Positions 1 to 52,650 of a stretch of 52,650 bases of DNA are shown here, in pieces (the first letter of the stretch is position 1; each line of letters begins with the position of its first letter). Location of the stretch: positions 1 through 52,650 of IMG/VR virus record IMGVR_UViG_3300046789_000054, one strand, 5' to 3'. The stretch comes from a virus (lineage: Duplodnaviria; Caudoviricetes). Under the pieces are notes generated by a model. It worked only from the letters and a program-made list of their open reading frames with translations, was not told where the DNA came from and ran no database searches. The translations under genes were made by a program, and so were the position numbers.

Positions 1-38
1 ACCCAGAACCCTTTAACCCAGAACCCAAACACCCAGAA
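1..38 (+). repeat. Three ACCCAGAA direct repeats at 15-bp period (candidate origin iterons within rep)
   Basis: ACCCAGAA at 1-8, 16-23, 31-38 in an A-rich patch inside the rep ORF. Confidence 0.55.
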
Positions 39-473
39 AAGAAGACTCCGCGATCCGCGCAGACCGAACTCGTTGCTGTCGGTGATCCTCACTCGGCAGC
101 AAGCAGCCGAGGCTCCGAAGCCGAAGACCGGATCTGCCACCACCTCGCAGACCGCATCGCAGCGAACGGATCCCGGCGACCAACGGTCGGAGACCGATGG
201 CGGACCTCGGCGCGGCTGATGATGACCCGCGACGAACGCACCGAGGAGCAGATCCACGCCGCGATCGACTGGTGCCAGGACGATGAGTTCTGGCGCGTGA
301 ACATCCTGTCGATGCCGAAGCTGCGGGAGAAGTTCGACCAGCTTCGGCTCGCCGCCGGCCGGGAACGCCAGGTCCGGTCTGTGATCAGCCGCGCAATCAG
401 GCCGCAGGACGAACCTGGGTACTGGGATCGGCACATGGCGTGGGCGCGTGAGCGGGAGGCGGCGCAGGTATGA
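3..473 (+). CDS. Replication initiator protein, C-terminal part (5'-truncated by window edge)
   Basis: Frame is open from base 3 (PEPFNPEPKHPEKK...) into the listed 219..473 ORF. C-terminus 'AIDWCQDDEFWRVNILSMPKLREKFDQLR' resembles lambda-O-like initiator C-termini; followed by a loader-like gene. Confidence 0.75.
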   Translation, partial: PEPFNPEPKHPEKKTPRSAQTELVAVGDPHSAASSRGSEAEDRICHHLADRIAANGSRRPTVGDRWRTSARLMMTRDERTEEQIHAAIDWCQDDEFWRVNILSMPKLREKFDQLRLAAGRERQVRSVISRAIRPQDEPGYWDRHMAWAREREAAQV

Positions 474-817
474 AACCTACCGAGTGCGTGATGGTGACGA
501 AGCTGGTGGAGCAGATCTGCCCGGCGCAGAAGCTCGGCGACGACACACCGCAGGTGTGGCATCCGTTGTTGGCGGATCTGCGGGTAGCGGATGCGGTGGA
601 GGCGGTGCGGCGGGTCGGGATGCGGCAGCCGTTCATCGGCCCGTCGGAGATCCGGGCGGAGGTCAGGGTGATCAGGGGTGAGCGGGTAGCGCACGCTGAT
701 GCGACGTTCACGCCGGTGTGCGACCCGGATGATCTGGTGGCGTACCGGCGGGAACTCGCGGAGCATCGGCGGCGGGTCGGCGATGGGGAACCGCCGAGGC
801 GGGTGCTGAACTCGTGA
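470..817 (+). CDS. Putative helicase loader/inhibitor (G39P-like)
   Basis: ATGA-coupled to rep; 'VWHPLLADL...AVEAV...FIGPSEIR' pattern and position. Confidence 0.5.
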   Translation: MKPTECVMVTKLVEQICPAQKLGDDTPQVWHPLLADLRVADAVEAVRRVGMRQPFIGPSEIRAEVRVIRGERVAHADATFTPVCDPDDLVAYRRELAEHRRRVGDGEPPRRVLNS

Positions 818-1278
818 AGCGGAGCCCGGCGCCTCGGAGGAGAACCCCCCTGCGGGCCGCTCAGACGCTCCCTGCGGGCCGAACAACGCCGAAGCCACCC
901 TCGGTACCCCGGAACCGTGTGGATGCCGCTACGAGGGCTCTGGTGCTGTCCCGTAGCGGCGGAACCTGTGAGATCTGCGGCTCGGCGCGGGCTGAGTCGC
1001 TTCATCACCGTCGGCCGGGGCGAATGGGCGGTGACAAGCGGCCCGATGCGAACCAGCCGCAGAACCTGCTCGCTGTGTGCGGCGACGGGACGCGCGGATG
1101 CCACGGCTTCATCGAGTCGCAACGCACCCTGGCGCTGACCCAAGGATGGCTTTTGCACGGCCATCAGAACCCGCTCAACCATGCGGTCAACCTGGCCGCA
1201 GGCTGGAGCGTGCTGCGGGCAGACGGGAGCGCAACACGAGTCACAGATGACAACCCCACCGAGGAGAAGAAGCTATGA
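814..1278 (+). CDS. HNH endonuclease
   Basis: CEICG...HHRRP...NLLAVCG...CHGFIE zinc/HNH motifs. Confidence 0.85.
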   Translation: MKRSPAPRRRTPLRAAQTLPAGRTTPKPPSVPRNRVDAATRALVLSRSGGTCEICGSARAESLHHRRPGRMGGDKRPDANQPQNLLAVCGDGTRGCHGFIESQRTLALTQGWLLHGHQNPLNHAVNLAAGWSVLRADGSATRVTDDNPTEEKKL

Positions 1279-1757
1279 CCGCCCGCAACTACGCCGAGAA
1301 CACCAAGGTCTCACCGAGCCGCAGCCGGGAAGAGGTCGAGAAGATCCTCACCCGGTATGGCGCGTCGAGTTTCGCGTCTGGCCAGGACCGGGACCAGATC
1401 ATGTTCGCGTTCGTCGCGAAGGATCGGTCCGTCCGGATCAGGGTGCCGATGCCTCGCATGGATGAGCGTCGTTTCACGCACACGCCTACGGGGCTGCGTC
1501 GTCCCGAGCCGGCGAGCATCGAGGCCCACGGGCAGGCGGTACGGCAGCGGTGGCGGTCCCTCGCCCTCGTGGTGAAGGCGAAGCTGGAGGCGGTCGAGTC
1601 GGGCATCGTGTCGTTCGATGAGGAGTGGGCAGCTTTCCTGGTGCTTCCTGATGGGCAAACCGTTGGGGACCACCTGCTGCCCAAGATCACCGAGGCGTAC
1701 GCCAGCGGCCAAGTGCCGGCGCTGCTGCCTACCTACCGCAGAGCGATCGAGGCGTAG
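1275..1757 (+). CDS. Conserved phage hypothetical protein
   Basis: GAGGAG RBS, coupled start, typical phage 'YAENTKVS..RSREE' N-terminus. Confidence 0.75.
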   Translation: MTARNYAENTKVSPSRSREEVEKILTRYGASSFASGQDRDQIMFAFVAKDRSVRIRVPMPRMDERRFTHTPTGLRRPEPASIEAHGQAVRQRWRSLALVVKAKLEAVESGIVSFDEEWAAFLVLPDGQTVGDHLLPKITEAYASGQVPALLPTYRRAIEA

Positions 1758-2003
1758 ATGAGGCACTTCCGGTTCGAGCTGCACCGAGACACCGACGTCA
1801 GCGGCGTGTCCGGTGAGGGCGTCGTCGCTTGCGGGTGGCGGCTGCCGTTCGGCCTGGGCGCCGTCATGCGCTGGTACGGCGCCATGCCGACCTACACGTA
1901 CTACCGGCGGTTCGTCTGGATCAGCCGGATCCACGGGCACAACGGCGCGACCCGCGTTGTGTGGGAGCATCGTGCCAGACGTGACGATGGTGGCGTCTGT
2001 TGA
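1758..2003 (+). CDS. Actinophage hypothetical protein
   Basis: Abuts previous stop; 'FELHRDTDVSGVSGEGVVA' motif. Confidence 0.7.
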   Translation: MRHFRFELHRDTDVSGVSGEGVVACGWRLPFGLGAVMRWYGAMPTYTYYRRFVWISRIHGHNGATRVVWEHRARRDDGGVC

Positions 2004-2034
2004 TCCCCGTGATGGGGACTGAGGGAAGGCGGGC

Positions 2035-2346
2035 GTGATGCCCAAGGAACTGATCCACGACCAGGACCGCGACAGCAATCGCATGTTCGATCTGTTCGTC
2101 GGGTGGCTGCCGGATGGCTGCGAAGTGCAGATCGGCATCCAGTGCCGCGGGGAGGATGCCCGTCTCGGCGGCGGTGAGTACGAGTCGGTGTGGGCGTCTC
2201 TGGACGAAGCTGGTGTGCACCGGCTGATCAAGGCGGTCGAGCACGCACGGGCCCGGGCGTTCCCTGAGCAGCCGGCTGCGGTGAACAGCGGTCAGGGTGA
2301 GCCGATCTTCGTTGAGTTGGCAGACGGCAGAACCCTGACGTACTGA
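2035..2346 (+). CDS. Hypothetical protein
   Basis: Operon position, purine-rich RBS, protein-like composition. Confidence 0.6.
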   Translation: MMPKELIHDQDRDSNRMFDLFVGWLPDGCEVQIGIQCRGEDARLGGGEYESVWASLDEAGVHRLIKAVEHARARAFPEQPAAVNSGQGEPIFVELADGRTLTY

Positions 2347-2348
2347 CA

Positions 2349-2381
2349 GAGGCACAGAACAGCCCCCACGAATTCCAACCG
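2349..2381 (+). repeat. 33-bp direct repeat, left copy
   Basis: GAGGCACAGAACAGCCCCCACGAATTCCAACCG, identical to 3371-3403. Confidence 0.95.
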
Positions 2382-2426
2382 GTGTTACATACCGGTCATC
2401 GCTCTACCTATGATCTCGGAGACGAA

Positions 2427-3314
2427 ATGACGGCTACGCGACTCGGCTCCTTCGAGCTGAATTCAGTGACACTAGGTGACTGCCGCAAGCTCGTGCTGGA
2501 CCTCCCCGATGACAGCATCGATGTCGTAGTGACCAGTCCACCGTACTGGGGTCAGCGGCTGTCGGAGGGCAACGGTGTAGAGAGCGACCCTCGGCACTAC
2601 GTCGCCGAGCTCCGAGAGCTGTTCGCTGCCCTCATGCCCAAGATCAAGCCGGCTGGACTGGTCTGGATGAACCTCGGCGATGCTTACAACACGCCCATCA
2701 ATTGGCGGGAAGGCGACCACGCTTATAGCAGTCTGGGTCCCGACTCAAATGGTTTGCCAGCTACAAATTCCGCCTACACGAAGCCCCGCCACAGGCGGCG
2801 TGCGTACCTGGATCCCACGGTTCCCTGGTTGCAATACGGCAACTTGCTTAGCTTGCCTTACCGGCTCGTCATCGCAATGTCCGATGACGGGTGGCTGTTC
2901 CGCGGCGAGGTCATCTGGCGCAAGCGCAACCCGATGCCCGAAGGGCAGTGCCGGCGGCCCCATCGCCAGCACGAGTCTGTCTATCTGTTCGCGAGAACTG
3001 AAAGACATGCCTTCCGCACTAAGCCGCCGGTCGGCTCGGTGTGGGAAATTGGAAACGAAAAGATCGCCGGCCTTAGACACTTCTCACGCTTCCCGGTGGA
3101 GCTACCACGTCGGTGCGTCGAGGCGTACGGGCGAGCGGAACGAGACGTGGTCGTCCTAGACCCATTCAGTGGCTCCGGCAGTACCGGCGTTGCTGCCCTG
3201 CGCCTTGGCTGCTCGTACGTAGGCTTCGAGATAGACCCGGCGCAGGTGTTGGCATCGAACACGAGGCTGAGCAGTGTGGTAGCGGAGCATGCCGGGCTTG
3301 CCGCATCAGAGTGA
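2427..3314 (+). CDS. DNA methyltransferase, N4-C/N6-A beta class
   Basis: Motif IV 'VTSPPY' N-terminal and motif I 'VLDPFSGSGSTG' C-terminal; ATG 2427 after GGAG; more A/T-ending codons than neighbours. Confidence 0.9.
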   Translation: MTATRLGSFELNSVTLGDCRKLVLDLPDDSIDVVVTSPPYWGQRLSEGNGVESDPRHYVAELRELFAALMPKIKPAGLVWMNLGDAYNTPINWREGDHAYSSLGPDSNGLPATNSAYTKPRHRRRAYLDPTVPWLQYGNLLSLPYRLVIAMSDDGWLFRGEVIWRKRNPMPEGQCRRPHRQHESVYLFARTERHAFRTKPPVGSVWEIGNEKIAGLRHFSRFPVELPRRCVEAYGRAERDVVVLDPFSGSGSTGVAALRLGCSYVGFEIDPAQVLASNTRLSSVVAEHAGLAASE

Positions 3315-3370
3315 CGAAGCGGGTGCATTAGCGACGAGTGCCGCCAGTTCACCCATGTCAAGACAACGCC

Positions 3371-3403
3371 GAGGCACAGAACAGCCCCCACGAATTCCAA
3401 CCG
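3371..3403 (+). repeat. 33-bp direct repeat, right copy
   Basis: Identical to 2349-2381; forms the 5' arm and loop of the hairpin. Confidence 0.95.
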
Positions 3404-3415
3404 TGGGGGCTGTTC
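3379..3415. terminator. Intrinsic terminator hairpin between convergent genes
   Basis: GAACAGCCCCCACG / CGTGGGGGCTGTTC perfect 14-bp stem. Confidence 0.8.
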
Positions 3416-3434
3416 TTGTGCTCAGAAGGGGTTC

Positions 3435-3677
3435 TTACCCCACAGAAGGAAGCTCACCATGGTCGTCACCTCCCTGGCCTATCTGCGACGCGTACCGGTC
3501 TACGTCGCCTCCGTGGTACCGCAGCTCGCCCGTGGGCGTCACCCACGTGCGGACCCTGTTCCGTTCGGCCCACCCAGGGACGGTAGTGCGGTGTATCCGT
3601 CCCCACCGTAGGGCGACCTCGTGAGCGCGTAGCCACACCGCATCGCTTGGCCCGTCTGGGCTCGTCTCACCTGTCAC
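3435..3677 (-). CDS. BldC/Xis-like (MerR-type, HTH_17) DNA-binding protein, divergent from transfer operon
   Basis: 'WLRAHEVALRWGRIHRTTVPGWAERNRVRTWVTPTGELRYHGGDV' parallels the BldC pattern. GTG 3677 lies 6 nt after a TACGGT -10 (leaderless); ATG 3695 is the alternative start. Confidence 0.7.
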   Translation of the reverse strand: MTGETSPDGPSDAVWLRAHEVALRWGRIHRTTVPGWAERNRVRTWVTPTGELRYHGGDVDRYASQIGQGGDDHGELPSVG

Positions 3678-3683
3678 AGCCGC

Positions 3684-3767
3684 ACCGTACCGCATCTGTC
3701 GGGACTGTCGGGACTGTCGGAACGGATGCTCTTGCGTGAAGTGTCACCAGTGGCGCACACTGCGTAG
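3684..3767. promoter_or_regulatory. Divergent promoter region with three 9-bp direct repeats
   Basis: CTGTCGGGA, CTGTCGGGA, CTGTCGGAA at 3696-3722. Rightward TTGCGT(3732)-18-CACACT(3756)-6-ATG; leftward -10 TACGGT at 3684-3689. Confidence 0.65.
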
Positions 3768-4097
3768 ATGCCTACGGACCAGAGCACTGTCCAGACGGAC
3801 CACGGACCACGGACCACCCCGGACCGCTCCGGTCCCGGACCGCAGACCGCTCCGGTCCCGGACCGCAGACCAGATGAGGACCGCACCGGGAACACCCCGG
3901 TCCAGACCACCAGCAGGGACCACGGACCAGCGAGGAACCGGACTGCGCTGCTCGCAGGCATCGCAGCCGCAGCGCCCGGCCTGTACCTACTCGGATACGC
4001 CCTCGGGCGTCTCCACGTCACCGTCGTAGGCCAAGCACTCACCATCCTCGCCGCCGCAGGGACCGCCATCGCTGTCCTGGTCCGGTGGTCCCGGTGA
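3768..4097 (+). CDS. Small two-TM membrane protein (Spd-like) with repeat-encoded N-terminus
   Basis: Two C-terminal hydrophobic helices; GTGA overlap with next gene. Confidence 0.65.
   Translation: MPTDQSTVQTDHGPRTTPDRSGPGPQTAPVPDRRPDEDRTGNTPVQTTSRDHGPARNRTALLAGIAAAAPGLYLLGYALGRLHVTVVGQALTILAAAGTAIAVLVRWSR
3776..3930 (+). repeat. GGACC-rich array
   Basis: About 10 GGACC plus 3 GGTCC; CGGACCA x3 (3796-3816); exact 23-bp tandem duplication 3822-3844/3845-3867. Confidence 0.85.
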
Positions 4098-4984
4098 AAC
4101 GCCGCCGCGCGGTCTACCTCACACAGGAAGCCATCGGTCTTCTCCCGCCACTGGCCGCACTGGGCCTCGCAGGGTGGCTGCAGACCGAAATCGCACATGC
4201 AGTCCTCGGACTCCCATGGGTGTTCGCCTGGGTCCCGGCCGCGGCGATCGAAGGCGCCGCCGCGTACTGCGCAGTGCTCTACCACCGGCATCTCCTCGCC
4301 GGAGACTCCGCCTGGTCACTGCGGCTCGCGATGCTCATCTACGCCGGGGTGTCCGCTGGGTTGCTGTACTGGCGGTCTACCCAGACGGGTAAGCCGTGGG
4401 AAGTCGCGGCTGCTGTCGGCGGGCTCGCGTTGTCGGCGCTGTACCTGTGGGGCCGCCGGGCGCGTTGGATGCACCGGCAGGAGTTGCGGCGCGCTGGGCG
4501 TCTCGACAAGCAGGCCGTGCGGTTCTCCGTGCTGCGGTGGTTGATGTGCCCGGTGGAGACCCCCGGCGCGTTCCGCTTCGCGGTGAAGCACTCGATCGAG
4601 GACCCCACGGCCGCGCTGGAGCAGTACCGGTCCCGGCGGACTCGGAAGCCTAAGCGGACACCGGACCCGGCACCCACGGCGGCCCGACCCGGGACGTCGG
4701 CACGTGAAGCAGGAGGAACCTCAGTGGCGAAACCTGACCCCGGTCCGGCGACGCCGGTAGAGAGCCGCTTGCACCTGGTAGAGCGGCCCCGCCGGGCGCC
4801 CCGAGCGAACACCGTCGACCTTGAGGATCTGATCCGGACAGCAGCTGGTGCGTTCCCTGACCGGCTGCCCAAGGTGCGGGAGATCGAGGAGACCCTTGGT
4901 GTCCGGAGCCGCGGAACGGCCATGAAGATCCTCGGTGCGCTCCGTGATGCCCGCAACGCGGCGGCGGTGTCCGGTGACGGCTGA
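4094..4984 (+). CDS. DUF2637/SpdB2-like multi-TM plasmid spread protein with C-terminal HTH
   Basis: Four TM segments, 'RFSVLRW..CPVET..AFR' motif, Pro-rich linker, 'LPKVREIEETLGVRSRGTAMKI' HTH-like end. Confidence 0.7.
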   Translation: MKRRRAVYLTQEAIGLLPPLAALGLAGWLQTEIAHAVLGLPWVFAWVPAAAIEGAAAYCAVLYHRHLLAGDSAWSLRLAMLIYAGVSAGLLYWRSTQTGKPWEVAAAVGGLALSALYLWGRRARWMHRQELRRAGRLDKQAVRFSVLRWLMCPVETPGAFRFAVKHSIEDPTAALEQYRSRRTRKPKRTPDPAPTAARPGTSAREAGGTSVAKPDPGPATPVESRLHLVERPRRAPRANTVDLEDLIRTAAGAFPDRLPKVREIEETLGVRSRGTAMKILGALRDARNAAAVSGDG

Positions 4985-6179
4985 CATGGACATCCCGAAG
5001 GGAACACCTGAGTTCGCACCCGCGGACCGTGAGGTCGAGTACCGGGGGGTACCTGCTGGGCCGGCGGTCATCTCTTTCACGGAGCTGCTCGCTTCGGTCG
5101 CTTCGGTGCTGTGGTACTCGCTCGGCGCCGTGGGCCTGCTCATCGCGGCGACGGTAGGTGTAGCGGCACCTGCTGCGATGAGCAGGGCCAGACGTAGACG
5201 GAGCCGGCAGGCGACCACAGGCGGCCGGTCGCCGAGTCGGGCCGTGCGGTCTTCCGGGGGAGGGTCCGGGCGCCTCGGAAGTAGTGGCGGGCGGTCCGGT
5301 CGCGGCGGCAAGCGGTCCGGGTTCCCCGGATTCAGCGGTAGGAAGGCCGCAGGCATTGGACGCCAGGCAGGTGATCGCAGAGCTGTCCCGCGCAGGCCGG
5401 CGCTGGACAGAGGGGGGAAGCGGGGAGCGGGAAGGCTACCGGGATCTGGAACGGGGGCACTTTCTGCTCGGCGTGGGAGACGAGGGACTGGGCAACGTAG
5501 CGGCGCGGCCGGTCGCCGTGGTCTGTTCTCCCTGCCTTTCGGTCGCCGCGCCAGAGGCACCGGCGTGACCGGTCAGAAGCGACGAGCACCCGAGACCCGA
5601 CGACAGCACCGGCGCTTGCCGTCCCTGCTGAAGCGCCTCGGACCGAAGCCACCCAAGCAGCGCACCGGAACAGCATCCCGTCCCCCAGTAGCAGCCGGCG
5701 TACGCCGGATCAGCACACCGAAGACCCCAACGATGGCGCCGCCGCAGAACGTGGTGCCGCAGCCCAACCCCTCAACACCACCTATCACGACCGGACCCAC
5801 CCCGGGACCGGCGACACCCGGAGGCAACACCATGGCAGGACGGCTCGGATTCACTGACCTCGGCGACCAGTTCGTGGACCGCGCTTCACGGTTCGAGGTC
5901 GGCGACGGCGAAATGCTCGAAGCGATCAAGGAACTCGACAGCGTCGGCCCCGCAGTCGGCAACGTCGGGAAGGCCATGTCGATCCTCGCCCGGAAGATCG
6001 ATGACGAGATGCCGCTGGACGCCAAGGTGACCCGTGTCGCCGAAGCCGTCACCCGGTCCCTTTCCGCCGCCGCCGCCGCCGCGGAACTCATCGGTCCCAC
6101 GATCCGCAAGTCCCACTTCCACGACATCCACCGCAGCGAGGCGCCTCGGCCGGGTGAGAAGGGCTGGAACGTGCGGTGA
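4974..6179 (+). CDS. TraA-like plasmid transfer protein
   Basis: N-terminal TM, Arg/Gly-rich linker, helical C-domain ending 'HFHDIHRSEAPRPGEKGWNV' as in actinomycete plasmid genes preceding traB; GTGA-coupled to traB. Confidence 0.6.
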   Translation: MTADMDIPKGTPEFAPADREVEYRGVPAGPAVISFTELLASVASVLWYSLGAVGLLIAATVGVAAPAAMSRARRRRSRQATTGGRSPSRAVRSSGGGSGRLGSSGGRSGRGGKRSGFPGFSGRKAAGIGRQAGDRRAVPRRPALDRGGKRGAGRLPGSGTGALSARRGRRGTGQRSGAAGRRGLFSLPFGRRARGTGVTGQKRRAPETRRQHRRLPSLLKRLGPKPPKQRTGTASRPPVAAGVRRISTPKTPTMAPPQNVVPQPNPSTPPITTGPTPGPATPGGNTMAGRLGFTDLGDQFVDRASRFEVGDGEMLEAIKELDSVGPAVGNVGKAMSILARKIDDEMPLDAKVTRVAEAVTRSLSAAAAAAELIGPTIRKSHFHDIHRSEAPRPGEKGWNVR

Positions 6180-8245
6180 CTGCCCCCCCCGTCGTGAAAC
6201 CGCCGGCCGCGCCTCGACCACGCCGGACCCGCATCCCGATCGACTGGCGGGCCCGGCACGGCATGGTGTGGGGAGCCCTCAACGCGGGGCTCGCGCCGCT
6301 GACCATCGGCCTCGTTGTCGCTGCCATCGAGCGGCAAACCGGTGCGGTCATCCCCGCGTACCTGCCGGTCATCGGCGCGATCCTCGGGGCGTTCGCGACG
6401 ATCCTCGTCACCCTCGTGCACGACTCCGACGCTGGCCTCGAACCTGACCCTGGTCTGCTCACCTACCGGTGCCTGACTTGGTTCGGGTCCGGGGCGTGGC
6501 TCGCGTGGGCGTTCGCGACAGCCCCGTGGCGGGTCCCGCAGATGGCAACGCTCGTCATCGGGGCAGTTACTTTGGCATCCCTCGCGCCGCTCGCGAAACG
6601 CCGCCGCCGCCGGCAAGCCGATGCGCTCCTCCGCGGCGCCGCGAAGCGGAACCCGCTGGAACAGATCCGTGCGGCGTGGGAAGCGCGGCTGCTGCGGATC
6701 ACCCGGCTCCGCTGCGACGTCGTCGGGGTAGAGATGTGGCCATCGGGCACCGGGTACACCCTCGACGTGGACCCACCCGGCGGGAAGACCTGGAGAGACA
6801 TGCAGCAGTACCAGGACGAACTCGCCTCCGACTGCCGCCTCCCGCACGGCTGCGGAATAGCGGTCGGTGTCGGCCACGACCGCCGCGCCGTGCAACTCCG
6901 CGTCACCACGCAGAGCATCACCACGCCGGCAGCGGAACCACTCGACTTCGCGCCCCTGTCGATCCTCGATGGGCTCCTCATCGGCTACCAACGCGACGGG
7001 CAACCCCTCACCGCCGACATCCGGCAAGCGTCGTGGCTTCTCGGCGCGATGAAACGCAAGGGAAAGACGACGCTTCTGCACCGGCTCATCAGCCGGCTCG
7101 TTCGCTGCACCGACGCCGCAGTGTGGGTCATCGACTTCAACGCTGGTGGGCTGGGCCGGCCGTGGGCGACCCCATTCGTAGAGGGACGGGCGGCGCGGCC
7201 GGCCGTGGACTGGGTCGCGGGCACCCCGGAAGAAGCGGTGCTCATGGCACGGGCCGCCGTCGCAGTCGCGCTGGACCGGAAACGCCGCGGGTACGACCTG
7301 AAGCGTCTCCACAACACCACCCTCATGCCGGTCGGCACTGGGGCAGGGCCCAGCGACGGCCCCCCGGAGGTCGTGGTCGTTGGCGATGAATGCTCCGAGT
7401 TCATGGGCTCGTCCTCGCCGTACCGGGGTGCCCGGGACGCGATCGAGCAGTGCGTACGGATCGCGGGTGACGCCGCCGTGAACTTCGTGTTGAGCGTCCT
7501 CGAAGGAACCAGCGAGTCCGTTGCTCGCGCGGTCAAGGCGCAGTTCGCGAACCGGCTCGCGCTCACTATGAGCGATGAGGCTGAGGTGTCGTACATCCTC
7601 GACTACTCCCACCGCGGCGCGAAAGCTGTGAACCTCGAAGACCTACCTGGTCCAGGACACGGCTGGGCCCGAGTCGATGGCGCCGACACCCCGGTCCTGT
7701 TCGCGGTCCCGGACATCCGACCGGACCAGATCGATGAGACCGCGGTCCGGACCGCCGGTCTCAGACCAGGGCTGACCGCTGAGGACATCAGCGCAGTGGA
7801 CCGGGCACTTGGACCAGGTGTCTACGCTGCTCGTTGGACCAGGACCATCCGTGACGTATTCGGTGAGGGGACCACGATGACCGGACCGAAGGACCAGGAC
7901 CAGGGTTGGTCCGGACCGGTGAACGAAGACGCGGTCCTCGCTGAGCTCGCGGCGTCCGGGCAGGAACTCGCTGACGCCGTCGCGGACCTCCACGCCGGCA
8001 GCGGACCAGCGGTCCCGACCGATGGGGAGCTGGAGGCGCTCACCGAGACGACCAGTGGCCCGGACCGCATGGTAGAGATCATCCGTCACGCTGAGGCGGG
8101 GTTGCCTGCTGCGGAGATCCTGGAGCGGCTCCAATCGGAGGGCTACGACGTGTCCCGGGCGACTCTGTACCGGTGGCTGACCGAGGCCGTGGCCTGTTCG
8201 CAGCTCGTGAAACGCGGACCGTGCTACCTACACATCAGTGCGTGA
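6176..8245 (+). CDS. traB: TraB-type FtsK/SpoIIIE conjugative DNA translocase
   Basis: N-terminal TM helices, Walker A 'AMKRKGKTT', Walker B 'VVVGDE', 'QFANRLAL' Arg-finger region, 'PGHG', C-terminal wHTH 'VSRATLYRWL'. Confidence 0.85.
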   Translation: MTAPPVVKPPAAPRPRRTRIPIDWRARHGMVWGALNAGLAPLTIGLVVAAIERQTGAVIPAYLPVIGAILGAFATILVTLVHDSDAGLEPDPGLLTYRCLTWFGSGAWLAWAFATAPWRVPQMATLVIGAVTLASLAPLAKRRRRRQADALLRGAAKRNPLEQIRAAWEARLLRITRLRCDVVGVEMWPSGTGYTLDVDPPGGKTWRDMQQYQDELASDCRLPHGCGIAVGVGHDRRAVQLRVTTQSITTPAAEPLDFAPLSILDGLLIGYQRDGQPLTADIRQASWLLGAMKRKGKTTLLHRLISRLVRCTDAAVWVIDFNAGGLGRPWATPFVEGRAARPAVDWVAGTPEEAVLMARAAVAVALDRKRRGYDLKRLHNTTLMPVGTGAGPSDGPPEVVVVGDECSEFMGSSSPYRGARDAIEQCVRIAGDAAVNFVLSVLEGTSESVARAVKAQFANRLALTMSDEAEVSYILDYSHRGAKAVNLEDLPGPGHGWARVDGADTPVLFAVPDIRPDQIDETAVRTAGLRPGLTAEDISAVDRALGPGVYAARWTRTIRDVFGEGTTMTGPKDQDQGWSGPVNEDAVLAELAASGQELADAVADLHAGSGPAVPTDGELEALTETTSGPDRMVEIIRHAEAGLPAAEILERLQSEGYDVSRATLYRWLTEAVACSQLVKRGPCYLHISA

Positions 8246-8365
8246 GTCTCACCGTCTCACGTGTCTCACCGTCTCATGCCCCCATGAGACGCACGTTTCC
8301 GCAGGTCAACAACCCCCACCCCCTGAGACAGGCATCTGTCTCATGAGACAGTGAGACGGTGAGAC
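8246..8365. repeat. clt-like transfer locus (GTCTCA/TGAGAC array)
   Basis: GTCTCA at 8246, 8254, 8263, 8271, 8338; TGAGAC at 8285, 8324, 8344, 8352, 8360; about 8-bp period, directly after the traB stop. Confidence 0.8.
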
Positions 8366-8369
8366 AGCC

Positions 8370-8975
8370 ATGATGGGCACCAGCCACGCACTGTCCGGCG
8401 CTGCGGTCTGGCTCACCGGATGCGCCGCCACTACGGGTCTCGGGATGCACCCAGCAGCCGACGTCGTGATCCTCGGGACGGCGGTGTGCGCCTACTCCGC
8501 TCTGCTGCCAGATATGGATCATCAGGGGTCCCGGTCGGCCCGGTCCCTCGGGCTGCTGACGCTGGGCCTGTCCCATCTCGTGGGGGCACTCTCCCGCATC
8601 GCCTACGAACGGACCAAGACACACTTGGACCGGCCGAACCGGTCCGGTCACCGCGGTCTCACACACACGGTCCTAGCAGCTGTGGTCCTCGGCTGTCTGG
8701 TCTCGGCAGGGATGATGCTCGGTCCGGTCCCGGACCTGTGGTGGACCGGACTGCCGGTCCTGGTCGGCTGCCTGGTCCATGACTGCGGCGACGGCTGCAC
8801 GCACTACGGTGTTCCGCTGTTCTGGCCGGTCCTGATCCGGGGGCAGCGGTGGTACTGCGTGGGGACCCCACGGGTGTTGCGGTTCCGGACCGGCGGTCCA
8901 GTTGAGGCGGTCTTGGTGACGCCGGTCCTGGTCCTCAGCGCTGCCCTAGCTGGGTTGCTGGTCCTGGCTGGCTGA
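8370..8975 (+). CDS. YdjM-like membrane metal-dependent hydrolase
   Basis: 'MMGTSH', 'LLPDMDH', 'HRGLTHT', 'HDCGDGCT..GVPLFWP' motifs and TM helices. Confidence 0.85.
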   Translation: MMGTSHALSGAAVWLTGCAATTGLGMHPAADVVILGTAVCAYSALLPDMDHQGSRSARSLGLLTLGLSHLVGALSRIAYERTKTHLDRPNRSGHRGLTHTVLAAVVLGCLVSAGMMLGPVPDLWWTGLPVLVGCLVHDCGDGCTHYGVPLFWPVLIRGQRWYCVGTPRVLRFRTGGPVEAVLVTPVLVLSAALAGLLVLAG

Positions 8976-9012
8976 CTGGCCAGTCTCGGATGCGGTCCCG
9001 TTCAGGAGGGCT

Positions 9013-9186
9013 TCATGGGATGTCCTCCACGTTCTCTACCGTCTTCATCTCCTTGATACCGCCACGCCGGTTCACGACCACAGTCACAGGCTGATACTCA
9101 GGCAGGTCCTTGACAGCCATCAAGATCTCCGCAGCGGTCATACCCTGCTTCCGGTTCATCGCGTACGTCACAGTGGTTCGTCTCAC
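9013..9186 (-). CDS. Small hypothetical protein
   Basis: GTGA overlap with upstream HTH gene; 57 aa. Confidence 0.55.
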   Translation of the reverse strand: MRRTTVTYAMNRKQGMTAAEILMAVKDLPEYQPVTVVVNRRGGIKEMKTVENVEDIP

Positions 9187-9416
9187 GGCTGGGCCTTCCG
9201 GTGCGCAGCGATCATCTGTCCGATACGGGACTGGGACAGGCTGAGTTGCTTGCCGACTTCGATCCACGACAGTGCCTTGCAGGCGGCGCACACGGCGGCG
9301 TTCCGCGCTTCACGGAGTTCGTGGAGCCGCGCCATGGAGTCGGCCTTCTCCTGGGTCATGGCGGCGGTGATCTGTCGGTACTCGGAGAGGATGGCGTCGC
9401 CTTGGGGTTGCGTCAT
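9183..9416 (-). CDS. Small HTH DNA-binding protein (probable repressor)
   Basis: 'LSWIEVGKQLSLSQSRIGQM' HTH; TATAGT -10 8 nt upstream. Confidence 0.75.
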   Translation of the reverse strand: MTQPQGDAILSEYRQITAAMTQEKADSMARLHELREARNAAVCAACKALSWIEVGKQLSLSQSRIGQMIAAHRKAQP

Positions 9417-9424
9417 ACCCTCAG

Positions 9425-9489
9425 ACTATACGTATGGGTATCGGTAGTCCAGACTTGACACAGACTCTAGCCGGCCCTAGAGTGGTGGC
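9425..9489. promoter_or_regulatory. Divergent sigma-A-type promoters with palindromic operator
   Basis: TTGACA(9455)-17-TAGAGT(9478)-6-ATG 9490. Inverted repeat ACTCTAG-N6-CTAGAGT at 9464-9483; minus-strand TATAGT at 9425-9430. Confidence 0.8.
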
Positions 9490-9732
9490 ATGAAGCTCAC
9501 CATTGCCCGCATCGCACTGCTGAACCACATCAACGCTGGTCGGGTTCGGTACTGCCTGCTTTTGCCTGGGACCCCAGCAGGATCCTATCTCTACGGCGCC
9601 AAAGTGACGGCGACGGTAAACGCCCTGGAAAAGGCCGGACTGTGCCGACTCCCAGCAAACCACCGCTCTTATCGCGGCGCGGCGTGGGAGCTGACTGACG
9701 CAGGCCGCGCCGCGCTGGAGGAAAACCAGTGA
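9490..9732 (+). CDS. Hypothetical protein, winged-helix-like
   Basis: Leaderless start; 'TVNALEKAGL...WELTDAGRAAL' wHTH-like ending. Confidence 0.65.
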   Translation: MKLTIARIALLNHINAGRVRYCLLLPGTPAGSYLYGAKVTATVNALEKAGLCRLPANHRSYRGAAWELTDAGRAALEENQ

Positions 9733-10043
9733 TCGAAACCTGTGGCACCTGCGGTGACCCCGTGCAGTACGAAGACGAGGAAACCATGCCCCCCCGCGAC
9801 AACGACGACCAAGCGATCTGCGACACCTGCTACGCAGCCGCAGACGCCCAGGTAAGCGCCCTAGTCGACGCATCGTTCCGGCTACGGCTCCGTGCCTGCC
9901 AACATCATGCCCGTGCGTGGGCGATGGAGTTCGGGGAGTTCGGGTCCCGCAGCAAGGCACTTCAGCGGATGCGCTACGCCGACATGGCCGCCGACCGTCT
10001 GAAGGTCCGGGCGGACGAAATCAGGGAGAGAATGAGCCTGTGA
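9729..10043 (+). CDS. Hypothetical protein with two CxxC motifs
   Basis: Coupled start; CGTC and CDTC. Confidence 0.65.
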   Translation: MIETCGTCGDPVQYEDEETMPPRDNDDQAICDTCYAAADAQVSALVDASFRLRLRACQHHARAWAMEFGEFGSRSKALQRMRYADMAADRLKVRADEIRERMSL

Positions 10044-10288
10044 AGACTGACCTTGAGCAGCAGACTCTCGCGGCGCTTCGAAGCCGCGTGAGCGAACTCG
10101 AAGACGCCCTCGCGCTCACCCTGTGGTTCCTAGGCCCGATCAAGGTCACCCAGGAAGCCGCTGAGCAGGTCCCTGCGGAGCTGGAAGTAGAGATCAGCCT
10201 CACGGACCAGCAGTGGACGGCACGGGCTGTTGAGGTCCCTCCTGTGCCTGCGTTCTCAACCCCCCAGGACATCATCACAGGGCACTGA
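10040..10288 (+). CDS. Hypothetical protein
   Basis: GTGA coupling, ends before terminator. Confidence 0.6.
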   Translation: MKTDLEQQTLAALRSRVSELEDALALTLWFLGPIKVTQEAAEQVPAELEVEISLTDQQWTARAVEVPPVPAFSTPQDIITGH

Positions 10289-10302
10289 CCTACCTACACA
10301 CG

Positions 10303-10337
10303 GAACGGCCCCGCTCGTCACCCGAGCGGGGCCGTTC
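10303..10337. terminator. Terminator hairpin between convergent units
   Basis: GAACGGCCCCGCTCG-TCACC-CGAGCGGGGCCGTTC 15-bp stem. Confidence 0.85.
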
Positions 10338-10388
10338 GTGGTCTCAAGCCCAAGTCGCGCCGTTTCCCATCCTGCTCACCTCCCTCGG

Positions 10389-10679
10389 CTACGCCGGCTC
10401 CCACCGGGCGCCGCGGATCCACCCATGATGGCCGCAGCGGGTGCACAGCAGCGACGGCGCGAGCGTCAACGGCTCCAGCGACTCGACCTGCCACACCGGC
10501 ATCCCAGGAAACGCTTCCGCGACGCCGGGCAGGTCGAACATGATGCTGCCCTGACAGCGGCCGCCACCATCGGCCCGGTCATGCTGCTCGACCAGGCCCG
10601 CCGGATCATGCCCCCGCCAGATGGTCAGGCGGATCGTCACCCCGTGGCCAATGGCCGCGACTCCCTCAGTCAGAGCCAC
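10389..10679 (-). CDS. Small DUF6527-like metal-binding protein
   Basis: C-terminal 'LTLAPSLLCTRCGHHGWIRGARW'; GTG overlaps end of upstream gene. Confidence 0.55.
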   Translation of the reverse strand: MALTEGVAAIGHGVTIRLTIWRGHDPAGLVEQHDRADGGGRCQGSIMFDLPGVAEAFPGMPVWQVESLEPLTLAPSLLCTRCGHHGWIRGARWEPA

Positions 10680-12448
10680 TGGCCGTCCGCACCACGCAGC
10701 CCGTACACCTGAATCGTGCCGGTCGTCATCCGCAGCGTCGGTGACCCGCTCGGGCTGGCGACGGTCGCGGCGAGGGACAGCCACCCGCCATCGGCGGGGA
10801 GCGGGTCGAGGAGCGCCGCGGGACTCCACATCTCGACCGGCGCACCGAGGTCGGCAGCGTTCGACAGGGCAGCGAGGATCTTCCCGCCCTGCATCATCCG
10901 AATCGTGTACGAGGCGCAGGACCCGGCTTGGAGGTTCCACCGGCCCGCGTGCCGAGCGAACAGGCGCTTCCCCGCGAACTCACCGGGGATCTCGACCTGG
11001 AACGCGGCGAGCCCGGTCTGCCCGGTGCCCAGGGCGGGAGTGACGAACGCCGGCCCGCCCCACCCGGCAGATGCGATCAGCACGAGCTCGGGCGCATCGG
11101 CCCGGGCGTGAACGACGTCATCCGCGGCGGCGAGGTCGACCACGAGGACACCGCCGGCCTGATTCGCCCAGCAGTAGTCGCTGGCGCTCCACTTGTTCAC
11201 CGGCAGCGCCGGCACCGGGAGGTCTTCCTGCTGGCTCGGGCACACGACGACTTCGATCCGGCCACGTTCCAGCACCGTGCGCGCCGCGATGCTGAACTCG
11301 CAGCCGTACAGCGGCCAGTTCAGCACGCTCGCCTCGGCCATATCACCGCCCGGAGTGATATCGCGGAGCATCAGCGACCCGCCCCGCTCGGGGTTGTGCC
11401 GATACAGCAGGTACACCTGGCCGCCGTAGCAGGCGACCGCCGGCCGGGACAGTTCCGCGTTGACCCCGTTCAACCCGGACCCGTAGCTCATGGCGTGGAG
11501 CCAGTCGGTCAGTACCTCGTTCACCCAAGCCGACCCGTCCCAGTACAAGTGCGCGTACTGCGTCCGCGGGTCCGTCGGTGAGCTCCACAGCTCGTTGCCG
11601 ATGTGCGGGTGGCCGGCGTCATCGACGGCCATGCCGCACGAGTTCAGCAGCCCCGAGTTCGTCGGGGCCGTGTTCAGGGCGGGCGCCCAGGCGGCGTGTG
11701 TCAGCGGCACCGTCAGCGGGGTCCCGTCCATCTGCTGCCACGTGGAGCCGTGGTCCAGGGACCGGGCGTGGCACACATCGTTGTTGCTCGACGCGGGTCC
11801 GTCCCGCCAGATCACCGCGATGTGGATGGAGTCATCCGGGCCGACACCGATGTAGTGCAGGTACGGGGACTCCCCGGACGCGACCGCGTCAACGAGCGGG
11901 TTCCCGACCCGCGCCCAGGTCTTCGTCGCGGTGTTGTACCTGTTCAGGTAGACGTTCCCCAACCCCGACACACCATCGCGGTAGGTGACCAGGAGCGTTC
12001 CGTCGCCGCACGTCACGAACTGCGGGTAGGTGACCTGCGCTTCCTGCGTCCCTACCATGGCCGGCGCGACCCAGGTAGTGATGTCTCTCGGGTTCGCCGA
12101 CCGGGCGTAGTGCAGCGGGACGTTGTGGTGGTTCCCCGCGAGGTGGAGGTACCCGTCGGCGTCCATCGCCATCGACCAGGTGTTGTGCCCATCAGCGAGG
12201 TTCGGCAACGCGAACTCGGTCACCATCGCAGGGATCGCGGAGAGGTCTTTCACCTGCCACCGACCGTACCGCAGGACCCGCTTCCCCACGACCGGCTGGA
12301 GCGACCCGTTCAGCCACACCGCGTACCGCACCTCACGGCCAGACTCGACCGTGACCAGTGTGTTGTCCTGCGTGAACGGCTCCCCGTTCACCGCCCGCTG
12401 ACCACCCGCAGTGCCGGGAAACAGATCAAGCTCAATCGCCTGCGTCAC
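10670..12448 (-). CDS. BNR-4 repeat beta-propeller protein (candidate depolymerase/tail spike)
   Basis: 'DGHNTWSMAMDADGYLHLAGNHHN', 'TYPQF', Asp-box 'ARSLDHGSTW'; AGGGAG RBS before GTG 12448. Confidence 0.7.
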   Translation of the reverse strand: MTQAIELDLFPGTAGGQRAVNGEPFTQDNTLVTVESGREVRYAVWLNGSLQPVVGKRVLRYGRWQVKDLSAIPAMVTEFALPNLADGHNTWSMAMDADGYLHLAGNHHNVPLHYARSANPRDITTWVAPAMVGTQEAQVTYPQFVTCGDGTLLVTYRDGVSGLGNVYLNRYNTATKTWARVGNPLVDAVASGESPYLHYIGVGPDDSIHIAVIWRDGPASSNNDVCHARSLDHGSTWQQMDGTPLTVPLTHAAWAPALNTAPTNSGLLNSCGMAVDDAGHPHIGNELWSSPTDPRTQYAHLYWDGSAWVNEVLTDWLHAMSYGSGLNGVNAELSRPAVACYGGQVYLLYRHNPERGGSLMLRDITPGGDMAEASVLNWPLYGCEFSIAARTVLERGRIEVVVCPSQQEDLPVPALPVNKWSASDYCWANQAGGVLVVDLAAADDVVHARADAPELVLIASAGWGGPAFVTPALGTGQTGLAAFQVEIPGEFAGKRLFARHAGRWNLQAGSCASYTIRMMQGGKILAALSNAADLGAPVEMWSPAALLDPLPADGGWLSLAATVASPSGSPTLRMTTGTIQVYGLRGADGQWL

Positions 12449-12461
12449 GGAGCGCTCCCTA

Positions 12462-13778
12462 CTAGCCGAGGTCAATCACGAACAGGGAACGCTTCCCCGT
12501 CGGAGTCAAGACTCCAGTACCACCGACGCGCTGCGCGAACATCCGGAGAGTCTGCGTACCCGTCAGCCCACTCACCGTGTCGCCGATCACCACACCCACT
12601 CGACCTACGGACCCGACCGCGAGCGTCGCGAAACCCAACACAGCAGCCACAGACGGCGACCCGCTCGTAGGCGTGGACCCTCCCCCATTGCGGATATTCA
12701 GGTCCCACGTGTCACCCGCGACGCTGCCGTTCGGCAGCAGCCCCATCAGGAGCACGAGATAGGTGTGAGACGCGATCGCGGTGAACACGTAACTGCCCAG
12801 GACAGCATCAGCGGTGTCCGTGGTACCGCTCGTCGCGGTACCGTTGCTCGCTGTTTTCGTCGCCGCCGCAGGGATCAGCGACGGCAGCGGGTCAGACCCG
12901 CCCGTAGCGTGCGACGCGGCATGCGCAGTCGGCGTCCGAGCGTCCGAGAGGCGACTGTCGTTTCCCTGCGCCGCAGTGCCGCTGCCCGAGCCGTACACCA
13001 CGGCCAAGGTGCGGTCCGCGCTCAGGTCACCGCCGCCACTCAGACCAGTACCAGCAGACACCAGGCGGGTACTGGGTGGCACCCCGAGGTTGGTCCGGGA
13101 TGTGACTACGGACGCGACATCGGACAGGTTCGCCGACTTCAGCATCCGCAGCAGGTCGGCGGTGTTCTGCGCCGTCGAGACGGGTTTGTTCGCGTCGCTG
13201 GTGTTGTCGACGTTCCCGAGGCCAACATCGCTCTTCGTCAGGACAACGGTGCCGCTCATCCCGTTGACGGTGTTCACCCCGCCAGCGGGGCCGGTAGGTC
13301 CAGCGGGGCCGGTAGGTCCAGCGGGCCCGGTGAGCCCCGTAGAGCCAGTCGGGCCGGTAGGCCCTGCAGGGCCTACCGGACCAGTGGGTCCGGGCGGTCC
13401 GGGCGGCCCAGCGATGATGATCGCGGACGGCTCGATCGATGGGGCGATGTCCGCGAGTTCCAGAGTCGACGCCGAATACGGCAGCTGAAGCGCGAACTTC
13501 GCTTCCAGCACGTCCGTGTGGACGTGTACGTAGTACGCCCAGTCAGTCGGTGACACATCGGGGGAGTCGTTCGCGATCAGGTCGATCGTGGCCTCGCCTG
13601 CAGCGTCGAGGACAGCGGTCCGTTCGGTAGGCCCAACGAGGTAGTTGTCGTCGGTGTCGCGGAGGTATCGGTACTCCCCGCGGAACGTGACGGTTCCGCC
13701 TAGGGCGGCGGGTGTTCCGTCGTCTCCGGTGATCGCGATGTGCAGCGTCGTCTCCAGGACGGCTGCGGGTAGTGGCAT
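12462..13778 (-). CDS. Tail fibre / minor tail protein with collagen-like repeats
   Basis: About 14 Gly-X-Y triplets followed by '[27 protein letters not shown]' fibre motif. Confidence 0.85.
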
Positions 13779-13845
13779 GGGTTGAGGATAGCCCCCGTGG
13801 GGCGAGGTAGGGCGGACGCTGGTGCGGGCGCCGACGTGCGACAGT

Positions 13846-13882
13846 GAGCAGCCCCCGCAGGCTAAAGGTGCGGGGGCTGCTC
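13846..13882. terminator. Hairpin after lysis cassette
   Basis: GAGCAGCCCCCGCA / TGCGGGGGCTGCTC 14-bp stem. Confidence 0.8.
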
Positions 13883-13915
13883 TGCCTGATCAAGGGCACC
13901 TTCGATACTACAGGG

Positions 13916-14257
13916 TCAGGCCGCTGAAGCGGGTGCCTTCGCGGTCACCTGCGGACGCACGAAGATCACCGCGATCGTCATCGACACCGCCGACAGCAGC
14001 AGCGCCTGCTTCTCCGCAGGCAGGTCATACCCGAACGCCACAGCCGCGTAGAAAACTGCCTGCACAACACCCAGCAGCACCGGAAGGAACCGGTCGGATT
14101 TCAGCCCGAGCGCAGCGAGCATCGTGAGCCCACCCAGGACCGTGTTCACCGTCCCGACCTGGTCATCGGACCAGTGCAGCCAGAACGCCGACAGGACAGA
14201 CAGCAGAGAAGCCACAGCAGCGATGATCGCCGCCGGCTCCCGGTCGAACAGCTTCAT
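13916..14257 (-). CDS. Holin
   Basis: Four TM helices, 'REPA' start and 'RPQVT' end typical of actinophage holins; in lysis cluster. Confidence 0.75.
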   Translation of the reverse strand: MKLFDREPAAIIAAVASLLSVLSAFWLHWSDDQVGTVNTVLGGLTMLAALGLKSDRFLPVLLGVVQAVFYAAVAFGYDLPAEKQALLLSAVSMTIAVIFVRPQVTAKAPASAA

Positions 14258-14562
14258 GACGGTTCCTCTCGGTCAGGGCGCCGAAGATGCGCCAACTGTG
14301 TACGGATCAGTATCGACGCCCGCCACCACCCCGCCGCGGCGAACGCACCGAAGAACAGCAGCAGCAGCACGGGGTGGCCCGGGTAGTCACCGAACACAGC
14401 CCGCGCCAACGTCAGCAGCAGCACGACAGCCTCGATGCTCATGAACGTCATCAGGTGCCAGCCCATCTCCGACCGCCACCACGGCGTCAACGCGAACAGG
14501 GCAACGAACGTGCCGATGCCGCCCAACGCGACAACAGTCAAGACCAGTAGAGCAGTGTTCAT
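14254..14562 (-). CDS. Membrane protein (putative holin)
   Basis: Three TM helices, 'WWRSEMGWHLM'. Confidence 0.65.
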   Translation of the reverse strand: MNTALLVLTVVALGGIGTFVALFALTPWWRSEMGWHLMTFMSIEAVVLLLTLARAVFGDYPGHPVLLLLFFGAFAAAGWWRASILIRTQLAHLRRPDREEPS

Positions 14563-14762
14563 GCGTCCCCCCGGAGCGCCTTGTCCATCAGCTCAGAGAA
14601 GTGATTCTTCCGTCTGAGCTCCAACAGTGAATCCGTGACCCGGTGGATCCGCGCCCATCGAGTCGCCTGCTCACTGAGCTTCCTGCTCGCGGCTTCCAGC
14701 GCTTCCGCGGCCTCATCACCGCACGTAGGTGCGGTGTCGTTCCGGACTTCGTCTTCGGTCAT
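14559..14762 (-). CDS. Lysis-cluster small protein
   Basis: 'LRRKNHFSELM' C-terminus; coupled on both sides. Confidence 0.65.
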   Translation of the reverse strand: MTEDEVRNDTAPTCGDEAAEALEAASRKLSEQATRWARIHRVTDSLLELRRKNHFSELMDKALRGDA

Positions 14763-15160
14763 CGGGACCCCTTGCTCCGTGTCCCCGCCGGCAGCGCATG
14801 GATGAACTGCTCGATCGTCTCGAACCCATCCAGGAGCGTCCCGAGCTGCCGATCGGTCACGTCCGCGCGAGCCGCATGCATCTCAGCGGTCGTCTTCCAC
14901 TGCTGCTCACGGACCTTCGACTCTTCGATGCGGTCCTCAAGCTGCGCGACGATCTGCTCCACGGTACTTCTCGGCATCCACCGCCCCGTAGTAATAGCGG
15001 AGGAAACGGTCCGAAGCCCTACAATGACGGTCGTAACGAGACCAAACAGCAAGGCACCGAACACGTACCACAGCCACGCTGGGCCAGAGTCCGGCAGGCT
15101 GGCCGCAGCAACCCCCCGTGCTGCGGCCAGCCATGCCTTCCCATCCGCCCATCCGGTCAT
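14759..15160 (-). CDS. Membrane protein with coiled coil (lysis cluster)
   Basis: One TM helix plus heptad-rich tail. Confidence 0.7.
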   Translation of the reverse strand: MTGWADGKAWLAAARGVAAASLPDSGPAWLWYVFGALLFGLVTTVIVGLRTVSSAITTGRWMPRSTVEQIVAQLEDRIEESKVREQQWKTTAEMHAARADVTDRQLGTLLDGFETIEQFIHALPAGTRSKGSR

Positions 15161-15867
15161 CAGCTCGGAGGCACCGCACCGACAACCGGACCGAACGTCT
15201 CCACGTCAGCGACCTCAACGGTCTTCCGACCGAGCGCAGCCTCCCATGACTTCGCAGCCGCGCCGGTCCTGATCCACTCCCGGGTGCGTTTCCCGGCGGC
15301 GTCGAACACCACCAGGTACACCGGGGCCGTGTCCTTCTTCCGGACGAGTAGCGGTGTCATGTCGTCATCTCCTGTCGGTAGGACGGGTGTCGGGATCTCA
15401 TCAGGGAACCGTTGGCCGTTCGCGACCCAGCGGAGAAACCGCAGCAGCAGGTCGCTGTCTACCGAGCCGTTCTCGAAGCTCAGGTGTGCGTGCGAGTCTC
15501 CGGAGTACCGCGGTTTCAGGGTGCCGGCTACAGCCGCACGCCAGTTCTCGGCTGTCTGGATGTTCCAGTGCCTGTTCAGAACGTTCAGGTACTTCAGCCC
15601 AGCGAGCTCGCGGCGGCGCCAGGACCGGCGGATGAACGTCTCCAGCAGCGCCAGCGTTGCCGTGGTCGCGCCGATGTCTTCTGCGTGGATTTCTCCCTGG
15701 GTTGGGTAACCGAACTTCCCGACGTGGGTAGAGCGGCAGGTGTGATCACCGGCTCCCGCCTGGTGCGCGTCATCGCCGAACGTGCCGGAGTCCGTCAGCT
15801 CGGGCCTGGTGACGGCCTTCACCACCCGCAGGTTCGCCGCGACGTTCGCCGCGAGGACGCAGCTCAT
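15160..15867 (-). CDS. Endolysin, putative M15-like zinc peptidase
   Basis: 'GTFGDDAH..GDH...HAEDI...YSGDSHAHLSF' (His/Asp/HxH), Pro linker, position before holins. Confidence 0.7.
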   Translation of the reverse strand: MSCVLAANVAANLRVVKAVTRPELTDSGTFGDDAHQAGAGDHTCRSTHVGKFGYPTQGEIHAEDIGATTATLALLETFIRRSWRRRELAGLKYLNVLNRHWNIQTAENWRAAVAGTLKPRYSGDSHAHLSFENGSVDSDLLLRFLRWVANGQRFPDEIPTPVLPTGDDDMTPLLVRKKDTAPVYLVVFDAAGKRTREWIRTGAAAKSWEAALGRKTVEVADVETFGPVVGAVPPS

Positions 15868-16031
15868 AGCGGGGTCTCCGCCGCAGCGGCTTTCCCGGCC
15901 GCCCGGTAGGCAGCCGTGAACTCTTCGAGCTCGTCTGCGGTCAGAACACGGTCCTCGTCCAGGTCCGGCGCCTCCACCTCAGCGTTGCTGAAGTCCGGGT
16001 GTAGACCGTTGACCTGCTCGTTCGCGCTCAT
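15864..16031 (-). CDS. Small acidic hypothetical protein
   Basis: Strong AAGGAGG RBS; ATGA coupling to endolysin. Confidence 0.6.
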   Translation of the reverse strand: MSANEQVNGLHPDFSNAEVEAPDLDEDRVLTADELEEFTAAYRAAGKAAAAETPL

Positions 16032-16045
16032 AGCCCCCTCCTTAG

Positions 16046-16654
16046 TCACTGGGAAAGCACCCCGAACGCCACCATCGTCACTTCCGCGGTGACGGGATGG
16101 ACAGGTGCGGTTACCCCGGCTCCGGACATCGCCGTGTTCCGGATCGCCGCAGAAACGAGCAACGTACCGCCGGCTGGGACACGCGCGATCAACACACGGT
16201 TCGCTTGCCCGTTCCAGGTCAGCGTCGTCAAACCGGCCCCGAACATGTCCTCAGATGCGACGTTCGTGTACACCAGTCCCGCGCCGCCGGTCGACACCCC
16301 CAGCGACACATGCACCCCCGACAGGGAAGGAATCGCTGTCGACCAATTCGCCCGGATCACGACGATGCAGTCCAGCGGCGCCACCGTTGACGGGTTGATC
16401 AGAGTGGCATCGTGCTGCGGGTAGGTCTGGTTCGCCCCGGCCGCGAGATCAGCGTTGAAGGTTTGCGCGCCCTGCGCAGACGTAAGCGTGTACACGTCTT
16501 TCGGCGGAGTCCACAACCCCAACGCCGAATCCACCGCCAACCCGTTGCCCGCCGCGATCGACCCCGCGAACGGCCACGCCGCTGCCCGACGTGGCCCCCG
16601 CAGCTGCAACACCCCGTTCGTGACCTGGAACTCCACATCCACACAGACATCCAT
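16046..16654 (-). CDS. Minor tail protein
   Basis: TGATG-coupled; beta-rich Ala/Gly/Thr composition; position. Confidence 0.65.
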   Translation of the reverse strand: MDVCVDVEFQVTNGVLQLRGPRRAAAWPFAGSIAAGNGLAVDSALGLWTPPKDVYTLTSAQGAQTFNADLAAGANQTYPQHDATLINPSTVAPLDCIVVIRANWSTAIPSLSGVHVSLGVSTGGAGLVYTNVASEDMFGAGLTTLTWNGQANRVLIARVPAGGTLLVSAAIRNTAMSGAGVTAPVHPVTAEVTMVAFGVLSQ

Positions 16655-17055
16655 CAGGTCAGCCCCTTCGCGATGTCCCAGACCCGCCACCGGTTCGCCG
16701 CCACGTCATACATCGCGTGGTAGATGTCCGTTAGCCCCGATGAAACAGCGGTGACGCTCAGCCCGGTCGCGAGGACGAACCCGCCCGCGCCAGCCGTCAG
16801 CGTCGGTGTCCGGGCGCCACCGGAGGCCCGCAGCGCCCACACCGCCTGCTGCCCATCCGCGGGGTTCGTGGGAGCCAGCAGCGTGCGGTTCCCGGCCATC
16901 AGCAACCGGAACGAGTCCGACAGCGAAGCGTCTGTAGCGACCGTTGCCCCATCGACCAGATCCACCGGGGGGCGGAGCTGCCGCAGGTTCACCGCGCCGG
17001 TCTGCCCCTGGACCGAATCGACCATCCCGGTCGGGCATCCGCAGCGAGCCATCAA
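16654..17055 (-). CDS. Minor tail protein
   Basis: 'MARCGC..VDSVQGQTGAVNL' and 'NRTLLAPTNPADGQ' fibre-like motifs. Confidence 0.65.
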   Translation of the reverse strand: MMARCGCPTGMVDSVQGQTGAVNLRQLRPPVDLVDGATVATDASLSDSFRLLMAGNRTLLAPTNPADGQQAVWALRASGGARTPTLTAGAGGFVLATGLSVTAVSSGLTDIYHAMYDVAANRWRVWDIAKGLT

Positions 17056-17111
17056 CGTGTCCGTCCCGGCCCACCCCGGCTCGTAGCTTCAGCGGGCGAG
17101 GCCATCACTGG

Positions 17112-17372
17112 TCAGAGTAGCCGTTCAGGGGCAGGTGAATCCGCATGTGGGTCCGCAAGTACCCACGCTTGTCCATCGCTGAGGACCGCCACGAGTCGAC
17201 CCGCCGCGTCCACGGTGAGCGTGTAGGGGCCCACCCGCAGCGGCCCTTCCGCGGTCGCCGCTACCACTGGCCGCAGAACAGCGCGGCTCCTCGACGCCCT
17301 CGCGCCCCGCCGGATCACATCTACCAACGCAGACCCATCAGCCGACGTGCCCGTCGTGTTCCGCACCGTCAC
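17112..17372 (-). CDS. Small tail-region hypothetical protein
   Basis: GTGA coupling to upstream tail gene. Confidence 0.6.
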   Translation of the reverse strand: MTVRNTTGTSADGSALVDVIRRGARASRSRAVLRPVVAATAEGPLRVGPYTLTVDAAGRLVAVLSDGQAWVLADPHADSPAPERLL

Positions 17373-18448
17373 GTCGACTCCTCAGACCCGAACGGCGCCA
17401 ACGTCACACCGATAGCCTCTCCCGCCTCCGACCAACCCGCTGTCACCCGGATCAGCCGCTGCGTCGACCGGACCCGGCGGAGCATGTCCTCCACCGCGAC
17501 GTTCACACCTATCCCAGCGACGAGCTGCTGAACACTCACCGGAGCGGCCGGCGCCAACTGGGCGCCCTGCGGCACCCGCAGATACACCGGTGCCGGGTTC
17601 GACACCGCGACCCGCCGCTGCGCGGACACCGCCGCAGACGACTGATCCAGGATCGAGTCCTCCCGAGCGATCCGCTCGACCAACCCGAGGAACGGGTCTA
17701 CACCACCTGCAACACCGCGGAGCGGCTCACCGGATTCCCCCGTGTCGGTCTCTGTCGCCGCGCCCTCCACGATCCACCTAGTGCCGGCGTCATCACCGCT
17801 GACCTCTACCTCCAGATCCCCGAGGAAGTCCGCGTCAGTCAGCCGGGCACGGACCGGGACGAGCGGCCCGAGTTCGGGTGCGACGATGATGCGCCGCCCG
17901 ACCGTGGTGAAGTCCAGACCGTTGCGGCCCAGCTCCGCGAGCTCATCCAAGATCACGACGCTCTGGGCGTATGCAGCCCGCTCACCGATGATGCCGGACT
18001 CGGTGATCTGGAGCCACTGCTCCACGTTCGGGTCATCGCGGTGCAACCCGTTCCGGATCAGCCACCCTGCGATCAAGGACAGGTCCATCGCGGCCGCGCC
18101 CGTAAACGAATACGTCTCAGAGTTAACCCGGGCGTCCAAATAGTACAGAACGTCCCGGGCGTCGACCGTCACCGTGGTGCGGGTCTCCGTGACCTTGCTG
18201 ATCGGGCCTTGCCACACCGGCTCAGCGTCGCGGTACACCGTCAGCTCGTGGGCGAACGGAGTGATGCTGCCCAACTCCGCTGAGCACGCCGAAGCGGCGC
18301 GGCCCTTCTCGACAGTGACGGTCGCTTCGCTGATCTCATCGACGCGGCGGTCCCACTGCCCCGAGCTGATCGACGGCAAGTCGATGAGCTTCCGGGCGCC
18401 GCCACGCCAATGAACCGCCGCGGTGTGCACCCCACAGCCGAGGCTCAT
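17369..18448 (-). CDS. Minor tail protein (Tal/hub-like)
   Basis: Second gene after tape measure; 'ELTVYRD..PVWQGPI' pattern. Confidence 0.75.
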   Translation of the reverse strand: MSLGCGVHTAAVHWRGGARKLIDLPSISSGQWDRRVDEISEATVTVEKGRAASACSAELGSITPFAHELTVYRDAEPVWQGPISKVTETRTTVTVDARDVLYYLDARVNSETYSFTGAAAMDLSLIAGWLIRNGLHRDDPNVEQWLQITESGIIGERAAYAQSVVILDELAELGRNGLDFTTVGRRIIVAPELGPLVPVRARLTDADFLGDLEVEVSGDDAGTRWIVEGAATETDTGESGEPLRGVAGGVDPFLGLVERIAREDSILDQSSAAVSAQRRVAVSNPAPVYLRVPQGAQLAPAAPVSVQQLVAGIGVNVAVEDMLRRVRSTQRLIRVTAGWSEAGEAIGVTLAPFGSEEST

Positions 18449-19731
18449 GCCGCGTCCGAACGGATAACGAACCCGACCTCAGCGGACGCATCGATGCTGA
18501 CCGTGTCGGCGTCCGCTGACACTTCCACGCACATCGCTTGGCCGCAGGTCAGGATGGGCCACAGCGGTGCGGAACCTCCCGGCCCGTACACCGCCGGCAT
18601 GTACGTCTGCGCCGAAGGGCCGTGTTCCACGGTGACGGTTTCCCGGCGACCGTCGATGACAGCTACCGAACCGGCCGGCAGGAACGGGATCCCGACCTCG
18701 CCGCACACCGCGCAGGTGTCATCGAACAGGCCCTCGCAGCCACCAGGCGGTGCGGCACCGAACCGGACCCGAAGACGCCGCATGGAGGTGATACCGGTCC
18801 GCACCGTGATCAGCGGTACAGCATCGAGCCACTGCGGTGACGACCCCGCAGCGAACGTGGCCACGATCGTCGCCGCCGAGAACGCTGAGGTGCACTGCGC
18901 CGGCTCGGTCGGCACGGGAACACCCGGCGCGGGGTCCGGGTCCGGAAAGACGGGGTCCTCGATCAGTGATGGGTCCGGGCCGCATGAATTGCACGTCCCG
19001 CCGGGAGTCTCTACCCAGCGGTACGCGCAGGTGTTGTTCGGAGCGGGGAACGCGAACACCGACTGCGGAACGACTTCGGTGGGGGCGTGATGGATGTGCG
19101 GAGACCCGGCTGCCAAGGTGAACGTCACCTCGGCGATCACTGGGGCAGCCGTAGTGTTGCCGCAGGTCCGCTCCGTGAACCGCTTCACACCGGTCAGCTC
19201 AGGACCATCGAGGAGAACGACATCGAGGAGCAGCCTGGCTTGCTCATCGCCGAGCCCGGCCGGCGGCGAGCCGAAGAAGCACAGGTCATCCCCACCGCAC
19301 CCAGCGGCGCAGGGCGCCCCGGTCAGAGCTGACGTCAGCCACGACATGCCGTACGACAGCGCCTCCTCATCGAGCGCAACGAGGAGGACCGTGAACGCGA
19401 CCTCCCGATGAGTGAGACGCCGCCGCGCAGGGACCGACCCGTCCGTAGCACGCGGGGTGAGGGTTTGCTCGATGGGGTTCTTGTCGAGCCCCGTGACGGT
19501 CTTCCCGATCACGCCGCAGAACCGCTCCGACACCGGGTAGTCCTGGTCGTACCATGGTGCTTCATCAACGGGCGGCAGCACGTACCCAGCCTCATCAAGT
19601 GCCAGCGGCAACCCCGGATATCCCGCCGCGGTCTGCACCTCATGCACACCGTAGGCCCGTGCGTACGTCACGGCGCGTTCGTTGTTGACGACCTCGTTAC
19701 CCGCGAGGGAGAAGTAGCCGTGCCACGCCAT
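18445..19731 (-). CDS. Distal tail (Dit-like) protein
   Basis: First gene after tape measure; 'GYFSLAGNEVVNNERAVTY' start, 'VIDGR' near end. Confidence 0.75.
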   Translation of the reverse strand: MAWHGYFSLAGNEVVNNERAVTYARAYGVHEVQTAAGYPGLPLALDEAGYVLPPVDEAPWYDQDYPVSERFCGVIGKTVTGLDKNPIEQTLTPRATDGSVPARRRLTHREVAFTVLLVALDEEALSYGMSWLTSALTGAPCAAGCGGDDLCFFGSPPAGLGDEQARLLLDVVLLDGPELTGVKRFTERTCGNTTAAPVIAEVTFTLAAGSPHIHHAPTEVVPQSVFAFPAPNNTCAYRWVETPGGTCNSCGPDPSLIEDPVFPDPDPAPGVPVPTEPAQCTSAFSAATIVATFAAGSSPQWLDAVPLITVRTGITSMRRLRVRFGAAPPGGCEGLFDDTCAVCGEVGIPFLPAGSVAVIDGRRETVTVEHGPSAQTYMPAVYGPGGSAPLWPILTCGQAMCVEVSADADTVSIDASAEVGFVIRSDAA

Positions 19732-19732
19732 G

Positions 19733-22700
19733 TCACACCCTCCGGGCTACGGTCGCTGCGACCTTGTGAGCCACGATCAGAGGGTCCGTCGCGGGTGAGT
19801 ACACGTGGTAAGTGTCCCCGCCCCGAGAAGCGGGCCCACCAGGCGGATCATCCTGCCCGCGGCGGCGGGTAGCTGGTGTAGGTATCGGGTCCTGCCCCAG
19901 CCGGGCACCGAACCCCGCAGCAGCGCCGTCGCCGCCCCGGACCCGACGTCCGATCGATGCCCACTGCTCATCGGTCAGGACCGGTTTCGGCTGCAACACT
20001 CTGAGCTGCTCCAGACTGAACAGCGCCTCGGGGCCACCGGTCCCGTTGTACACCGTGCTCAGACCCGGTGGGAGGACCCCAGCCGAGTCGAACGACAACG
20101 CGTCCTTACGGGCCGCGACGTGCACGTGGCTGAAGTGCTGGTCGAACACCGACCGGTAGAACGAGGCGCCCACCTTCCGACCGTTCTTCACGAACCACGA
20201 CGGGGAATGGATGAGTTCGAGGAGCCGGTTCGCGATTGCGTAGAACCCCTTCGCGATGCGCGCCATCCCAGCCGAGCCGCCACCGATCAGGTCAGCTGCC
20301 AACCCCTGCCCGTGATACCCCGGGTCACCAGGTCGGAACCCGCTCGACAGCCGCGCCGCCGGGTTGAAGCGTTGCGCGACCGCGAGGATCGCACCGATCG
20401 AAGACCCCGGTTTCGACCCCAACGACGCTGGCCCCCCGGAGAAGATCGCACCGACCGTCTCGACCTTGTCCTTGATCCAGTCGATGATGCCCGTCAGGAG
20501 TCTCCGCCCAACACCGGCGAGTGCCCCACCGATCGCCCCTCCCGGTGTCCGGGAGAACTTCGCAGCGAAGCCCCGCAGCGCACCGAGGGGGTTCGCGAGG
20601 AAATCGAACGGTCCGCCCGCTGGCCCACCGCGGCTGCCGACCAACCCACCGGTTGCGTAGCCGCGGAGCTTCCCCGCATTGATCGCTTCGAGCAGCGGCA
20701 GATACTTGCCGGTCTGTCGCGTGTTCACGACGAACTCACCCGACGCGACCGGGGCGAGCATGTTGTCGGTGTGCGACGGGCGGCCGGGGATCTGCCCACC
20801 GCGGGCGAACCCCGCCGGCAGGGACACCTTCCACCCAGACGCCCCCGAGATGTTGAACAGCGAACCGATCTTCCGCGCCGCGGCGAGGATCCCGTTGTTC
20901 AAGATCGTTTCCACCACGAACCGTACGGGTGCCTTCGCGGCTTCCTTGATCGACGCCCACGCCGCAGCGATACCAGCCACTCCCCGCTTGAACCGGGCCA
21001 CGACCTGGTCCTGGATGAACGACGCGAAGATCTCGAAGATCCGCTTGATACCGGCCCACCCGTTCGCGATGGCCTGCCGCACCCCGTTCCACACCATCAG
21101 CACGATCCCCTGGAACCAGCGGAACCGGGCCACGAGCCACGCGATGCCGATCTGGATACCCAGCCAGATCCCCTGGATACCGCGCCACGCGAAGTCGATC
21201 GCGGCCTTGATCCCGGCCCACACCGGCAAGATCACCGTCTGGTACAGCCACGTGAACCAGGTTCCGAGGACCTTCAAGCCGGCCTGGATCACCCCGAACC
21301 AGAACTGCACCGCGCCCCACACAACCCCAGCGGCTACCTGCATCGCAGCCCACACAGGTTGGATAACGTTCTCCCAAAGCCACATGAACGCAGCACCGAG
21401 GATCTTCAACCAGACCTGCGCGAGCCCGAACCAGACCTTGATGATGACCATCGCGATCTGAATCGCGAGCGCGATCGCTGCCCAGATCGGTCGGATGACG
21501 TTCTGGTACAACCACACGAACACCCCACCGAGGAACTTCAACGCGGTCCAGATGTTCAGAAGGATCGGCTGGAGGATGCCCCACGCCCACACAGCGGCTT
21601 TCTGGATGCCGGACCATGCGGCCTGCACGATGTTCCGGAACGTCTCCGAGTTCTTGTACGCCAGCACGATCGCGACGACCAGAGCCACGATGATCGCGAT
21701 GATGATGCCGATCGGGTTCGCCGTCATCGCCGCGTTCAGCGCCCACTGCACCACCGTCCACGCCGCGGTAGCTGCGGCGACGGCCTTCGTCGCGATCGAT
21801 GACGCGACTGTGGCAGTCGTAGACCGGATCGTCGCGAGGAGCGCCGAGTTCGCCGCCGTTGAGTATGCCCACTGCGCAGCGGTGACCAGGGCCATCACCC
21901 CCGACCATGCGACCATCGCGACCCGCTGCGCGTTCGCCGCGACCGTCATGACCGCTGTCTTCGCCGCGACCGCCGCCTGAGCGACCGCGAGCGCCGTGAG
22001 GTAGACACGGTGCAGCAGGTAGATCCCCGTGAGGATCCCCAAGACCACCGCGAGTACCTTCGCGGTCTTCTCGTGCTCCCGGAGCCACTGCACTGATGTC
22101 TGCGTCCAAGAGACCACGGTAGCGATTGCCCCGCCTAGGGTTCGGAGTGCTACGAGGACCGCCCCTGAGATGGTCTGAGCCCACGCGCTGATCGTGGTGG
22201 AGTTCTGCTGCACCCACTGGGCGAGGCGCTCGAACGCCGGCACACCCACGTCCGCGACGAACCCCAGCAGCCGTTGCATGATCGGGAGTAGACCGGCGCC
22301 GATCTTCGCTTTCGTGTCATCGAGCCGCGCCGACAAGATCTTCTGCGAGTTCGCCAGCCCACCGGAGGTTTCAGCGAAGTCGTTCGCTGCGGCACGCCCG
22401 TCGCGCTGGATGATCGCGAGCGTCGCGGTGGCCTTCTCAGCGGCCGTCAACGATTTCGCGTTCTTCTTGTGGGTGATGCTCAGCGCCTCAGTTTCGACGC
22501 GGGCCGCGTTGATGTTCGGGATGAGGGCTTGCAGTGAGTCGAACTCGCCGCGGAACCCGGCCTGGATACGTGCCAGCACATCAGCCGTTTCGAGGTTGTT
22601 GAACGACCCGAGGTCAGCGGCGAGCTTGACGACGCCCTGGGACATCTTCACGGCTCGGGGCCCGCCGATGCCGAGCTGCTGGAACATGTTCCCGAGGCTG

Positions 22701-23206
22701 GCGGCGGCGTCCAGCGCAGCCGTCTTCGACAGGCCGAATGAGGTCGCAGCGGTCTGAGCCCACTTGGTGACCGCGGCGGCGTTCCGCCCAAAGATCACGT
22801 TGCTCTTGTTCACCGTCTCCGACAGGTCCGACGCCAGCTTGATCGTGGAAGACACGAACGACGCGATCCGGTCAACAGCGAACGCGGCAGCGATAGCCCC
22901 AGCGAACCCAGTGAGGACCGACTTGAGGCGCCCACTGGTGGACGACAGCCCATCAGCAGCAGCGGCACCGGCCTGCTTCCCAGCCCGGTCGGCTTCCCTC
23001 GTCAGGGTCCTCCCGAGAGCCTTACCTGCGTTCGTGCCGGCGGCGGCCGCGTCCTTCGTGATCCCGTCGGTGTGCTTGTCGAGGGCCTTCCGCGCCGCCA
23101 ACCCAGCCTTGTCCGTCGCCGCGACGAGCCCCCTACGCAGATCAGGGCCGACCTGGTCAGTCTCAGCGATGATCTCGACCGCTGCCTCCGCCAGGGACGC
23201 CGCCAC
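19733..23206 (-). CDS. Tape measure protein with C-terminal peptidase-like domain
   Basis: 1157 aa, Ala-rich helical, about 11-aa Trp/Phe periodicity; 'YHGQGLAADL...HFSHVHVA'. Confidence 0.92.
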   Translation of the reverse strand: MAASLAEAAVEIIAETDQVGPDLRRGLVAATDKAGLAARKALDKHTDGITKDAAAAGTNAGKALGRTLTREADRAGKQAGAAAADGLSSTSGRLKSVLTGFAGAIAAAFAVDRIASFVSSTIKLASDLSETVNKSNVIFGRNAAAVTKWAQTAATSFGLSKTAALDAAASLGNMFQQLGIGGPRAVKMSQGVVKLAADLGSFNNLETADVLARIQAGFRGEFDSLQALIPNINAARVETEALSITHKKNAKSLTAAEKATATLAIIQRDGRAAANDFAETSGGLANSQKILSARLDDTKAKIGAGLLPIMQRLLGFVADVGVPAFERLAQWVQQNSTTISAWAQTISGAVLVALRTLGGAIATVVSWTQTSVQWLREHEKTAKVLAVVLGILTGIYLLHRVYLTALAVAQAAVAAKTAVMTVAANAQRVAMVAWSGVMALVTAAQWAYSTAANSALLATIRSTTATVASSIATKAVAAATAAWTVVQWALNAAMTANPIGIIIAIIVALVVAIVLAYKNSETFRNIVQAAWSGIQKAAVWAWGILQPILLNIWTALKFLGGVFVWLYQNVIRPIWAAIALAIQIAMVIIKVWFGLAQVWLKILGAAFMWLWENVIQPVWAAMQVAAGVVWGAVQFWFGVIQAGLKVLGTWFTWLYQTVILPVWAGIKAAIDFAWRGIQGIWLGIQIGIAWLVARFRWFQGIVLMVWNGVRQAIANGWAGIKRIFEIFASFIQDQVVARFKRGVAGIAAAWASIKEAAKAPVRFVVETILNNGILAAARKIGSLFNISGASGWKVSLPAGFARGGQIPGRPSHTDNMLAPVASGEFVVNTRQTGKYLPLLEAINAGKLRGYATGGLVGSRGGPAGGPFDFLANPLGALRGFAAKFSRTPGGAIGGALAGVGRRLLTGIIDWIKDKVETVGAIFSGGPASLGSKPGSSIGAILAVAQRFNPAARLSSGFRPGDPGYHGQGLAADLIGGGSAGMARIAKGFYAIANRLLELIHSPSWFVKNGRKVGASFYRSVFDQHFSHVHVAARKDALSFDSAGVLPPGLSTVYNGTGGPEALFSLEQLRVLQPKPVLTDEQWASIGRRVRGGDGAAAGFGARLGQDPIPTPATRRRGQDDPPGGPASRGGDTYHVYSPATDPLIVAHKVAATVARRV

Positions 23207-23299
23207 CGCTCATCACCACCCGCGTCGATGACGGCCCGGCACACAGCACTGGCAGCCCCGCCCGTAGCGTACCGCCCAGGTAGCCCCGCAGCGTGCGTC

Positions 23300-23899
23300 T
23301 CAGGGGCGCCGCGCGCCCGCCCACGCCGAGCCTTGGTCCTCCGGGCGCCAACCCGGTGGGAGCGTCGCCGGATCATCCGGGTCGACATCATCCAACGCGC
23401 CAGGCGGCGGATCGAACAACCGCCGTTGCAGATCATCCAGGTCGGCCTGCTTCTCCACCCCCGACACGAGCCACGTGTACACCAATGCGAGGAAGCGGGG
23501 GAACGGCAACTCCAACGGGGCCAGGCCCCGCTCAGCGCACCACCCGTCGAACACCCACCAGTGATGCCCGGCTACCCCCACGAGCGAAGCCACAGTCCAC
23601 CCCGGCAACCCAGTGACGTCCGCGAGGATCTGCGTCGCGATGACCCGCTGCGTCGCCATGCCCAGCGGGTCCGCGTCGTTGTACAGCCGGTCGAGGAACA
23701 CTTCACGGTCCGCCGCTTCGACCATGCCCGGGACGATGTCCAACGGGTCACCCGTGGACAACGCGTCCAACCACAGCCGGGCGGGCGCGGCCGGGACTTG
23801 GTAGATCTCCTCACCCTCACCGTCCGGCGCGTCGAGAACGAACCACGCCTCGCCGGCCGCGATGATCGTCGGCCACTGCCCCGGTGGGGGACCAGCCAT
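23300..23899 (-). CDS. Tail assembly chaperone (second)
   Basis: Position immediately before tape measure. Confidence 0.65.
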   Translation of the reverse strand: MAGPPPGQWPTIIAAGEAWFVLDAPDGEGEEIYQVPAAPARLWLDALSTGDPLDIVPGMVEAADREVFLDRLYNDADPLGMATQRVIATQILADVTGLPGWTVASLVGVAGHHWWVFDGWCAERGLAPLELPFPRFLALVYTWLVSGVEKQADLDDLQRRLFDPPPGALDDVDPDDPATLPPGWRPEDQGSAWAGARRP

Positions 23900-24336
23900 C
23901 AGCTACTGCCCGGGTCCTCCGTGATGACCTCACCGGCAATGACTGGCCGCGTCTTGTGCCCTGCGCGGCGGCGTTCCGCCCGGTTGCCCTTCGCGGTCCG
24001 CCGCGTTGAGAACTCCTCCAGCAGGTAGTTCACGATCTCGCCGAGCTGCGTCACGTCGAACGAGTCCGTGCTGTTGGTGAGCCGCTGGTGGAGAACGCTG
24101 CGGCCCGCTGGGTCTACACACTCATCGAGGACACGGAAGAACACGTACAGGCGGTCCGCTTCCGATGCCATCCGCCCTGTGCCGGCGTAGAGCTGCCCGT
24201 AGAGCGCCTCACCGGGTTCGGTCGCGGTCATCACCACACCGTCGACGTCGAACCGGATCTCTTCGACCTCGATCGGGGTTTCCGGTGTCGGTGTGACGAA
24301 CTTCCGCATAGTCGCTGGTGGTGTGTCTTCTGCCAT
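23899..24336 (-). CDS. Tail assembly chaperone (first)
   Basis: Position, acidic helical composition, AAGGGG RBS. Confidence 0.65.
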   Translation of the reverse strand: MAEDTPPATMRKFVTPTPETPIEVEEIRFDVDGVVMTATEPGEALYGQLYAGTGRMASEADRLYVFFRVLDECVDPAGRSVLHQRLTNSTDSFDVTQLGEIVNYLLEEFSTRRTAKGNRAERRRAGHKTRPVIAGEVITEDPGSS

Positions 24337-24396
24337 GTGAGATCCCCTTCCCGGATCAGATGCGCTCAGCCTAGCCCCCGCTACCGGCAGTGCCCG

Positions 24397-24831
24397 CTAT
24401 CGTGCGGGGTTCCGCCGGACCGGCCACGGCGATTCGGCTTCCAACGCCTTCACAACCCAGTCGTTCTGGGGGATTCCACGCACCGACCTTGCGTACACGA
24501 ACCCGCCGCCGCGGGCAGGGAACTTCAGGTATGTCCGGCGGGTCGGGACGATCGGGGAGCGATGCGGCCCGTACACACCTGTGCCCTGCGAGTGGTACCT
24601 CGCGACCGGCGAATCCGACCCGACACGGGCGATGACCCGGGACCCCTCGACCCGCACCGCATGGTCGAACGACGCCGCGAGTTGCCCCTTGTCGCGGGGG
24701 CTCGTCTGCTTGATCCTCGCCTCGACCCGCAACGCAACACGGGTCACCTCCCGCACGACCGGGCCATGCGCCGAGGTCAGCAGCTCAGCGAGCGTCGCCT
24801 CGTGGATAGTGACCCGGCTCCGACGCGGCAC
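24397..24831 (-). CDS. HK97 gp10-like tail completion protein
   Basis: 'SPRDKGQLAAS', 'ARYHSQGTG' motifs. Confidence 0.7.
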   Translation of the reverse strand: MPRRSRVTIHEATLAELLTSAHGPVVREVTRVALRVEARIKQTSPRDKGQLAASFDHAVRVEGSRVIARVGSDSPVARYHSQGTGVYGPHRSPIVPTRRTYLKFPARGGGFVYARSVRGIPQNDWVVKALEAESPWPVRRNPAR

Positions 24832-24833
24832 AG

Positions 24834-25166
24834 CTACTCCGCAGACAGCGAGTGGACCTCGGTAGCCACCCCGGCGGCGTCCAACGCGGCGATCACATCG
24901 TCCCGGCCAGCGTCATCGGGGACAGCCACACCATGGTCCTCAGCGTAGGCACGCCACGCACCGCCACCGGAACCAGCACCGGCACGGGGCGGCAACGCTA
25001 CCCGGCCGCGGGGGACCTCCACGAGGTACCCGTTCGTGATCGCCCCATCCACCATGGGGCTCCGCACCAGAGTCGCTTCCTCATCCACGACCAGCCCCAG
25101 CACGGGAACGGATGCTCTGACTTGCACCTTGTCGACCATCACATGCTCCTCAGCAGCCGCAGTCAT
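24834..25166 (-). CDS. Hypothetical protein with HeH/LEM-like C-terminus
   Basis: 'WRAYAEDHGVAVPDDAGRDDVIAAL'; start uncertain. Confidence 0.55.
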   Translation of the reverse strand: MTAAAEEHVMVDKVQVRASVPVLGLVVDEEATLVRSPMVDGAITNGYLVEVPRGRVALPPRAGAGSGGGAWRAYAEDHGVAVPDDAGRDDVIAALDAAGVATEVHSLSAE

Positions 25167-25692
25167 ACACCAGGGTCGTGACCGTCACGATACCGCCATG
25201 GCAGCCGCCGGCCGGGCCAACCGGACGCCACGCACCGACCAACACCAGTTCGTCCTCGTCGCCGCCCGGGTCCAACCCGAAGCAGCACCGTGCGGCACGA
25301 CGCATGATCTGCGCGTCCCGCAGCGCCGCCACGGCGTCCGCTGTGAGTTCCGCGGCGGACGGAGGGGACCCGTCCTCCGTCATAGTCGCGGCGCAGCGGA
25401 AAACCCCCATCTCCAGCACCACCGCATACGTCTCCACACCGACGCCAGCAGCGACCCGGTTCCCCTGCGTCAGCGGCGTCGGGAACGACAACGTCGGGTA
25501 CACCGAGTCGACCCGGACCGATGCCTGCCCCTCCGACATGCCTGATTCGCAGTCGCAGCACTCATCCATCACCACCACTTGGCCCGGGACCAAAGATGAG
25601 CGGCACACTGGGGCTTCCGAGTCGAGTAGGTCCGTCAGGCAGCCCAGCAGCTTCTCAGCCGCCGTGATGACCGGGTCAGCGGGCAGCGTCAC
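25150..25692 (-). CDS. Head-tail connector / tail terminator-like protein
   Basis: GTGA-coupled to adaptor; 'GPAGGCHGG' motif; position. Confidence 0.6.
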   Translation of the reverse strand: MTLPADPVITAAEKLLGCLTDLLDSEAPVCRSSLVPGQVVVMDECCDCESGMSEGQASVRVDSVYPTLSFPTPLTQGNRVAAGVGVETYAVVLEMGVFRCAATMTEDGSPPSAAELTADAVAALRDAQIMRRAARCCFGLDPGGDEDELVLVGAWRPVGPAGGCHGGIVTVTTLVYDCGC

Positions 25693-26429
25693 CCGGCCCA
25701 CCTCTGCACACTCGGGGTGTCGGGGGAGTACACCCTCGACGGTTCCTGCATCCTGTTCGGGTTCACCGAAGCCAGCCACCCGTCGACGCTCGGCAACCCG
25801 GTGCGGCCCGCGTTGAGGAAGTCCATCGGGTCGAGCATCGTCATCGTGACGCCCTGCCGGGCTATCTGCGTGACCCGCTCCGGGAGGTCACACTTCCCCG
25901 TCGTGATCTGCCGCACCAACTGGCAGGCGTACGTCCCCGCCGCGGTCTGCCCACCGACCGGCACTGGGATGCCCCGCAGGTACTCCACGCTCCACGTCCC
26001 GACCTCCGTAGTCGGCAGGGACAGATCTTGTAGGAGCGGCCACGGGTCCCCGTCGCGGCGTAGCAGATCATCACCGGACAGGTACCACAGGGTGTCCGGC
26101 TGGACCACACCATCCATGATGATCTCCGACACGGACAGCACCGGGCCGGGCAGCCGAACCGCTTGGCACAGCGGCGGGCATGGGGACTCCGCCAGCGGGG
26201 CACCTACCGCGAACAGCCCTACGTCGGTCACGAGGATCGGGCGGCACGACAACGGCCGGACCAAGGTGGTGCACACACCGAACTGTCGACCCGACAACGC
26301 CCACATCAGGTCCGTCGCGATGCTCTGCGCCCACTCCTGCACCTCGGGGTCGGCGTCATCCCACGCCACACAGTCCTGCATCACCATCGGCCATGCACAT
26401 CGGCCCTCAAGGGGCGGTACGACCGTCAT
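25689..26429 (-). CDS. Head-to-tail adaptor
   Basis: 'LMWALSGRQFG', 'RVTQIARQGVT', 'TGLPSVDGWL..VNP'. Confidence 0.75.
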   Translation of the reverse strand: MTVVPPLEGRCAWPMVMQDCVAWDDADPEVQEWAQSIATDLMWALSGRQFGVCTTLVRPLSCRPILVTDVGLFAVGAPLAESPCPPLCQAVRLPGPVLSVSEIIMDGVVQPDTLWYLSGDDLLRRDGDPWPLLQDLSLPTTEVGTWSVEYLRGIPVPVGGQTAAGTYACQLVRQITTGKCDLPERVTQIARQGVTMTMLDPMDFLNAGRTGLPSVDGWLASVNPNRMQEPSRVYSPDTPSVQRWAG

Positions 26430-26446
26430 CGGGTCCCCCTACCGGG

Positions 26447-27136
26447 TCAGGGGGCTACGAGGGTCGTGCATCCGGGTGTGACGGGGACGGCCGGCGGGGG
26501 GATGACGGTGAGGTGCATGTCGAGCATCTCCGTCGCGCCGATCGGCGTCAGGAGAGGCCCGGGGGTGTTCGCCACGTCCGCGCCGTCGACGTCGTAGGGG
26601 CCCTCATCCCACAGGGAGCCCTTCTTCGTGCGGGCCTTCAGCGTGAACGATGCGACGCCGTTCTCCAAAGTGAACGCGTCGATCGACCCGGACGACAGCC
26701 ACGGCGTCAGGAAGTACCCGTAGACCTTGTCACCAGCGACACATGCCTGGTTCGGGATGTCCGACCACACCTCGATCGCGACGTTCGACGCGAGCGGTGC
26801 ACCGTTGAAGCGGTTGCCGACCGCGGCGCCCGCGTAGTCCAGCACCATCGGTTGCCCCGTGAGGAACGCCACCAGGTCCGGCTCCACGCCCGACATGACG
26901 ATCTCCAGCTCGAACCACTTGATCGCGTCCGCGTCTCGCTCATCGACGGCCAGCGACCCGTCCGCGAGTTTCTGCGTGTACTCCTCACCCTCCTCGATCT
27001 CGGGGGAGTACTGCACGCTGATGAAGCCCTTCGTGATGTACGACGCGCACGCCCCGTAAGCAACAGCGCCGCACTCATCGAGTTTCGTCGCGCGGAGCCG
27101 GCGGCCCTTGATGGAGTTCCAGGTCTTCGTGGGCAT
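26447..27136 (-). CDS. Major tail protein
   Basis: 'GRRLRATKLDECG', 'EIEEGEEYTQK' pattern; GGAGG RBS. Confidence 0.8.
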   Translation of the reverse strand: MPTKTWNSIKGRRLRATKLDECGAVAYGACASYITKGFISVQYSPEIEEGEEYTQKLADGSLAVDERDADAIKWFELEIVMSGVEPDLVAFLTGQPMVLDYAGAAVGNRFNGAPLASNVAIEVWSDIPNQACVAGDKVYGYFLTPWLSSGSIDAFTLENGVASFTLKARTKKGSLWDEGPYDVDGADVANTPGPLLTPIGATEMLDMHLTVIPPPAVPVTPGCTTLVAP

Positions 27137-27137
27137 C

Positions 27138-27380
27138 TCAGTTACCTCCGCGTGCGGGGGCGGTGCCCTTACGGGCCTTGGACGTGGTGTTGCTGGTAGT
27201 GGTCTTCACCGGCTGCGTTCGCGTGGCCACCGGCTCTGCCGCGGTGCTGTCCGTGTGAACCTCGAACGCCAACCCGCTGTCCGCTGTGACGACCCGAACG
27301 TTCTCCGCGCCGTGCTCCGCAGTCAGCGCCCGAGCCATCTCCCGGGCGTCCGCGCCGTCCTTCGGTGTGTGCAGAATCAT
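27138..27380 (-). CDS. Hypothetical protein
   Basis: Fills gap in late operon. Confidence 0.6.
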   Translation of the reverse strand: MILHTPKDGADAREMARALTAEHGAENVRVVTADSGLAFEVHTDSTAAEPVATRTQPVKTTTSNTTSKARKGTAPARGGN

Positions 27381-27384
27381 CGGG

Positions 27385-28176
27385 TCAGTCCTCCGAACTC
27401 AGCGAGACGTTAACAGCGAACCTCGCGCACGGGTCCACCTGCACCAAGTACTCCCGACTCGCCAAGAACGTCGACTCGTTCGTGACCCGGTTGAACGCAT
27501 GCGCCTCATCCGGGGCGACCAGCACAGCGCTACGCCGGACCACCACCGCGCCCGTCGAGTAGATCCACGCCGTACCCGCAGGAGCAGCGACACCCGCCGG
27601 AGACACATTGCCGTACCCGGCGCCGAACGCCCACGCCGTCCCCAGCACCGTCCGCAAGACCGGCCCATCAGCCCTAGGTCCGGCCTTCTCAGCGACGCTC
27701 CGCGGCGCGTGGAACACACCCACCCCCGGATACACCGACGACAGTGCCCGCTCCAGCTCACCGATGCCGTGCTTCACACGCATCGCCGCTGTACCCACGA
27801 CAGTCGCCGACGCAGCCACGAGCTCCGTGTAGAACTCACCCTCGACCGCTGAGCCCTCACCCAAAGCGAGGATCCGCTCCGCGCGGGCCCGCAGATCACC
27901 CAACCCGAACGCCTTACACACCAGGCCGGCGTACACCGTGACCGCTGCTGCTTCCGCGTCGTCCCCGATGCCGTCCGTCAGCGTGTCCAACGGAGGCGGG
28001 TCCTCGCAGTCCACAGCCACTACGGTCGCCGCGTCCGGACACGAGTCCGGTGTCCACACCACCCCACCGACCCACCGCTCCGTAGGCTCGGTGATGACGT
28101 TCGCAGCGGCAAGCAGGCCGAACTTGGCAGGGGCCACAGGCGGAGCCTCGACCCTTACCTTGCTCGCGAGCACCAT
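27385..28176 (-). CDS. Second capsid protein (pentamer/minor capsid-like)
   Basis: Follows MCP; 'FGLLAAA', 'LRTVLGT.WAFGAGY', 'WIYSTG.V', 'TNE....A.R.Y' pattern. Confidence 0.6.
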   Translation of the reverse strand: MVLASKVRVEAPPVAPAKFGLLAAANVITEPTERWVGGVVWTPDSCPDAATVVAVDCEDPPPLDTLTDGIGDDAEAAAVTVYAGLVCKAFGLGDLRARAERILALGEGSAVEGEFYTELVAASATVVGTAAMRVKHGIGELERALSSVYPGVGVFHAPRSVAEKAGPRADGPVLRTVLGTAWAFGAGYGNVSPAGVAAPAGTAWIYSTGAVVVRRSAVLVAPDEAHAFNRVTNESTFLASREYLVQVDPCARFAVNVSLSSED

Positions 28177-28209
28177 GCTCCGCTCCTCACACCAGTAGTA
28201 GTTGGGTGG

Positions 28210-28244
28210 CCGCTGGGCCCGGCGGAAGGTTCCAGGCCCAGCGG
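28210..28244 (-). terminator. Hairpin between the two capsid genes
   Basis: CCGCTGGGCC / GGCCCAGCGG 10-bp stem. Confidence 0.6.
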
Positions 28245-28253
28245 GTCACAGGG

Positions 28254-29975
28254 TTACGGAGCCGGGGCTGTCGGGGCGACCGCTTCGAGCTGCGGCCCGA
28301 TCACACCAGACGGGTTGACCGGGATCACGATCAGCCGCGACTGGTTGCACCGCCGCACAACGGCCAGGGACTCCTCGGTGAACAACGCCTGGTACTTGTT
28401 CGTCGCCAGCAGCGTCGAATCGTACAGCCCGTCGATCGTGATGACCGGGTCATTCGCCCGGACGAACGTGCCAGCCGCGTACAGCAGCACACTCACCGTG
28501 TCCGGCCACACCGTCGGCGCGTCCGCACCACCGAACCCGACACCAGCCGCAGAGAACGCGTCCTGCCAGTCGTACACCCACTGCACCATGATCCGGCGGG
28601 CCCGGAACCACTCATCCATCTCAGCCTGCGCGAGCGCCATGTTGCCCTGCTGCCGCTTCGCGATGTCCGTGATGATCATGTCCCGCAGCCACCTCGGGGC
28701 GACCGCTTCGAGCGTCGCACCGTCAGCCATCCGGTACCGGTACCTGTAGTCGACCGCCTGCAACGCGAGAGCCTCCAGCACGGCGTTCGTCGCGCCGTAG
28801 TCACCGCCGGCCGCCGGCACCGTCACCGTCGTTGACGCGGCGACCATCCGGGCGATCGTAGAGGCGTTCTTCTTGTGCTCGTGCGCAGCCAGGCCACCGC
28901 GGAGGACCCGGGCGACGAACTCCGGATACGCCTTGTTCTGGAGGATCCCCGCGGTGAAGCACAGGCCGACCGCGTCAGCGCGGACCTCCGTGAACGACGG
29001 GCACGGGATCTCGAAGCACGGCTTCTCCGTGTCCGCGATGCTCTGCGCCTCAGTCTGGATGAAGTACCCCGTGTAGGCGTAGATCGCGGCGAAGTCAGGT
29101 CCCTCGGCGTAACGGATACCGCCCCGGGCCATCCCGACCTCGGGCACGTCCACCATCCCGTCGGTGTCCTCACCGAGCTCACACACGTCGTACAGCGTCA
29201 CCGACGGTGCGCACCAGCCGCCGGCCGCGACCAGCGAGCCGCCTTCGAGGTTCCGCTCACTCGCGGCCGCATCGATGACGGTCTGCATGTCCTCATCGGA
29301 GCCGGACGCGATGAGCGAGTCGGGGAACTCCCGTTCGATCCGGGCGATCCCAGCGCGGACCGCTGGGGCGCCAGCCCGGGTAGGCATACCGTTCAGCCGC
29401 TTCAGGGTCATGTCCGCGAGGGCATCCACATCCACAGCGGCACCGACCTCGTAACCCGACAGGCCAGCCGCCGCAGTCAGGGAGAACTGCGTCGCAGGCT
29501 TGCCCTTCGGAACCTCACGGTCCGCCGGCTTCTGCCGACGCGCGATCTCACCGAGGTTGACCTTCGCGCGCTTCCCGGAAGCTACTACCGGCTCCGGGGT
29601 GTTCTCCTCGACCGACGCGTCCTCGACCGCCTCCGGAGCACCTTCATCCCCGTCACCGGACTCAGCACCATCACCGTCAGTGGCGTCCGCGTCGACGGGC
29701 TTCACCTTCGCGGCGAGCTCGTCCCGCTTGGCCTTCTGCTCAGCAGCAGCCGAAGCGCGCTTCGTCTCCTCGGCGCGGATGACTTCGGTAGCAGCGGCCA
29801 GCGTCTCCAGCTGGGCGATCTGCTCATCGGTCAGGTCATCCGCCGCGTTGATGCCATCGAACGCGGCGATCACATCGGCCTCAAGGCCGCTGAGGTCGGT
29901 GACCTCCGCGAGCACAGCGTTGGCGTCTCCGCCTTCAGCGGCAAGCGCGTCGAGGAGCTTCTGGAGGATATCCAC
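28254..29975 (-). CDS. Major capsid protein with N-terminal scaffold-like region
   Basis: Acidic helical N-terminus then 'SLVAAGGWCAPS..YD', 'PEV...RGG', 'YDSTLL.TN.Y.ALFTEE'; GGAGG RBS before GTG 29975. Confidence 0.88.
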   Translation of the reverse strand: MDILQKLLDALAAEGGDANAVLAEVTDLSGLEADVIAAFDGINAADDLTDEQIAQLETLAAATEVIRAEETKRASAAAEQKAKRDELAAKVKPVDADATDGDGAESGDGDEGAPEAVEDASVEENTPEPVVASGKRAKVNLGEIARRQKPADREVPKGKPATQFSLTAAAGLSGYEVGAAVDVDALADMTLKRLNGMPTRAGAPAVRAGIARIEREFPDSLIASGSDEDMQTVIDAAASERNLEGGSLVAAGGWCAPSVTLYDVCELGEDTDGMVDVPEVGMARGGIRYAEGPDFAAIYAYTGYFIQTEAQSIADTEKPCFEIPCPSFTEVRADAVGLCFTAGILQNKAYPEFVARVLRGGLAAHEHKKNASTIARMVAASTTVTVPAAGGDYGATNAVLEALALQAVDYRYRYRMADGATLEAVAPRWLRDMIITDIAKRQQGNMALAQAEMDEWFRARRIMVQWVYDWQDAFSAAGVGFGGADAPTVWPDTVSVLLYAAGTFVRANDPVITIDGLYDSTLLATNKYQALFTEESLAVVRRCNQSRLIVIPVNPSGVIGPQLEAVAPTAPAP

Positions 29976-30066
29976 CGTGTTGCCTCCGGGGCGAAGGGTG
30001 TACACCCGGCTCGCGGCGCAGCGGTGTTGATGCTCTCAGGAGTCAGAGTAGCCCACAGGGACTCAG

Positions 30067-30585
30067 TTAGTGCGCAGCGAGCGTCGCATCGTTCACAGCG
30101 GTCGGGCGCTGGAACAGTTGCGACCCTGGGTCGCTGGCCTGCACCGACCGCGCGTCGGCCTCACCTGAGAACACCAGCTCGGTGCCATCTGCGGACCGAA
30201 CCAGCCACTCCACCGGCTGGACGCCGCTCGAGGCCTTCCCACGCTTCCCACAGTTACACCCCACGGTGTTCACCCCTCCGGTCGCAGTGCCGAATACAAC
30301 CTCACCCATGCCGTCCGCTGGTACGTCCACGCAGCGGGTGAACCCGACAGCGACGACCTGGTCCCAGGGGATCACCCAGGTTTCTACAGGGTCAGCCAGA
30401 ATGACCGCGGACAAGGGTCCGTCGCCGTCCGACGCTGCCTTGTGCGCCATCAGGAGATCCTCTACCGAGCCGAACACAGTCGTTGAGATCCGTACCGGTG
30501 TCGCGCCGCGCCCAGCGAGGACCGTCACCGTCACCATGTCGCTGGGCGTCTCAGACACCCCAGGCATGCCCCCCGTGGTGTTCAC
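30067..30585 (-). CDS. Hypothetical protein; 3' part begins 'GCNCGK' and may be translated separately
   Basis: GTGA-coupled to protease; internal GGAGGGG RBS before in-frame GTGs at 30273/30264. Confidence 0.55.
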   Translation of the reverse strand: MNTTGGMPGVSETPSDMVTVTVLAGRGATPVRISTTVFGSVEDLLMAHKAASDGDGPLSAVILADPVETWVIPWDQVVAVGFTRCVDVPADGMGEVVFGTATGGVNTVGCNCGKRGKASSGVQPVEWLVRSADGTELVFSGEADARSVQASDPGSQLFQRPTAVNDATLAAH

Positions 30586-32918
30586 TTCGCGGAGCCGCGG
30601 ACCAGGGCCGCGGCTGCTGCGCGGCGCGTAGCCGGGTCCCGGCCGATGCGCTGCGCAGCCTGCTGCCGCTTCGCCTCACGGCGGGCACCCGCACGGAGCT
30701 CAGCCGCGACGAGCTTCGCCAAGGCACGCGGCGACGCCTGAGCCAGCTTCCCCCGCTGCCGCGTCAGCACCGACAACGGGCCGATGCCCGCAGCGACCAA
30801 CGCCACCCGGCGCTGCCCTGACGCGGCCATCGCCGGCCTGGGCACTGGGAACCCCGGAACGTTCACCGCGAGCGCCGCGACGAGCTCCAGCGCACCTGCG
30901 TACTCCCGCCAGTCACCAGACAGCGGCGACCGACGCAACGCTGCGACCTGCTCATCGGTGGCCGTCGGCACGAGCGCACCGCGGACCACGATCCCGTAGT
31001 CGTCTTCCGACGCTTGGACCACGGCGACCGCGCATCCCGCGTTGTCGTAATGCGCCGCCGCACCAGCGGCGGACACACCACGGATCGGGGCATGACCACC
31101 GCCTACTGTCAGCTTCCCGACAGGCACCTCGCCGCCCTCCGCCGTCCGCACCGAACCGACGTGGAAGAACCGGTAGCCGCTGGCAGTCCGCGGCGGCTTC
31201 ACACACTCAGCGAACCCCGTATGACACGAGTCCCACGCCGCGAGGTGCCCGAACACCCGGCCGTCGTCCGTGACGGTCAACGCAGTCAGCTCAGTCAGCG
31301 GAGGACCCTGGAACCACGCCGCTGGCGGTTCACACGGCGCCGCAGAAGCGACCAACGCGAGGTCCGCCGCCGGCACCGGGGTTTCCGCCGGGACGTACCC
31401 GTACACCGGTTCGATCGCCGCCTCCTGGAACGCCGGGTGCGCGAGCTGCGTCGCACCCATGATCCGCCAATCCGTCCCGCGGAACTCCTCCGTGATCTCC
31501 TCCAGCGGGTACGGAGACAGTTCCGGGTCGTCCATCCAGTACGCCTCCTCGACCCCCTGGATCTCCTCCGGGGTCAACGGCACACCGGCCGGGTTCAACA
31601 TCACCCACTCACCGGACAAGTCATCCAGGTCCACGGACACCCACCGGAACATGCCCGCCTTCAACAGCCGCGCGGCTTCCGCCCCAGCCTCACCAGCAAG
31701 GTCGTAGGACCCTTCACCCCACACCATGCCGTCCTGCACCCAGATCCGGTCGATACGACCCGCCGGCAGCGACCCATCATGGAACGCCTGAGACTCCATC
31801 ATCGCCATGAGCGTCAACGGGAGATCACGCCACCGAACCCCACCCTCAGGCTCCATATAACGGCGCCCGTCACCTGAGGCGGTGTCCAACGGAATCAGCG
31901 GGCCGCGCCACCCGTCCGGGAGTTCATCGCCCACGGGGGCGCTGATCGGTTCGGTCATGGTGTCCTCCGTAGCGGCGGCGATGATCGGATCATACGAGGT
32001 CAGCACCTCAACATCGGCAGCATCGACCACGGATTGTGTACATCGGCACTGGATGAGTTCCTTCGCGGACCCCGCCGGGTCGCCCGGGTGCATCAGGCTC
32101 GATGACCCCACCCGGAACGGTTCGGTGAGGGGCTGAATCTGCCCATCAGCAGCAGCATGCGACTTCCGTGTCCGAGAGTCATGCCCGGCGAGCCACTGAT
32201 GGTAGAGCTGCACCCCGGCGATCTTCGACCACGCTTCAGCGCCGCGCTGCTGCCCACCGTTCAACGCCCCGATCGCTTCGGTGCGGGCGATCCGGTCGGC
32301 TTTCCACCGCCACCGGCCACGGTCGGTGTCCAGCGCCTCGTACAGGCGGCTTTTCTCCTTCGACAGCCGGGACCACTCATCGGTGTCGAACGGTGTGTCA
32401 TGTAGGCGCCGCTCAACCGACTCGATCTGTGTCTGCAACGCCCTCGACGGTGCGTCGATGTTGAGGGTCCGGGCGACGCGGTCCCGGAGCTGCGGGATCG
32501 TTTCCGACGCTGCCTGCCCCGCCTGTAGCTCCCGGCGGACCTCCTCGAACGCGCCGGCTGGCCACGCCGTCAACCGGTCCTGGACCTGCGCCAGGTACTC
32601 CGCCCGGTACGGGCCGACAGGCACGTCTACCTGCGCCGCGTAGGCGTTGAACTGCGCCTCGAACACGTCCCCGACGACCGGGGCGAAATGCAGATCCAGG
32701 GAAGACACCCACTCCGGGCCAGCAGGCCACGCATCCGGGTCGGGTGCAGCAGCTGCCGTCAACCCGACCGGGTCACCCAACAGGCGATCCTTCGCCACAT
32801 CGAGGAACTCCGTCATCGCCGCCAACACCGCGGCCCGCAGGTCCCGCTCCGCGCGGGCTACCTTCGCCGCGGCGATCAGCTTCTGCGGAAGCAGCGGATC
32901 ACGGTCAGGTTCAGGCAT
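30582..32918 (-). CDS. MuF-like minor head protein fused to capsid maturation protease
   Basis: 'RIARTE', 'W....DSRTRKSH..ADGQ', 'HPGDP...IQCRC' (MuF), then 'SGDGR', 'FHDG', 'SVDLDD', 'PAF' (protease-like). Confidence 0.85.
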   Translation of the reverse strand: MPEPDRDPLLPQKLIAAAKVARAERDLRAAVLAAMTEFLDVAKDRLLGDPVGLTAAAAPDPDAWPAGPEWVSSLDLHFAPVVGDVFEAQFNAYAAQVDVPVGPYRAEYLAQVQDRLTAWPAGAFEEVRRELQAGQAASETIPQLRDRVARTLNIDAPSRALQTQIESVERRLHDTPFDTDEWSRLSKEKSRLYEALDTDRGRWRWKADRIARTEAIGALNGGQQRGAEAWSKIAGVQLYHQWLAGHDSRTRKSHAAADGQIQPLTEPFRVGSSSLMHPGDPAGSAKELIQCRCTQSVVDAADVEVLTSYDPIIAAATEDTMTEPISAPVGDELPDGWRGPLIPLDTASGDGRRYMEPEGGVRWRDLPLTLMAMMESQAFHDGSLPAGRIDRIWVQDGMVWGEGSYDLAGEAGAEAARLLKAGMFRWVSVDLDDLSGEWVMLNPAGVPLTPEEIQGVEEAYWMDDPELSPYPLEEITEEFRGTDWRIMGATQLAHPAFQEAAIEPVYGYVPAETPVPAADLALVASAAPCEPPAAWFQGPPLTELTALTVTDDGRVFGHLAAWDSCHTGFAECVKPPRTASGYRFFHVGSVRTAEGGEVPVGKLTVGGGHAPIRGVSAAGAAAHYDNAGCAVAVVQASEDDYGIVVRGALVPTATDEQVAALRRSPLSGDWREYAGALELVAALAVNVPGFPVPRPAMAASGQRRVALVAAGIGPLSVLTRQRGKLAQASPRALAKLVAAELRAGARREAKRQQAAQRIGRDPATRRAAAAALVRGSAK

Positions 32919-33225
32919 GGGATACCGCCAACGCTGCCGGCAAGTACCGCCGATCATGGGCCTGCCCAGCCAGTAGCAGCTGCCGCACGTACCGGTCCAG
33001 AGCGGGGATCAGATGCGTGTAGTCCGGGGCGGCGAGCGGCATCAGGTCCCACGCCCCACCGAGGAGATAGTCCAGCCGGTCCGGGTCCACAGCCCACCTG
33101 GTGTGCCGGGACCAGTGCGGTCCGCGGTCCTGGGACCGGGAGATGAGGCGCTTCCCCGCGAGTTCCAACGCGCGGGTCACAGCGAGGTCCGCGACCGTCA
33201 GCTCACATGCTGATGGGCCGGTCAC
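32911..33225 (-). CDS. Hypothetical protein (portal-adjacent)
   Basis: Coupled on both sides; 'RALELAGKRL' motif. Confidence 0.65.
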   Translation of the reverse strand: MTGPSACELTVADLAVTRALELAGKRLISRSQDRGPHWSRHTRWAVDPDRLDYLLGGAWDLMPLAAPDYTHLIPALDRYVRQLLLAGQAHDRRYLPAALAVSHA

Positions 33226-34679
33226 GGCGCGGACTCCTCCGGGGCGGCCGGGGGACCGTCCACAGGGTCGTCCACAACCTGTGGAGCATCAACCGGCGGC
33301 GTCGGCGCAGGTGCAGGTGCCGGCGGCGGGACGCTGATCGTGATCGAAGACCCCAACACGCGAAGCACCTCCGGCAGGAGCTGCGGGTCCACCATCGCGG
33401 CCTTCAACAGCAGCCGCCGACCGACCTCGTCCGGCGTCGGCGCGTCATCCTCGCTGAACCCGGCCTCCCGCCGATACGCCTCATCCGACAACGCACCCCG
33501 ATCAGTGAGATCCCTAGCCTCAGCAGTCCGGTTCGGGCGCTGCACCACCTGCGACGTGTCGAACCACAACGCGACCCTCGACGGATCACCGCCCAACGTC
33601 TTCACCGCCGGCCGCAGATACCCCGACGTCAACGCATCACAGATCGTCGCGAGGAGCGGCTCGACATGCAGCCGCAGCGCATCATCGGAGATCAACCACG
33701 CTCCCCAGTGATTCACGTCGCCCTGCCCGAGGAGCACCTCCCGCGGCACGTCGATGCCTGTAGCGAGCCGCCCGATCGCGCCGGCCTGCAAATCCAGGAT
33801 CCGACGGTCGAACTCAGTCGAGAACGTCAGATGCTTCGATGCGGCGATCGCGTCCGCCGGCCCAGTCGCGACGAGCGGTACCACAGCGGACGCGCTGTTC
33901 CGGTCGCTGATCGGAGTCACCATCGCCTCGATCAGCGCCGCCATGAACGGGTCCGGGTGCAGCCCCTCCGCGTCCTGCGACGGGGGTGGGAGCTTGATCT
34001 CGTCCGCGAGGAGCAGCAACCCGTTCCCGGCGAGCCGCGAATCGATCACAGCCCGGTTATGCGCACTGAACCCCTCAATGTCGGAGAGGACATCGAGGAG
34101 GCTCCGCACGGGGCTCGTCGCGAGCCAGTGGCGCCGCTCCGATGGGCGCCACACCCGGACGATGATGTCCTCATCCGTCAGGGGTGTCTTCGTGCCGTCG
34201 CCGGTGTCCAACGCGACCCCGGTACCGGCACGGTTCAGTTCCTCCGTCGAGGCCACCTGCCACCGGTCGACTTCAGTCTCGTCTTCGCTGGCTTCCGCCG
34301 CGGTCCGGCCGATCAGCCAACACGACCCCGGCACCGTCAGGTGCACCGCGAACTCGCCGAGCATCTGCGACTGCCCAGTCGGGCCGCCGAACAGATCCGC
34401 GAGCGCTGCTTCCGCCTGCGGGTGAGCCAGCGGTACAGGTTCCGCGTCGTCTGCGGTCGCCGCGTCCACGATGCTCAGGGTTGCTCGGCTCAACGCGTTC
34501 CGCAGCCACCGGGTGCTGAAGCTCAGCTCCGGGGACCGCTCGAGGTAGTCCCATGCCCTGGACTGCCACTCAGCGTCCACGGACAGCCGTCCTAGGGTCC
34601 GTTTCGCTTTCCGGATCGGTACCCGCGCGGCCGACGCGGTCAACGCGAGCCGTTCCACACCCCACTTCCGGGCGGCCAC
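33222..34679 (-). CDS. Portal protein
   Basis: 'WQSRAWDY', 'SRLAGNGLL', 'E.LLG.GD.NHWGAW'; position. Confidence 0.85.
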   Translation of the reverse strand: MAARKWGVERLALTASAARVPIRKAKRTLGRLSVDAEWQSRAWDYLERSPELSFSTRWLRNALSRATLSIVDAATADDAEPVPLAHPQAEAALADLFGGPTGQSQMLGEFAVHLTVPGSCWLIGRTAAEASEDETEVDRWQVASTEELNRAGTGVALDTGDGTKTPLTDEDIIVRVWRPSERRHWLATSPVRSLLDVLSDIEGFSAHNRAVIDSRLAGNGLLLLADEIKLPPPSQDAEGLHPDPFMAALIEAMVTPISDRNSASAVVPLVATGPADAIAASKHLTFSTEFDRRILDLQAGAIGRLATGIDVPREVLLGQGDVNHWGAWLISDDALRLHVEPLLATICDALTSGYLRPAVKTLGGDPSRVALWFDTSQVVQRPNRTAEARDLTDRGALSDEAYRREAGFSEDDAPTPDEVGRRLLLKAAMVDPQLLPEVLRVLGSSITISVPPPAPAPAPTPPVDAPQVVDDPVDGPPAAPEESAP

Positions 34680-34684
34680 GCGGG

Positions 34685-35008
34685 TCAGTCCTCGTCTGCT
34701 GTCTGCGCGAGGAGCGCGTACCCGTACGACACGGTCAGCGCCGACGCCGGCAGGAAGAACCAGGGCGTCGTCCCGAACCAGTAACCCAGCGGGACTACCA
34801 CGGCCGCGACCCAGATACTCAGGCACCACGGGCAGCCGATGAGGTAGTCCAGCCAGGAGTCCGTTCCGAAGCGCCGCTCGACCCATTCGCGGATCGGGCG
34901 GGCGAACTCGTCTGCGTTGAGGAACCGGGTGATGCGGGCGGTCGCGCCGAACGTCAGCAGGGCGACCGTCAGGGCGATGAGCTCGGGGGAGACGCGGAGA
35001 CCAGTCAC
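34685..35008 (-). CDS. DUF1360-like membrane protein
   Basis: 'ARITRFL..D', 'LIGCPWCLSIW'; leaderless start. Confidence 0.75.
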   Translation of the reverse strand: MTGLRVSPELIALTVALLTFGATARITRFLNADEFARPIREWVERRFGTDSWLDYLIGCPWCLSIWVAAVVVPLGYWFGTTPWFFLPASALTVSYGYALLAQTADED

Positions 35009-35105
35009 AGGGGCAGAGTAGCCCGCGCAGCGGCGGCCGAAGGGGATGGGAGGGTTGTGAACGCCATATCTACGCCAAGTTCAGCTTGGAGTTGGTAAGC
35101 CTGAC

Positions 35106-35363
35106 TCACCGCAGCGTTCTCAGCCATGCCGTAGCGACTCGCTGGTCCCAGGCTAGGTCAAACACGGTGAGCGCCTCGGCGAAGACGCTGGCGCACAACT
35201 CGCCGCGGGATCCGAGCCCAGCAACCTTGGTCGGGTCACCGTCGCTGGCGCAGTACTCACACGTCTCCAGCGGCAGGAGACCCTCAGCGAGACGATCGGC
35301 TACGGCCCCCAGCTCAGCCCACTCCCACGCCATAGCCCGCAACCGCGGATGCCACGGCTTCAT
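35106..35363 (-). CDS. Hypothetical protein
   Basis: TGATG-coupled; CEYC...LC motif. Confidence 0.55.
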   Translation of the reverse strand: MKPWHPRLRAMAWEWAELGAVADRLAEGLLPLETCEYCASDGDPTKVAGLGSRGELCASVFAEALTVFDLAWDQRVATAWLRTLR

Positions 35364-35491
35364 CAGAACGGGTTCTTCCCCAGCACGTACCCGACCGCCG
35401 CCGCCACGACGTAGCCGAACGCGAACGCCGCCGGGAGCAGCAGCGCGTACAACCCAGCTACCGTCGCCACGTCTCGCCACCTCGGGATCAT
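35363..35491 (-). CDS. 42-aa single-TM peptide (not in ORF track)
   Basis: MIPRWRDVATVAGLYALLLPAAFAFGYVVAAAVGYVLGKNPF; GAAGG RBS; coupled to next gene. Confidence 0.5.
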   Translation of the reverse strand: MIPRWRDVATVAGLYALLLPAAFAFGYVVAAAVGYVLGKNPF

Positions 35492-35621
35492 CGGTTCGCC
35501 TTCTTCACTGAGGTACTCGTTGGGTGCGTGCCCCGCTGCTCCCGGGGAGATTCACACTTCGCCGCCGACAGAACCACAGCCAGGGCGACCAGCACAGCCA
35601 CTCCAGACAACTTCGGCATGG

Positions 35622-35942
35622 CTACTCACCAATCTCAGGTCGTAACGGCAGAAGCGGGAGACCAGTATCGGCCTGCCGCGCGGGGGTGAACCCCAGGTAG
35701 TTCTCGCAGCTCGGCTGGGAGCATTTCCCACCCGACCCTTGGTACTTCGAGTGGCCACACTCCACGTGCGGCACCAACCCAGGAACAGGCCTCGGCATGT
35801 GCGACACGGCGTACGACAGCAACCGGCGGACCATCTCGCTGCGGCTCACCCCGGCCTCCGCCGCCAACGCGTCTACAGCAGCGGTGCCGGCGGCGCTGAT
35901 ACGGACACCCATCACAGGTCGCACAACACGGCTACGGGGCAT
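35622..35942 (-). CDS. Ribbon-helix-helix (CopG-like) regulator with Cys-rich tail
   Basis: 'MGVRIS...AVDALAAEAGVSRSEMVRRLL'. Confidence 0.75.
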   Translation of the reverse strand: MPRSRVVRPVMGVRISAAGTAAVDALAAEAGVSRSEMVRRLLSYAVSHMPRPVPGLVPHVECGHSKYQGSGGKCSQPSCENYLGFTPARQADTGLPLLPLRPEIGE

Positions 35943-36237
35943 CCTCAGCCTCCTGCTCTTCGATGGGTCCGTTCGTCAGGAACTCGGCGCGAGCAGCAGC
36001 CAGCTCCGCCAGCGCTTTCGCGCCCATGCTGAGTTCCTCGGCGAGTTCCTGGATATCGAGCCACGGTTCGGGGCTGAACTCGCTGCGGGCAGGGAGCCCG
36101 TCCTGCGTCGGGTCTTGCATCGAGGCGAGCACCTCCCAAGCCCACGTCCACCGCATGGTGATCTGGCGAATCAGTTTCTCGGCGTCGTTCACGGGGATCG
36201 TGCCGGCCGCCGGCACCGTCACCTGTTCGTCCGTCAT
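35932..36237 (-). CDS. Hypothetical protein
   Basis: ATGA coupling. Confidence 0.6.
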   Translation of the reverse strand: MTDEQVTVPAAGTIPVNDAEKLIRQITMRWTWAWEVLASMQDPTQDGLPARSEFSPEPWLDIQELAEELSMGAKALAELAAARAEFLTNGPIEEQEAEDAP

Positions 36238-36764
36238 GGCGCGACCCCCGTCCTCTCCCACTCTTCGATCAGCTCAGTCAGCTCTTCCAGGGTGCGATGT
36301 TCGAAGAAAAGCGAGGACATTTCGTAATCAGAGAGCCCGAGAGCCTGGGCCGCATACTCGCGTATGGTTGCGAGGTTTCCGCTGGGGGTAAGGACGACTT
36401 CCATCCAGCGCGAAGGGCCGTCATGCTGATCGACTTGTCGGTACCCAGGCTCGACTTGTCGGTACCCAGGCTCGCGGTCCTCTGCCGTTACCTCCGGATT
36501 GAATGTTCCGTCGTAGAGAACGACGTTCTTGGCCCCGGCCAGCAGCACAGCGTGCCCGGCGAAGCAGCCCACGGTCCCGCAGGAAGCTTCGGCGGCAGAT
36601 TCGATTCGGGTGACCTGAGGATCTCTCCCATCAGGGAAGAGGATGTACTGCCAGCTCCCCTGATCCCACAGGTCGGGATGCTCAGTGATCCACTCCAGCG
36701 TCCGCCTCGCGAGCTCCACTCCCCGCAAAGGCTGCGTCGGGCCAGTAACCGCCTCGTTCGTCAT
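36234..36764 (-). CDS. Actinophage hypothetical protein
   Basis: 'WITEHPDLWDQGSW...CGTVGCFAGHA'; internal 21-bp tandem duplication. Confidence 0.7.
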   Translation of the reverse strand: MTNEAVTGPTQPLRGVELARRTLEWITEHPDLWDQGSWQYILFPDGRDPQVTRIESAAEASCGTVGCFAGHAVLLAGAKNVVLYDGTFNPEVTAEDREPGYRQVEPGYRQVDQHDGPSRWMEVVLTPSGNLATIREYAAQALGLSDYEMSSLFFEHRTLEELTELIEEWERTGVAP

Positions 36765-36943
36765 CAGGTACTCCTCATCTGGTGGGTTCCCAACCGCCGG
36801 TCCCCGTAGGAGCCACGGTCGGTTTCGTACGGGCACGGCTCGATACAGCCACCGACAGAGACCGGCTCGATCAGCTCGTGCCAGACCCGGCCGTCCTCGA
36901 TGATCACCGTGCGGCTCATCTCGACCAACCCGGCAGGCCTCAT
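36764..36943 (-). CDS. Small hypothetical protein
   Basis: Coupled on both sides. Confidence 0.45.
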   Translation of the reverse strand: MRPAGLVEMSRTVIIEDGRVWHELIEPVSVGGCIEPCPYETDRGSYGDRRLGTHQMRST

Positions 36944-37521
36944 GTCGGCCAGGCCCTGCCCGCGGCGGGCCAGTCGCAGCGGCAGACGCCGCAACTCGTG
37001 GTGTGGGTTGGGAGGTTCTGGCAGTTACCGCCGTAGTAGTGGAGGAGCTCATGGCCGCAGGTGCAGTGCGGTGCAACGGCGCGTCCCAACAGACATGACG
37101 GGGTCACCAACCACTCCCCGCGTTCCATCCGGAACACGAACACAGGAGCCCCGTCATCGACCGCTGAACCAACGATGATCGACGTAACAGCCAGCGGCGG
37201 GCACCACTGCCCCGCATAGCGGTCCGTACGGGTGAGGACGTCACCGACCCGGACCTCCGACGCGATGACGGCCTCGAACCCCGGTGGGGGGCGCAGGGCG
37301 GCGGCCTGATCGGCGCGGATCGCCTTACACGAGACCATCGCGTTAGCGGCGGCGAGGCGCGTCTGGTACATGCCCTGGGTCTTCTCGGCGCCGGCCAGGG
37401 CGAAGGCCCAGTAACGGTGGTAGCGGCGCTCGACCCGGCCAATGAGGGCGTCGTCGGCGTACACCTCCCACACGCCGGTGCTTACGCGCTTCAGCGTGAC
37501 GGTGGCAGTCATGGCCGTCAC
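36940..37521 (-). CDS. Hypothetical protein with C-terminal Cys/His cluster
   Basis: GTGA coupling; 'CTCGH...H...C...C..C.C'. Confidence 0.6.
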   Translation of the reverse strand: MTAMTATVTLKRVSTGVWEVYADDALIGRVERRYHRYWAFALAGAEKTQGMYQTRLAAANAMVSCKAIRADQAAALRPPPGFEAVIASEVRVGDVLTRTDRYAGQWCPPLAVTSIIVGSAVDDGAPVFVFRMERGEWLVTPSCLLGRAVAPHCTCGHELLHYYGGNCQNLPTHTTSCGVCRCDWPAAGRAWPT

Positions 37522-37778
37522 ACCCGCTCGAACAAGCGGTCGGCTTCCGCGAGCATGTCTTTGCGGCCAGCCTCACTGAGGAACCACGCAGCACTCTGCT
37601 GCGCCTTGTACGCGCGGTACGCGGCCAGTTCGGTGATGTCTGAGGTGCCCTGCCACGAATACCAGCTCCGGTCGAGGTGCTTCCCACCATGGCCACGGTC
37701 CAGGTAACAGGCGGGTCCGGCGGGCTCACCGTGGTTGTCCATGGACTGTGCTCCGCACGTGAGCTTGAGAGGCTTCAT
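37518..37778 (-). CDS. Hypothetical protein
   Basis: AAGGAG RBS, first gene after promoter. Confidence 0.65.
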   Translation of the reverse strand: MKPLKLTCGAQSMDNHGEPAGPACYLDRGHGGKHLDRSWYSWQGTSDITELAAYRAYKAQQSAAWFLSEAGRKDMLAEADRLFERV

Positions 37779-37798
37779 GGTGTCTCCTTGGTGGGGAG

Positions 37799-37848
37799 GT
37801 TCGTGTTTAACACGGTACAGCCCCCAACCCTCCGTGTCAAACACGAAC
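37799..37848 (-). promoter_or_regulatory. Sigma-A-type promoter with twin operators
   Basis: Minus strand TTGACA(37835-40)-17-TACCGT(37812-17); 17-bp inverted repeats 37799-37815 and 37832-37848. Confidence 0.8.
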
Positions 37849-37849
37849 G

Positions 37850-39403
37850 CTACTGAAACCGCCGCGCCACACCCACACCACCACGCCGAATCACCGCCCC
37901 ACCAACACCCCGCACCGACCGCCGATCAACCCCCGCAGGAGACCCCACCACCACCCCCGTCCCCGGCAGCGGCAACAGGTCATACAACAGATACACCGAC
38001 GCATCCAACCGGCCCGGCGACTCCGCGGAGTCCGGCATCCACGAACACCACTCTTCCTCCAGCTCAGGCAGATACGCACCCAACCTGGCCCGGTCCTCCA
38101 CGAACTGCTGCGCGATCGGCTCCGCCCGGAGAAGCTTCCCCTTCCGTGCCCGCACCGACACAACCCGCGGCGGCAACCGGTCGAACAGCCCAACCGTGTC
38201 CTCACCCCGCAACGCCACCCACGCTGTACGGACCGCGAGGACAGCCATGTCCCCGCCGTAGTTCGTCTCCACGACCACCCGGTCAGCGTCCAACTCCGCC
38301 GCCAACCTGCACGCAGCCCGAGCCCACGCCTCCGACGACATCACCGCTGACCGGTCAGCAGTCACATACGCCCGCTGGTCCTCACCGAGGAACCCCCCCA
38401 CGACCCCAGCTGTGTCCCGGCCACCACCTGACGGGTCCACCGCGACAGCGGCCCGCACAACCCCCGTAGAAGGTGGCAGATGACGGCGAGAAGCCAGCAA
38501 TTCCCTCGCAATCAGCGCACCCTCGACCGGCTGCGGGTCACCCTGGTAGATCGATGCCCAGTCCCGCACCGTTGATGTGCGGCGCTTCGCAGCCCAATGC
38601 GCCGCCGCCGCCGCCACATCACCCGTGGGGATCTTCGGGTGCGGCAACGGGTCGCCGAACTGGCGGCCCAGCGGGTCATCGGCGGCGGTCGCCAACGCCG
38701 GCATGTGCCGCACACGCCACCGCCCCCCGTCCGCTTCGTTGCCTTCCTTCGTGACGAGCCGCGCAGCGAGGTCATCGTCGTGCCACCGGGTCAGGATCAT
38801 CACTACCCGAGCGCCCGGGGACAGACGAGAATCCGCCGTTGAGGAGTACCACTCCTCGATCGCGTCCCGGGTGACCCGGGAGTCCGCCTCCTGACGGTCC
38901 TTGTGCGGGTCATCGATGAGGAGCAGGTCACCGCCGTGGCCGGTCAGCCCGGAGCCGATCCCGACTGAGCGGACGCCACCGCCGGTCACCACGGAGAAGT
39001 CCTTCATTGACCGGGACCCGAACTCCAGCTCCAGCCCGTACCGGGCGCCGTAACGGCTGATGAGTGTGCGGATGTTCTTCCCCCGCTTCACGGCAAGGTC
39101 GTCACCGTAGGACGCGATGATGATCCGTGCTGTGGGGTGGAGGATCAGCCACCAGAACGCCGTCCACTCCACCGCCAAGGTGCTCTTCCCGACCTGCGGT
39201 GGGGTCGTCACGAGGAGCGCTTCGCAGGTGCCCGCTTCGATGTCCGTGACGTCGGCGGCGATGATGCGGAGATGGGGGCGGTCCGCGACGCCCGGGTCGA
39301 GGGACACCGCCAACGTCAACGGGTCACCGAGCTCCGTGGGGCGTTCACCGGGCGGCGCGAACCTCGCCGCTGCCCGGGCGAACACCGCCTCCGTCACGTT
39401 CAC
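37850..39403 (-). CDS. terL: Terminase large subunit
   Basis: Walker A 'TPPQVGKS', Walker B 'LLLIDDP', 'TRWHDDDL', nuclease 'AVDPS' and 'SPGRLDA'. Confidence 0.92.
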   Translation of the reverse strand: MNVTEAVFARAAARFAPPGERPTELGDPLTLAVSLDPGVADRPHLRIIAADVTDIEAGTCEALLVTTPPQVGKSTLAVEWTAFWWLILHPTARIIIASYGDDLAVKRGKNIRTLISRYGARYGLELEFGSRSMKDFSVVTGGGVRSVGIGSGLTGHGGDLLLIDDPHKDRQEADSRVTRDAIEEWYSSTADSRLSPGARVVMILTRWHDDDLAARLVTKEGNEADGGRWRVRHMPALATAADDPLGRQFGDPLPHPKIPTGDVAAAAAHWAAKRRTSTVRDWASIYQGDPQPVEGALIARELLASRRHLPPSTGVVRAAVAVDPSGGGRDTAGVVGGFLGEDQRAYVTADRSAVMSSEAWARAACRLAAELDADRVVVETNYGGDMAVLAVRTAWVALRGEDTVGLFDRLPPRVVSVRARKGKLLRAEPIAQQFVEDRARLGAYLPELEEEWCSWMPDSAESPGRLDASVYLLYDLLPLPGTGVVVGSPAGVDRRSVRGVGGAVIRRGGVGVARRFQ

Positions 39404-40143
39404 CCGCCGGCCACCGCGAGGAGCCTCGTGGACACGACCTGCATCGCGTGGGGGTCATCACCCAAACCCAGGTCATCGAGGATCGACTGGACGGCGGTCG
39501 CAAGCATCCCGGACACCTGGTGGAGGACAGCGTCTTGTGTCTTCGCGAGGCCCGCGTTCACCGCTGTCATCGCGAGGTGAGCAGCGAGGCGGATCTCTCG
39601 CTCTTCAAGGTCACGGAGCTGTTCGAGGGCGCCCTTGATCATGCTGAGGCCCATCCCTGGGACCCACGGTTGGTAGATCCCGACGAGGGCACCAACGTCC
39701 CCCGTGGTGAAGACCTGGTTCAGTCTGGTCGTCGCAGCAGCCAGGTCGGGGGCGATCTGTTCCTCACCGCGGCGGACGTTCTCCGCGCGGGTCGGGTCCA
39801 GATGCGCCGCGGTGGGATCAGCGGTGAGGACTTCCACGAGGGACACATGCCCCGCGGCGACCGCAGCGGAGTAGGTCCGTACGCGGAGGCTGCGTTGTGT
39901 CACGAGGCGAAGCAGGAACTCAGCGGGGTCCGCGTTGACGGTGTCGGGTAGTGACCAGTATGCGGCTTCGACGCGGACACGGCCTTCGTGGGCTGCGGCC
40001 AGTGCCGATTTCCCGGCGTGGAGCTTGCATTTGTCGGTGCCGGAGAATGCTGGCCGGTCGCAGAGCTTCGGGGGTTTGCTGCCTTTGAGGTGTCCGGTGC
40101 AGCCGCCTTTACCTGCGGGTTTGGCTGGGTCCAGCGGTCTCAT
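39400..40143 (-). CDS. Terminase small subunit (putative)
   Basis: N-terminal 'C..H......C...A.....CKLHAG'; coupled to terL. Confidence 0.7.
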   Translation of the reverse strand: MRPLDPAKPAGKGGCTGHLKGSKPPKLCDRPAFSGTDKCKLHAGKSALAAAHEGRVRVEAAYWSLPDTVNADPAEFLLRLVTQRSLRVRTYSAAVAAGHVSLVEVLTADPTAAHLDPTRAENVRRGEEQIAPDLAAATTRLNQVFTTGDVGALVGIYQPWVPGMGLSMIKGALEQLRDLEEREIRLAAHLAMTAVNAGLAKTQDAVLHQVSGMLATAVQSILDDLGLGDDPHAMQVVSTRLLAVAGG

Positions 40144-40148
40144 GGGGT

Positions 40149-40763
40149 TCAGTATGCACGGGTAGAGGCGCCGGGACTGGCTGATCGAGGCTGGCAGCTA
40201 CCGGGCCACCGGGTCAACGGGGCGTCAGCCGGGGCGTACAGCGGATGCCGGGGCTGCCCCGCCTTCGTCACACCGACGGTCCAGAGCTGGACGCCGTGCT
40301 GGTCGAGGAGCCGTGAGACGCCCCGACTCCGATCGCGGTGGGCGCCATGGGCACCCCACCCGGCGATCCACAGACCACGAGCGAGTTCGGGGTCGGCGGC
40401 AACAGCGTTGAGGACGGCGTTGTTGACCGGGCCGACCGGGTCCGGGTGGGTGAGCATCACGGCCGGATCGGTCGCTCTGAGTCCGAATAGGTTCACGATC
40501 GCCATGCCGCGGCAGCCCCACCGCTGGGCGAACCCACGGCAGCGACGCGCGGTCGGGTCGGCGGTGAACGCGTCGGCCGTCGAGGGGTTGAGCATCACCC
40601 ACACCGCGACCCGGCCGGGCTCGGTCGACCAGGTCCGGGTCAGCACGTACCGGTACGCGCGGTCGGCTGAGAACACCGCCGTGTCCCAGCCGGCGAGGTC
40701 CCCGGCGTCCACCGCCAGGCCGAGTGCGCGCCAAGCTGCGGCCAAGCCGATCCCGATCGTCAC
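40149..40763 (-). CDS. DUF1643 family protein
   Basis: 'YRYVLTRTW', 'MLNPSTADA...DPT', 'NLF', 'PRHPLY'. Confidence 0.85.
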   Translation of the reverse strand: MTIGIGLAAAWRALGLAVDAGDLAGWDTAVFSADRAYRYVLTRTWSTEPGRVAVWVMLNPSTADAFTADPTARRCRGFAQRWGCRGMAIVNLFGLRATDPAVMLTHPDPVGPVNNAVLNAVAADPELARGLWIAGWGAHGAHRDRSRGVSRLLDQHGVQLWTVGVTKAGQPRHPLYAPADAPLTRWPGSCQPRSASPGASTRAY

Positions 40764-41578
40764 GGCGCCCCACCGCCCCGGATACTCGCCTCGGTAGCGG
40801 TGGGACGGATGCGCTTGGGGAACTCCGGGTTTCGTTTGACGAAGATCAAGAAGTAGGAGTGAGCCTTTCTCGCGTGCTCCTGCTTGATCATTCGAACGAT
40901 CCCCGGGCTGTTCGTGCGAACGACGACGAAGAGATCCTTGCAGTAGAAACGTTCGGCCCAGGCATTGATCAACTCAACGTGAGTCAGGCGCTGACGGTTG
41001 GCACTGACCTCGTCCTGGCACTTAACGATGAACACGCCATAGTTGCGCAAGCAGCGCCAGGCCTCTTCTCCCGCCTTGAGGTAGAGATCGAGAACGGCAT
41101 CATGGTATTTCGGTGCGCCCTCAACATGCTCGGTCGCCTTGCCGCTGCTGTAGCGGTCCCGGAAGGCACCATGGGATCCGTCGCCGGCCATCTCCTTCTC
41201 CGACTGGCGGAAGAGTCCCTCCATGTATGGCGGATCAAGAACCAGAGTATCGAGTGAGCCGTTCTCGTAAGGGAGGTCGCGGCAGTCCACGCCGGTCTGG
41301 ACATCGGTGCCGAGAACCTTGTAGAGCCCCTCAGGCACATCGCGCCAGAAGGCTCCCTTCCCCCACGTAACGTCGGCGATGGTCGAGCCCTCAGGAACGA
41401 AGAGCCGCAGAATGTCTCGAAACAAGGGTGCGTTCTCACCGATCTGAACGCTGGTCACGACCTTGTTGGTGCTCTCACCGTCAGGTCGCTTGCGCCCACT
41501 GGGCAACCTCGGTGACACAGAGTCCTCCCAAAGGGGCACGTTGCCGGGGTCGACCCCGCGTGATCTGGCTGCGGTCAT
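40760..41578 (-). CDS. DNA methyltransferase-like (amino-MTase)
   Basis: 'ADVTWGKGAFW' motif I-like and 'VLDPPY' motif IV. Confidence 0.75.
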   Translation of the reverse strand: MTAARSRGVDPGNVPLWEDSVSPRLPSGRKRPDGESTNKVVTSVQIGENAPLFRDILRLFVPEGSTIADVTWGKGAFWRDVPEGLYKVLGTDVQTGVDCRDLPYENGSLDTLVLDPPYMEGLFRQSEKEMAGDGSHGAFRDRYSSGKATEHVEGAPKYHDAVLDLYLKAGEEAWRCLRNYGVFIVKCQDEVSANRQRLTHVELINAWAERFYCKDLFVVVRTNSPGIVRMIKQEHARKAHSYFLIFVKRNPEFPKRIRPTATEASIRGGGAP

Positions 41579-41907
41579 CGCTGTTGGAAGTAGACGGCGG
41601 GGAACACTCCACGCCCTCGGACGTTAACACGGTCCATGTGGCCGGGACGGTGAGGTCCATCCTCGAAGCAGGAACTCGGGTGGCAAGGGTTCCACCGGTA
41701 CAGACCGGGGATGACCTCGAGGGCAGCGACGCGCTCGTAGGCCTCTTTCTCAGTCAGTACCGGATCTTGACCAACCGAGATCCAGCCGGCCAGGAACGGT
41801 GTTGCTTCGTCAGGGTCCACGGTTCCAGCTACCAGGAACCCGAACTCAGGTTGATGGTTGTCCTCCCAATCGTTGCCGATTTGGTGGACACGAAGCTCGG
41901 GTGTCAT
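41575..41907 (-). CDS. Hypothetical protein
   Basis: ATGA coupling. Confidence 0.6.
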   Translation of the reverse strand: MTPELRVHQIGNDWEDNHQPEFGFLVAGTVDPDEATPFLAGWISVGQDPVLTEKEAYERVAALEVIPGLYRWNPCHPSSCFEDGPHRPGHMDRVNVRGRGVFPAVYFQQR

Positions 41908-42155
41908 TGCTGCTCGCCTTCCGTGGTCATCCCTGTGCTGTTCCTGGCGAGCCATCCCCGGCCGAACGCCGTCAACGTGAGGTAGTCCAGGCGCAGCCGC
42001 GTCGGTCGGTAGTGCACGCCGACGTACCCGCGGTCCATGAGCGCCAAGAGGGACGGGTCGTTGGGAATGGGGTCTTCGGCGGCGAGTTCCCACTCGTGGG
42101 TCGCGACCCGGCGGGCGCAGGCAATCAGTTCGGGCGTTGGCTCGAGGTCGGTCAC
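41904..42155 (-). CDS. Hypothetical protein
   Basis: GTGA coupling, GAGGA RBS; 'LTLTAFGRGWL' wHTH-like end. Confidence 0.55.
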   Translation of the reverse strand: MTDLEPTPELIACARRVATHEWELAAEDPIPNDPSLLALMDRGYVGVHYRPTRLRLDYLTLTAFGRGWLARNSTGMTTEGEQQ

Positions 42156-42322
42156 GTCGGTTCCTCTCGGGGTCGTCCGGGTGTCCAGTCGCAGGGCGGG
42201 ACCCGGTAGCCGTGCTCGATCATCAGATCGTGGTACCGCTCGGCCTGGCCGGGTGGCCCGAGAGCGATGTGGTCGCGGTACGCCCGGCCCCACAACTCCC
42301 CCGGGCTCGGCTGGCCAGTCAT
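42152..42322 (-). CDS. Small hypothetical protein
   Basis: GAGGAG RBS before ATG 42322. Confidence 0.55.
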   Translation of the reverse strand: MTGQPSPGELWGRAYRDHIALGPPGQAERYHDLMIEHGYRVPPCDWTPGRPREEPT

Positions 42323-42485
42323 TCGTGTCTCCTCGGTGTGTCTGTTCGCGGGCCGCGCGTCCGAGCATGGGCTGCGAAGGCGTCGGGTCGCGCTTCCAGG
42401 ATCCCGGCCCGTAGGTCCTTGGTGGGGTTGGTGCGCTGGTTCCGGGGAGGTCTGTTCGGCGCTGCCCGGAACCAGCCTACACACG

Positions 42486-42514
42486 ACTCTACTCTGCACT
42501 GTCGGTACGGTCAA
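42486..42514 (-). promoter_or_regulatory. Sigma-A-type promoter
   Basis: Minus strand TTGACC(42509-14)-17-TAGAGT(42486-91). Confidence 0.7.
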
Positions 42515-42526
42515 CTGTAGAATCGT

Positions 42527-43105
42527 TCACGACGCCTCGCAGCAGTCGAACAGCGAGGCGGGGGCCTCGGGCAGGGGAAAAGACAGCTCGGGCAGCGGTT
42601 CACCAGCCTGGTAGTTCGGCGCAGTGATCTCCCAGCGGTACCGGGCGACGCCACCAGTGGCCTTCTCCGCCCTGGGTCGGCCCGGCATGTTCCAGCCGCC
42701 ACGAGCGCGGAGTTCGGCCACGAGCCGCCACCCAGCGGCCCGCAGCGACGCACCAGATTCACCGGCCTGCGTGTAGGTGACCGCGCGCCGGTACCCGCCC
42801 GCGCGGGCCATCCGCCAGCACGCTCCGTACAGCAGGGAGCAGGCGTTGCGGGTGCCGTCAGTCGCTACACGGGTGACCTCGATAGTCCAGCCGTCATCCA
42901 GCGCCCGGGCGACCGGCCGCCCAGCGGTGGCGACACCGACCAGACGCCCGTCGAGGGCCGCGCCAACCGCGAACCGGTAGCCCGCCGGCCGGTCGTGGTG
43001 GCGGTGGACAGCGTCGATGAACGCGAACGCCTGGTCCCGGTTCACCGGCACGACGGCCAGCCCGGTCTCGGCCACCGCACGGGTCGTCTGCAGTCCGCGG
43101 TTCAT
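42527..43105 (-). CDS. XF1762-like protein
   Basis: 'HRHH', 'GRPVARALDDG', 'EVTRVATDGTRNACS', 'TYTQAGESGASL'. Confidence 0.8.
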   Translation of the reverse strand: MNRGLQTTRAVAETGLAVVPVNRDQAFAFIDAVHRHHDRPAGYRFAVGAALDGRLVGVATAGRPVARALDDGWTIEVTRVATDGTRNACSLLYGACWRMARAGGYRRAVTYTQAGESGASLRAAGWRLVAELRARGGWNMPGRPRAEKATGGVARYRWEITAPNYQAGEPLPELSFPLPEAPASLFDCCEAS

Positions 43106-43938
43106 GCTGGGACCTCACGGTCGAAGAGGGCGGCCTGGCCGGTGAACGGGCGGTTGGACCACAGCACCTCGACACGGTTCGCCCACGACAGGCCGCCCTG
43201 GCCGGTGCCGGCAGGGAACGTGACACGGTGCCAGTCCGGATACAGGTCGGTGTCGTAGAGGTCCGAGGCGTACCCGGACAGCACCACCGCCGCCGAGCAG
43301 GCGCGCAGCGCAGCTGCGAGTTCCCGATGCTCGCCCTCGGTCCGCATCTCGCACCGGTACGCGTTGTCGTTCGCGCGGGTGAGTCCGAGGTAGGGCGGGT
43401 CGACGTAGAGCAGCACCTCCGGTGAGCGCCCGTACCGCTCGATCAGGTCCAGCGCGGGCCGGCACTCCAGACTCACCCCGGCGAGGCGTTCCGCGGCCGG
43501 CGCCAACCGGTCCACGTAGCCGCGCAGATAGCCCGGCATCGACGCGTTCGAGCCAGCTGGGTGGACGTAGTGCCGCCACCCCGTCCGGACGAGCCGACCC
43601 GTGCGGCCCTGCGTCAACCGCGCCCACACCCGCCGGGCGGTCTCCAGCTCGTCCGGAGGCTCCATCTCCGCGACCGAGGCGTCGTACTCCGCCCGGGAAT
43701 GCGGAGTCAACGCGCATACCCGGGCCAACTCCGCCGGGCGGTCCCGTAGGACCCGCCAGAACGTCACCACCGCCCCGTCGAGGTCGTTCACCGTCTCCAT
43801 CGCGGACGGCCGCTTCGCGAGCAGCACCGAAAGCCCGCCCGCGTAGGGCTCGACGTAATGCCCATGCGGCGGCAGCAACGCAGCGATCCGCGGCGCGAGC
43901 AGCGTCTTCCCGCCGAAGTAGCACACCGGGGGTTTCAC
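43102..43938 (-). CDS. DNA adenine methyltransferase (Dam/D12 class)
   Basis: 'YFGGK', 'YVEPYAGGLSV', 'YVDPPY'. Confidence 0.92.
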   Translation of the reverse strand: MKPPVCYFGGKTLLAPRIAALLPPHGHYVEPYAGGLSVLLAKRPSAMETVNDLDGAVVTFWRVLRDRPAELARVCALTPHSRAEYDASVAEMEPPDELETARRVWARLTQGRTGRLVRTGWRHYVHPAGSNASMPGYLRGYVDRLAPAAERLAGVSLECRPALDLIERYGRSPEVLLYVDPPYLGLTRANDNAYRCEMRTEGEHRELAAALRACSAAVVLSGYASDLYDTDLYPDWHRVTFPAGTGQGGLSWANRVEVLWSNRPFTGQAALFDREVPA

Positions 43939-44294
43939 GGCTGCACCATCCGGCGGAGCGCGGCGACGTTGGCCTGGTGCTCAGCGGTTGGCCGCATGCA
44001 CGCCGGGCACGCCGCGATGGGGCCCTCTCCAACGATGCGCCAACCAAGTGCCCGCGCGTCGCTGCGGAATCGGGAGACGGTCACGCCGTCAGCCGCCTCG
44101 ATGGTAACTCCGCATTCCGGACCGTAGGCCGCACCATCATTGTTCACGGGACGCCCAGAGCAGCGGAGCCGCCTCATCGGGTCATGGCAAGGGTCTCCCA
44201 GCGGGAGGTAGCACGACGCGCACAACCCGCCGAGGGCGTGCTTCCCGCCGTCATCGTTGGACGGGTCGTACGGATGGATCGGGTGGGAAATCAC
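43935..44294 (-). CDS. Hypothetical Cys-rich protein
   Basis: Coupled on both sides. Confidence 0.55.
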   Translation of the reverse strand: MISHPIHPYDPSNDDGGKHALGGLCASCYLPLGDPCHDPMRRLRCSGRPVNNDGAAYGPECGVTIEAADGVTVSRFRSDARALGWRIVGEGPIAACPACMRPTAEHQANVAALRRMVQP

Positions 44295-44605
44295 GTCGCG
44301 GTCACCGCCTCAGCGGTGAGGAGGTACCGCAGGGCCGCCACGGCCTGGGGTGGGATGACGCCGTTGCCGAGGAGCCGCAGCATGTCGTTCACGGCCACAC
44401 CGGGAACAGCGGTGACGTGCCCGGCGGGGAGCATCATCCACTCGACGAACACCGGGTTGAGCTTCTTCCCGCCTCGGGTGCCGGTGATGGTAGGTGGTGG
44501 TGCTGGCCGGCCAAGGGCGCGCTCGTGGCGTGCTATCGCGGCGGTGTACTGGTTCGGTCCGCCTTTCGTGCCGTCCGTCGCCCTCGGTGTGGGTAGGAGG
44601 TCCAC
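44291..44605 (-). pseudogene. C-terminal fragment of a C5 cytosine methyltransferase
   Basis: 'LLPTPRATDG', 'LNPVFVEWMM.PAGHVT', motif X 'LLGNGV.P'; no upstream motif I or PCQ catalytic motif. Confidence 0.65.
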
Positions 44606-44612
44606 GATGGCC

Positions 44613-44810
44613 TCAGTGGTCGCCGCGGACGACCGCGGCGGTTTTCCGGCCGAAGTGGAACCACTGCCCACATCGGTAGGTGCGGGCGTGGCGAACGTTG
44701 CCTTCGGCTTTCATCGCAGCCTTGGCGGCTGCCCGCGTCGGGTAGCAGCACTTCCCGCATTCGTCGCACCGGCCAAGGTGCCGACCGCGCGGATGATTCA
44801 GCGTGGTCAC
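44613..44810 (-). CDS. Small zinc-finger-like protein
   Basis: 'CGKCCY.TR..A...YRCG..WFH'. Confidence 0.65.
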   Translation of the reverse strand: MTTLNHPRGRHLGRCDECGKCCYPTRAAAKAAMKAEGNVRHARTYRCGQWFHFGRKTAAVVRGDH

Positions 44811-45226
44811 TCGGTGCTCCCAGGGACGGCGTCCGCGTCAGCGGGCGTGTGGATCACTGTCAACGGGCCAAACGCAGAATCCAGTGCTTCCCACGAAACC
44901 GGCGCCCGTTCAGCGCGGAACGCCTCACCCAGCGGGACCGCGGCGAACCAATAGATCCCCTCTCCCATCGGAGCCGACTGCCAGGCACGGCCAGCGCAGT
45001 CCAAGGCCACGCTGCGCACCACCGGTTCCTCCGGCGAAAGCTGCACACCCAGCCACGCCGCCGCCCTACGGGCCAGCGCCTCGTAGTCAGCCTGAGCGTC
45101 CTCGAAGAGGGCTTCCCACGGATGTGAGCCGACCGATCCGCGATGCCGCAACACATTGTGCAACGCCCGCGCCAGCTGCTCTACCGACAGAAAGGTGTCC
45201 CGCTGAGCGGGTATCGTATTCGTCAC
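44807..45226 (-). CDS. Hypothetical protein
   Basis: AGGAG RBS, GTGA coupling. Confidence 0.6.
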   Translation of the reverse strand: MTNTIPAQRDTFLSVEQLARALHNVLRHRGSVGSHPWEALFEDAQADYEALARRAAAWLGVQLSPEEPVVRSVALDCAGRAWQSAPMGEGIYWFAAVPLGEAFRAERAPVSWEALDSAFGPLTVIHTPADADAVPGSTE

Positions 45227-45411
45227 GCTGGGTCTCCTGGGGTGTGGGTTAGGGAGTCGCTCTCGTAGGAGGGTGACATCATCTCTGTCCACCGCTCGGC
45301 GGGCTTCATGAGCTGGTGTTCCTGGGCGCGCCACTCAGCGACGCTGATCCACACCGCAGCAGCAGCGCACACGGCGAGCAGCGACAGGTAGAGCAAGGCG
45401 ACGGCCATCAC
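45223..45411 (-). CDS. Small membrane protein
   Basis: N-terminal TM helix; coupled. Confidence 0.55.
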   Translation of the reverse strand: MMAVALLYLSLLAVCAAAAVWISVAEWRAQEHQLMKPAERWTEMMSPSYESDSLTHTPGDPA

Positions 45412-45716
45412 GTCTCCCCGAGGTAGGCGCGGGCGACCCGCAGCGCGGGGGTGTCGTCCATGCCCGGGAGGTCGAAGACGGAGATCTCACGGCCATCGAA
45501 GTGCGCATGCGCGCTGGCGGCCGAGTCGAGCCAGTCCGCAACTGCCAGGGCAACCGCTGGGTGCCAAGACGCGATATGCGCGGCCAGTTCCGGAGCATCT
45601 CCGTCACAGATGTAACGAGCTGGATACCCGTACTCATCCTCGATGAAGCTGCCCTCTGCTGCCTGGGCCAGATCCCGCATCAGGGCGGCGGCCCGCCTGA
45701 GCAGGTCGGCGCTCAC
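45408..45716 (-). CDS. Hypothetical protein (Ead/Ea22-like)
   Basis: 'LRRAAALMR', 'AAHIASWHPAVALAVADWL', 'ARAYLG'. Confidence 0.65.
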   Translation of the reverse strand: MSADLLRRAAALMRDLAQAAEGSFIEDEYGYPARYICDGDAPELAAHIASWHPAVALAVADWLDSAASAHAHFDGREISVFDLPGMDDTPALRVARAYLGET

Positions 45717-45874
45717 GACGCCACCGCCCCGTTCGGTGAGGGCTCCGGGCATCCGCCCTTGCACACAGCCCGGTTCCGGCCGGCGATACGGAGAAGGTCG
45801 AATCGGGGGCCGCGGCGGAACACCAAATCCCGGCCGCACCAGTAGCAGACAACCCGCAGCGTCGAGGCAGTCAC
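45713..45874 (-). CDS. Small Cys-motif protein
   Basis: CYWC...CKGGC; coupled on both sides. Confidence 0.5.
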   Translation of the reverse strand: MTASTLRVVCYWCGRDLVFRRGPRFDLLRIAGRNRAVCKGGCPEPSPNGAVAS

Positions 45875-46563
45875 GGAATCACCGCCTGGGCATCTTCGGG
45901 CTTCGGAAGACCGTACTCGCGGGCGAGAATCCAGACGTAGCCGTCGGACACGCCGTCGTTCCACATCTGCCAGATCGTCAGAGCAGTAGCGTCAGCAGCC
46001 TGCACGTCTACCCGGGCCAGTGCCCGCAGTGCTTCCACGAGAGCCGCTTCTGTGCTCATGAGTACCGACTTGCCAGCGGGGAGGTGATCCTGAGCACTCT
46101 TGATCAGATACCGAGCGATACCAGCAGCCGTAGCTTGAGCTTCTATCCGCGGGTAGAGGTCCGGTTCCATCTGGGTCGGGTCGCTCGGATCCGCCTGCGG
46201 CGGCGGCGGGAACTCGCCGTCGTGAAACGCAGCGCGGATTGCTTCCGGATGTGCCATCGCAAAAGCCGCTACCGCATCCCGGTCGGGATTGGCCCAATCA
46301 ACCGGGAGCTTGCCCAGCTCCGCAGCCACACGCTGGGCGGTCTGGAAGTCGTAACCCCCATCGAGGTATGCCGTACCGCCCAAGCTAAGGCCCAGGCCCG
46401 TAGCGGCATGGGTAACGACCCATCCACCGGTCAACCCCACTTGCCGGTCGAATCTTGGCGTTACGACCAGACCTGGGGTATCCGTCGCCGCCGCCGCGAC
46501 CCGGACCTGGTCGACCATGGTGCTGATCAGGCAAGTCGGGTAGTCGTAACTCTCGCCGCCCAT
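45871..46563 (-). CDS. Hypothetical protein
   Basis: 'WVVTHAATG' motif; coupled. Confidence 0.65.
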   Translation of the reverse strand: MGGESYDYPTCLISTMVDQVRVAAAATDTPGLVVTPRFDRQVGLTGGWVVTHAATGLGLSLGGTAYLDGGYDFQTAQRVAAELGKLPVDWANPDRDAVAAFAMAHPEAIRAAFHDGEFPPPPQADPSDPTQMEPDLYPRIEAQATAAGIARYLIKSAQDHLPAGKSVLMSTEAALVEALRALARVDVQAADATALTIWQMWNDGVSDGYVWILAREYGLPKPEDAQAVIP

Positions 46564-46733
46564 CACTTCGCCTTCCCCATACCTACGAACAGTGCCCGGA
46601 GAACAACCTCACGCACGTTCACCTGCGGCCGGCGATGCTTACCGCGCCACCGCGGAGCCACCGAAGGTGGAACGTCAGGGTGTAGCTCCTGCCCGTGCTG
46701 CGGCAGCCGCAGGGTGAAACTGGTGGGGTTCAT
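46563..46733 (-). CDS. 56-aa hypothetical protein (not in ORF track)
   Basis: MNPTSFTLRL...GMGKAK; ATGA and TGATG couplings. Confidence 0.5.
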   Translation of the reverse strand: MNPTSFTLRLPQHGQELHPDVPPSVAPRWRGKHRRPQVNVREVVLRALFVGMGKAK

Positions 46734-47116
46734 TGGGTTACCTGCCTTTCGTGATACGTCATCGTTGGGGGGTCACCGGTGTGCCCCCTGGGTGAACGCT
46801 GGCGCCATGCGGCGAGCATCGCACGGCGTTCCCGCGGGGTAGTCGCACCCCACACACCGTCGCAGTCACCAACAGTCAACGCAGTAGCTAGGCAGGGATC
46901 CTGCACCGGACAGCCGGCGCACACCGCGAGCGCGGGCCCGCAAGGCTGCTTCGGATGAGGCCAGAAAGTGTCCGGGTCCACACCTGCGCTTCGGCACGCT
47001 CCGCGCAGCGACCACGTCGGGTCATCCTGCGGTCGCGCACGGAACGCACGGCGGAACCTAGGGTCGAGGCTCGCCGCAGCGACCTCCTCAGCGCGAGGAA
47101 CACGTGCCCGGGTCAT
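46730..47116 (-). CDS. whiB: WhiB-family Fe-S transcription factor
   Basis: 'W...GAC...DPDTFW', 'CAGCPV...C', 'GVWGATT..ERR'. Confidence 0.9.
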   Translation of the reverse strand: MTRARVPRAEEVAAASLDPRFRRAFRARPQDDPTWSLRGACRSAGVDPDTFWPHPKQPCGPALAVCAGCPVQDPCLATALTVGDCDGVWGATTPRERRAMLAAWRQRSPRGHTGDPPTMTYHERQVTQ

Positions 47117-47811
47117 GCGACGGCCCTCGTAGATGCCGGGGGGAGACCGAGCTGCGTGCGGAGACGCTGCACAGACCGCAGCTCAATGTCGAGGCGTTCC
47201 GCGATCTGCCAGTCGTAGAGACGCATCATCTGGCTGCCGACCCGGACGGCTTCTCGGCGTTCAGCGACGGTCAGGCGCACCGTGCGGTCGCCGTGCAGGC
47301 GACGCTCAACCGCTACGGGGTCCACGTCGGTGTAGGTGTTCGTCCGGGAGCCGTAATTCGGCTTTGCCGCCGGGTCATTGATCGTAGCGTCATCCCATGC
47401 GATCGAGGAGTGCCAGCCCTTCGCGGCAGCCTTCCCTGCAGCAACCCGTGACGGCCCGAGCTTCCCTGCGGTCGCCTCGTAAAGTGCCCGTACTGCACCC
47501 GCCGTGCGGCGACGCACCCGCAGGCTTCTCTCCGACAGGAGGTAGGACAGATCACTCACACCTACCTGCTGGGCCTGCCACCGCAGCGGCCATCCGTCCC
47601 GGGCGAGCGCACGAAGACGGCGCCGCGTACCTGTACCGTCCACGTCACCGTGGTCACGGAGCCGATCCTCACGGAGCCGCTTGCGGTACAGACGGTGAGC
47701 CTCCCTGGCTTCCGGGCACGAACACCGGTCCCACATGTACGCACGGTGACATGAATGCCGAGGCGCCGGACATGTGCCCGGAGTTGTCACCGGGCGGGGC
47801 TCCCACCTCAT
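47113..47811 (-). CDS. DNA-binding protein (Zn motif plus C-terminal HTH)
   Basis: 'CSCPEAR' and 'DWQIAERLDIELRSVQRLR'. Confidence 0.7.
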   Translation of the reverse strand: MRWEPRPVTTPGTCPAPRHSCHRAYMWDRCSCPEAREAHRLYRKRLREDRLRDHGDVDGTGTRRRLRALARDGWPLRWQAQQVGVSDLSYLLSERSLRVRRRTAGAVRALYEATAGKLGPSRVAAGKAAAKGWHSSIAWDDATINDPAAKPNYGSRTNTYTDVDPVAVERRLHGDRTVRLTVAERREAVRVGSQMMRLYDWQIAERLDIELRSVQRLRTQLGLPPASTRAVA

Positions 47812-48356
47812 CGAGTCGCCCCGATCGGAATCGGCCAACCCGGCCGAACCGGCCACGCGACCTTCCCGAGCGCCGCAGCCTGATCCGCCGGAACGCTCCA
47901 CCCGAGGTCTTGCCCGTAGGCACACATGCCCGCCATCCTCAGCCACCACGCATCGCAGGCATTGTCGTCCGTGAACTCCACACCGGCACGCTTCAGCGCC
48001 GCGACCGCCATCGCCGTCTTATCGCAGTTACCGCGGCCGGTCCCGAACTTCTTCAGCGTCGCCGGGGCAACGAGAACGTACGGGATCTCCTCATCAAGGA
48101 GCATCGCCCTCACTGCTCCGTGGACCATGCCGGTGATGCCCGCCGAGTGGGCGTGGGTAGGCAGATCCTCGATCACGGCCAGATCTATGTACCTGCCGGC
48201 GGAAACGAGGTAGAGGTCCCCGCGGATCTCTTCGGCTATCCACCGCAGCCTGACGTCCTGGTTCGGGCCCTGGCACTTCGGCCGGTAGGTTCGGTCCCGG
48301 AATGTGGTGGAGATACCTGTTGCTGTGATCGACAGGTCCAAGCCGATGATGTTCAT
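47808..48356 (-). CDS. ruvC: RuvC-like Holliday junction resolvase
   Basis: 'IIGLDLS', 'AVIE', 'TLKKFGTG.G...K', 'DNACDA'. Confidence 0.88.
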   Translation of the reverse strand: MNIIGLDLSITATGISTTFRDRTYRPKCQGPNQDVRLRWIAEEIRGDLYLVSAGRYIDLAVIEDLPTHAHSAGITGMVHGAVRAMLLDEEIPYVLVAPATLKKFGTGRGNCDKTAMAVAALKRAGVEFTDDNACDAWWLRMAGMCAYGQDLGWSVPADQAAALGKVAWPVRPGWPIPIGATR

Positions 48357-49135
48357 CCGGTCACCTCCCGAAGCGGACGGATCGGCCACGCGCCGTCCAC
48401 GCTCTCAACGCGGCGCCGAAGCTGCTCCTCGTCCGCCGGGTTGTCCACGGACTTGATCTGCCGTCCGAGGTACTCCCGGAACGAGTCAGCTTGGACCTGC
48501 GCTTCGCGGACCTGGAACTCATGTAGGTCACTGAAACTGCGGTCACCGATCTCCGCCGGATACCGATCCGCCAGCGCCTTCACCAAGCGAAGCGCTGAGA
48601 CAGCATCTCCTACGGCTGTGTGAGCAGCACCGGACTCAACCCTGTAGTGCTCGCACGTAGCTGAGAGGGTGCGCTTCCCACGGCGGTACCTGTCTACGGA
48701 CTTGTCCAGGATGTAGGGGTCCAGCACCCGGAACCCCGCTTCCGCGCTCACCAGCCCTGGGTAGTCGCCGCTACGAATCAGCGGGGGCAAGTCATGCCGC
48801 CGCAACTCCCGGTCGAGCATCGTCAGGTCGAACGCTGCGTTGAACGCAACGATCGGAACCGAACGAGCTACAGCACCCACGAGATGCCCCGCGATCTGCG
48901 CGAGGGCTTGCCGCGGATCCATCCCGGCCTGGGCGTCTTCAGTAGTGATGCCATGGACAGCTGAAGCACCCGGTGGGATCTCTACTCCTGGATTCAGGAG
49001 CCATTCCCAGGTAGCAACCTCGGGTGATCTTGTCCAGACAACTACCGCCGCAGTCACGATCCGGTCAGTCTCGACATCAACACCGGTCGTTTCGAGGTCG
49101 AACCCGACTAGGTCTTGCCCACCCCAGGCCGTCAC
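48353..49135 (-). CDS. DnaQ-like DEDDh 3'-5' exonuclease
   Basis: 'FDLETTG', 'AFNAAFD', 'AHTAVGDA'. Confidence 0.92.
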   Translation of the reverse strand: MTAWGGQDLVGFDLETTGVDVETDRIVTAAVVVWTRSPEVATWEWLLNPGVEIPPGASAVHGITTEDAQAGMDPRQALAQIAGHLVGAVARSVPIVAFNAAFDLTMLDRELRRHDLPPLIRSGDYPGLVSAEAGFRVLDPYILDKSVDRYRRGKRTLSATCEHYRVESGAAHTAVGDAVSALRLVKALADRYPAEIGDRSFSDLHEFQVREAQVQADSFREYLGRQIKSVDNPADEEQLRRRVESVDGAWPIRPLREVTG

Positions 49136-49311
49136 TTCGGGGCCTCACGCAAGCTCTGGATGTACTGCTCGACGGCGTCGACGGGGATCCTCCGGAGCCG
49201 CTCACCGACTACCACGGTCTCCAGCACGCCGGCCTTGATCAGCCGGTCAACGGACCGCACGCTGATCCGGAGCAGGTCAGCTACTTCGTACTTCTCAAGG
49301 AGTCGCTGCAT
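49132..49311 (-). CDS. 59-aa HTH_17 (excisionase/Cro-like) protein (not in ORF track)
   Basis: MQRLLEKYEVADLLRISVRSVDRLIKAGVL...RRIPVDAVEQYI; TAGGGT -10 6 nt upstream. Confidence 0.8.
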   Translation of the reverse strand: MQRLLEKYEVADLLRISVRSVDRLIKAGVLETVVVGERLRRIPVDAVEQYIQSLREAPK

Positions 49312-49433
49312 GCCCAGACCCTAGCGTGCCGTGTCGGGTGCTGTCTAGTCGCTGGCGTGGTGTGGCTTGCGCTGGCCTAGGCCAGCGGGCTAGTCTGGTA
49401 CAGACCTGCAACACCCCGTATAGGGAGGCACCC
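49312..49433. promoter_or_regulatory. Divergent early control region
   Basis: Rightward TTGCGC(49367)-18-TAGTCT(49391); perfect palindrome GCTGGCCTAGGCCAGC 49371-49386; leftward TAGGGT. Confidence 0.7.
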
Positions 49434-49688
49434 GTGCCGGACCTCACCACCGAAGAAACCACCAACCTGACCGCCGCCGCCAACGCCATCAACGTCGAAT
49501 GGACAGCACACGACGCCCAGATATGGCCCGCAGCGACCCGCATCCACCACGCCGCCCGGGACCTACTCCTGGAGCTCGCCACCGCCGCAGAACCACTCGA
49601 ACCCGGCCTCTGCCACTGCGACCACATCCCCGGGTGGCACGGAGCCCAGCGCCTCGCCGCGGCCTACCTCGGAGGTGCCACCCCATGA
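49434..49688 (+). CDS. Hypothetical protein
   Basis: GGGAGG RBS; ends 'AQRLAAAYLG', resembling the 45408 gene end. Confidence 0.6.
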   Translation: MPDLTTEETTNLTAAANAINVEWTAHDAQIWPAATRIHHAARDLLLELATAAEPLEPGLCHCDHIPGWHGAQRLAAAYLGGATP

Positions 49689-50593
49689 GCAGACCCACCA
49701 TCTTCTGCGACCTTGTCCTTCCCGCCTCCGCACCACGAGAGGACTGGTTGAGCGCACGACTCACCGGGATCGGGAGCAGCGACGCATCCGCAGTCGTCGG
49801 CCTGAACCCGTGGCGCACACCACTCGACGTGTGGCAGGACAAGACCTTCCCGTCATCCGACCAAGCCGACAACGAGGCGATGGAGTTCGGGCGCGCGCTC
49901 GAACCCGTCGTAGCAGCCGCGTTCGCGCGGCGCACCGGCAAAATACTCCGGCGGGTCGGCCTAGTGCGGTCACGGGAATGGCCGTGGATGTTGGCGTCCT
50001 GCGACCGTAGGGTCCTCGGTGAACGGGCCGTCGTGGAGTGCAAGACCACAGGTCTGTGGTCAGCGTCCGACTGGGACCACGATGAGATCCCCGACCATGC
50101 GGTCATCCAGGTCATGCACCAGCTCGCCGTGACCGGTGACGACAAGGCGTACGTCCCCTGCCTGATCGGTGGTCAGCGGCTGGAGATCCGGGAGATCCGC
50201 CGAGATGAGGACGCGATCCGTGCGCTCGTAGAGCAAGAGCGGGTGTTCTGGGAAGACAACGTCCTCAAGGGCCAGGAGCCGGAAGCCGGAGCGTCGGACC
50301 TGGCCACTCTCAAGGAGAGGCCTAGAGGCGAGGAAGAGATGGTCTCCGTGCCCGCTGATGAGGTCCGCACCATGATTCGGCAGAGAACCGAGCTCGCGAC
50401 ACTGCGGAAGCAAGCCGAGAAGGAAGAGCGGAACATCACCGCGCGGCTCGTGCAGCTCCTCGGTGACGCCGCCGCCGCCACTGTCGGTGGCGAGCCGATC
50501 TACACCTACTATGCGTCCCCCCGCGCGGGGTACTACGTCGCACCCACCACAGTCCGCACACTGCGGATCACCAAGCATGGGAAGGCACTCTGA
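49685..50593 (+). CDS. YqaJ/lambda-exonuclease family recombination nuclease
   Basis: 'WL..R..GIGSSD', 'G..LEP', 'ASCDR', 'ECKT', 'QVMHQL'. Confidence 0.92.
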   Translation: MSRPTIFCDLVLPASAPREDWLSARLTGIGSSDASAVVGLNPWRTPLDVWQDKTFPSSDQADNEAMEFGRALEPVVAAAFARRTGKILRRVGLVRSREWPWMLASCDRRVLGERAVVECKTTGLWSASDWDHDEIPDHAVIQVMHQLAVTGDDKAYVPCLIGGQRLEIREIRRDEDAIRALVEQERVFWEDNVLKGQEPEAGASDLATLKERPRGEEEMVSVPADEVRTMIRQRTELATLRKQAEKEERNITARLVQLLGDAAAATVGGEPIYTYYASPRAGYYVAPTTVRTLRITKHGKAL

Positions 50594-51198
50594 TGGCACG
50601 AGACGCTGCGCAGCGAATCCAGCAGGCGAACCCGAACAGTGGGGCGGCGCGGCGGGCGCTCACCCTGGACTACATCGACGTCGCCGCGCGGATCGTCGCG
50701 TTCCGGGAGAAGCACCCCGAAGGGAGCTTGCAGCAGCAGTCCCTGGAGTTCCGGGAGGTCAACGGCTCCACGTGGGTGATCTACACCGCGGCGGCGTACC
50801 GCACACCCGATGACATTCGCCCGGGTATCGGCACTGCCTGGGAGCCGATCCCAGGGCGGACGTCATTCACCCGCGACAGTGAGGTGCAGAACGCCGAGAC
50901 GGCGGCGTGGGGTAGGGCGATCGTCGCGGCGATGGCCGGCGACACGAAACGCGGCGTGGCCTCCGCAGAAGAAGTCCGCCGGGGTAGCGCGAACACCGAG
51001 GCCGCTGACCTTCCTCCAGTGGACGGCCCGGAGATGGACGGCTGGTACAACGCGCTCCGGGACGCCGCCGACGCTGCCGCGGTAGAGACGATCATCGCGT
51101 CGATGACGCAGCGCCGCGCCGCGATGAGCGCCGACCAGGCCGAGTCCGCGAAGGAATGGGTCGTAGATGCCCGCGGCCGGTTCGGGGGCGGCGCATGA
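50593..51198 (+). CDS. Putative single-strand annealing protein
   Basis: Follows exonuclease; 'YIDVAARI', 'NAETAAWGRA' (Rad52/Sak-like pattern, family uncertain). Confidence 0.55.
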   Translation: MARDAAQRIQQANPNSGAARRALTLDYIDVAARIVAFREKHPEGSLQQQSLEFREVNGSTWVIYTAAAYRTPDDIRPGIGTAWEPIPGRTSFTRDSEVQNAETAAWGRAIVAAMAGDTKRGVASAEEVRRGSANTEAADLPPVDGPEMDGWYNALRDAADAAAVETIIASMTQRRAAMSADQAESAKEWVVDARGRFGGGA

Positions 51199-51578
51199 AC
51201 CCGTCTGGGTTCGCCCCCATGTCCGGGGTCCTCACTCCGAGCTTCATCGCGGAACGCCTGATCCAGTTCGGCAGTGACCTGCACGCGACGGTCGGGCAGT
51301 TGGAGTCGGCGGACCGGGATCTGCGGGAGAAGCGGGCTGCGCACAGCGAGGCGTACGCCCGGGCGTTCATCCGGGCTGAGGGGGCGATGGACGCCCGGAA
51401 ACAAATCGCGATCCTGGAGACTGCCCGTGCGGCGTTGGAAGCTGAGATCGCGGACGCAGTGGTGCAGCATCTGAGGCGGAGACTCGACGCGATCAAGGTG
51501 CAGATCGACATCGGGCGGACGCTCTCAGCGACGGTCCGCGCTGAGGTCAGCCTCGCCAAGTCAGGAGCGGAAACATGA
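51195..51578 (+). CDS. Coiled-coil hypothetical protein
   Basis: ATGA coupling; helical. Confidence 0.65.
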   Translation: MNPSGFAPMSGVLTPSFIAERLIQFGSDLHATVGQLESADRDLREKRAAHSEAYARAFIRAEGAMDARKQIAILETARAALEAEIADAVVQHLRRRLDAIKVQIDIGRTLSATVRAEVSLAKSGAET

Positions 51579-51787
51579 GCGGGCCACCGTACAACGAGAT
51601 CGCTGAGCTGCTGGAGGATCTCCCAAAGCATGTCAAGGAGCTCCGCACCTCGCGGGGCATGTCGCCCCGTGCTGTCGGCAAGGATGCTGGGGTTTCGTAC
51701 GCCACGATCTACAGGTTCGAGGGCGGGCGGACGGTCAGCGCCTACAGCTTGGTTCAGCTTCTACGTTGGCTCGGGAGGACATCATGA
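51575..51787 (+). CDS. XRE-family HTH protein
   Basis: 'LRTSRGMS...VGKDAGVSYATIYRFEGG'. Confidence 0.85.
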   Translation: MSGPPYNEIAELLEDLPKHVKELRTSRGMSPRAVGKDAGVSYATIYRFEGGRTVSAYSLVQLLRWLGRTS

Positions 51788-52056
51788 CGGACAGCGCACC
51801 GGAACGGCGTGCACTGCGGGCGGCGTGGCTGCACGGCGCAGCGGATGCGTTCGAGGAGTCTGCGGAGACGGCGGAAAAACGGTTCGGGCCGGGGTTGCGT
51901 TATGCGGCTGCGATCCTCCGCGGGGCGGTAGAGAAGCCCTACGAGTCGAGGCTTCAGGCGCCTGATCTGCGGTTCGTCGTGGAGTGGGTCGATGGTCAAC
52001 CCATCTTCACGCAGCAGGCGGGGTCTACCATCGGAACCGACCAGCGGCGGGACTGA
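51784..52056 (+). CDS. Hypothetical protein
   Basis: GGAGG RBS, ATGA coupling. Confidence 0.6.
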   Translation: MTDSAPERRALRAAWLHGAADAFEESAETAEKRFGPGLRYAAAILRGAVEKPYESRLQAPDLRFVVEWVDGQPIFTQQAGSTIGTDQRRD

Positions 52057-52116
52057 CCCCGCGCGCTGGCCGGCGAGCCTGGCTCGCCACCCCGAGAACC
52101 CCACCAAAGGAACGAG

Positions 52117-52350
52117 GTGACCCGCGTGAAGACTACCAACTCGGGGCCCGTGCCACACCACCGCACGGTAGACCTCGACTTCCCGGATGACCCCGACTTG
52201 TGCGGGTCCTGCCCGTTGTTGCGCGCCAACGCGATCCACGACATGACCGCCGCGTTGGACGCCGCAGCAGCCACACCCGACGTCACCCAACCACGCACCC
52301 TAGGAGAGACCATGTCAGATGACCGCATGACACCCGAGGCAACACGGTGA
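52117..52350 (+). CDS. Hypothetical protein
   Basis: AAGGA RBS; coupled to rep. Confidence 0.55.
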   Translation: MTRVKTTNSGPVPHHRTVDLDFPDDPDLCGSCPLLRANAIHDMTAALDAAAATPDVTQPRTLGETMSDDRMTPEATR

Positions 52351-52650
52351 GTGGGTACGCGATGGTTCCGGCTTGGCTCATCGAGCAGCGCCCGTCCGGC
52401 CACGCGGTCCACGCATACATCTGCCTCGCGCTCCGCGGGACCTTCCACCCGGGCTCCGGGACGTACGAGGAGTGCCGCCCGTCGATCGCGACGCTCGCAT
52501 CGGACATGGGTGTCGGAGAGTCCACCGCTCGGCGGGCAGCCGACGAACTCGTCCGTCTCGGCGCGGTCACCAGGACCGTCCGATACGACCCGAAAGGTGC
52601 GCAACTCCCGTCCATGTACCGGGTGGTGTTCGGGTCCGTTGAACGGCCAC
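52347..52650 (+). CDS. Replication initiator, N-terminal wHTH part (3'-truncated; not in ORF track)
   Basis: GTG 52347: VSGYAMVPAWL...ECRPSIATLASDMGVGESTARRAADELVRLGAV...QLPSMY, open to window end. Confidence 0.8.
   Translation, partial: MSGYAMVPAWLIEQRPSGHAVHAYICLALRGTFHPGSGTYEECRPSIATLASDMGVGESTARRAADELVRLGAVTRTVRYDPKGAQLPSMYRVVFGSVERP

Follow-up and report, generated by a model that had tools for sequence, protein, structure and literature searches.

Does this tailed phage carry the means to pass its genome from cell to cell in the way that actinomycete plasmids do? The question is raised by positions 3435-8975 of IMG/VR record IMGVR_UViG_3300046789_000054, whose 52,650 nt are called the window here. 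A preliminary description had read this module as a conjugation and spread system and the whole as a candidate conjugative phage-plasmid. We favor, with a probability of roughly 60%, the reading that the module is a plasmid-type double-stranded DNA transfer or spread cassette of a siphophage with a circular map of about 52.6 kb and a soil actinomycete host. Its homology to plasmid Tra modules is highly probable, while natural movement of the phage genome by it seems about as likely as not. A mycelial growth habit of the host is assumed.

The module is a compact plus-strand gene set with one small divergent HTH-type gene (Table 1), and the gene set, clt-like array and YdjM-like gene of the preliminary description were each found again in place. 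The divergent ORF likewise exists, but for its earlier designation as a regulator there were weak matches only: an NCBIfam BldC-type HTH (E 0.0042; 16.9 bits, where the cut-off is 77) and phrog_1969 (3e-4), with no match in Pfam. Judging from its position, it possibly regulates the module. The 9-bp repeat beside it is one unit short in a relative that is about 97% identical. In the second repeat cluster, TRF resolved an ACGGACC unit (x3.3) and a 23-bp unit (x2.2), and a k-mer scan counted eight copies of CGGACC within 150 bp, where 0.44 would be expected; the role of the cluster might be that of a leader, of an operator or of a further cis site. The relative has one additional 7-bp unit there, which disrupts the N-terminal frame of the 109-aa ORF, the first ~35 codons of which are tandem DNA repeats. 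No alternative in-frame ATG, GTG or TTG was found for this ORF, and its product had no family match in Pfam, PHROGs or NCBIfam. Given repeat codons with a 7-bp copy-number difference, it is uncertain where this ORF starts, or even whether it is a real gene. Further along, ORFs share 13 nt at junction 4097/4085, a stop at 4984 is followed by an ATG at 4986 (the likely start of the gene whose longest ORF begins at 4935), and a 4-nt GTGA overlap joins the genes at 6179/6176.

Table 1. Features of the module, with positions in the window.
Feature	Position	Strand	Basis
Divergent 86-aa gene, possible HTH regulator	3435..3695	-	ORF, weak matches only
Tandem 9-bp repeat CTGTCGGGA x2.8, operator-like	3696..3720		TRF; divergent promoter region
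109-aa ORF, two C-terminal hydrophobic segments (61-79, 86-104)	3768..4097	+	Hydropathy; start uncertain
Second repeat cluster, GGACC/GGTCC-rich	3795..3871		TRF; module 5' end
299-aa membrane protein, ~4 hydrophobic segments, HTH-like C-terminal tail	4085..4984	+	Hydropathy, phrog_10376
Membrane-anchored Arg/Gly-rich protein, 414 aa	4935..6179	+	Hydropathy, blastp, HMM
Tra-like dsDNA translocase, 689 aa: TM, FtsK-type motor, C-terminal winged helix	6176..8245	+	phrog_31069, AF2, Foldseek
clt-like array, 124-bp imperfect palindrome, two inner hairpins	8246..8369		Repeat/k-mer scans, RNA fold
YdjM-family membrane metal-dependent hydrolase, 201 aa	8370..8975	+	Pfam PF04307 3.7e-25

The order of a polytopic membrane protein, an accessory protein with a characteristic C-terminal domain, and a translocase is conserved well beyond the window. 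The 299-aa membrane protein matched phrog_10376 (1.3e-14) and Hiyaa gp98 (blastp, 6e-13), and has seven relatives (43-57% identical) whose contigs measure 1.2-59 kb, with four in the range of 42-59 kb. By position and architecture it is SpdB2/DUF2637-like. Pfam DUF2637 matched none of the proteins in the window, even with E values up to 10 admitted, and gave sub-threshold matches in two of nine members of the protein's family (best E 0.0011); hhalign against DUF2637 proteins returned a probability of 1-3%. DUF2637 appeared in 20 of the 30 nearest ESM Atlas clusters (score 0.92) and SpdB clusters scored 0.89, which we treat as a lead only. A conserved domain takes up the last ~96 aa of the accessory protein (nt ~5883-6173); AF2 models it as a two-helix hairpin (pLDDT 73). 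An HMM built from seven copies of this domain in six proteins was applied to 19 loci, and in 17 of them the gene immediately before the translocase encodes the domain as its C-terminal part. Matches include pSQ10 (1.9e-12) and a linear Streptomyces plasmid (5.4e-47).

The translocase itself matched phrog_31069 (2.3e-73), and a profile search recovered 544 cluster representatives at E <= 1e-30. With tblastn it identified 33 plasmid records (26 from Streptomyces) and eight phage records; all homologues of known context belonged to actinomycete plasmids and phages. The closest of these are on pSQ10 (Nocardiopsis), pDSM40587 (S. mobaraensis), the S. longwoodensis plasmid unnamed3 and pTH1 (Thermobifida), with 28-36% identity in alignments that cover 67-78% of the query. 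The plasmid triads, as on pSQ10, pDSM40587 and a linear S. longwoodensis plasmid that also encodes ParA and MobF, keep the order seen in the window: a DUF2637 or other membrane protein, the accessory protein and the translocase. These carriers lack virion genes and have genes for ParA, MobF or rep, whereas the window is a phage. Our literature search found no paper on pSQ10 and no characterization of the transfer functions of these plasmids.

On the phage side, the triad occurs in Hiyaa, in IMG/VR viral contigs, in pZL12 and in the circular 51.8-kb NBC_01177 replicon of a cultured Streptomyces strain, which is a whole phage genome. The cassette recurs in unrelated phage backbones. Among cultured phages, such translocases are encoded by the Streptomyces phages Hiyaa, Galactica, Spocter and Keanu and by Thermobifida phage P1312. 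Together with that of NBC_01177 they are 31-35% identical to ours, with query coverage of 62-83% in the phages and 78% in the NBC_01177 plasmid record. This group shares the upstream accessory domain and has GTCAC-type repeat clusters near the translocase, but its virion modules and genome sizes differ from those of the window, and P1312 and NBC_01177 have serine recombinases, which the window lacks. Their records say 'FtsK-like DNA translocase' and give no transfer role. Because the cassette is present in plaque-isolated phages of ~82 kb (the Hiyaa group), a plasmid lifestyle need not follow from it. Gene order, tblastn, blastp and the domain HMM support homology of the module to transfer modules of actinomycete plasmids, in line with the earlier view.

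The Streptomyces plasmid-phage pZL12 (phage ZL12), reportedly the subject of Zhong et al. 2010, J Bacteriol 192:3747, is the one relative with a tie to experiment. Like the window, pZL12 (NC_013420) is a tailed-phage genome with an actinomycete-type transfer locus. Its gene 71 (725 aa, FtsK-like according to the record) is homologous to the window translocase (blastp 1.9e-15; 24% identity over 310 aa), gene 72 contains two copies of the accessory domain (1.9e-20), and gene 73 encodes a polytopic membrane protein. [quoted passage not shown] The genomes differ in size (90.4 against 52.6 kb); pZL12 has ParA and ParB (PMC4487206, in excerpt), neither of which was seen in the window, and a k-mer scan found no array directly after its translocase gene. 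The preliminary description had regarded pZL12 as a precedent in part only and the gene set here as distinct, a view that the homology of genes 71 and 72 overturns; with homologous genes, pZL12 is a full precedent. As the triad is found on actinomycete plasmids, in cultured phages (Hiyaa, P1312) and in pZL12, "candidate conjugative phage" seems a reasonable reading. The transfer-module part of the original proposal is supported. The term "phage-plasmid" is not supported: no partition genes were seen in the PHROGs annotation of the window, and nothing found there points to a plasmid state.

The same genes might act within one mycelium, with phage DNA crossing septal cross-walls into neighboring compartments or spores without mating, an alternative that we consider rather unlikely. 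In such a Spd- or SffA-like role they would either extend the area that the infection occupies or ensure that a prophage outside the chromosome is inherited. The window offers nothing that would tell spreading from mating, and plasmid TraB does both (PMC4447253, in excerpt). An AICE-type integrase or RCR rep had not been recognized beside the module, and we also found no integrase, resolvase or Rep there and no integrase or resolvase anywhere in the 52,650-bp window; with no partition gene seen either, a non-integrated genome would need another inheritance route. Intramycelial action would suit this gene content, and also the presence of the cassette in plaque-isolated phages. Thoma et al. (2015) proposed, in the excerpted text, that intramycelial spreading is driven by TraB together with Spd proteins, and that SpdB2 homologues in phages might do the same for phage DNA (PMC4447253). 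The plasmid homologues of the module are, however, transfer loci (PMC3583192, in excerpt).

A translocase serving phage DNA metabolism or host takeover, and not intercellular transfer, is still less probable. It might resolve or segregate genomes at the membrane, exclude superinfecting DNA or interfere with host septation, and in that case the array might serve to load it, or as an origin or a terminator. The Walker A (GAMKRKGKT) and Walker B (VVVVGDE) motifs did not vary in 63 relatives, and the AF2 model (pLDDT 88.6) begins with four helices, continues with a motor domain of the hexameric FtsK type and ends in a winged helix of H-H-H-E-E order. In Foldseek, FtsK motor domains ranked first (5.5e-18), followed by TcpA (1e-14), EccC and HerA. 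Defense ATPases of the HerA type are thus among the related motors, but FtsK motors and TcpA fit the fold far better (5e-18 and 1e-14 against 1e-7). The best structural matches were chromosomal FtsK/SpoIIIE motors with alpha and beta domains (2ius, 2iut, 6t8b; E 5.5e-18 to 1e-15 over ~410 columns), which also have a C-terminal DNA-reading winged helix. Unlike these, the window translocase lacks a long linker and is of a type found on mobile elements, with Spd-like partners and an adjoining repeat array. Its sequence had no match in Pfam and PDB searches, nor to Pfam FtsK_SpoIIIE even at E = 10, a family that scored above cut-off in two homologues (pSQ10, 28.1 bits; L019, 30.4 bits). All relatives of known context sit in a plasmid or phage Tra-type triad with membrane partners, and a membrane anchor with an SpdB-like partner would be unexpected in a replication factor.

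The array bears on this alternative as well. Four direct 8-bp units, GTCTCAC(C/G), begin 1 nt past the translocase stop codon and are followed by inverted TGAGAC copies. The array contains 10 of the 27 GTCTCA/TGAGAC hexamers of the window, against an expectation of ~0.09 per 150 bp from the remainder of the first 12 kb. Folded as RNA it is very stable (z = -8.08; equally good folds in 0 of 200 shuffles), and it is intergenic where a terminator would sit. Its repeat content is strongly non-random, and its position resembles that of published clt sites. The palindrome might just as well act as terminator, operator or origin. In the k-mer scan, an array followed the translocase stop directly in two of 18 loci, or three counting the GTCAC-type repeats after the P1312 homologue, and lay elsewhere or was not found in the others. 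The pSQ10 homologue has the same direct-then-inverted layout with pentamers, nine GTTAC/GTAAC copies from 4 nt past the stop. The clt of pWTY27 comprises the tra gene 3' end and 159 bp with four TGACACC repeats and inverted repeats and is bound by its Tra protein, and those of pIJ101 and pJV1 also combine direct with inverted repeats (PMC3583192, in excerpt); clt regions are described as containing direct 8-bp repeats recognized by TraB (PMC4447253, in excerpt). Streptomyces Tra/clt plasmids thus resemble the window in having short repeats of both kinds at or just after the gene 3' end. pWTY27 TraA (688 aa, 2 TM) and pSVH1 TraB share the plan of ~690 aa with N-terminal TM segments, then an FtsK-like motor, and a wHTH at the C-terminus. 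The likeness seen here to the Tra systems of pSVH1, pIJ101 and pWTY27 is one of architecture and site layout. In contrast to these plasmids, the module has a phage as its carrier, a putative site, no Pfam FtsK_SpoIIIE score and no GntR-type TraR kil-kor partner; neither GntR-type TraR nor a Nudix or partition gene was found next to the module or across the rest of the window. Beyond the array, the YdjM-family product matched phrog_20744 (5.8e-31), and YdjM homologues lay 1-2 kb downstream of the translocase in four of 18 related loci searched, two of them confirmed by Pfam.

The module also belongs to the phage, as had been supposed. Outside it, the window is by its annotation a siphovirus genome, with PHROGs matches to TerL, portal, MuF-like, major head, major tail, tape measure and minor tail proteins. 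The head and tail genes described earlier were thereby recovered, as were two holin-like genes, but no endolysin was recognized with PHROGs and further annotation searches to complete the lysis set. The module is placed within the strand block of early genes, with replication genes on one side and tail genes on the other. It is, by a small margin, the most deviant 5.2-kb segment of the genome in tetranucleotide usage (r = 0.949; minimum 0.952 and median 0.969 in 37 other segments). In a second study, a 10,154-bp contig of the ~97% identical relative covers 3842-13212, from the module through the tail-fibre genes, another covers 1877-3857 and with it the left junction, and a 41.3-kb contig links 13302...52650 to 1-342, joining the two window ends. 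The contigs run through ~3.4 and 9.0 kb and argue that the window is neither chimera nor fragment. The relative lacks the methylase gene at 2382-3314 and has ~787 bp extra at 9013-9015, indels that mark the region beside the module as plastic. Despite this plasticity and the marginal compositional deviation, a recently inserted AICE or plasmid fragment or a chimeric assembly is very improbable, given that independent contigs (~97% identical, evenly covered) have the same module in the same place, that neither an integrase or Rep nor an att-like flank was found, and that the module sits in the early block and recurs in unrelated phages.

Under the transfer-cassette reading, the winged helix of the translocase would bind the GTCTCA repeats and the protein would form a membrane-embedded ring. 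Together with its membrane partners, the translocase would pump unprocessed double-stranded phage DNA, in a replicative or prophage-plasmid form, through hyphal contacts or septal cross-walls, and the small divergent HTH gene and promoter repeats would hold the cassette repressed. The genome could then spread from cell to cell without virions, besides ordinary infection. If this is true, the phage would have a virion-free route of spread of the kind that pZL12 already uses.

The virus record (52,650 bp, classed as linear, CheckV completeness 81%) is contained whole in the window. GC-frame analysis combined with PHROGs and Pfam assignments gave a siphovirus layout, in which a minus-strand block (~10.7-44.8 kb) holds the head, tail, packaging, holin-like, and methyltransferase genes, and plus-strand early genes run across the window end. 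The window ends adjoin and the map is circular, because a second study has a relative (~97% identical) whose 41.3-kb contig starts at window position 13302, ends at 342, and joins both ends. An ORF at 52347-52649 (open 3', with a wHTH-like N-terminus) runs in frame into an ORF at 3-473 (open 5') whose C-terminus matches replication-initiator PHROGs. ACCCAGA iteron-like repeats (1-38) lie inside this initiator gene at the junction of the window ends, an arrangement that by analogy resembles an origin within an O-type gene. Among traits looked for in a phage-plasmid, the virion genes recognized are those for head (MuF-like, major head), portal and TerL, adaptor, tail (major tail, tape measure, minor tails), and two holins; on the replication side there is an O-like initiator that has internal iteron-like repeats and spans the window ends. 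No tyrosine integrase (PF00589) or serine recombinase (PF00239) was detected in all six frames of the window, using searches that were positive in 14 of 14 and 13 of 14 reference genomes, respectively. ParA/ParB were absent among the window proteins scanned.

Features of the phage genome and of its transfer-like module (window coordinates)
Feature	Coordinates	Strand	Basis
Large terminase TerL	37850-39403	-	PHROGs/Pfam
Portal	33222-34886	-	PHROGs/Pfam
MuF-like head protein	30582-32957	-	PHROGs/Pfam
Major head protein	28254-30005	-	PHROGs/Pfam
Head-tail adaptor	within minus-strand block	-	PHROGs/Pfam
Major tail protein	26447-27136	-	PHROGs/Pfam
Tape measure	19733-23206	-	PHROGs/Pfam
Minor tail and fiber genes	within minus-strand block	-	PHROGs/Pfam
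Two holin-like genes	13916-14562	-	PHROGs/Pfam
Early genes, in order: RecE-like exonuclease, Xre-type HTH, O-like replication initiator, HNH, N6/N4 methylase, module	~49.5 kb to ~10 kb	+	
Divergent 86-aa gene	3435-3695	-	
9-bp tandem repeat	3696-3720		
GGACC-type tandem repeat cluster	3795-3871		
299-aa protein	4085-4984	+	
Accessory protein (414 aa)	4935-6179	+	
Translocase (689 aa)	6176-8245	+	
Clt-like array	8246-8369		

Several other features of the backbone were recorded. Neither an endolysin nor a small terminase was recognized in the PHROGs/Pfam scans of the window; the ORFs beside the holins (13916-17055; 133, 235, 214, and 133 aa) lack an endolysin-family match even at E = 0.1, and the lysin of this phage may perhaps be of an undescribed type. 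Adjoining the terminase region in the same block, 40760-44671 carries three to four DNA methyltransferase genes along with one gene for Mom-like DNA modification and one for DUF1643, which amounts to heavy anti-restriction equipment. A tail-region protein (10670-12475) has a BNR_4 sialidase-like beta-propeller domain (9.6e-65), and the gene after it (12462-13778) encodes collagen-like repeats. Upstream of the small genes preceding the terminase, an intergenic, perfect 21-bp tandem repeat (2.1 copies, 36430-36474) could be a packaging or regulatory site.

The preliminary description had tentatively assigned the module (3435-8975) to the phage rather than to an inserted element, and contig evidence agrees. 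In the probable source sample, Logan contigs cover the region end to end and show no differences from it. The ~97% relative was found in three runs of another study (word depth ~136-170 in one run), and its 10,154-bp contig spans 3842-9015 and continues to 13212 in the tail-fiber genes, so that the module is joined to flanking phage genes in a second study as well. A second contig of the relative joins 1877-2342 to 3370-3857, skipping 1,027 bp. With seamless source contigs and second-study contigs continuous across the module, a chimeric assembly was rejected. A passenger AICE insertion was likewise rejected because no integrase or Rep was found: PF00589 and PF00239 are absent in all six frames, and no RepSA/RepAM/prim-pol or Nudix gene lies beside the module, where the preliminary description had recognized no AICE-type integrase or RCR rep. 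The tetranucleotide usage of the module deviates marginally more than that of any of 37 other 5.2-kb segments (r = 0.949 vs. 0.952-0.980), which is weak evidence for a foreign origin sometime in the past.

The relative also differs from the window phage around the module. At 9013-9015, where the YdjM gene gives way to further small genes, it is longer by ~787 bases, and 5 bases replace the 1,027-bp stretch 2343-3369. The N6/N4 methylase gene (2382-3314) is therefore absent from the relative, and its presence beside the module reflects a recent gain or loss. Both tandem repeats of the module vary in copy number in the relative, and a 7-bp change there breaks the N-terminal frame of the ORF at 3768-4097, making the start of this ORF doubtful.

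The AlphaFold model of the 689-aa translocase (pLDDT 88.6) has four helices at the N-terminus and a winged helix of three helices and two strands at the C-terminus, together with a beta-rich domain and a P-loop core. Hydrophobic N-terminal segments at residues 33-51, 63-81, and 122-140 by hydropathy, and modeled helices at 30-55, 62-86, 92-114, and 120-156, provide the N-terminal transmembrane segments of Streptomyces-type TraB/Tra proteins. An alignment of 63 sequences shows no variation at the Walker A/B residues (G296, K297, D404, and E405). Top Foldseek matches were FtsK motor domains (2ius, 2iut, 6t8b; E 5.5e-18 to 1e-15, ~410 columns), followed by the conjugation coupling protein TcpA of pCW3 (1e-14) and then by EccC/EssC and HerA. 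An FtsK/SpoIIIE-type motor with Walker A and B is thus recognized by motifs and fold, not by a sequence model of that motor: the translocase had no match to Pfam PF01580 (FtsK_SpoIIIE), NCBIfam, or PDB sequences, and its sole sequence-model match was phrog_31069 ("FtsK/SpoIIIE-like", 2.3e-73). Two of its homologues passed the PF01580 cut-off. The winged helix is predicted at H628-638, H645-654, H661-673, E677-680, and E683-686 (pLDDT ~95); HTH Pfam matches of the protein were weak (E 0.06-0.11).

All of the remaining module items proposed earlier are present, and the gene junctions are tight: neighboring genes overlap by 13 nt at 4085 and by GTGA at 6176, and the stop at 4984 is followed after a single base by an ATG at 4986. 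The YdjM-like hydrolase is a solid assignment (Pfam, 3.7e-25). The divergent gene also exists as described, while weak MerR/BldC-type HTH matches only hint at the regulator role given to it; no GntR-type TraR repressor, the kil-kor partner of tra, was matched among the window proteins scanned. The DUF2637 label for the 299-aa protein was not borne out by Pfam, with no PF10935 match even at E = 10, and profile comparison by hhalign gave a probability of 1-3%. Sub-threshold PF10935 matches occur in two of nine members of its family (best E 0.0011), and an ESM Atlas language-model look-up placed the protein among DUF2637 and SpdB clusters, which we treat as a lead only. Hydropathy gave one segment at a strict threshold and about four regions when relaxed (10-41, 39-55, 70-96, and 107-123). 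Its gene occupies the position of true DUF2637 genes in Streptomyces sp. NBC_01177, in pDSM40587, in a Streptomyces longwoodensis plasmid, and in three related viral loci (L012, L016, and L022). The accessory protein ends in a C-domain of ~96 residues, closing with H..D..R..APR..E..WNV, that AF2 predicts to be a two-helix hairpin. An ESM Atlas look-up of this domain gave a best score of 0.81 without a usable lead, and complex prediction with the translocase, run without controls, scored 0.00 and neither supports nor opposes binding.

Of the 27 GTCTCA/TGAGAC hexamers in the window, 10 fall in the 124-bp spacer that separates the translocase stop codon from the start of YdjM. Beginning one base past the stop, four 8-bp units in direct orientation, GTCTCAC(C/G), precede inverted copies. 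The spacer in its entirety makes an imperfect palindrome containing two inner hairpins, and folded as RNA it reaches -66.7 kcal/mol (z = -8.08). As a sequence feature, then, the clt-like array of the preliminary description is there, with short direct and inverted repeats beside the translocase gene. In pWTY27, clt consists of the last 16 bp of a 688-aa tra gene plus 159 bp, has four TGACACC and inverted repeats, and is bound by its Tra protein, and the clt sites of pIJ101 and pJV1 mix direct and inverted repeats (PMC3583192). TraB proteins are described as reading direct 8-bp repeats (PMC4447253). Judged by its repeats, the array matches these published sites. The homologue in plasmid pSQ10 is followed, from four bases past its stop, by nine GTTAC/GTAAC copies, direct then inverted; phage P1312 has GTCAC-type repeats across and after the translocase stop, and in phage Hiyaa (A/G)TCACA repeats lie 1.8 kb upstream. 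In other loci, a k-mer scan located arrays elsewhere than at the stop or found none. Very dense CCGTACG arrays occur in the related viral contigs L017, L018, and L021 (~6700-7300), some 5 kb before the stop of the translocase: a 150-bp stretch holds as many as 17 CCGTAC hexamers (15 CCGTACG heptamers), and each 21-kb locus has 54-71 heptamer copies. In L020 the array consists of GGTACC instead.

Searching with the translocase by tblastn returned eight phage records: Galactica, Hiyaa (two), Spocter, and Keanu from Streptomyces, P1312 from Thermobifida, and ZL12 (two). Identity was 31-35%, or 23.5% for ZL12. Another 33 matched records were plasmids (26 from Streptomyces). Among 1.84 billion cluster representatives, a profile search found 10,388 at E <= 0.001, 1,131 at <= 1e-10, and 544 at <= 1e-30, the best 150 matches being mostly full-length (~650-790 aa). 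An alignment query identified 11 loci in viral contigs; a single-protein query for close relatives in viral contigs, a DNA-level search of the phage collection with the module, and one scan of bacterial genome contigs gave none.

Relatives of the module share a conserved order of polytopic membrane protein (often true DUF2637), accessory C-domain protein, and translocase. Of 19 loci examined with an HMM for the accessory C-domain, 17 have the domain at the C-terminal end of the protein encoded immediately before the translocase, pZL12 and pSQ10 (1.9e-12) among them; six of the 17 positive proteins were in the seed, and the domain was missed in L021 and L022. The HMM also matched on the linear S. 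longwoodensis plasmid, which carries ParA and MobF (5.4e-47). Four of 18 related loci searched have a YdjM homologue on the downstream side of the translocase. The circular 51,758-bp "plasmid unnamed1" of NBC_01177 is a complete phage genome with the same cassette; its genes include those for the two subunits of terminase, a portal, an HK97 protease, a capsid protein, a tape measure, a LysM protein, and a serine recombinase. Plasmid and phage translocases interleave in an 18-sequence tree, unrooted and without outgroup, in which pTH1 groups with P1312 and L012 (support 100/99) and the window translocase occupies a long branch by itself. Identity as a chromosomal FtsK or SffA was rejected, since all homologues of known context come from plasmids or phages and have Spd-like partners.

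Two kinds of neighboring gene were also observed in these loci. GGDEF diguanylate-cyclase genes lie near the cassette in the viral contigs L015 (603-1910) and L017 (3894-4490) and in the S. longwoodensis plasmid (L025, 30539-31222), which hints that cassette-bearing elements tamper with c-di-GMP control of development. At the contig edge of L022, an ORF (1-753) a few kb from the DUF2637 and translocase genes has a DddA-like double-stranded-DNA deaminase toxin domain (3.6e-16).

The closest experimental parallel concerns the Streptomyces plasmid-phage pZL12. In its record, gene 71 is the only FtsK-like gene found, flanked by genes 72 and 73, and gene 72 has two copies of the accessory C-domain (1.9e-20). 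The transfer locus of pZL12, in a 2010 abstract by Zhong and colleagues, is reportedly named traA-traC; we infer that genes 71-73 are traA-traC. The element had been called a candidate conjugative phage-plasmid with pZL12 as a partial precedent. Candidate status is fair, and the second part needs revision: pZL12 is a homologous, experimentally studied precedent. The one link of the window translocase to conjugal transfer runs through the distant pZL12. Recent Streptomyces phage papers mention "FtsK-like" genes in passing, possibly as replication or host-like factors, and the passages returned by full-text literature searches assigned a TraB/clt role to no phage besides pZL12.

The favored mechanism is that the translocase would load onto the GTCTCA array through its winged helix and, with the SpdB-like and accessory membrane proteins, would pump double-stranded phage DNA across hyphal contacts or cross-walls. 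Fold, motifs, synteny, the array, and the physical linkage to the phage are observations, to which this reading adds binding, pumping, regulation, and any plasmid state by inference. The nearest rival is that the same machinery serves spreading only, within one mycelium or into spores; sequence cannot tell it apart from mating. A role of the translocase in replication or exclusion is less likely because of the membrane partners and the plasmid kinship. In the most far-reaching reading, the phage, having no integrase or partition system, would persist as a free replicon that relies on the Tra/clt cassette for its inheritance and spread in the mycelium, the cassette would be a lysogeny device replacing integration and partition while adding a virion-free route between hosts, and dual-mode actinophages would be common in soil instead of a pZL12 oddity. 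We would give this reading a probability of roughly one in five; its last part draws on the 544 representatives at E <= 1e-30 and on the unrelated phage backbones that carry the cassette.

What is new here is a small backbone without detected integrase or partition genes that carries the cassette, a very clean stop-adjacent palindromic array that plasmid pSQ10 parallels, an accessory C-domain that marks the module type, and a recurrent YdjM neighbor of the translocase. The C-domain flags the module type in annotation, where present labels read just "hypothetical" or "FtsK-like", and the cassette with its array is a small, testable unit. A working cassette would let phage genomes in mycelial actinomycetes travel in two ways, inside capsids and by DNA pumping through hyphae; models of host range, lysogeny, and gene flow in soil antibiotic producers would change, and the boundary between phage, plasmid, and AICE would blur.

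Follow-up and report, generated by a model that had tools for sequence, protein, structure and literature searches.

The tra operon of a 52.6-kb phage-like genome with a TraB/FtsK module (the window, that is, the whole stretch of 52,650 bp analysed) carries, within its coding DNA, a real pile-up of the word RGACCR, which is kept by selection at the DNA level and forces rare codons into the overlapped genes. This overprinted array coexists in one module with a clt-type array of another word, GTCTCA, and the overprinted word is shared with the distantly related Thermobifida phage P1312, whose TraB has an unrelated DNA-binding end. Our preferred reading, to which we give a probability of about 0.4, is that RGACCR forms a second cis array, distinct from the clt-like one of GTCTCA, with a module protein other than the TraB wHTH as putative reader.

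The TraB module and its RGACCR arrays

At the head of the tra operon (+ strand) lies orf3768 (3768–4097; 109 aa, with a low-complexity N-terminal half and one hydrophobic helix), which had no family match in Pfam/PHROG-type searches, overlaps the start of the next gene and is probably a real gene. That next gene (4085–4984; phrog_10376) encodes a membrane protein with a C-terminal three-helix (HTH-like) domain. It is followed by a gene (4935–6179) whose C-terminal 88 aa are common with P1312_064 (39% identity), by traB (6176–8245), and by the final gene of the operon, ydjM (8370–8975), for an inner-membrane protein of the ydjM family (PF04307, E 3.7e-25; phrog_20744). The traB product is a membrane-anchored DNA translocase of the FtsK/SpoIIIE type, with N-terminal membrane segments, an FtsK-type motor bearing the Walker A sequence GKGKTT, and a C-terminal wHTH-like domain, the last called from weak matches at residues 616–670 (E 0.06–0.11). 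It matches phrog_31069 (E 2e-73), and its profile finds the solved FtsK motor 2iuu in the PDB (E 4e-9); Pfam PF01580 gave no match at E ≤ 1. By tblastn it is 29–36% identical to TraB/FtsK-like genes of actinomycete plasmids and phages. Close relatives were found in neither genome contigs nor viral contigs (single-sequence search), a metagenome scan for kin yielded only the 3.5-kb fragment L018, and the best TraB-like proteins in a set of 5.8 billion (P0002–P0004), whose wHTH is like that of the window protein, are 37–38% identical by BLASTP and 39% in alignment A1. No integrase was found in this tailed-phage genome, and a TraB module in such a setting raises the question of whether phages of this kind need virions to move or persist in mycelia.

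The preliminary description had counted 15 GGACC and 7 GGTCC at 7640–8245, and 6 GGACC and 15 GGTCC at 8520–9000. These counts are exact, and the stretch 8246–8519 has zero of either. The expectation of 1–2 of each per 600 bp was also correct, because the window holds 300 GGWCC sites (131 + 169), or ~2.8 per 500 bp with both orientations summed. The counted sites form cluster B (7649–8220; 22 sites in the last third of traB, spanning the motor-domain end and the linker and ending before the C-terminal wHTH) and cluster C (8527–8998; 21 sites in the last three quarters of ydjM, including one just beyond its stop codon), which lie on either side of the traB stop codon and no more than 600 bp from it. 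A third cluster, A, had been missed; it lies at 3776–4091, in the low-complexity half of orf3768, with 16 sites (11 GGACC, 5 GGTCC), and contains three tandem copies of ACGGACC and two 23-bp units with GGTCCCGGACC. Together the three clusters place 59 GGWCC sites over 1.4 kb of coding DNA. The word extends by one base, with A or G after GGACC at 93% of the 59 cluster sites versus 47% of the 241 others; the full word is RGACCR, mainly GGACCR and less often AGACCR. Inspection of nearest-neighbour site spacings revealed no helical or other period.

Amino-acid and codon usage fail to explain the enrichment, as judged from 1000 shuffles per test in which codons were exchanged synonymously within the stretch, redrawn from window usage, or shuffled in order. 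In traB (7640–8242) the 22 sites compare with 9.5 ± 2.1 (synonymous), 7.3 ± 2.2 (redrawn) and 4.0 ± 1.8 (order shuffled), and in ydjM (8370–8972) 20 sites compare with 9.0, 6.4 and 4.5 in the same three kinds of shuffle, the observed number being reached by 0/1000 each time; the cluster A stretch, with 16 sites against 7.2 ± 1.8 and 6.1 ± 2.0, likewise gave 0/1000. The first 1464 nt of traB, used as an internal control, are not enriched (5 sites against 4.0; 367 of 1000 shuffles gave at least 5). Enrichment is specific to the exact word and restricted to the TraB module: the clusters contain 55 copies of GGACCR where the density outside predicts 3.1 (17.6-fold) and 9 of AGACCR where it predicts 1.5, and seven one-mismatch control words stand at 0–1.6-fold. 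Within the clusters GGA makes up 21% of Gly codons versus 5% in reference genes, and CCA 26% of Pro codons versus 7%; in cluster B the conserved PGPG is written CCT GGT CCA GGA and the conserved R530-P531 AGA CCA, both with rare codons. The shuffles and the one-mismatch controls support the earlier proposal of a second cis signal at the DNA level, distinct from the GTCTCA array, and the enrichment of both orientations points to a signal in duplex DNA, away from one in RNA.

A possible objection is that the pile-up has no function and results from low-complexity protein sequence, from the expansion of repeats or from mutation bias. Repetitive low-complexity coding DNA does hold cluster A as well as the arrays of P1312 and of three other loci (L012, L013 and L019), the excess at L012 vanishes once its amino-acid sequence is kept, and in the window the amino-acid sequence alone about doubles the expectation (4.0 to 7.3). 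However, clusters B and C, which beat all synonymous shuffles, fall in the DNA for a conserved stretch at the end of the motor domain and for a membrane protein that belongs to a Pfam family; cluster sites occupy all three reading frames, one-mismatch words are not enriched, and no long repeats linking the clusters were found. We regard this explanation as highly improbable, and for the window it is largely refuted.

Nor do the arrays look like a relic TRS from before a wHTH swap, which had been offered as one origin. This is disfavoured by the absence of decay at the RGACCR sites, seen in the lack of enrichment of one-mismatch derivatives, and by the excess of the word over synonymous shuffles in P1312. 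The TRS word of pSVH1 has 13 copies in the window, scattered and forming no cluster.

Orientation of the word

The flip in polarity reported across the GTCTCA array is numerically real (Fisher p = 0.015) but lies within what the amino-acid sequences of both proteins predict. The GGACC fraction is 0.69 in cluster A, 0.68 in cluster B and 0.30 in cluster C, against amino-acid-preserving expectations of 0.60, 0.58 and 0.35 (binomial p 0.61, 0.39 and 0.82, respectively), and in each cluster both orientations are 2.1- to 4.1-fold above that expectation. Outside the clusters the density is 0.9–3.1 sites per kb. The seeming reversal comes from the overlapped proteins, a warning for motif searches that strand polarity of nearly palindromic words in genes can stem entirely from what those genes encode.

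KOPS and SRS, the guides of FtsK and SpoIIIE, are asymmetric 8-mers with genome-wide skew that FtsK-family motors recognise through their C-terminal wHTH. RGACCR resembles them as a short word and in the convergence on a central site that the preliminary description saw, and polar guides of this kind would steer TraB to the GTCTCA array from both sides by the strand orientation of the word. GGACC indeed dominates to the left of the array (26:12 in clusters A and B) and GGTCC to its right (6:15; Fisher p = 0.006), and in P1312, too, GGTCC is the more frequent orientation in the array, which is placed right of the clt-like one. Directional guidance is nevertheless unsupported, and we consider it extremely unlikely, because the orientation fractions match the protein-predicted values and there is no skew elsewhere in the genome (38:47 in a 33-kb minus-strand block, 5:6 and 4:2). 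Moreover, even the less frequent orientation is 2.1- to 3.3-fold above expectation, and RGACCR, unlike KOPS and SRS, is confined to three clusters, takes its orientation from coding context, and has a core, GGWCC, that is its own reverse complement except at the middle base.

The clt-like array, phage P1312 and other TraB loci

The RGACCR clusters bracket an intergenic inverted-repeat array of GTCTCA(C) at 8246–8365, with 10 copies within 133 bp where 0.04 would be expected. Four direct copies at 8–9 bp spacing, the first at the traB stop codon, are followed by inverted copies that form a 29-nt imperfect inverted repeat. In position and form the array is like the clt of pWTY27, which is TraA-footprinted and includes 16 bp of traA, and it fits the dimensions of clts as far as PMC3583192 describes them, namely about 3–9 asymmetric direct repeats of 5–9 bp plus inverted repeats within 50–175 bp. 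By this likeness the GTCTCA array is the likelier clt, that is, the docking site of TraB, probably read by the TraB C-terminal wHTH. The RGACCR arrays resemble the clts described there, that of pWTY27 included, as a cis array of a short word beside an FtsK-type translocase gene and partly overlapping it, but differ from them in their 59 copies of a near-palindromic 5–6-bp core, spread over 1.4 kb of coding DNA and three genes. The described clts also sit on plasmids, whereas the RGACCR arrays sit on a tailed-phage genome, beside a GTCTCA array of the described kind. According to PMC9513070, even pSAM2, the archetypal AICE, lacks a described clt.

In the 60-kb genome of P1312 the strongest local cluster is formed by YGGWCCR, the extended form of the word there, and adjoins TraB. 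The array lies after TraB, within another gene; gene 062 has 45 GGWCC sites (27 GGTCC, 18 GGACC) against 14.3 ± 3.3 and 23.2 ± 3.4 in shuffles (maximum 34). P1312 also has its own array, of GTCAC, after the TraB stop. The TraB motors of the two phages are 35% identical, and their C-terminal ~100 residues give no alignment at E ≤ 100; the array word does not co-vary with the TraB C-terminal recognition domain. This comparison covers two independent lineages, as L006 and L007 are 96–98% identical to P1312 (L004); among these three, variable columns fall at 6 of 227 motif positions versus 44 of 1125 elsewhere (p = 0.44). The word may have come to be common to the window and P1312 by convergence. 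A second cis array is favoured because the word is shared despite the unrelated TraB C-terminal domains, and because a separate clt-type array already occupies the canonical place at the traB stop codon.

We also considered L012 as a third GGACC lineage and rejected it: its 22 sites compare with 16.1 ± 3.0 from the amino-acid sequence, and their source is a 12-bp in-frame tandem repeat.

A strong rival, though one that we hold to be doubtful, is that TraB itself loads at the RGACCR arrays, which would make up an extended clt in and around traB, and that GTCTCA is something else, such as an operator before ydjM. Short-word arrays (log10 P ≤ −10) lie within ~3 kb of the TraB gene at 11 of the 15 loci fetched (7 of 11 lineages). 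In the group of L010, L011 and L014 there is one giant array, a huge CGTACGG field, with no second in the stretch fetched; if TraB needs a clt in these modules, that field must be the clt, which favours TraB as the reader. The recognition helices of the L010-type and L013 TraBs are nearly the same, the words that go with them, CGTACG and GGTACC, are related, and TraB is the only module protein that the accounts in PMC4447253 and PMC3583192 give as experimentally known to need a cis site. Against TraB loading stand the same points that favour a second array, together with the unlikeness of so many near-palindromic sites to the clts that PMC3583192 describes, and the finding that 0 of the 15 other loci have an array inside the 3′ end of traB.

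Candidate readers of the arrays

The best candidate reader of a second array is most likely the membrane-anchored HTH protein of 4085–4984, and a coating site for this Spd-like protein, one of the options in the preliminary description, or a tethering site for it, is the leading candidate for the arrays' role. This is favoured by where the arrays lie: in P1312 (L004), L005 and L008 the module array falls in the disordered linker of a membrane+HTH gene, in the window cluster A abuts such a gene, and in L010 the array is ~730 bp downstream of it. It is weakened by the lack of an array in the linker of the window's own gene, and a reader shared by the window, P1312 and L012 is weakened by pairwise BLASTP of their HTH-membrane proteins, which gave nothing significant. 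The AF2 model of the 4085–4984 protein (mean pLDDT 68) has four long helices at 4–136, disorder at 187–245 and helices at 246–296; the HTH call comes from this medium-confidence model (pLDDT 58–73 in the HTH-like part) and from inspection by eye. Foldseek of the model against the PDB gave no match at E ≤ 0.001, and Pfam gave no HTH match. Homologues of the protein are 43–49% identical in alignment A2 and 43–57% by BLASTP (P0010–P0016).

On this proposal, RGACCR would serve as three dense arrays of irrelevant orientation in the coding DNA of the operon head, the last third of traB, and ydjM. The membrane HTH protein would bind many low-affinity sites on both flanks of the clt, and the bound flanks would be coated or tethered at the membrane beside the TraB pore, in an arrangement that may be likened to a centromere or to the SpdA/sps pair of Streptomyces plasmids. 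A broader form of the proposal, which we put forward only tentatively and at odds clearly short of even, is that phage-borne and plasmid-type TraB modules use two cis codes: a small asymmetric clt for TraB and a long, orientation-free field of a 5–7-bp word for a membrane-anchored HTH protein. The field, overprinted on tolerant coding DNA, would tether clt-flanking DNA to the membrane pore as a centromere-like handle for dsDNA transfer or for intramycelial spread of the phage genome, and YGGWCCR would be kept between phages even where the DNA-reading domain of TraB has been replaced. The way in which actinomycete TraB systems choose and handle DNA has been worked out in just a few plasmids. 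If true, a second and much larger field of sites around the clt would add a part to the model of how double-stranded DNA is conjugated, it would offer a testable function for the Spd-like membrane proteins, which are poorly understood, and the arrays would show how strongly a DNA signal bends codon choice and even protein sequence.

Plasmid centromere arrays (of the parC/parS type, or the 7-bp heptads of omega protein) consist of many close short sites, direct and inverted. The RGACCR arrays are like them in having many close short sites suited to coating by a small DNA-binding protein, but unlike them lie inside genes, and the module yielded no ParA/ParB/ParR or RHH partner. The sps site, a conserved 12-bp palindrome, CGTCACGTGACG, is present in 1–3 copies in or next to spdA on pIJ101 and further plasmids of Streptomyces; the sps/SpdA2 pair, whose role is in stability rather than transfer, is an earlier case of a binding site written into the gene of the protein that binds it (PMC4170104). 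The likeness to our arrays is a palindromic site in the coding DNA of a transfer/spread-module gene with a small module-encoded reader, which in the window is a candidate; the window arrays are 20-fold larger. The window has no copy of CGTCACGTGACG, and no Pfam or PHROG match in it points to an SpdA homologue.

The arrays could instead be operator or roadblock fields for a repressor that silences a potentially toxic tra operon. Besides other phage regulators, the candidate is a 77-aa protein encoded on the − strand at 9183–9416, convergent on the operon, whose translation has a C-terminal HTH-like stretch (judged by eye) and no family match; it is also an alternative candidate for the reader of the arrays. 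Cluster A begins 8 bp downstream of the operon's first start codon, and the operon's end is covered by clusters B and C; in addition, plasmid traB-traR pairs are kil-kor systems whose TraR binds GGTAC-containing repeats, as presented in PMC4447253. However, no GntR/TraR homologue is among the ~110 window ORFs scanned, a few promoter sites would suffice where ~60 lie in coding DNA, and the P1312 array is placed after TraB inside another gene. We judge repression to be quite unlikely.

Reading by a host factor (a segregation or nucleoid protein) or by a DNA-modifying enzyme of the phage (a methyltransferase) seems to us most unlikely. It would suit a word common to two phages in which most of the module proteins cannot be aligned. 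Restriction-modification systems target both GGWCC (AvaII) and CGGWCCG (RsrII), and among the genes of the window are four DNA methyltransferase-like ones and a Mom-like one, of which one lies immediately upstream of the operon. However, a local pile-up beside TraB in both phages and nowhere else is unexpected for a modification or restriction target, no DNA methyltransferase is annotated near the P1312 array, and we know of no candidate host factor for GGWCC.

Two further loci bear on the family of the membrane HTH gene. A homologue of it, L019, has a modest CGGACC excess, all in Arg-Thr codons; an FtsK_SpoIIIE gene adjoins there too, and this locus does not separate the two candidate readers. 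Pfam DUF2637 (PF10935) gave 0 matches for the window protein and matched 1 of 8 family members (E 0.003), and in the plasmid L002 a DUF2637 gene stands at the place analogous to 4085–4984.

Word clusters in the TraB module

Direct counting reproduced exactly the GGACC/GGTCC numbers of the preliminary description, 15 and 7 in 7640-8245 and 6 and 15 in 8520-9000; 8246-8519 has no GGWCC (GGACC or GGTCC) at all, and the whole window has 300 sites in 52,650 bp. In an unbiased local scan, GGACC gave the top pile-up among all 5-mers of the window and GTCTCA the top among its 6-mers. A third GGWCC cluster (11 GGACC and 5 GGTCC), outside the region described before, was found at 3776-4091. It lies in orf3768, the first gene of a + strand operon (3768-8975) that continues with a membrane protein gene whose product has a C-terminal three-helix, HTH-like domain (4085-4984, +), a 414-aa gene (+), traB (6176-8245, +), the GTCTCA array (8246-8365) and the last gene, ydjM (8370-8975, +; PF04307). 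TraB matches phrog_31069 (E 2e-73) and the FtsK motor 2iuu (E 4e-9); its relatives, at 29-36% identity, are in actinomycete plasmids, the Streptomyces phages Hiyaa, Galactica, Spocter and Keanu, and the Thermobifida phage P1312.

The clusters were compared with three types of shuffle, 1000 each. The last 603 nt of traB have 22 sites, against 9.5 ± 2.1 when synonymous codons were shuffled within the stretch, 7.3 ± 2.2 when codons were redrawn from window usage and 4.0 ± 1.8 when codon order was shuffled; the corresponding means were 9.0, 6.4 and 4.5 for ydjM (20 sites) and 7.2, 6.1 and 2.8 for orf3768 (16 sites). None of the 1000 shuffles attained the observed count in any test, so the enrichment first noticed in the traB end and ydjM stands above codon and amino-acid usage and is not due to either. 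No enrichment is seen over the initial 1464 nt of traB (5 sites vs 4.0 expected). Cluster sites are spread over all three reading frames, and the word pulls in rare codons: GGA makes up 11 of 52 Gly codons in clusters vs 28 of 589 in reference genes, and CCA 9 of 34 Pro codons vs 31 of 414. The conserved PGPG of TraB is written CCT GGT CCA GGA and the invariant R530-P531 AGA CCA, each creating the word.

The word of the clusters is RGACCR. Of the 59 cluster sites, 93% have a purine directly 3' of GGACC, vs 47% of the 241 others; from the density outside, 3.1 GGACCR and 1.5 AGACCR would be expected in the clusters, where we find 55 and 9. Seven one-mismatch words (CGACCR, TGACCR, GGACCY, GGGCCR, GGACGR, GAACCR, GGATCR) have ratios of only 0 to 1.6, which excludes a compositional effect and also argues against the earlier suggestion of a relic, since a decaying older TRS would leave such derivatives. 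That the arrays have no function at all is very hard to credit.

Words of the RGACCR type have no stop codon in any frame, so that long antisense ORFs remain open across the arrays (- strand, 7643-8134 in the window and 6315-8024 in the P1312 locus, L004). One such ORF in P1312 is annotated as gene P1312_061, but these ORFs are probably not genes.

Orientation of the sites and the GTCTCA array

The preliminary description had the polarity of the motif flipping across the GTCTCA array. Numerically it does (Fisher p = 0.015 between the clusters in traB and ydjM), but not beyond what the proteins dictate: redrawing codons with amino acids preserved predicts GGACC:GGTCC of 3.6:2.4 in orf3768, 4.1:3.1 in traB and 1.8:3.4 in ydjM, and the observed fractions fit this expectation (binomial p 0.61, 0.39 and 0.82), with the caveat that the word may have shaped the amino-acid sequences too. 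Both orientations are enriched in each cluster, 2.1- to 4.1-fold. The flip is a by-product of the encoded proteins. GGWCC is self-complementary except for its middle base, and the extended site in P1312, YGGWCCR, is symmetric. Polar guides, in which word orientation would be a directional signal, are therefore highly improbable, given this fit and the lack of any strand skew of the word found in the window outside the clusters.

The module carries two arrays, not one. GTCTCA occurs 10 times in 133 bp (0.04 expected): four direct copies spaced by 8-9 bp, the first at the traB stop codon, precede inverted copies that pair up as an imperfect 29-nt inverted repeat. This array matches the clt (TraB docking site) of pWTY27 in its dimensions, layout and position: there, four TGACACC repeats plus inverted repeats, spanning 159 bp together with 16 bp of traA, are footprinted by TraA (PMC3583192). 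It also fits the general account that TraB recognizes direct 8-bp repeats within clts (PMC4447253). The second cis signal proposed earlier is upheld, as the exact-word RGACCR clusters exceed all codon-preserving shuffles and GTCTCA is distinct from them. The RGACCR arrays would be a variant of clt- or sps-like cis sites. Full-text searches on TraB/clt, FtsK, actinobacteriophage and P1312 listed no paper that deals with extended overprinted fields of one word in a TraB module.

Arrays in P1312 and at other TraB loci

In the 60-kb genome of P1312 no word piles up locally more strongly than GGACC, with 30 sites in 600 bp; the searched passages of the P1312 paper (PMC4569894) do not mention the array. 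It starts ~350 bp past the TraB stop codon and lies within gene 062 (N-terminal HTH-like stretch, linker, C-terminal membrane domain), in the stretch that encodes the disordered linker; its 45 sites compare with 14.3 ± 3.3 and 23.2 ± 3.4 in amino-acid-preserving shuffles (maximum 34). Here too a second array directly follows the TraB stop codon: nine copies of GTCAC, among them GGTGTCA, which is the pWTY27 clt repeat read on the opposite strand. The TraB motors of the window and P1312 share 35% identity; no alignment was obtained for the last ~100 residues, and among the other module proteins only the C-terminal part encoded by the gene preceding traB could be aligned. Two further loci (L006, L007) are near-copies of P1312, and the GGACC excess of L012 is accounted for by its own peptide repeat, leaving two independent lineages with the word, not four.

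A local word cluster with log10 P <= -10 is present at 11 of 15 other TraB loci (7 of 11 lineages), a threshold that is not clean, as the best non-module cluster in the window reaches -8.5 and an unrelated second P1312 cluster -18.6. The latter is AAGGGT/AACCCTT at about 56733-57300 of the full record (L017), well away from the TraB module; 0.2-0.3 copies would be expected in 600 bp, and there are 12-14. The words differ: CGTACGG in L010, L011 and L014 (73-88 copies per 600 bp), GGTACC in L013, CGCAGC in L008, GCGACA in L005, and CGCCCC in L002, this last from the local-cluster scan. The arrays of L005, L008 and L013 exceed amino-acid-preserving shuffles; they lie in the linker of a membrane+HTH gene in L005 and L008, and in a low-complexity part of the gene preceding traB in L013. 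At none of the 15 loci does an array lie inside the traB 3' end, unlike in the window. In the three related IMG/VR phage contigs with CGTACGG, the word fills in both orientations (CGTACGG/CCGTACG) an apparently non-coding field of ~800 bp (L010 1640-2410), just upstream of promoter-like sequence into the TraB operon.

Candidate readers and the phage genome

We favor, at a probability of about 40%, a module protein other than TraB as the reader of the arrays, with the membrane HTH protein the foremost candidate. Its gene has an array inside it or within about 1 kb in every lineage where it falls in the fetched DNA, and a precedent exists in SpdA2, which binds sps, a palindromic site written into the coding DNA of spdA (PMC4170104). 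Against this protein, the window's own gene has no array in its linker, and the model behind its predicted HTH is of medium confidence, with neither fold nor family searches giving a match. TraB itself is a strong but less likely rival as reader. In its favor, a single array is seen in the fetched DNA of L010-type modules; against it, the word is common to TraBs whose C-terminal domains are unrelated, the module already has a clt of the kind described elsewhere, and the site is near-palindromic. A repressor field seems quite improbable, and reading by a host or modification factor very much so.

Among homologues of the 4085-4984 protein, the tripeptide RTP recurs in otherwise unalignable linkers, written CGG ACC CC in one (L019, 10520-10780); these repeats may reflect, in the protein, a GGACC word conserved in the DNA.

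The window's genome record is the 52,650-bp contig itself, classed as a virus record, and resembles a complete tailed-phage genome, with large terminase, portal, Mu-F-like protein, holin, tail fibre, YqaJ exonuclease, RuvC-like resolvase and WhiB genes, plus four DNA methyltransferase-like genes and one Mom-like gene. We found no integrase, GntR, ParA or other partition gene among the ~110 ORFs scanned.

Three tandem copies of a 9-bp CTGTCGGGA-like unit (3694-3720) lie ~50 bp upstream of the first start codon of the tra operon, and a further copy (9370-9382) lies within the 5' part of a small HTH-like gene (9183-9416); these may be an operator pair tying that gene to the operon. A likely terminator, consisting of a perfect 15-bp inverted repeat (AGAACAGCCCCCACG / CGTGGGGGCTGTTCT, 3378-3416), follows a methyltransferase gene (2382-3314) and separates it from the tra operon. 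Elsewhere, ATCGCGA occurs eight times in 600 bp (0.4 expected) at 21419-22050, within a 1157-aa tape-measure-like gene, and AGCAGC/CAGCAGC reaches 9-11 copies in 600 bp (about 1 expected) at 13847-14600, where the tail-fibre gene ends and small genes follow.
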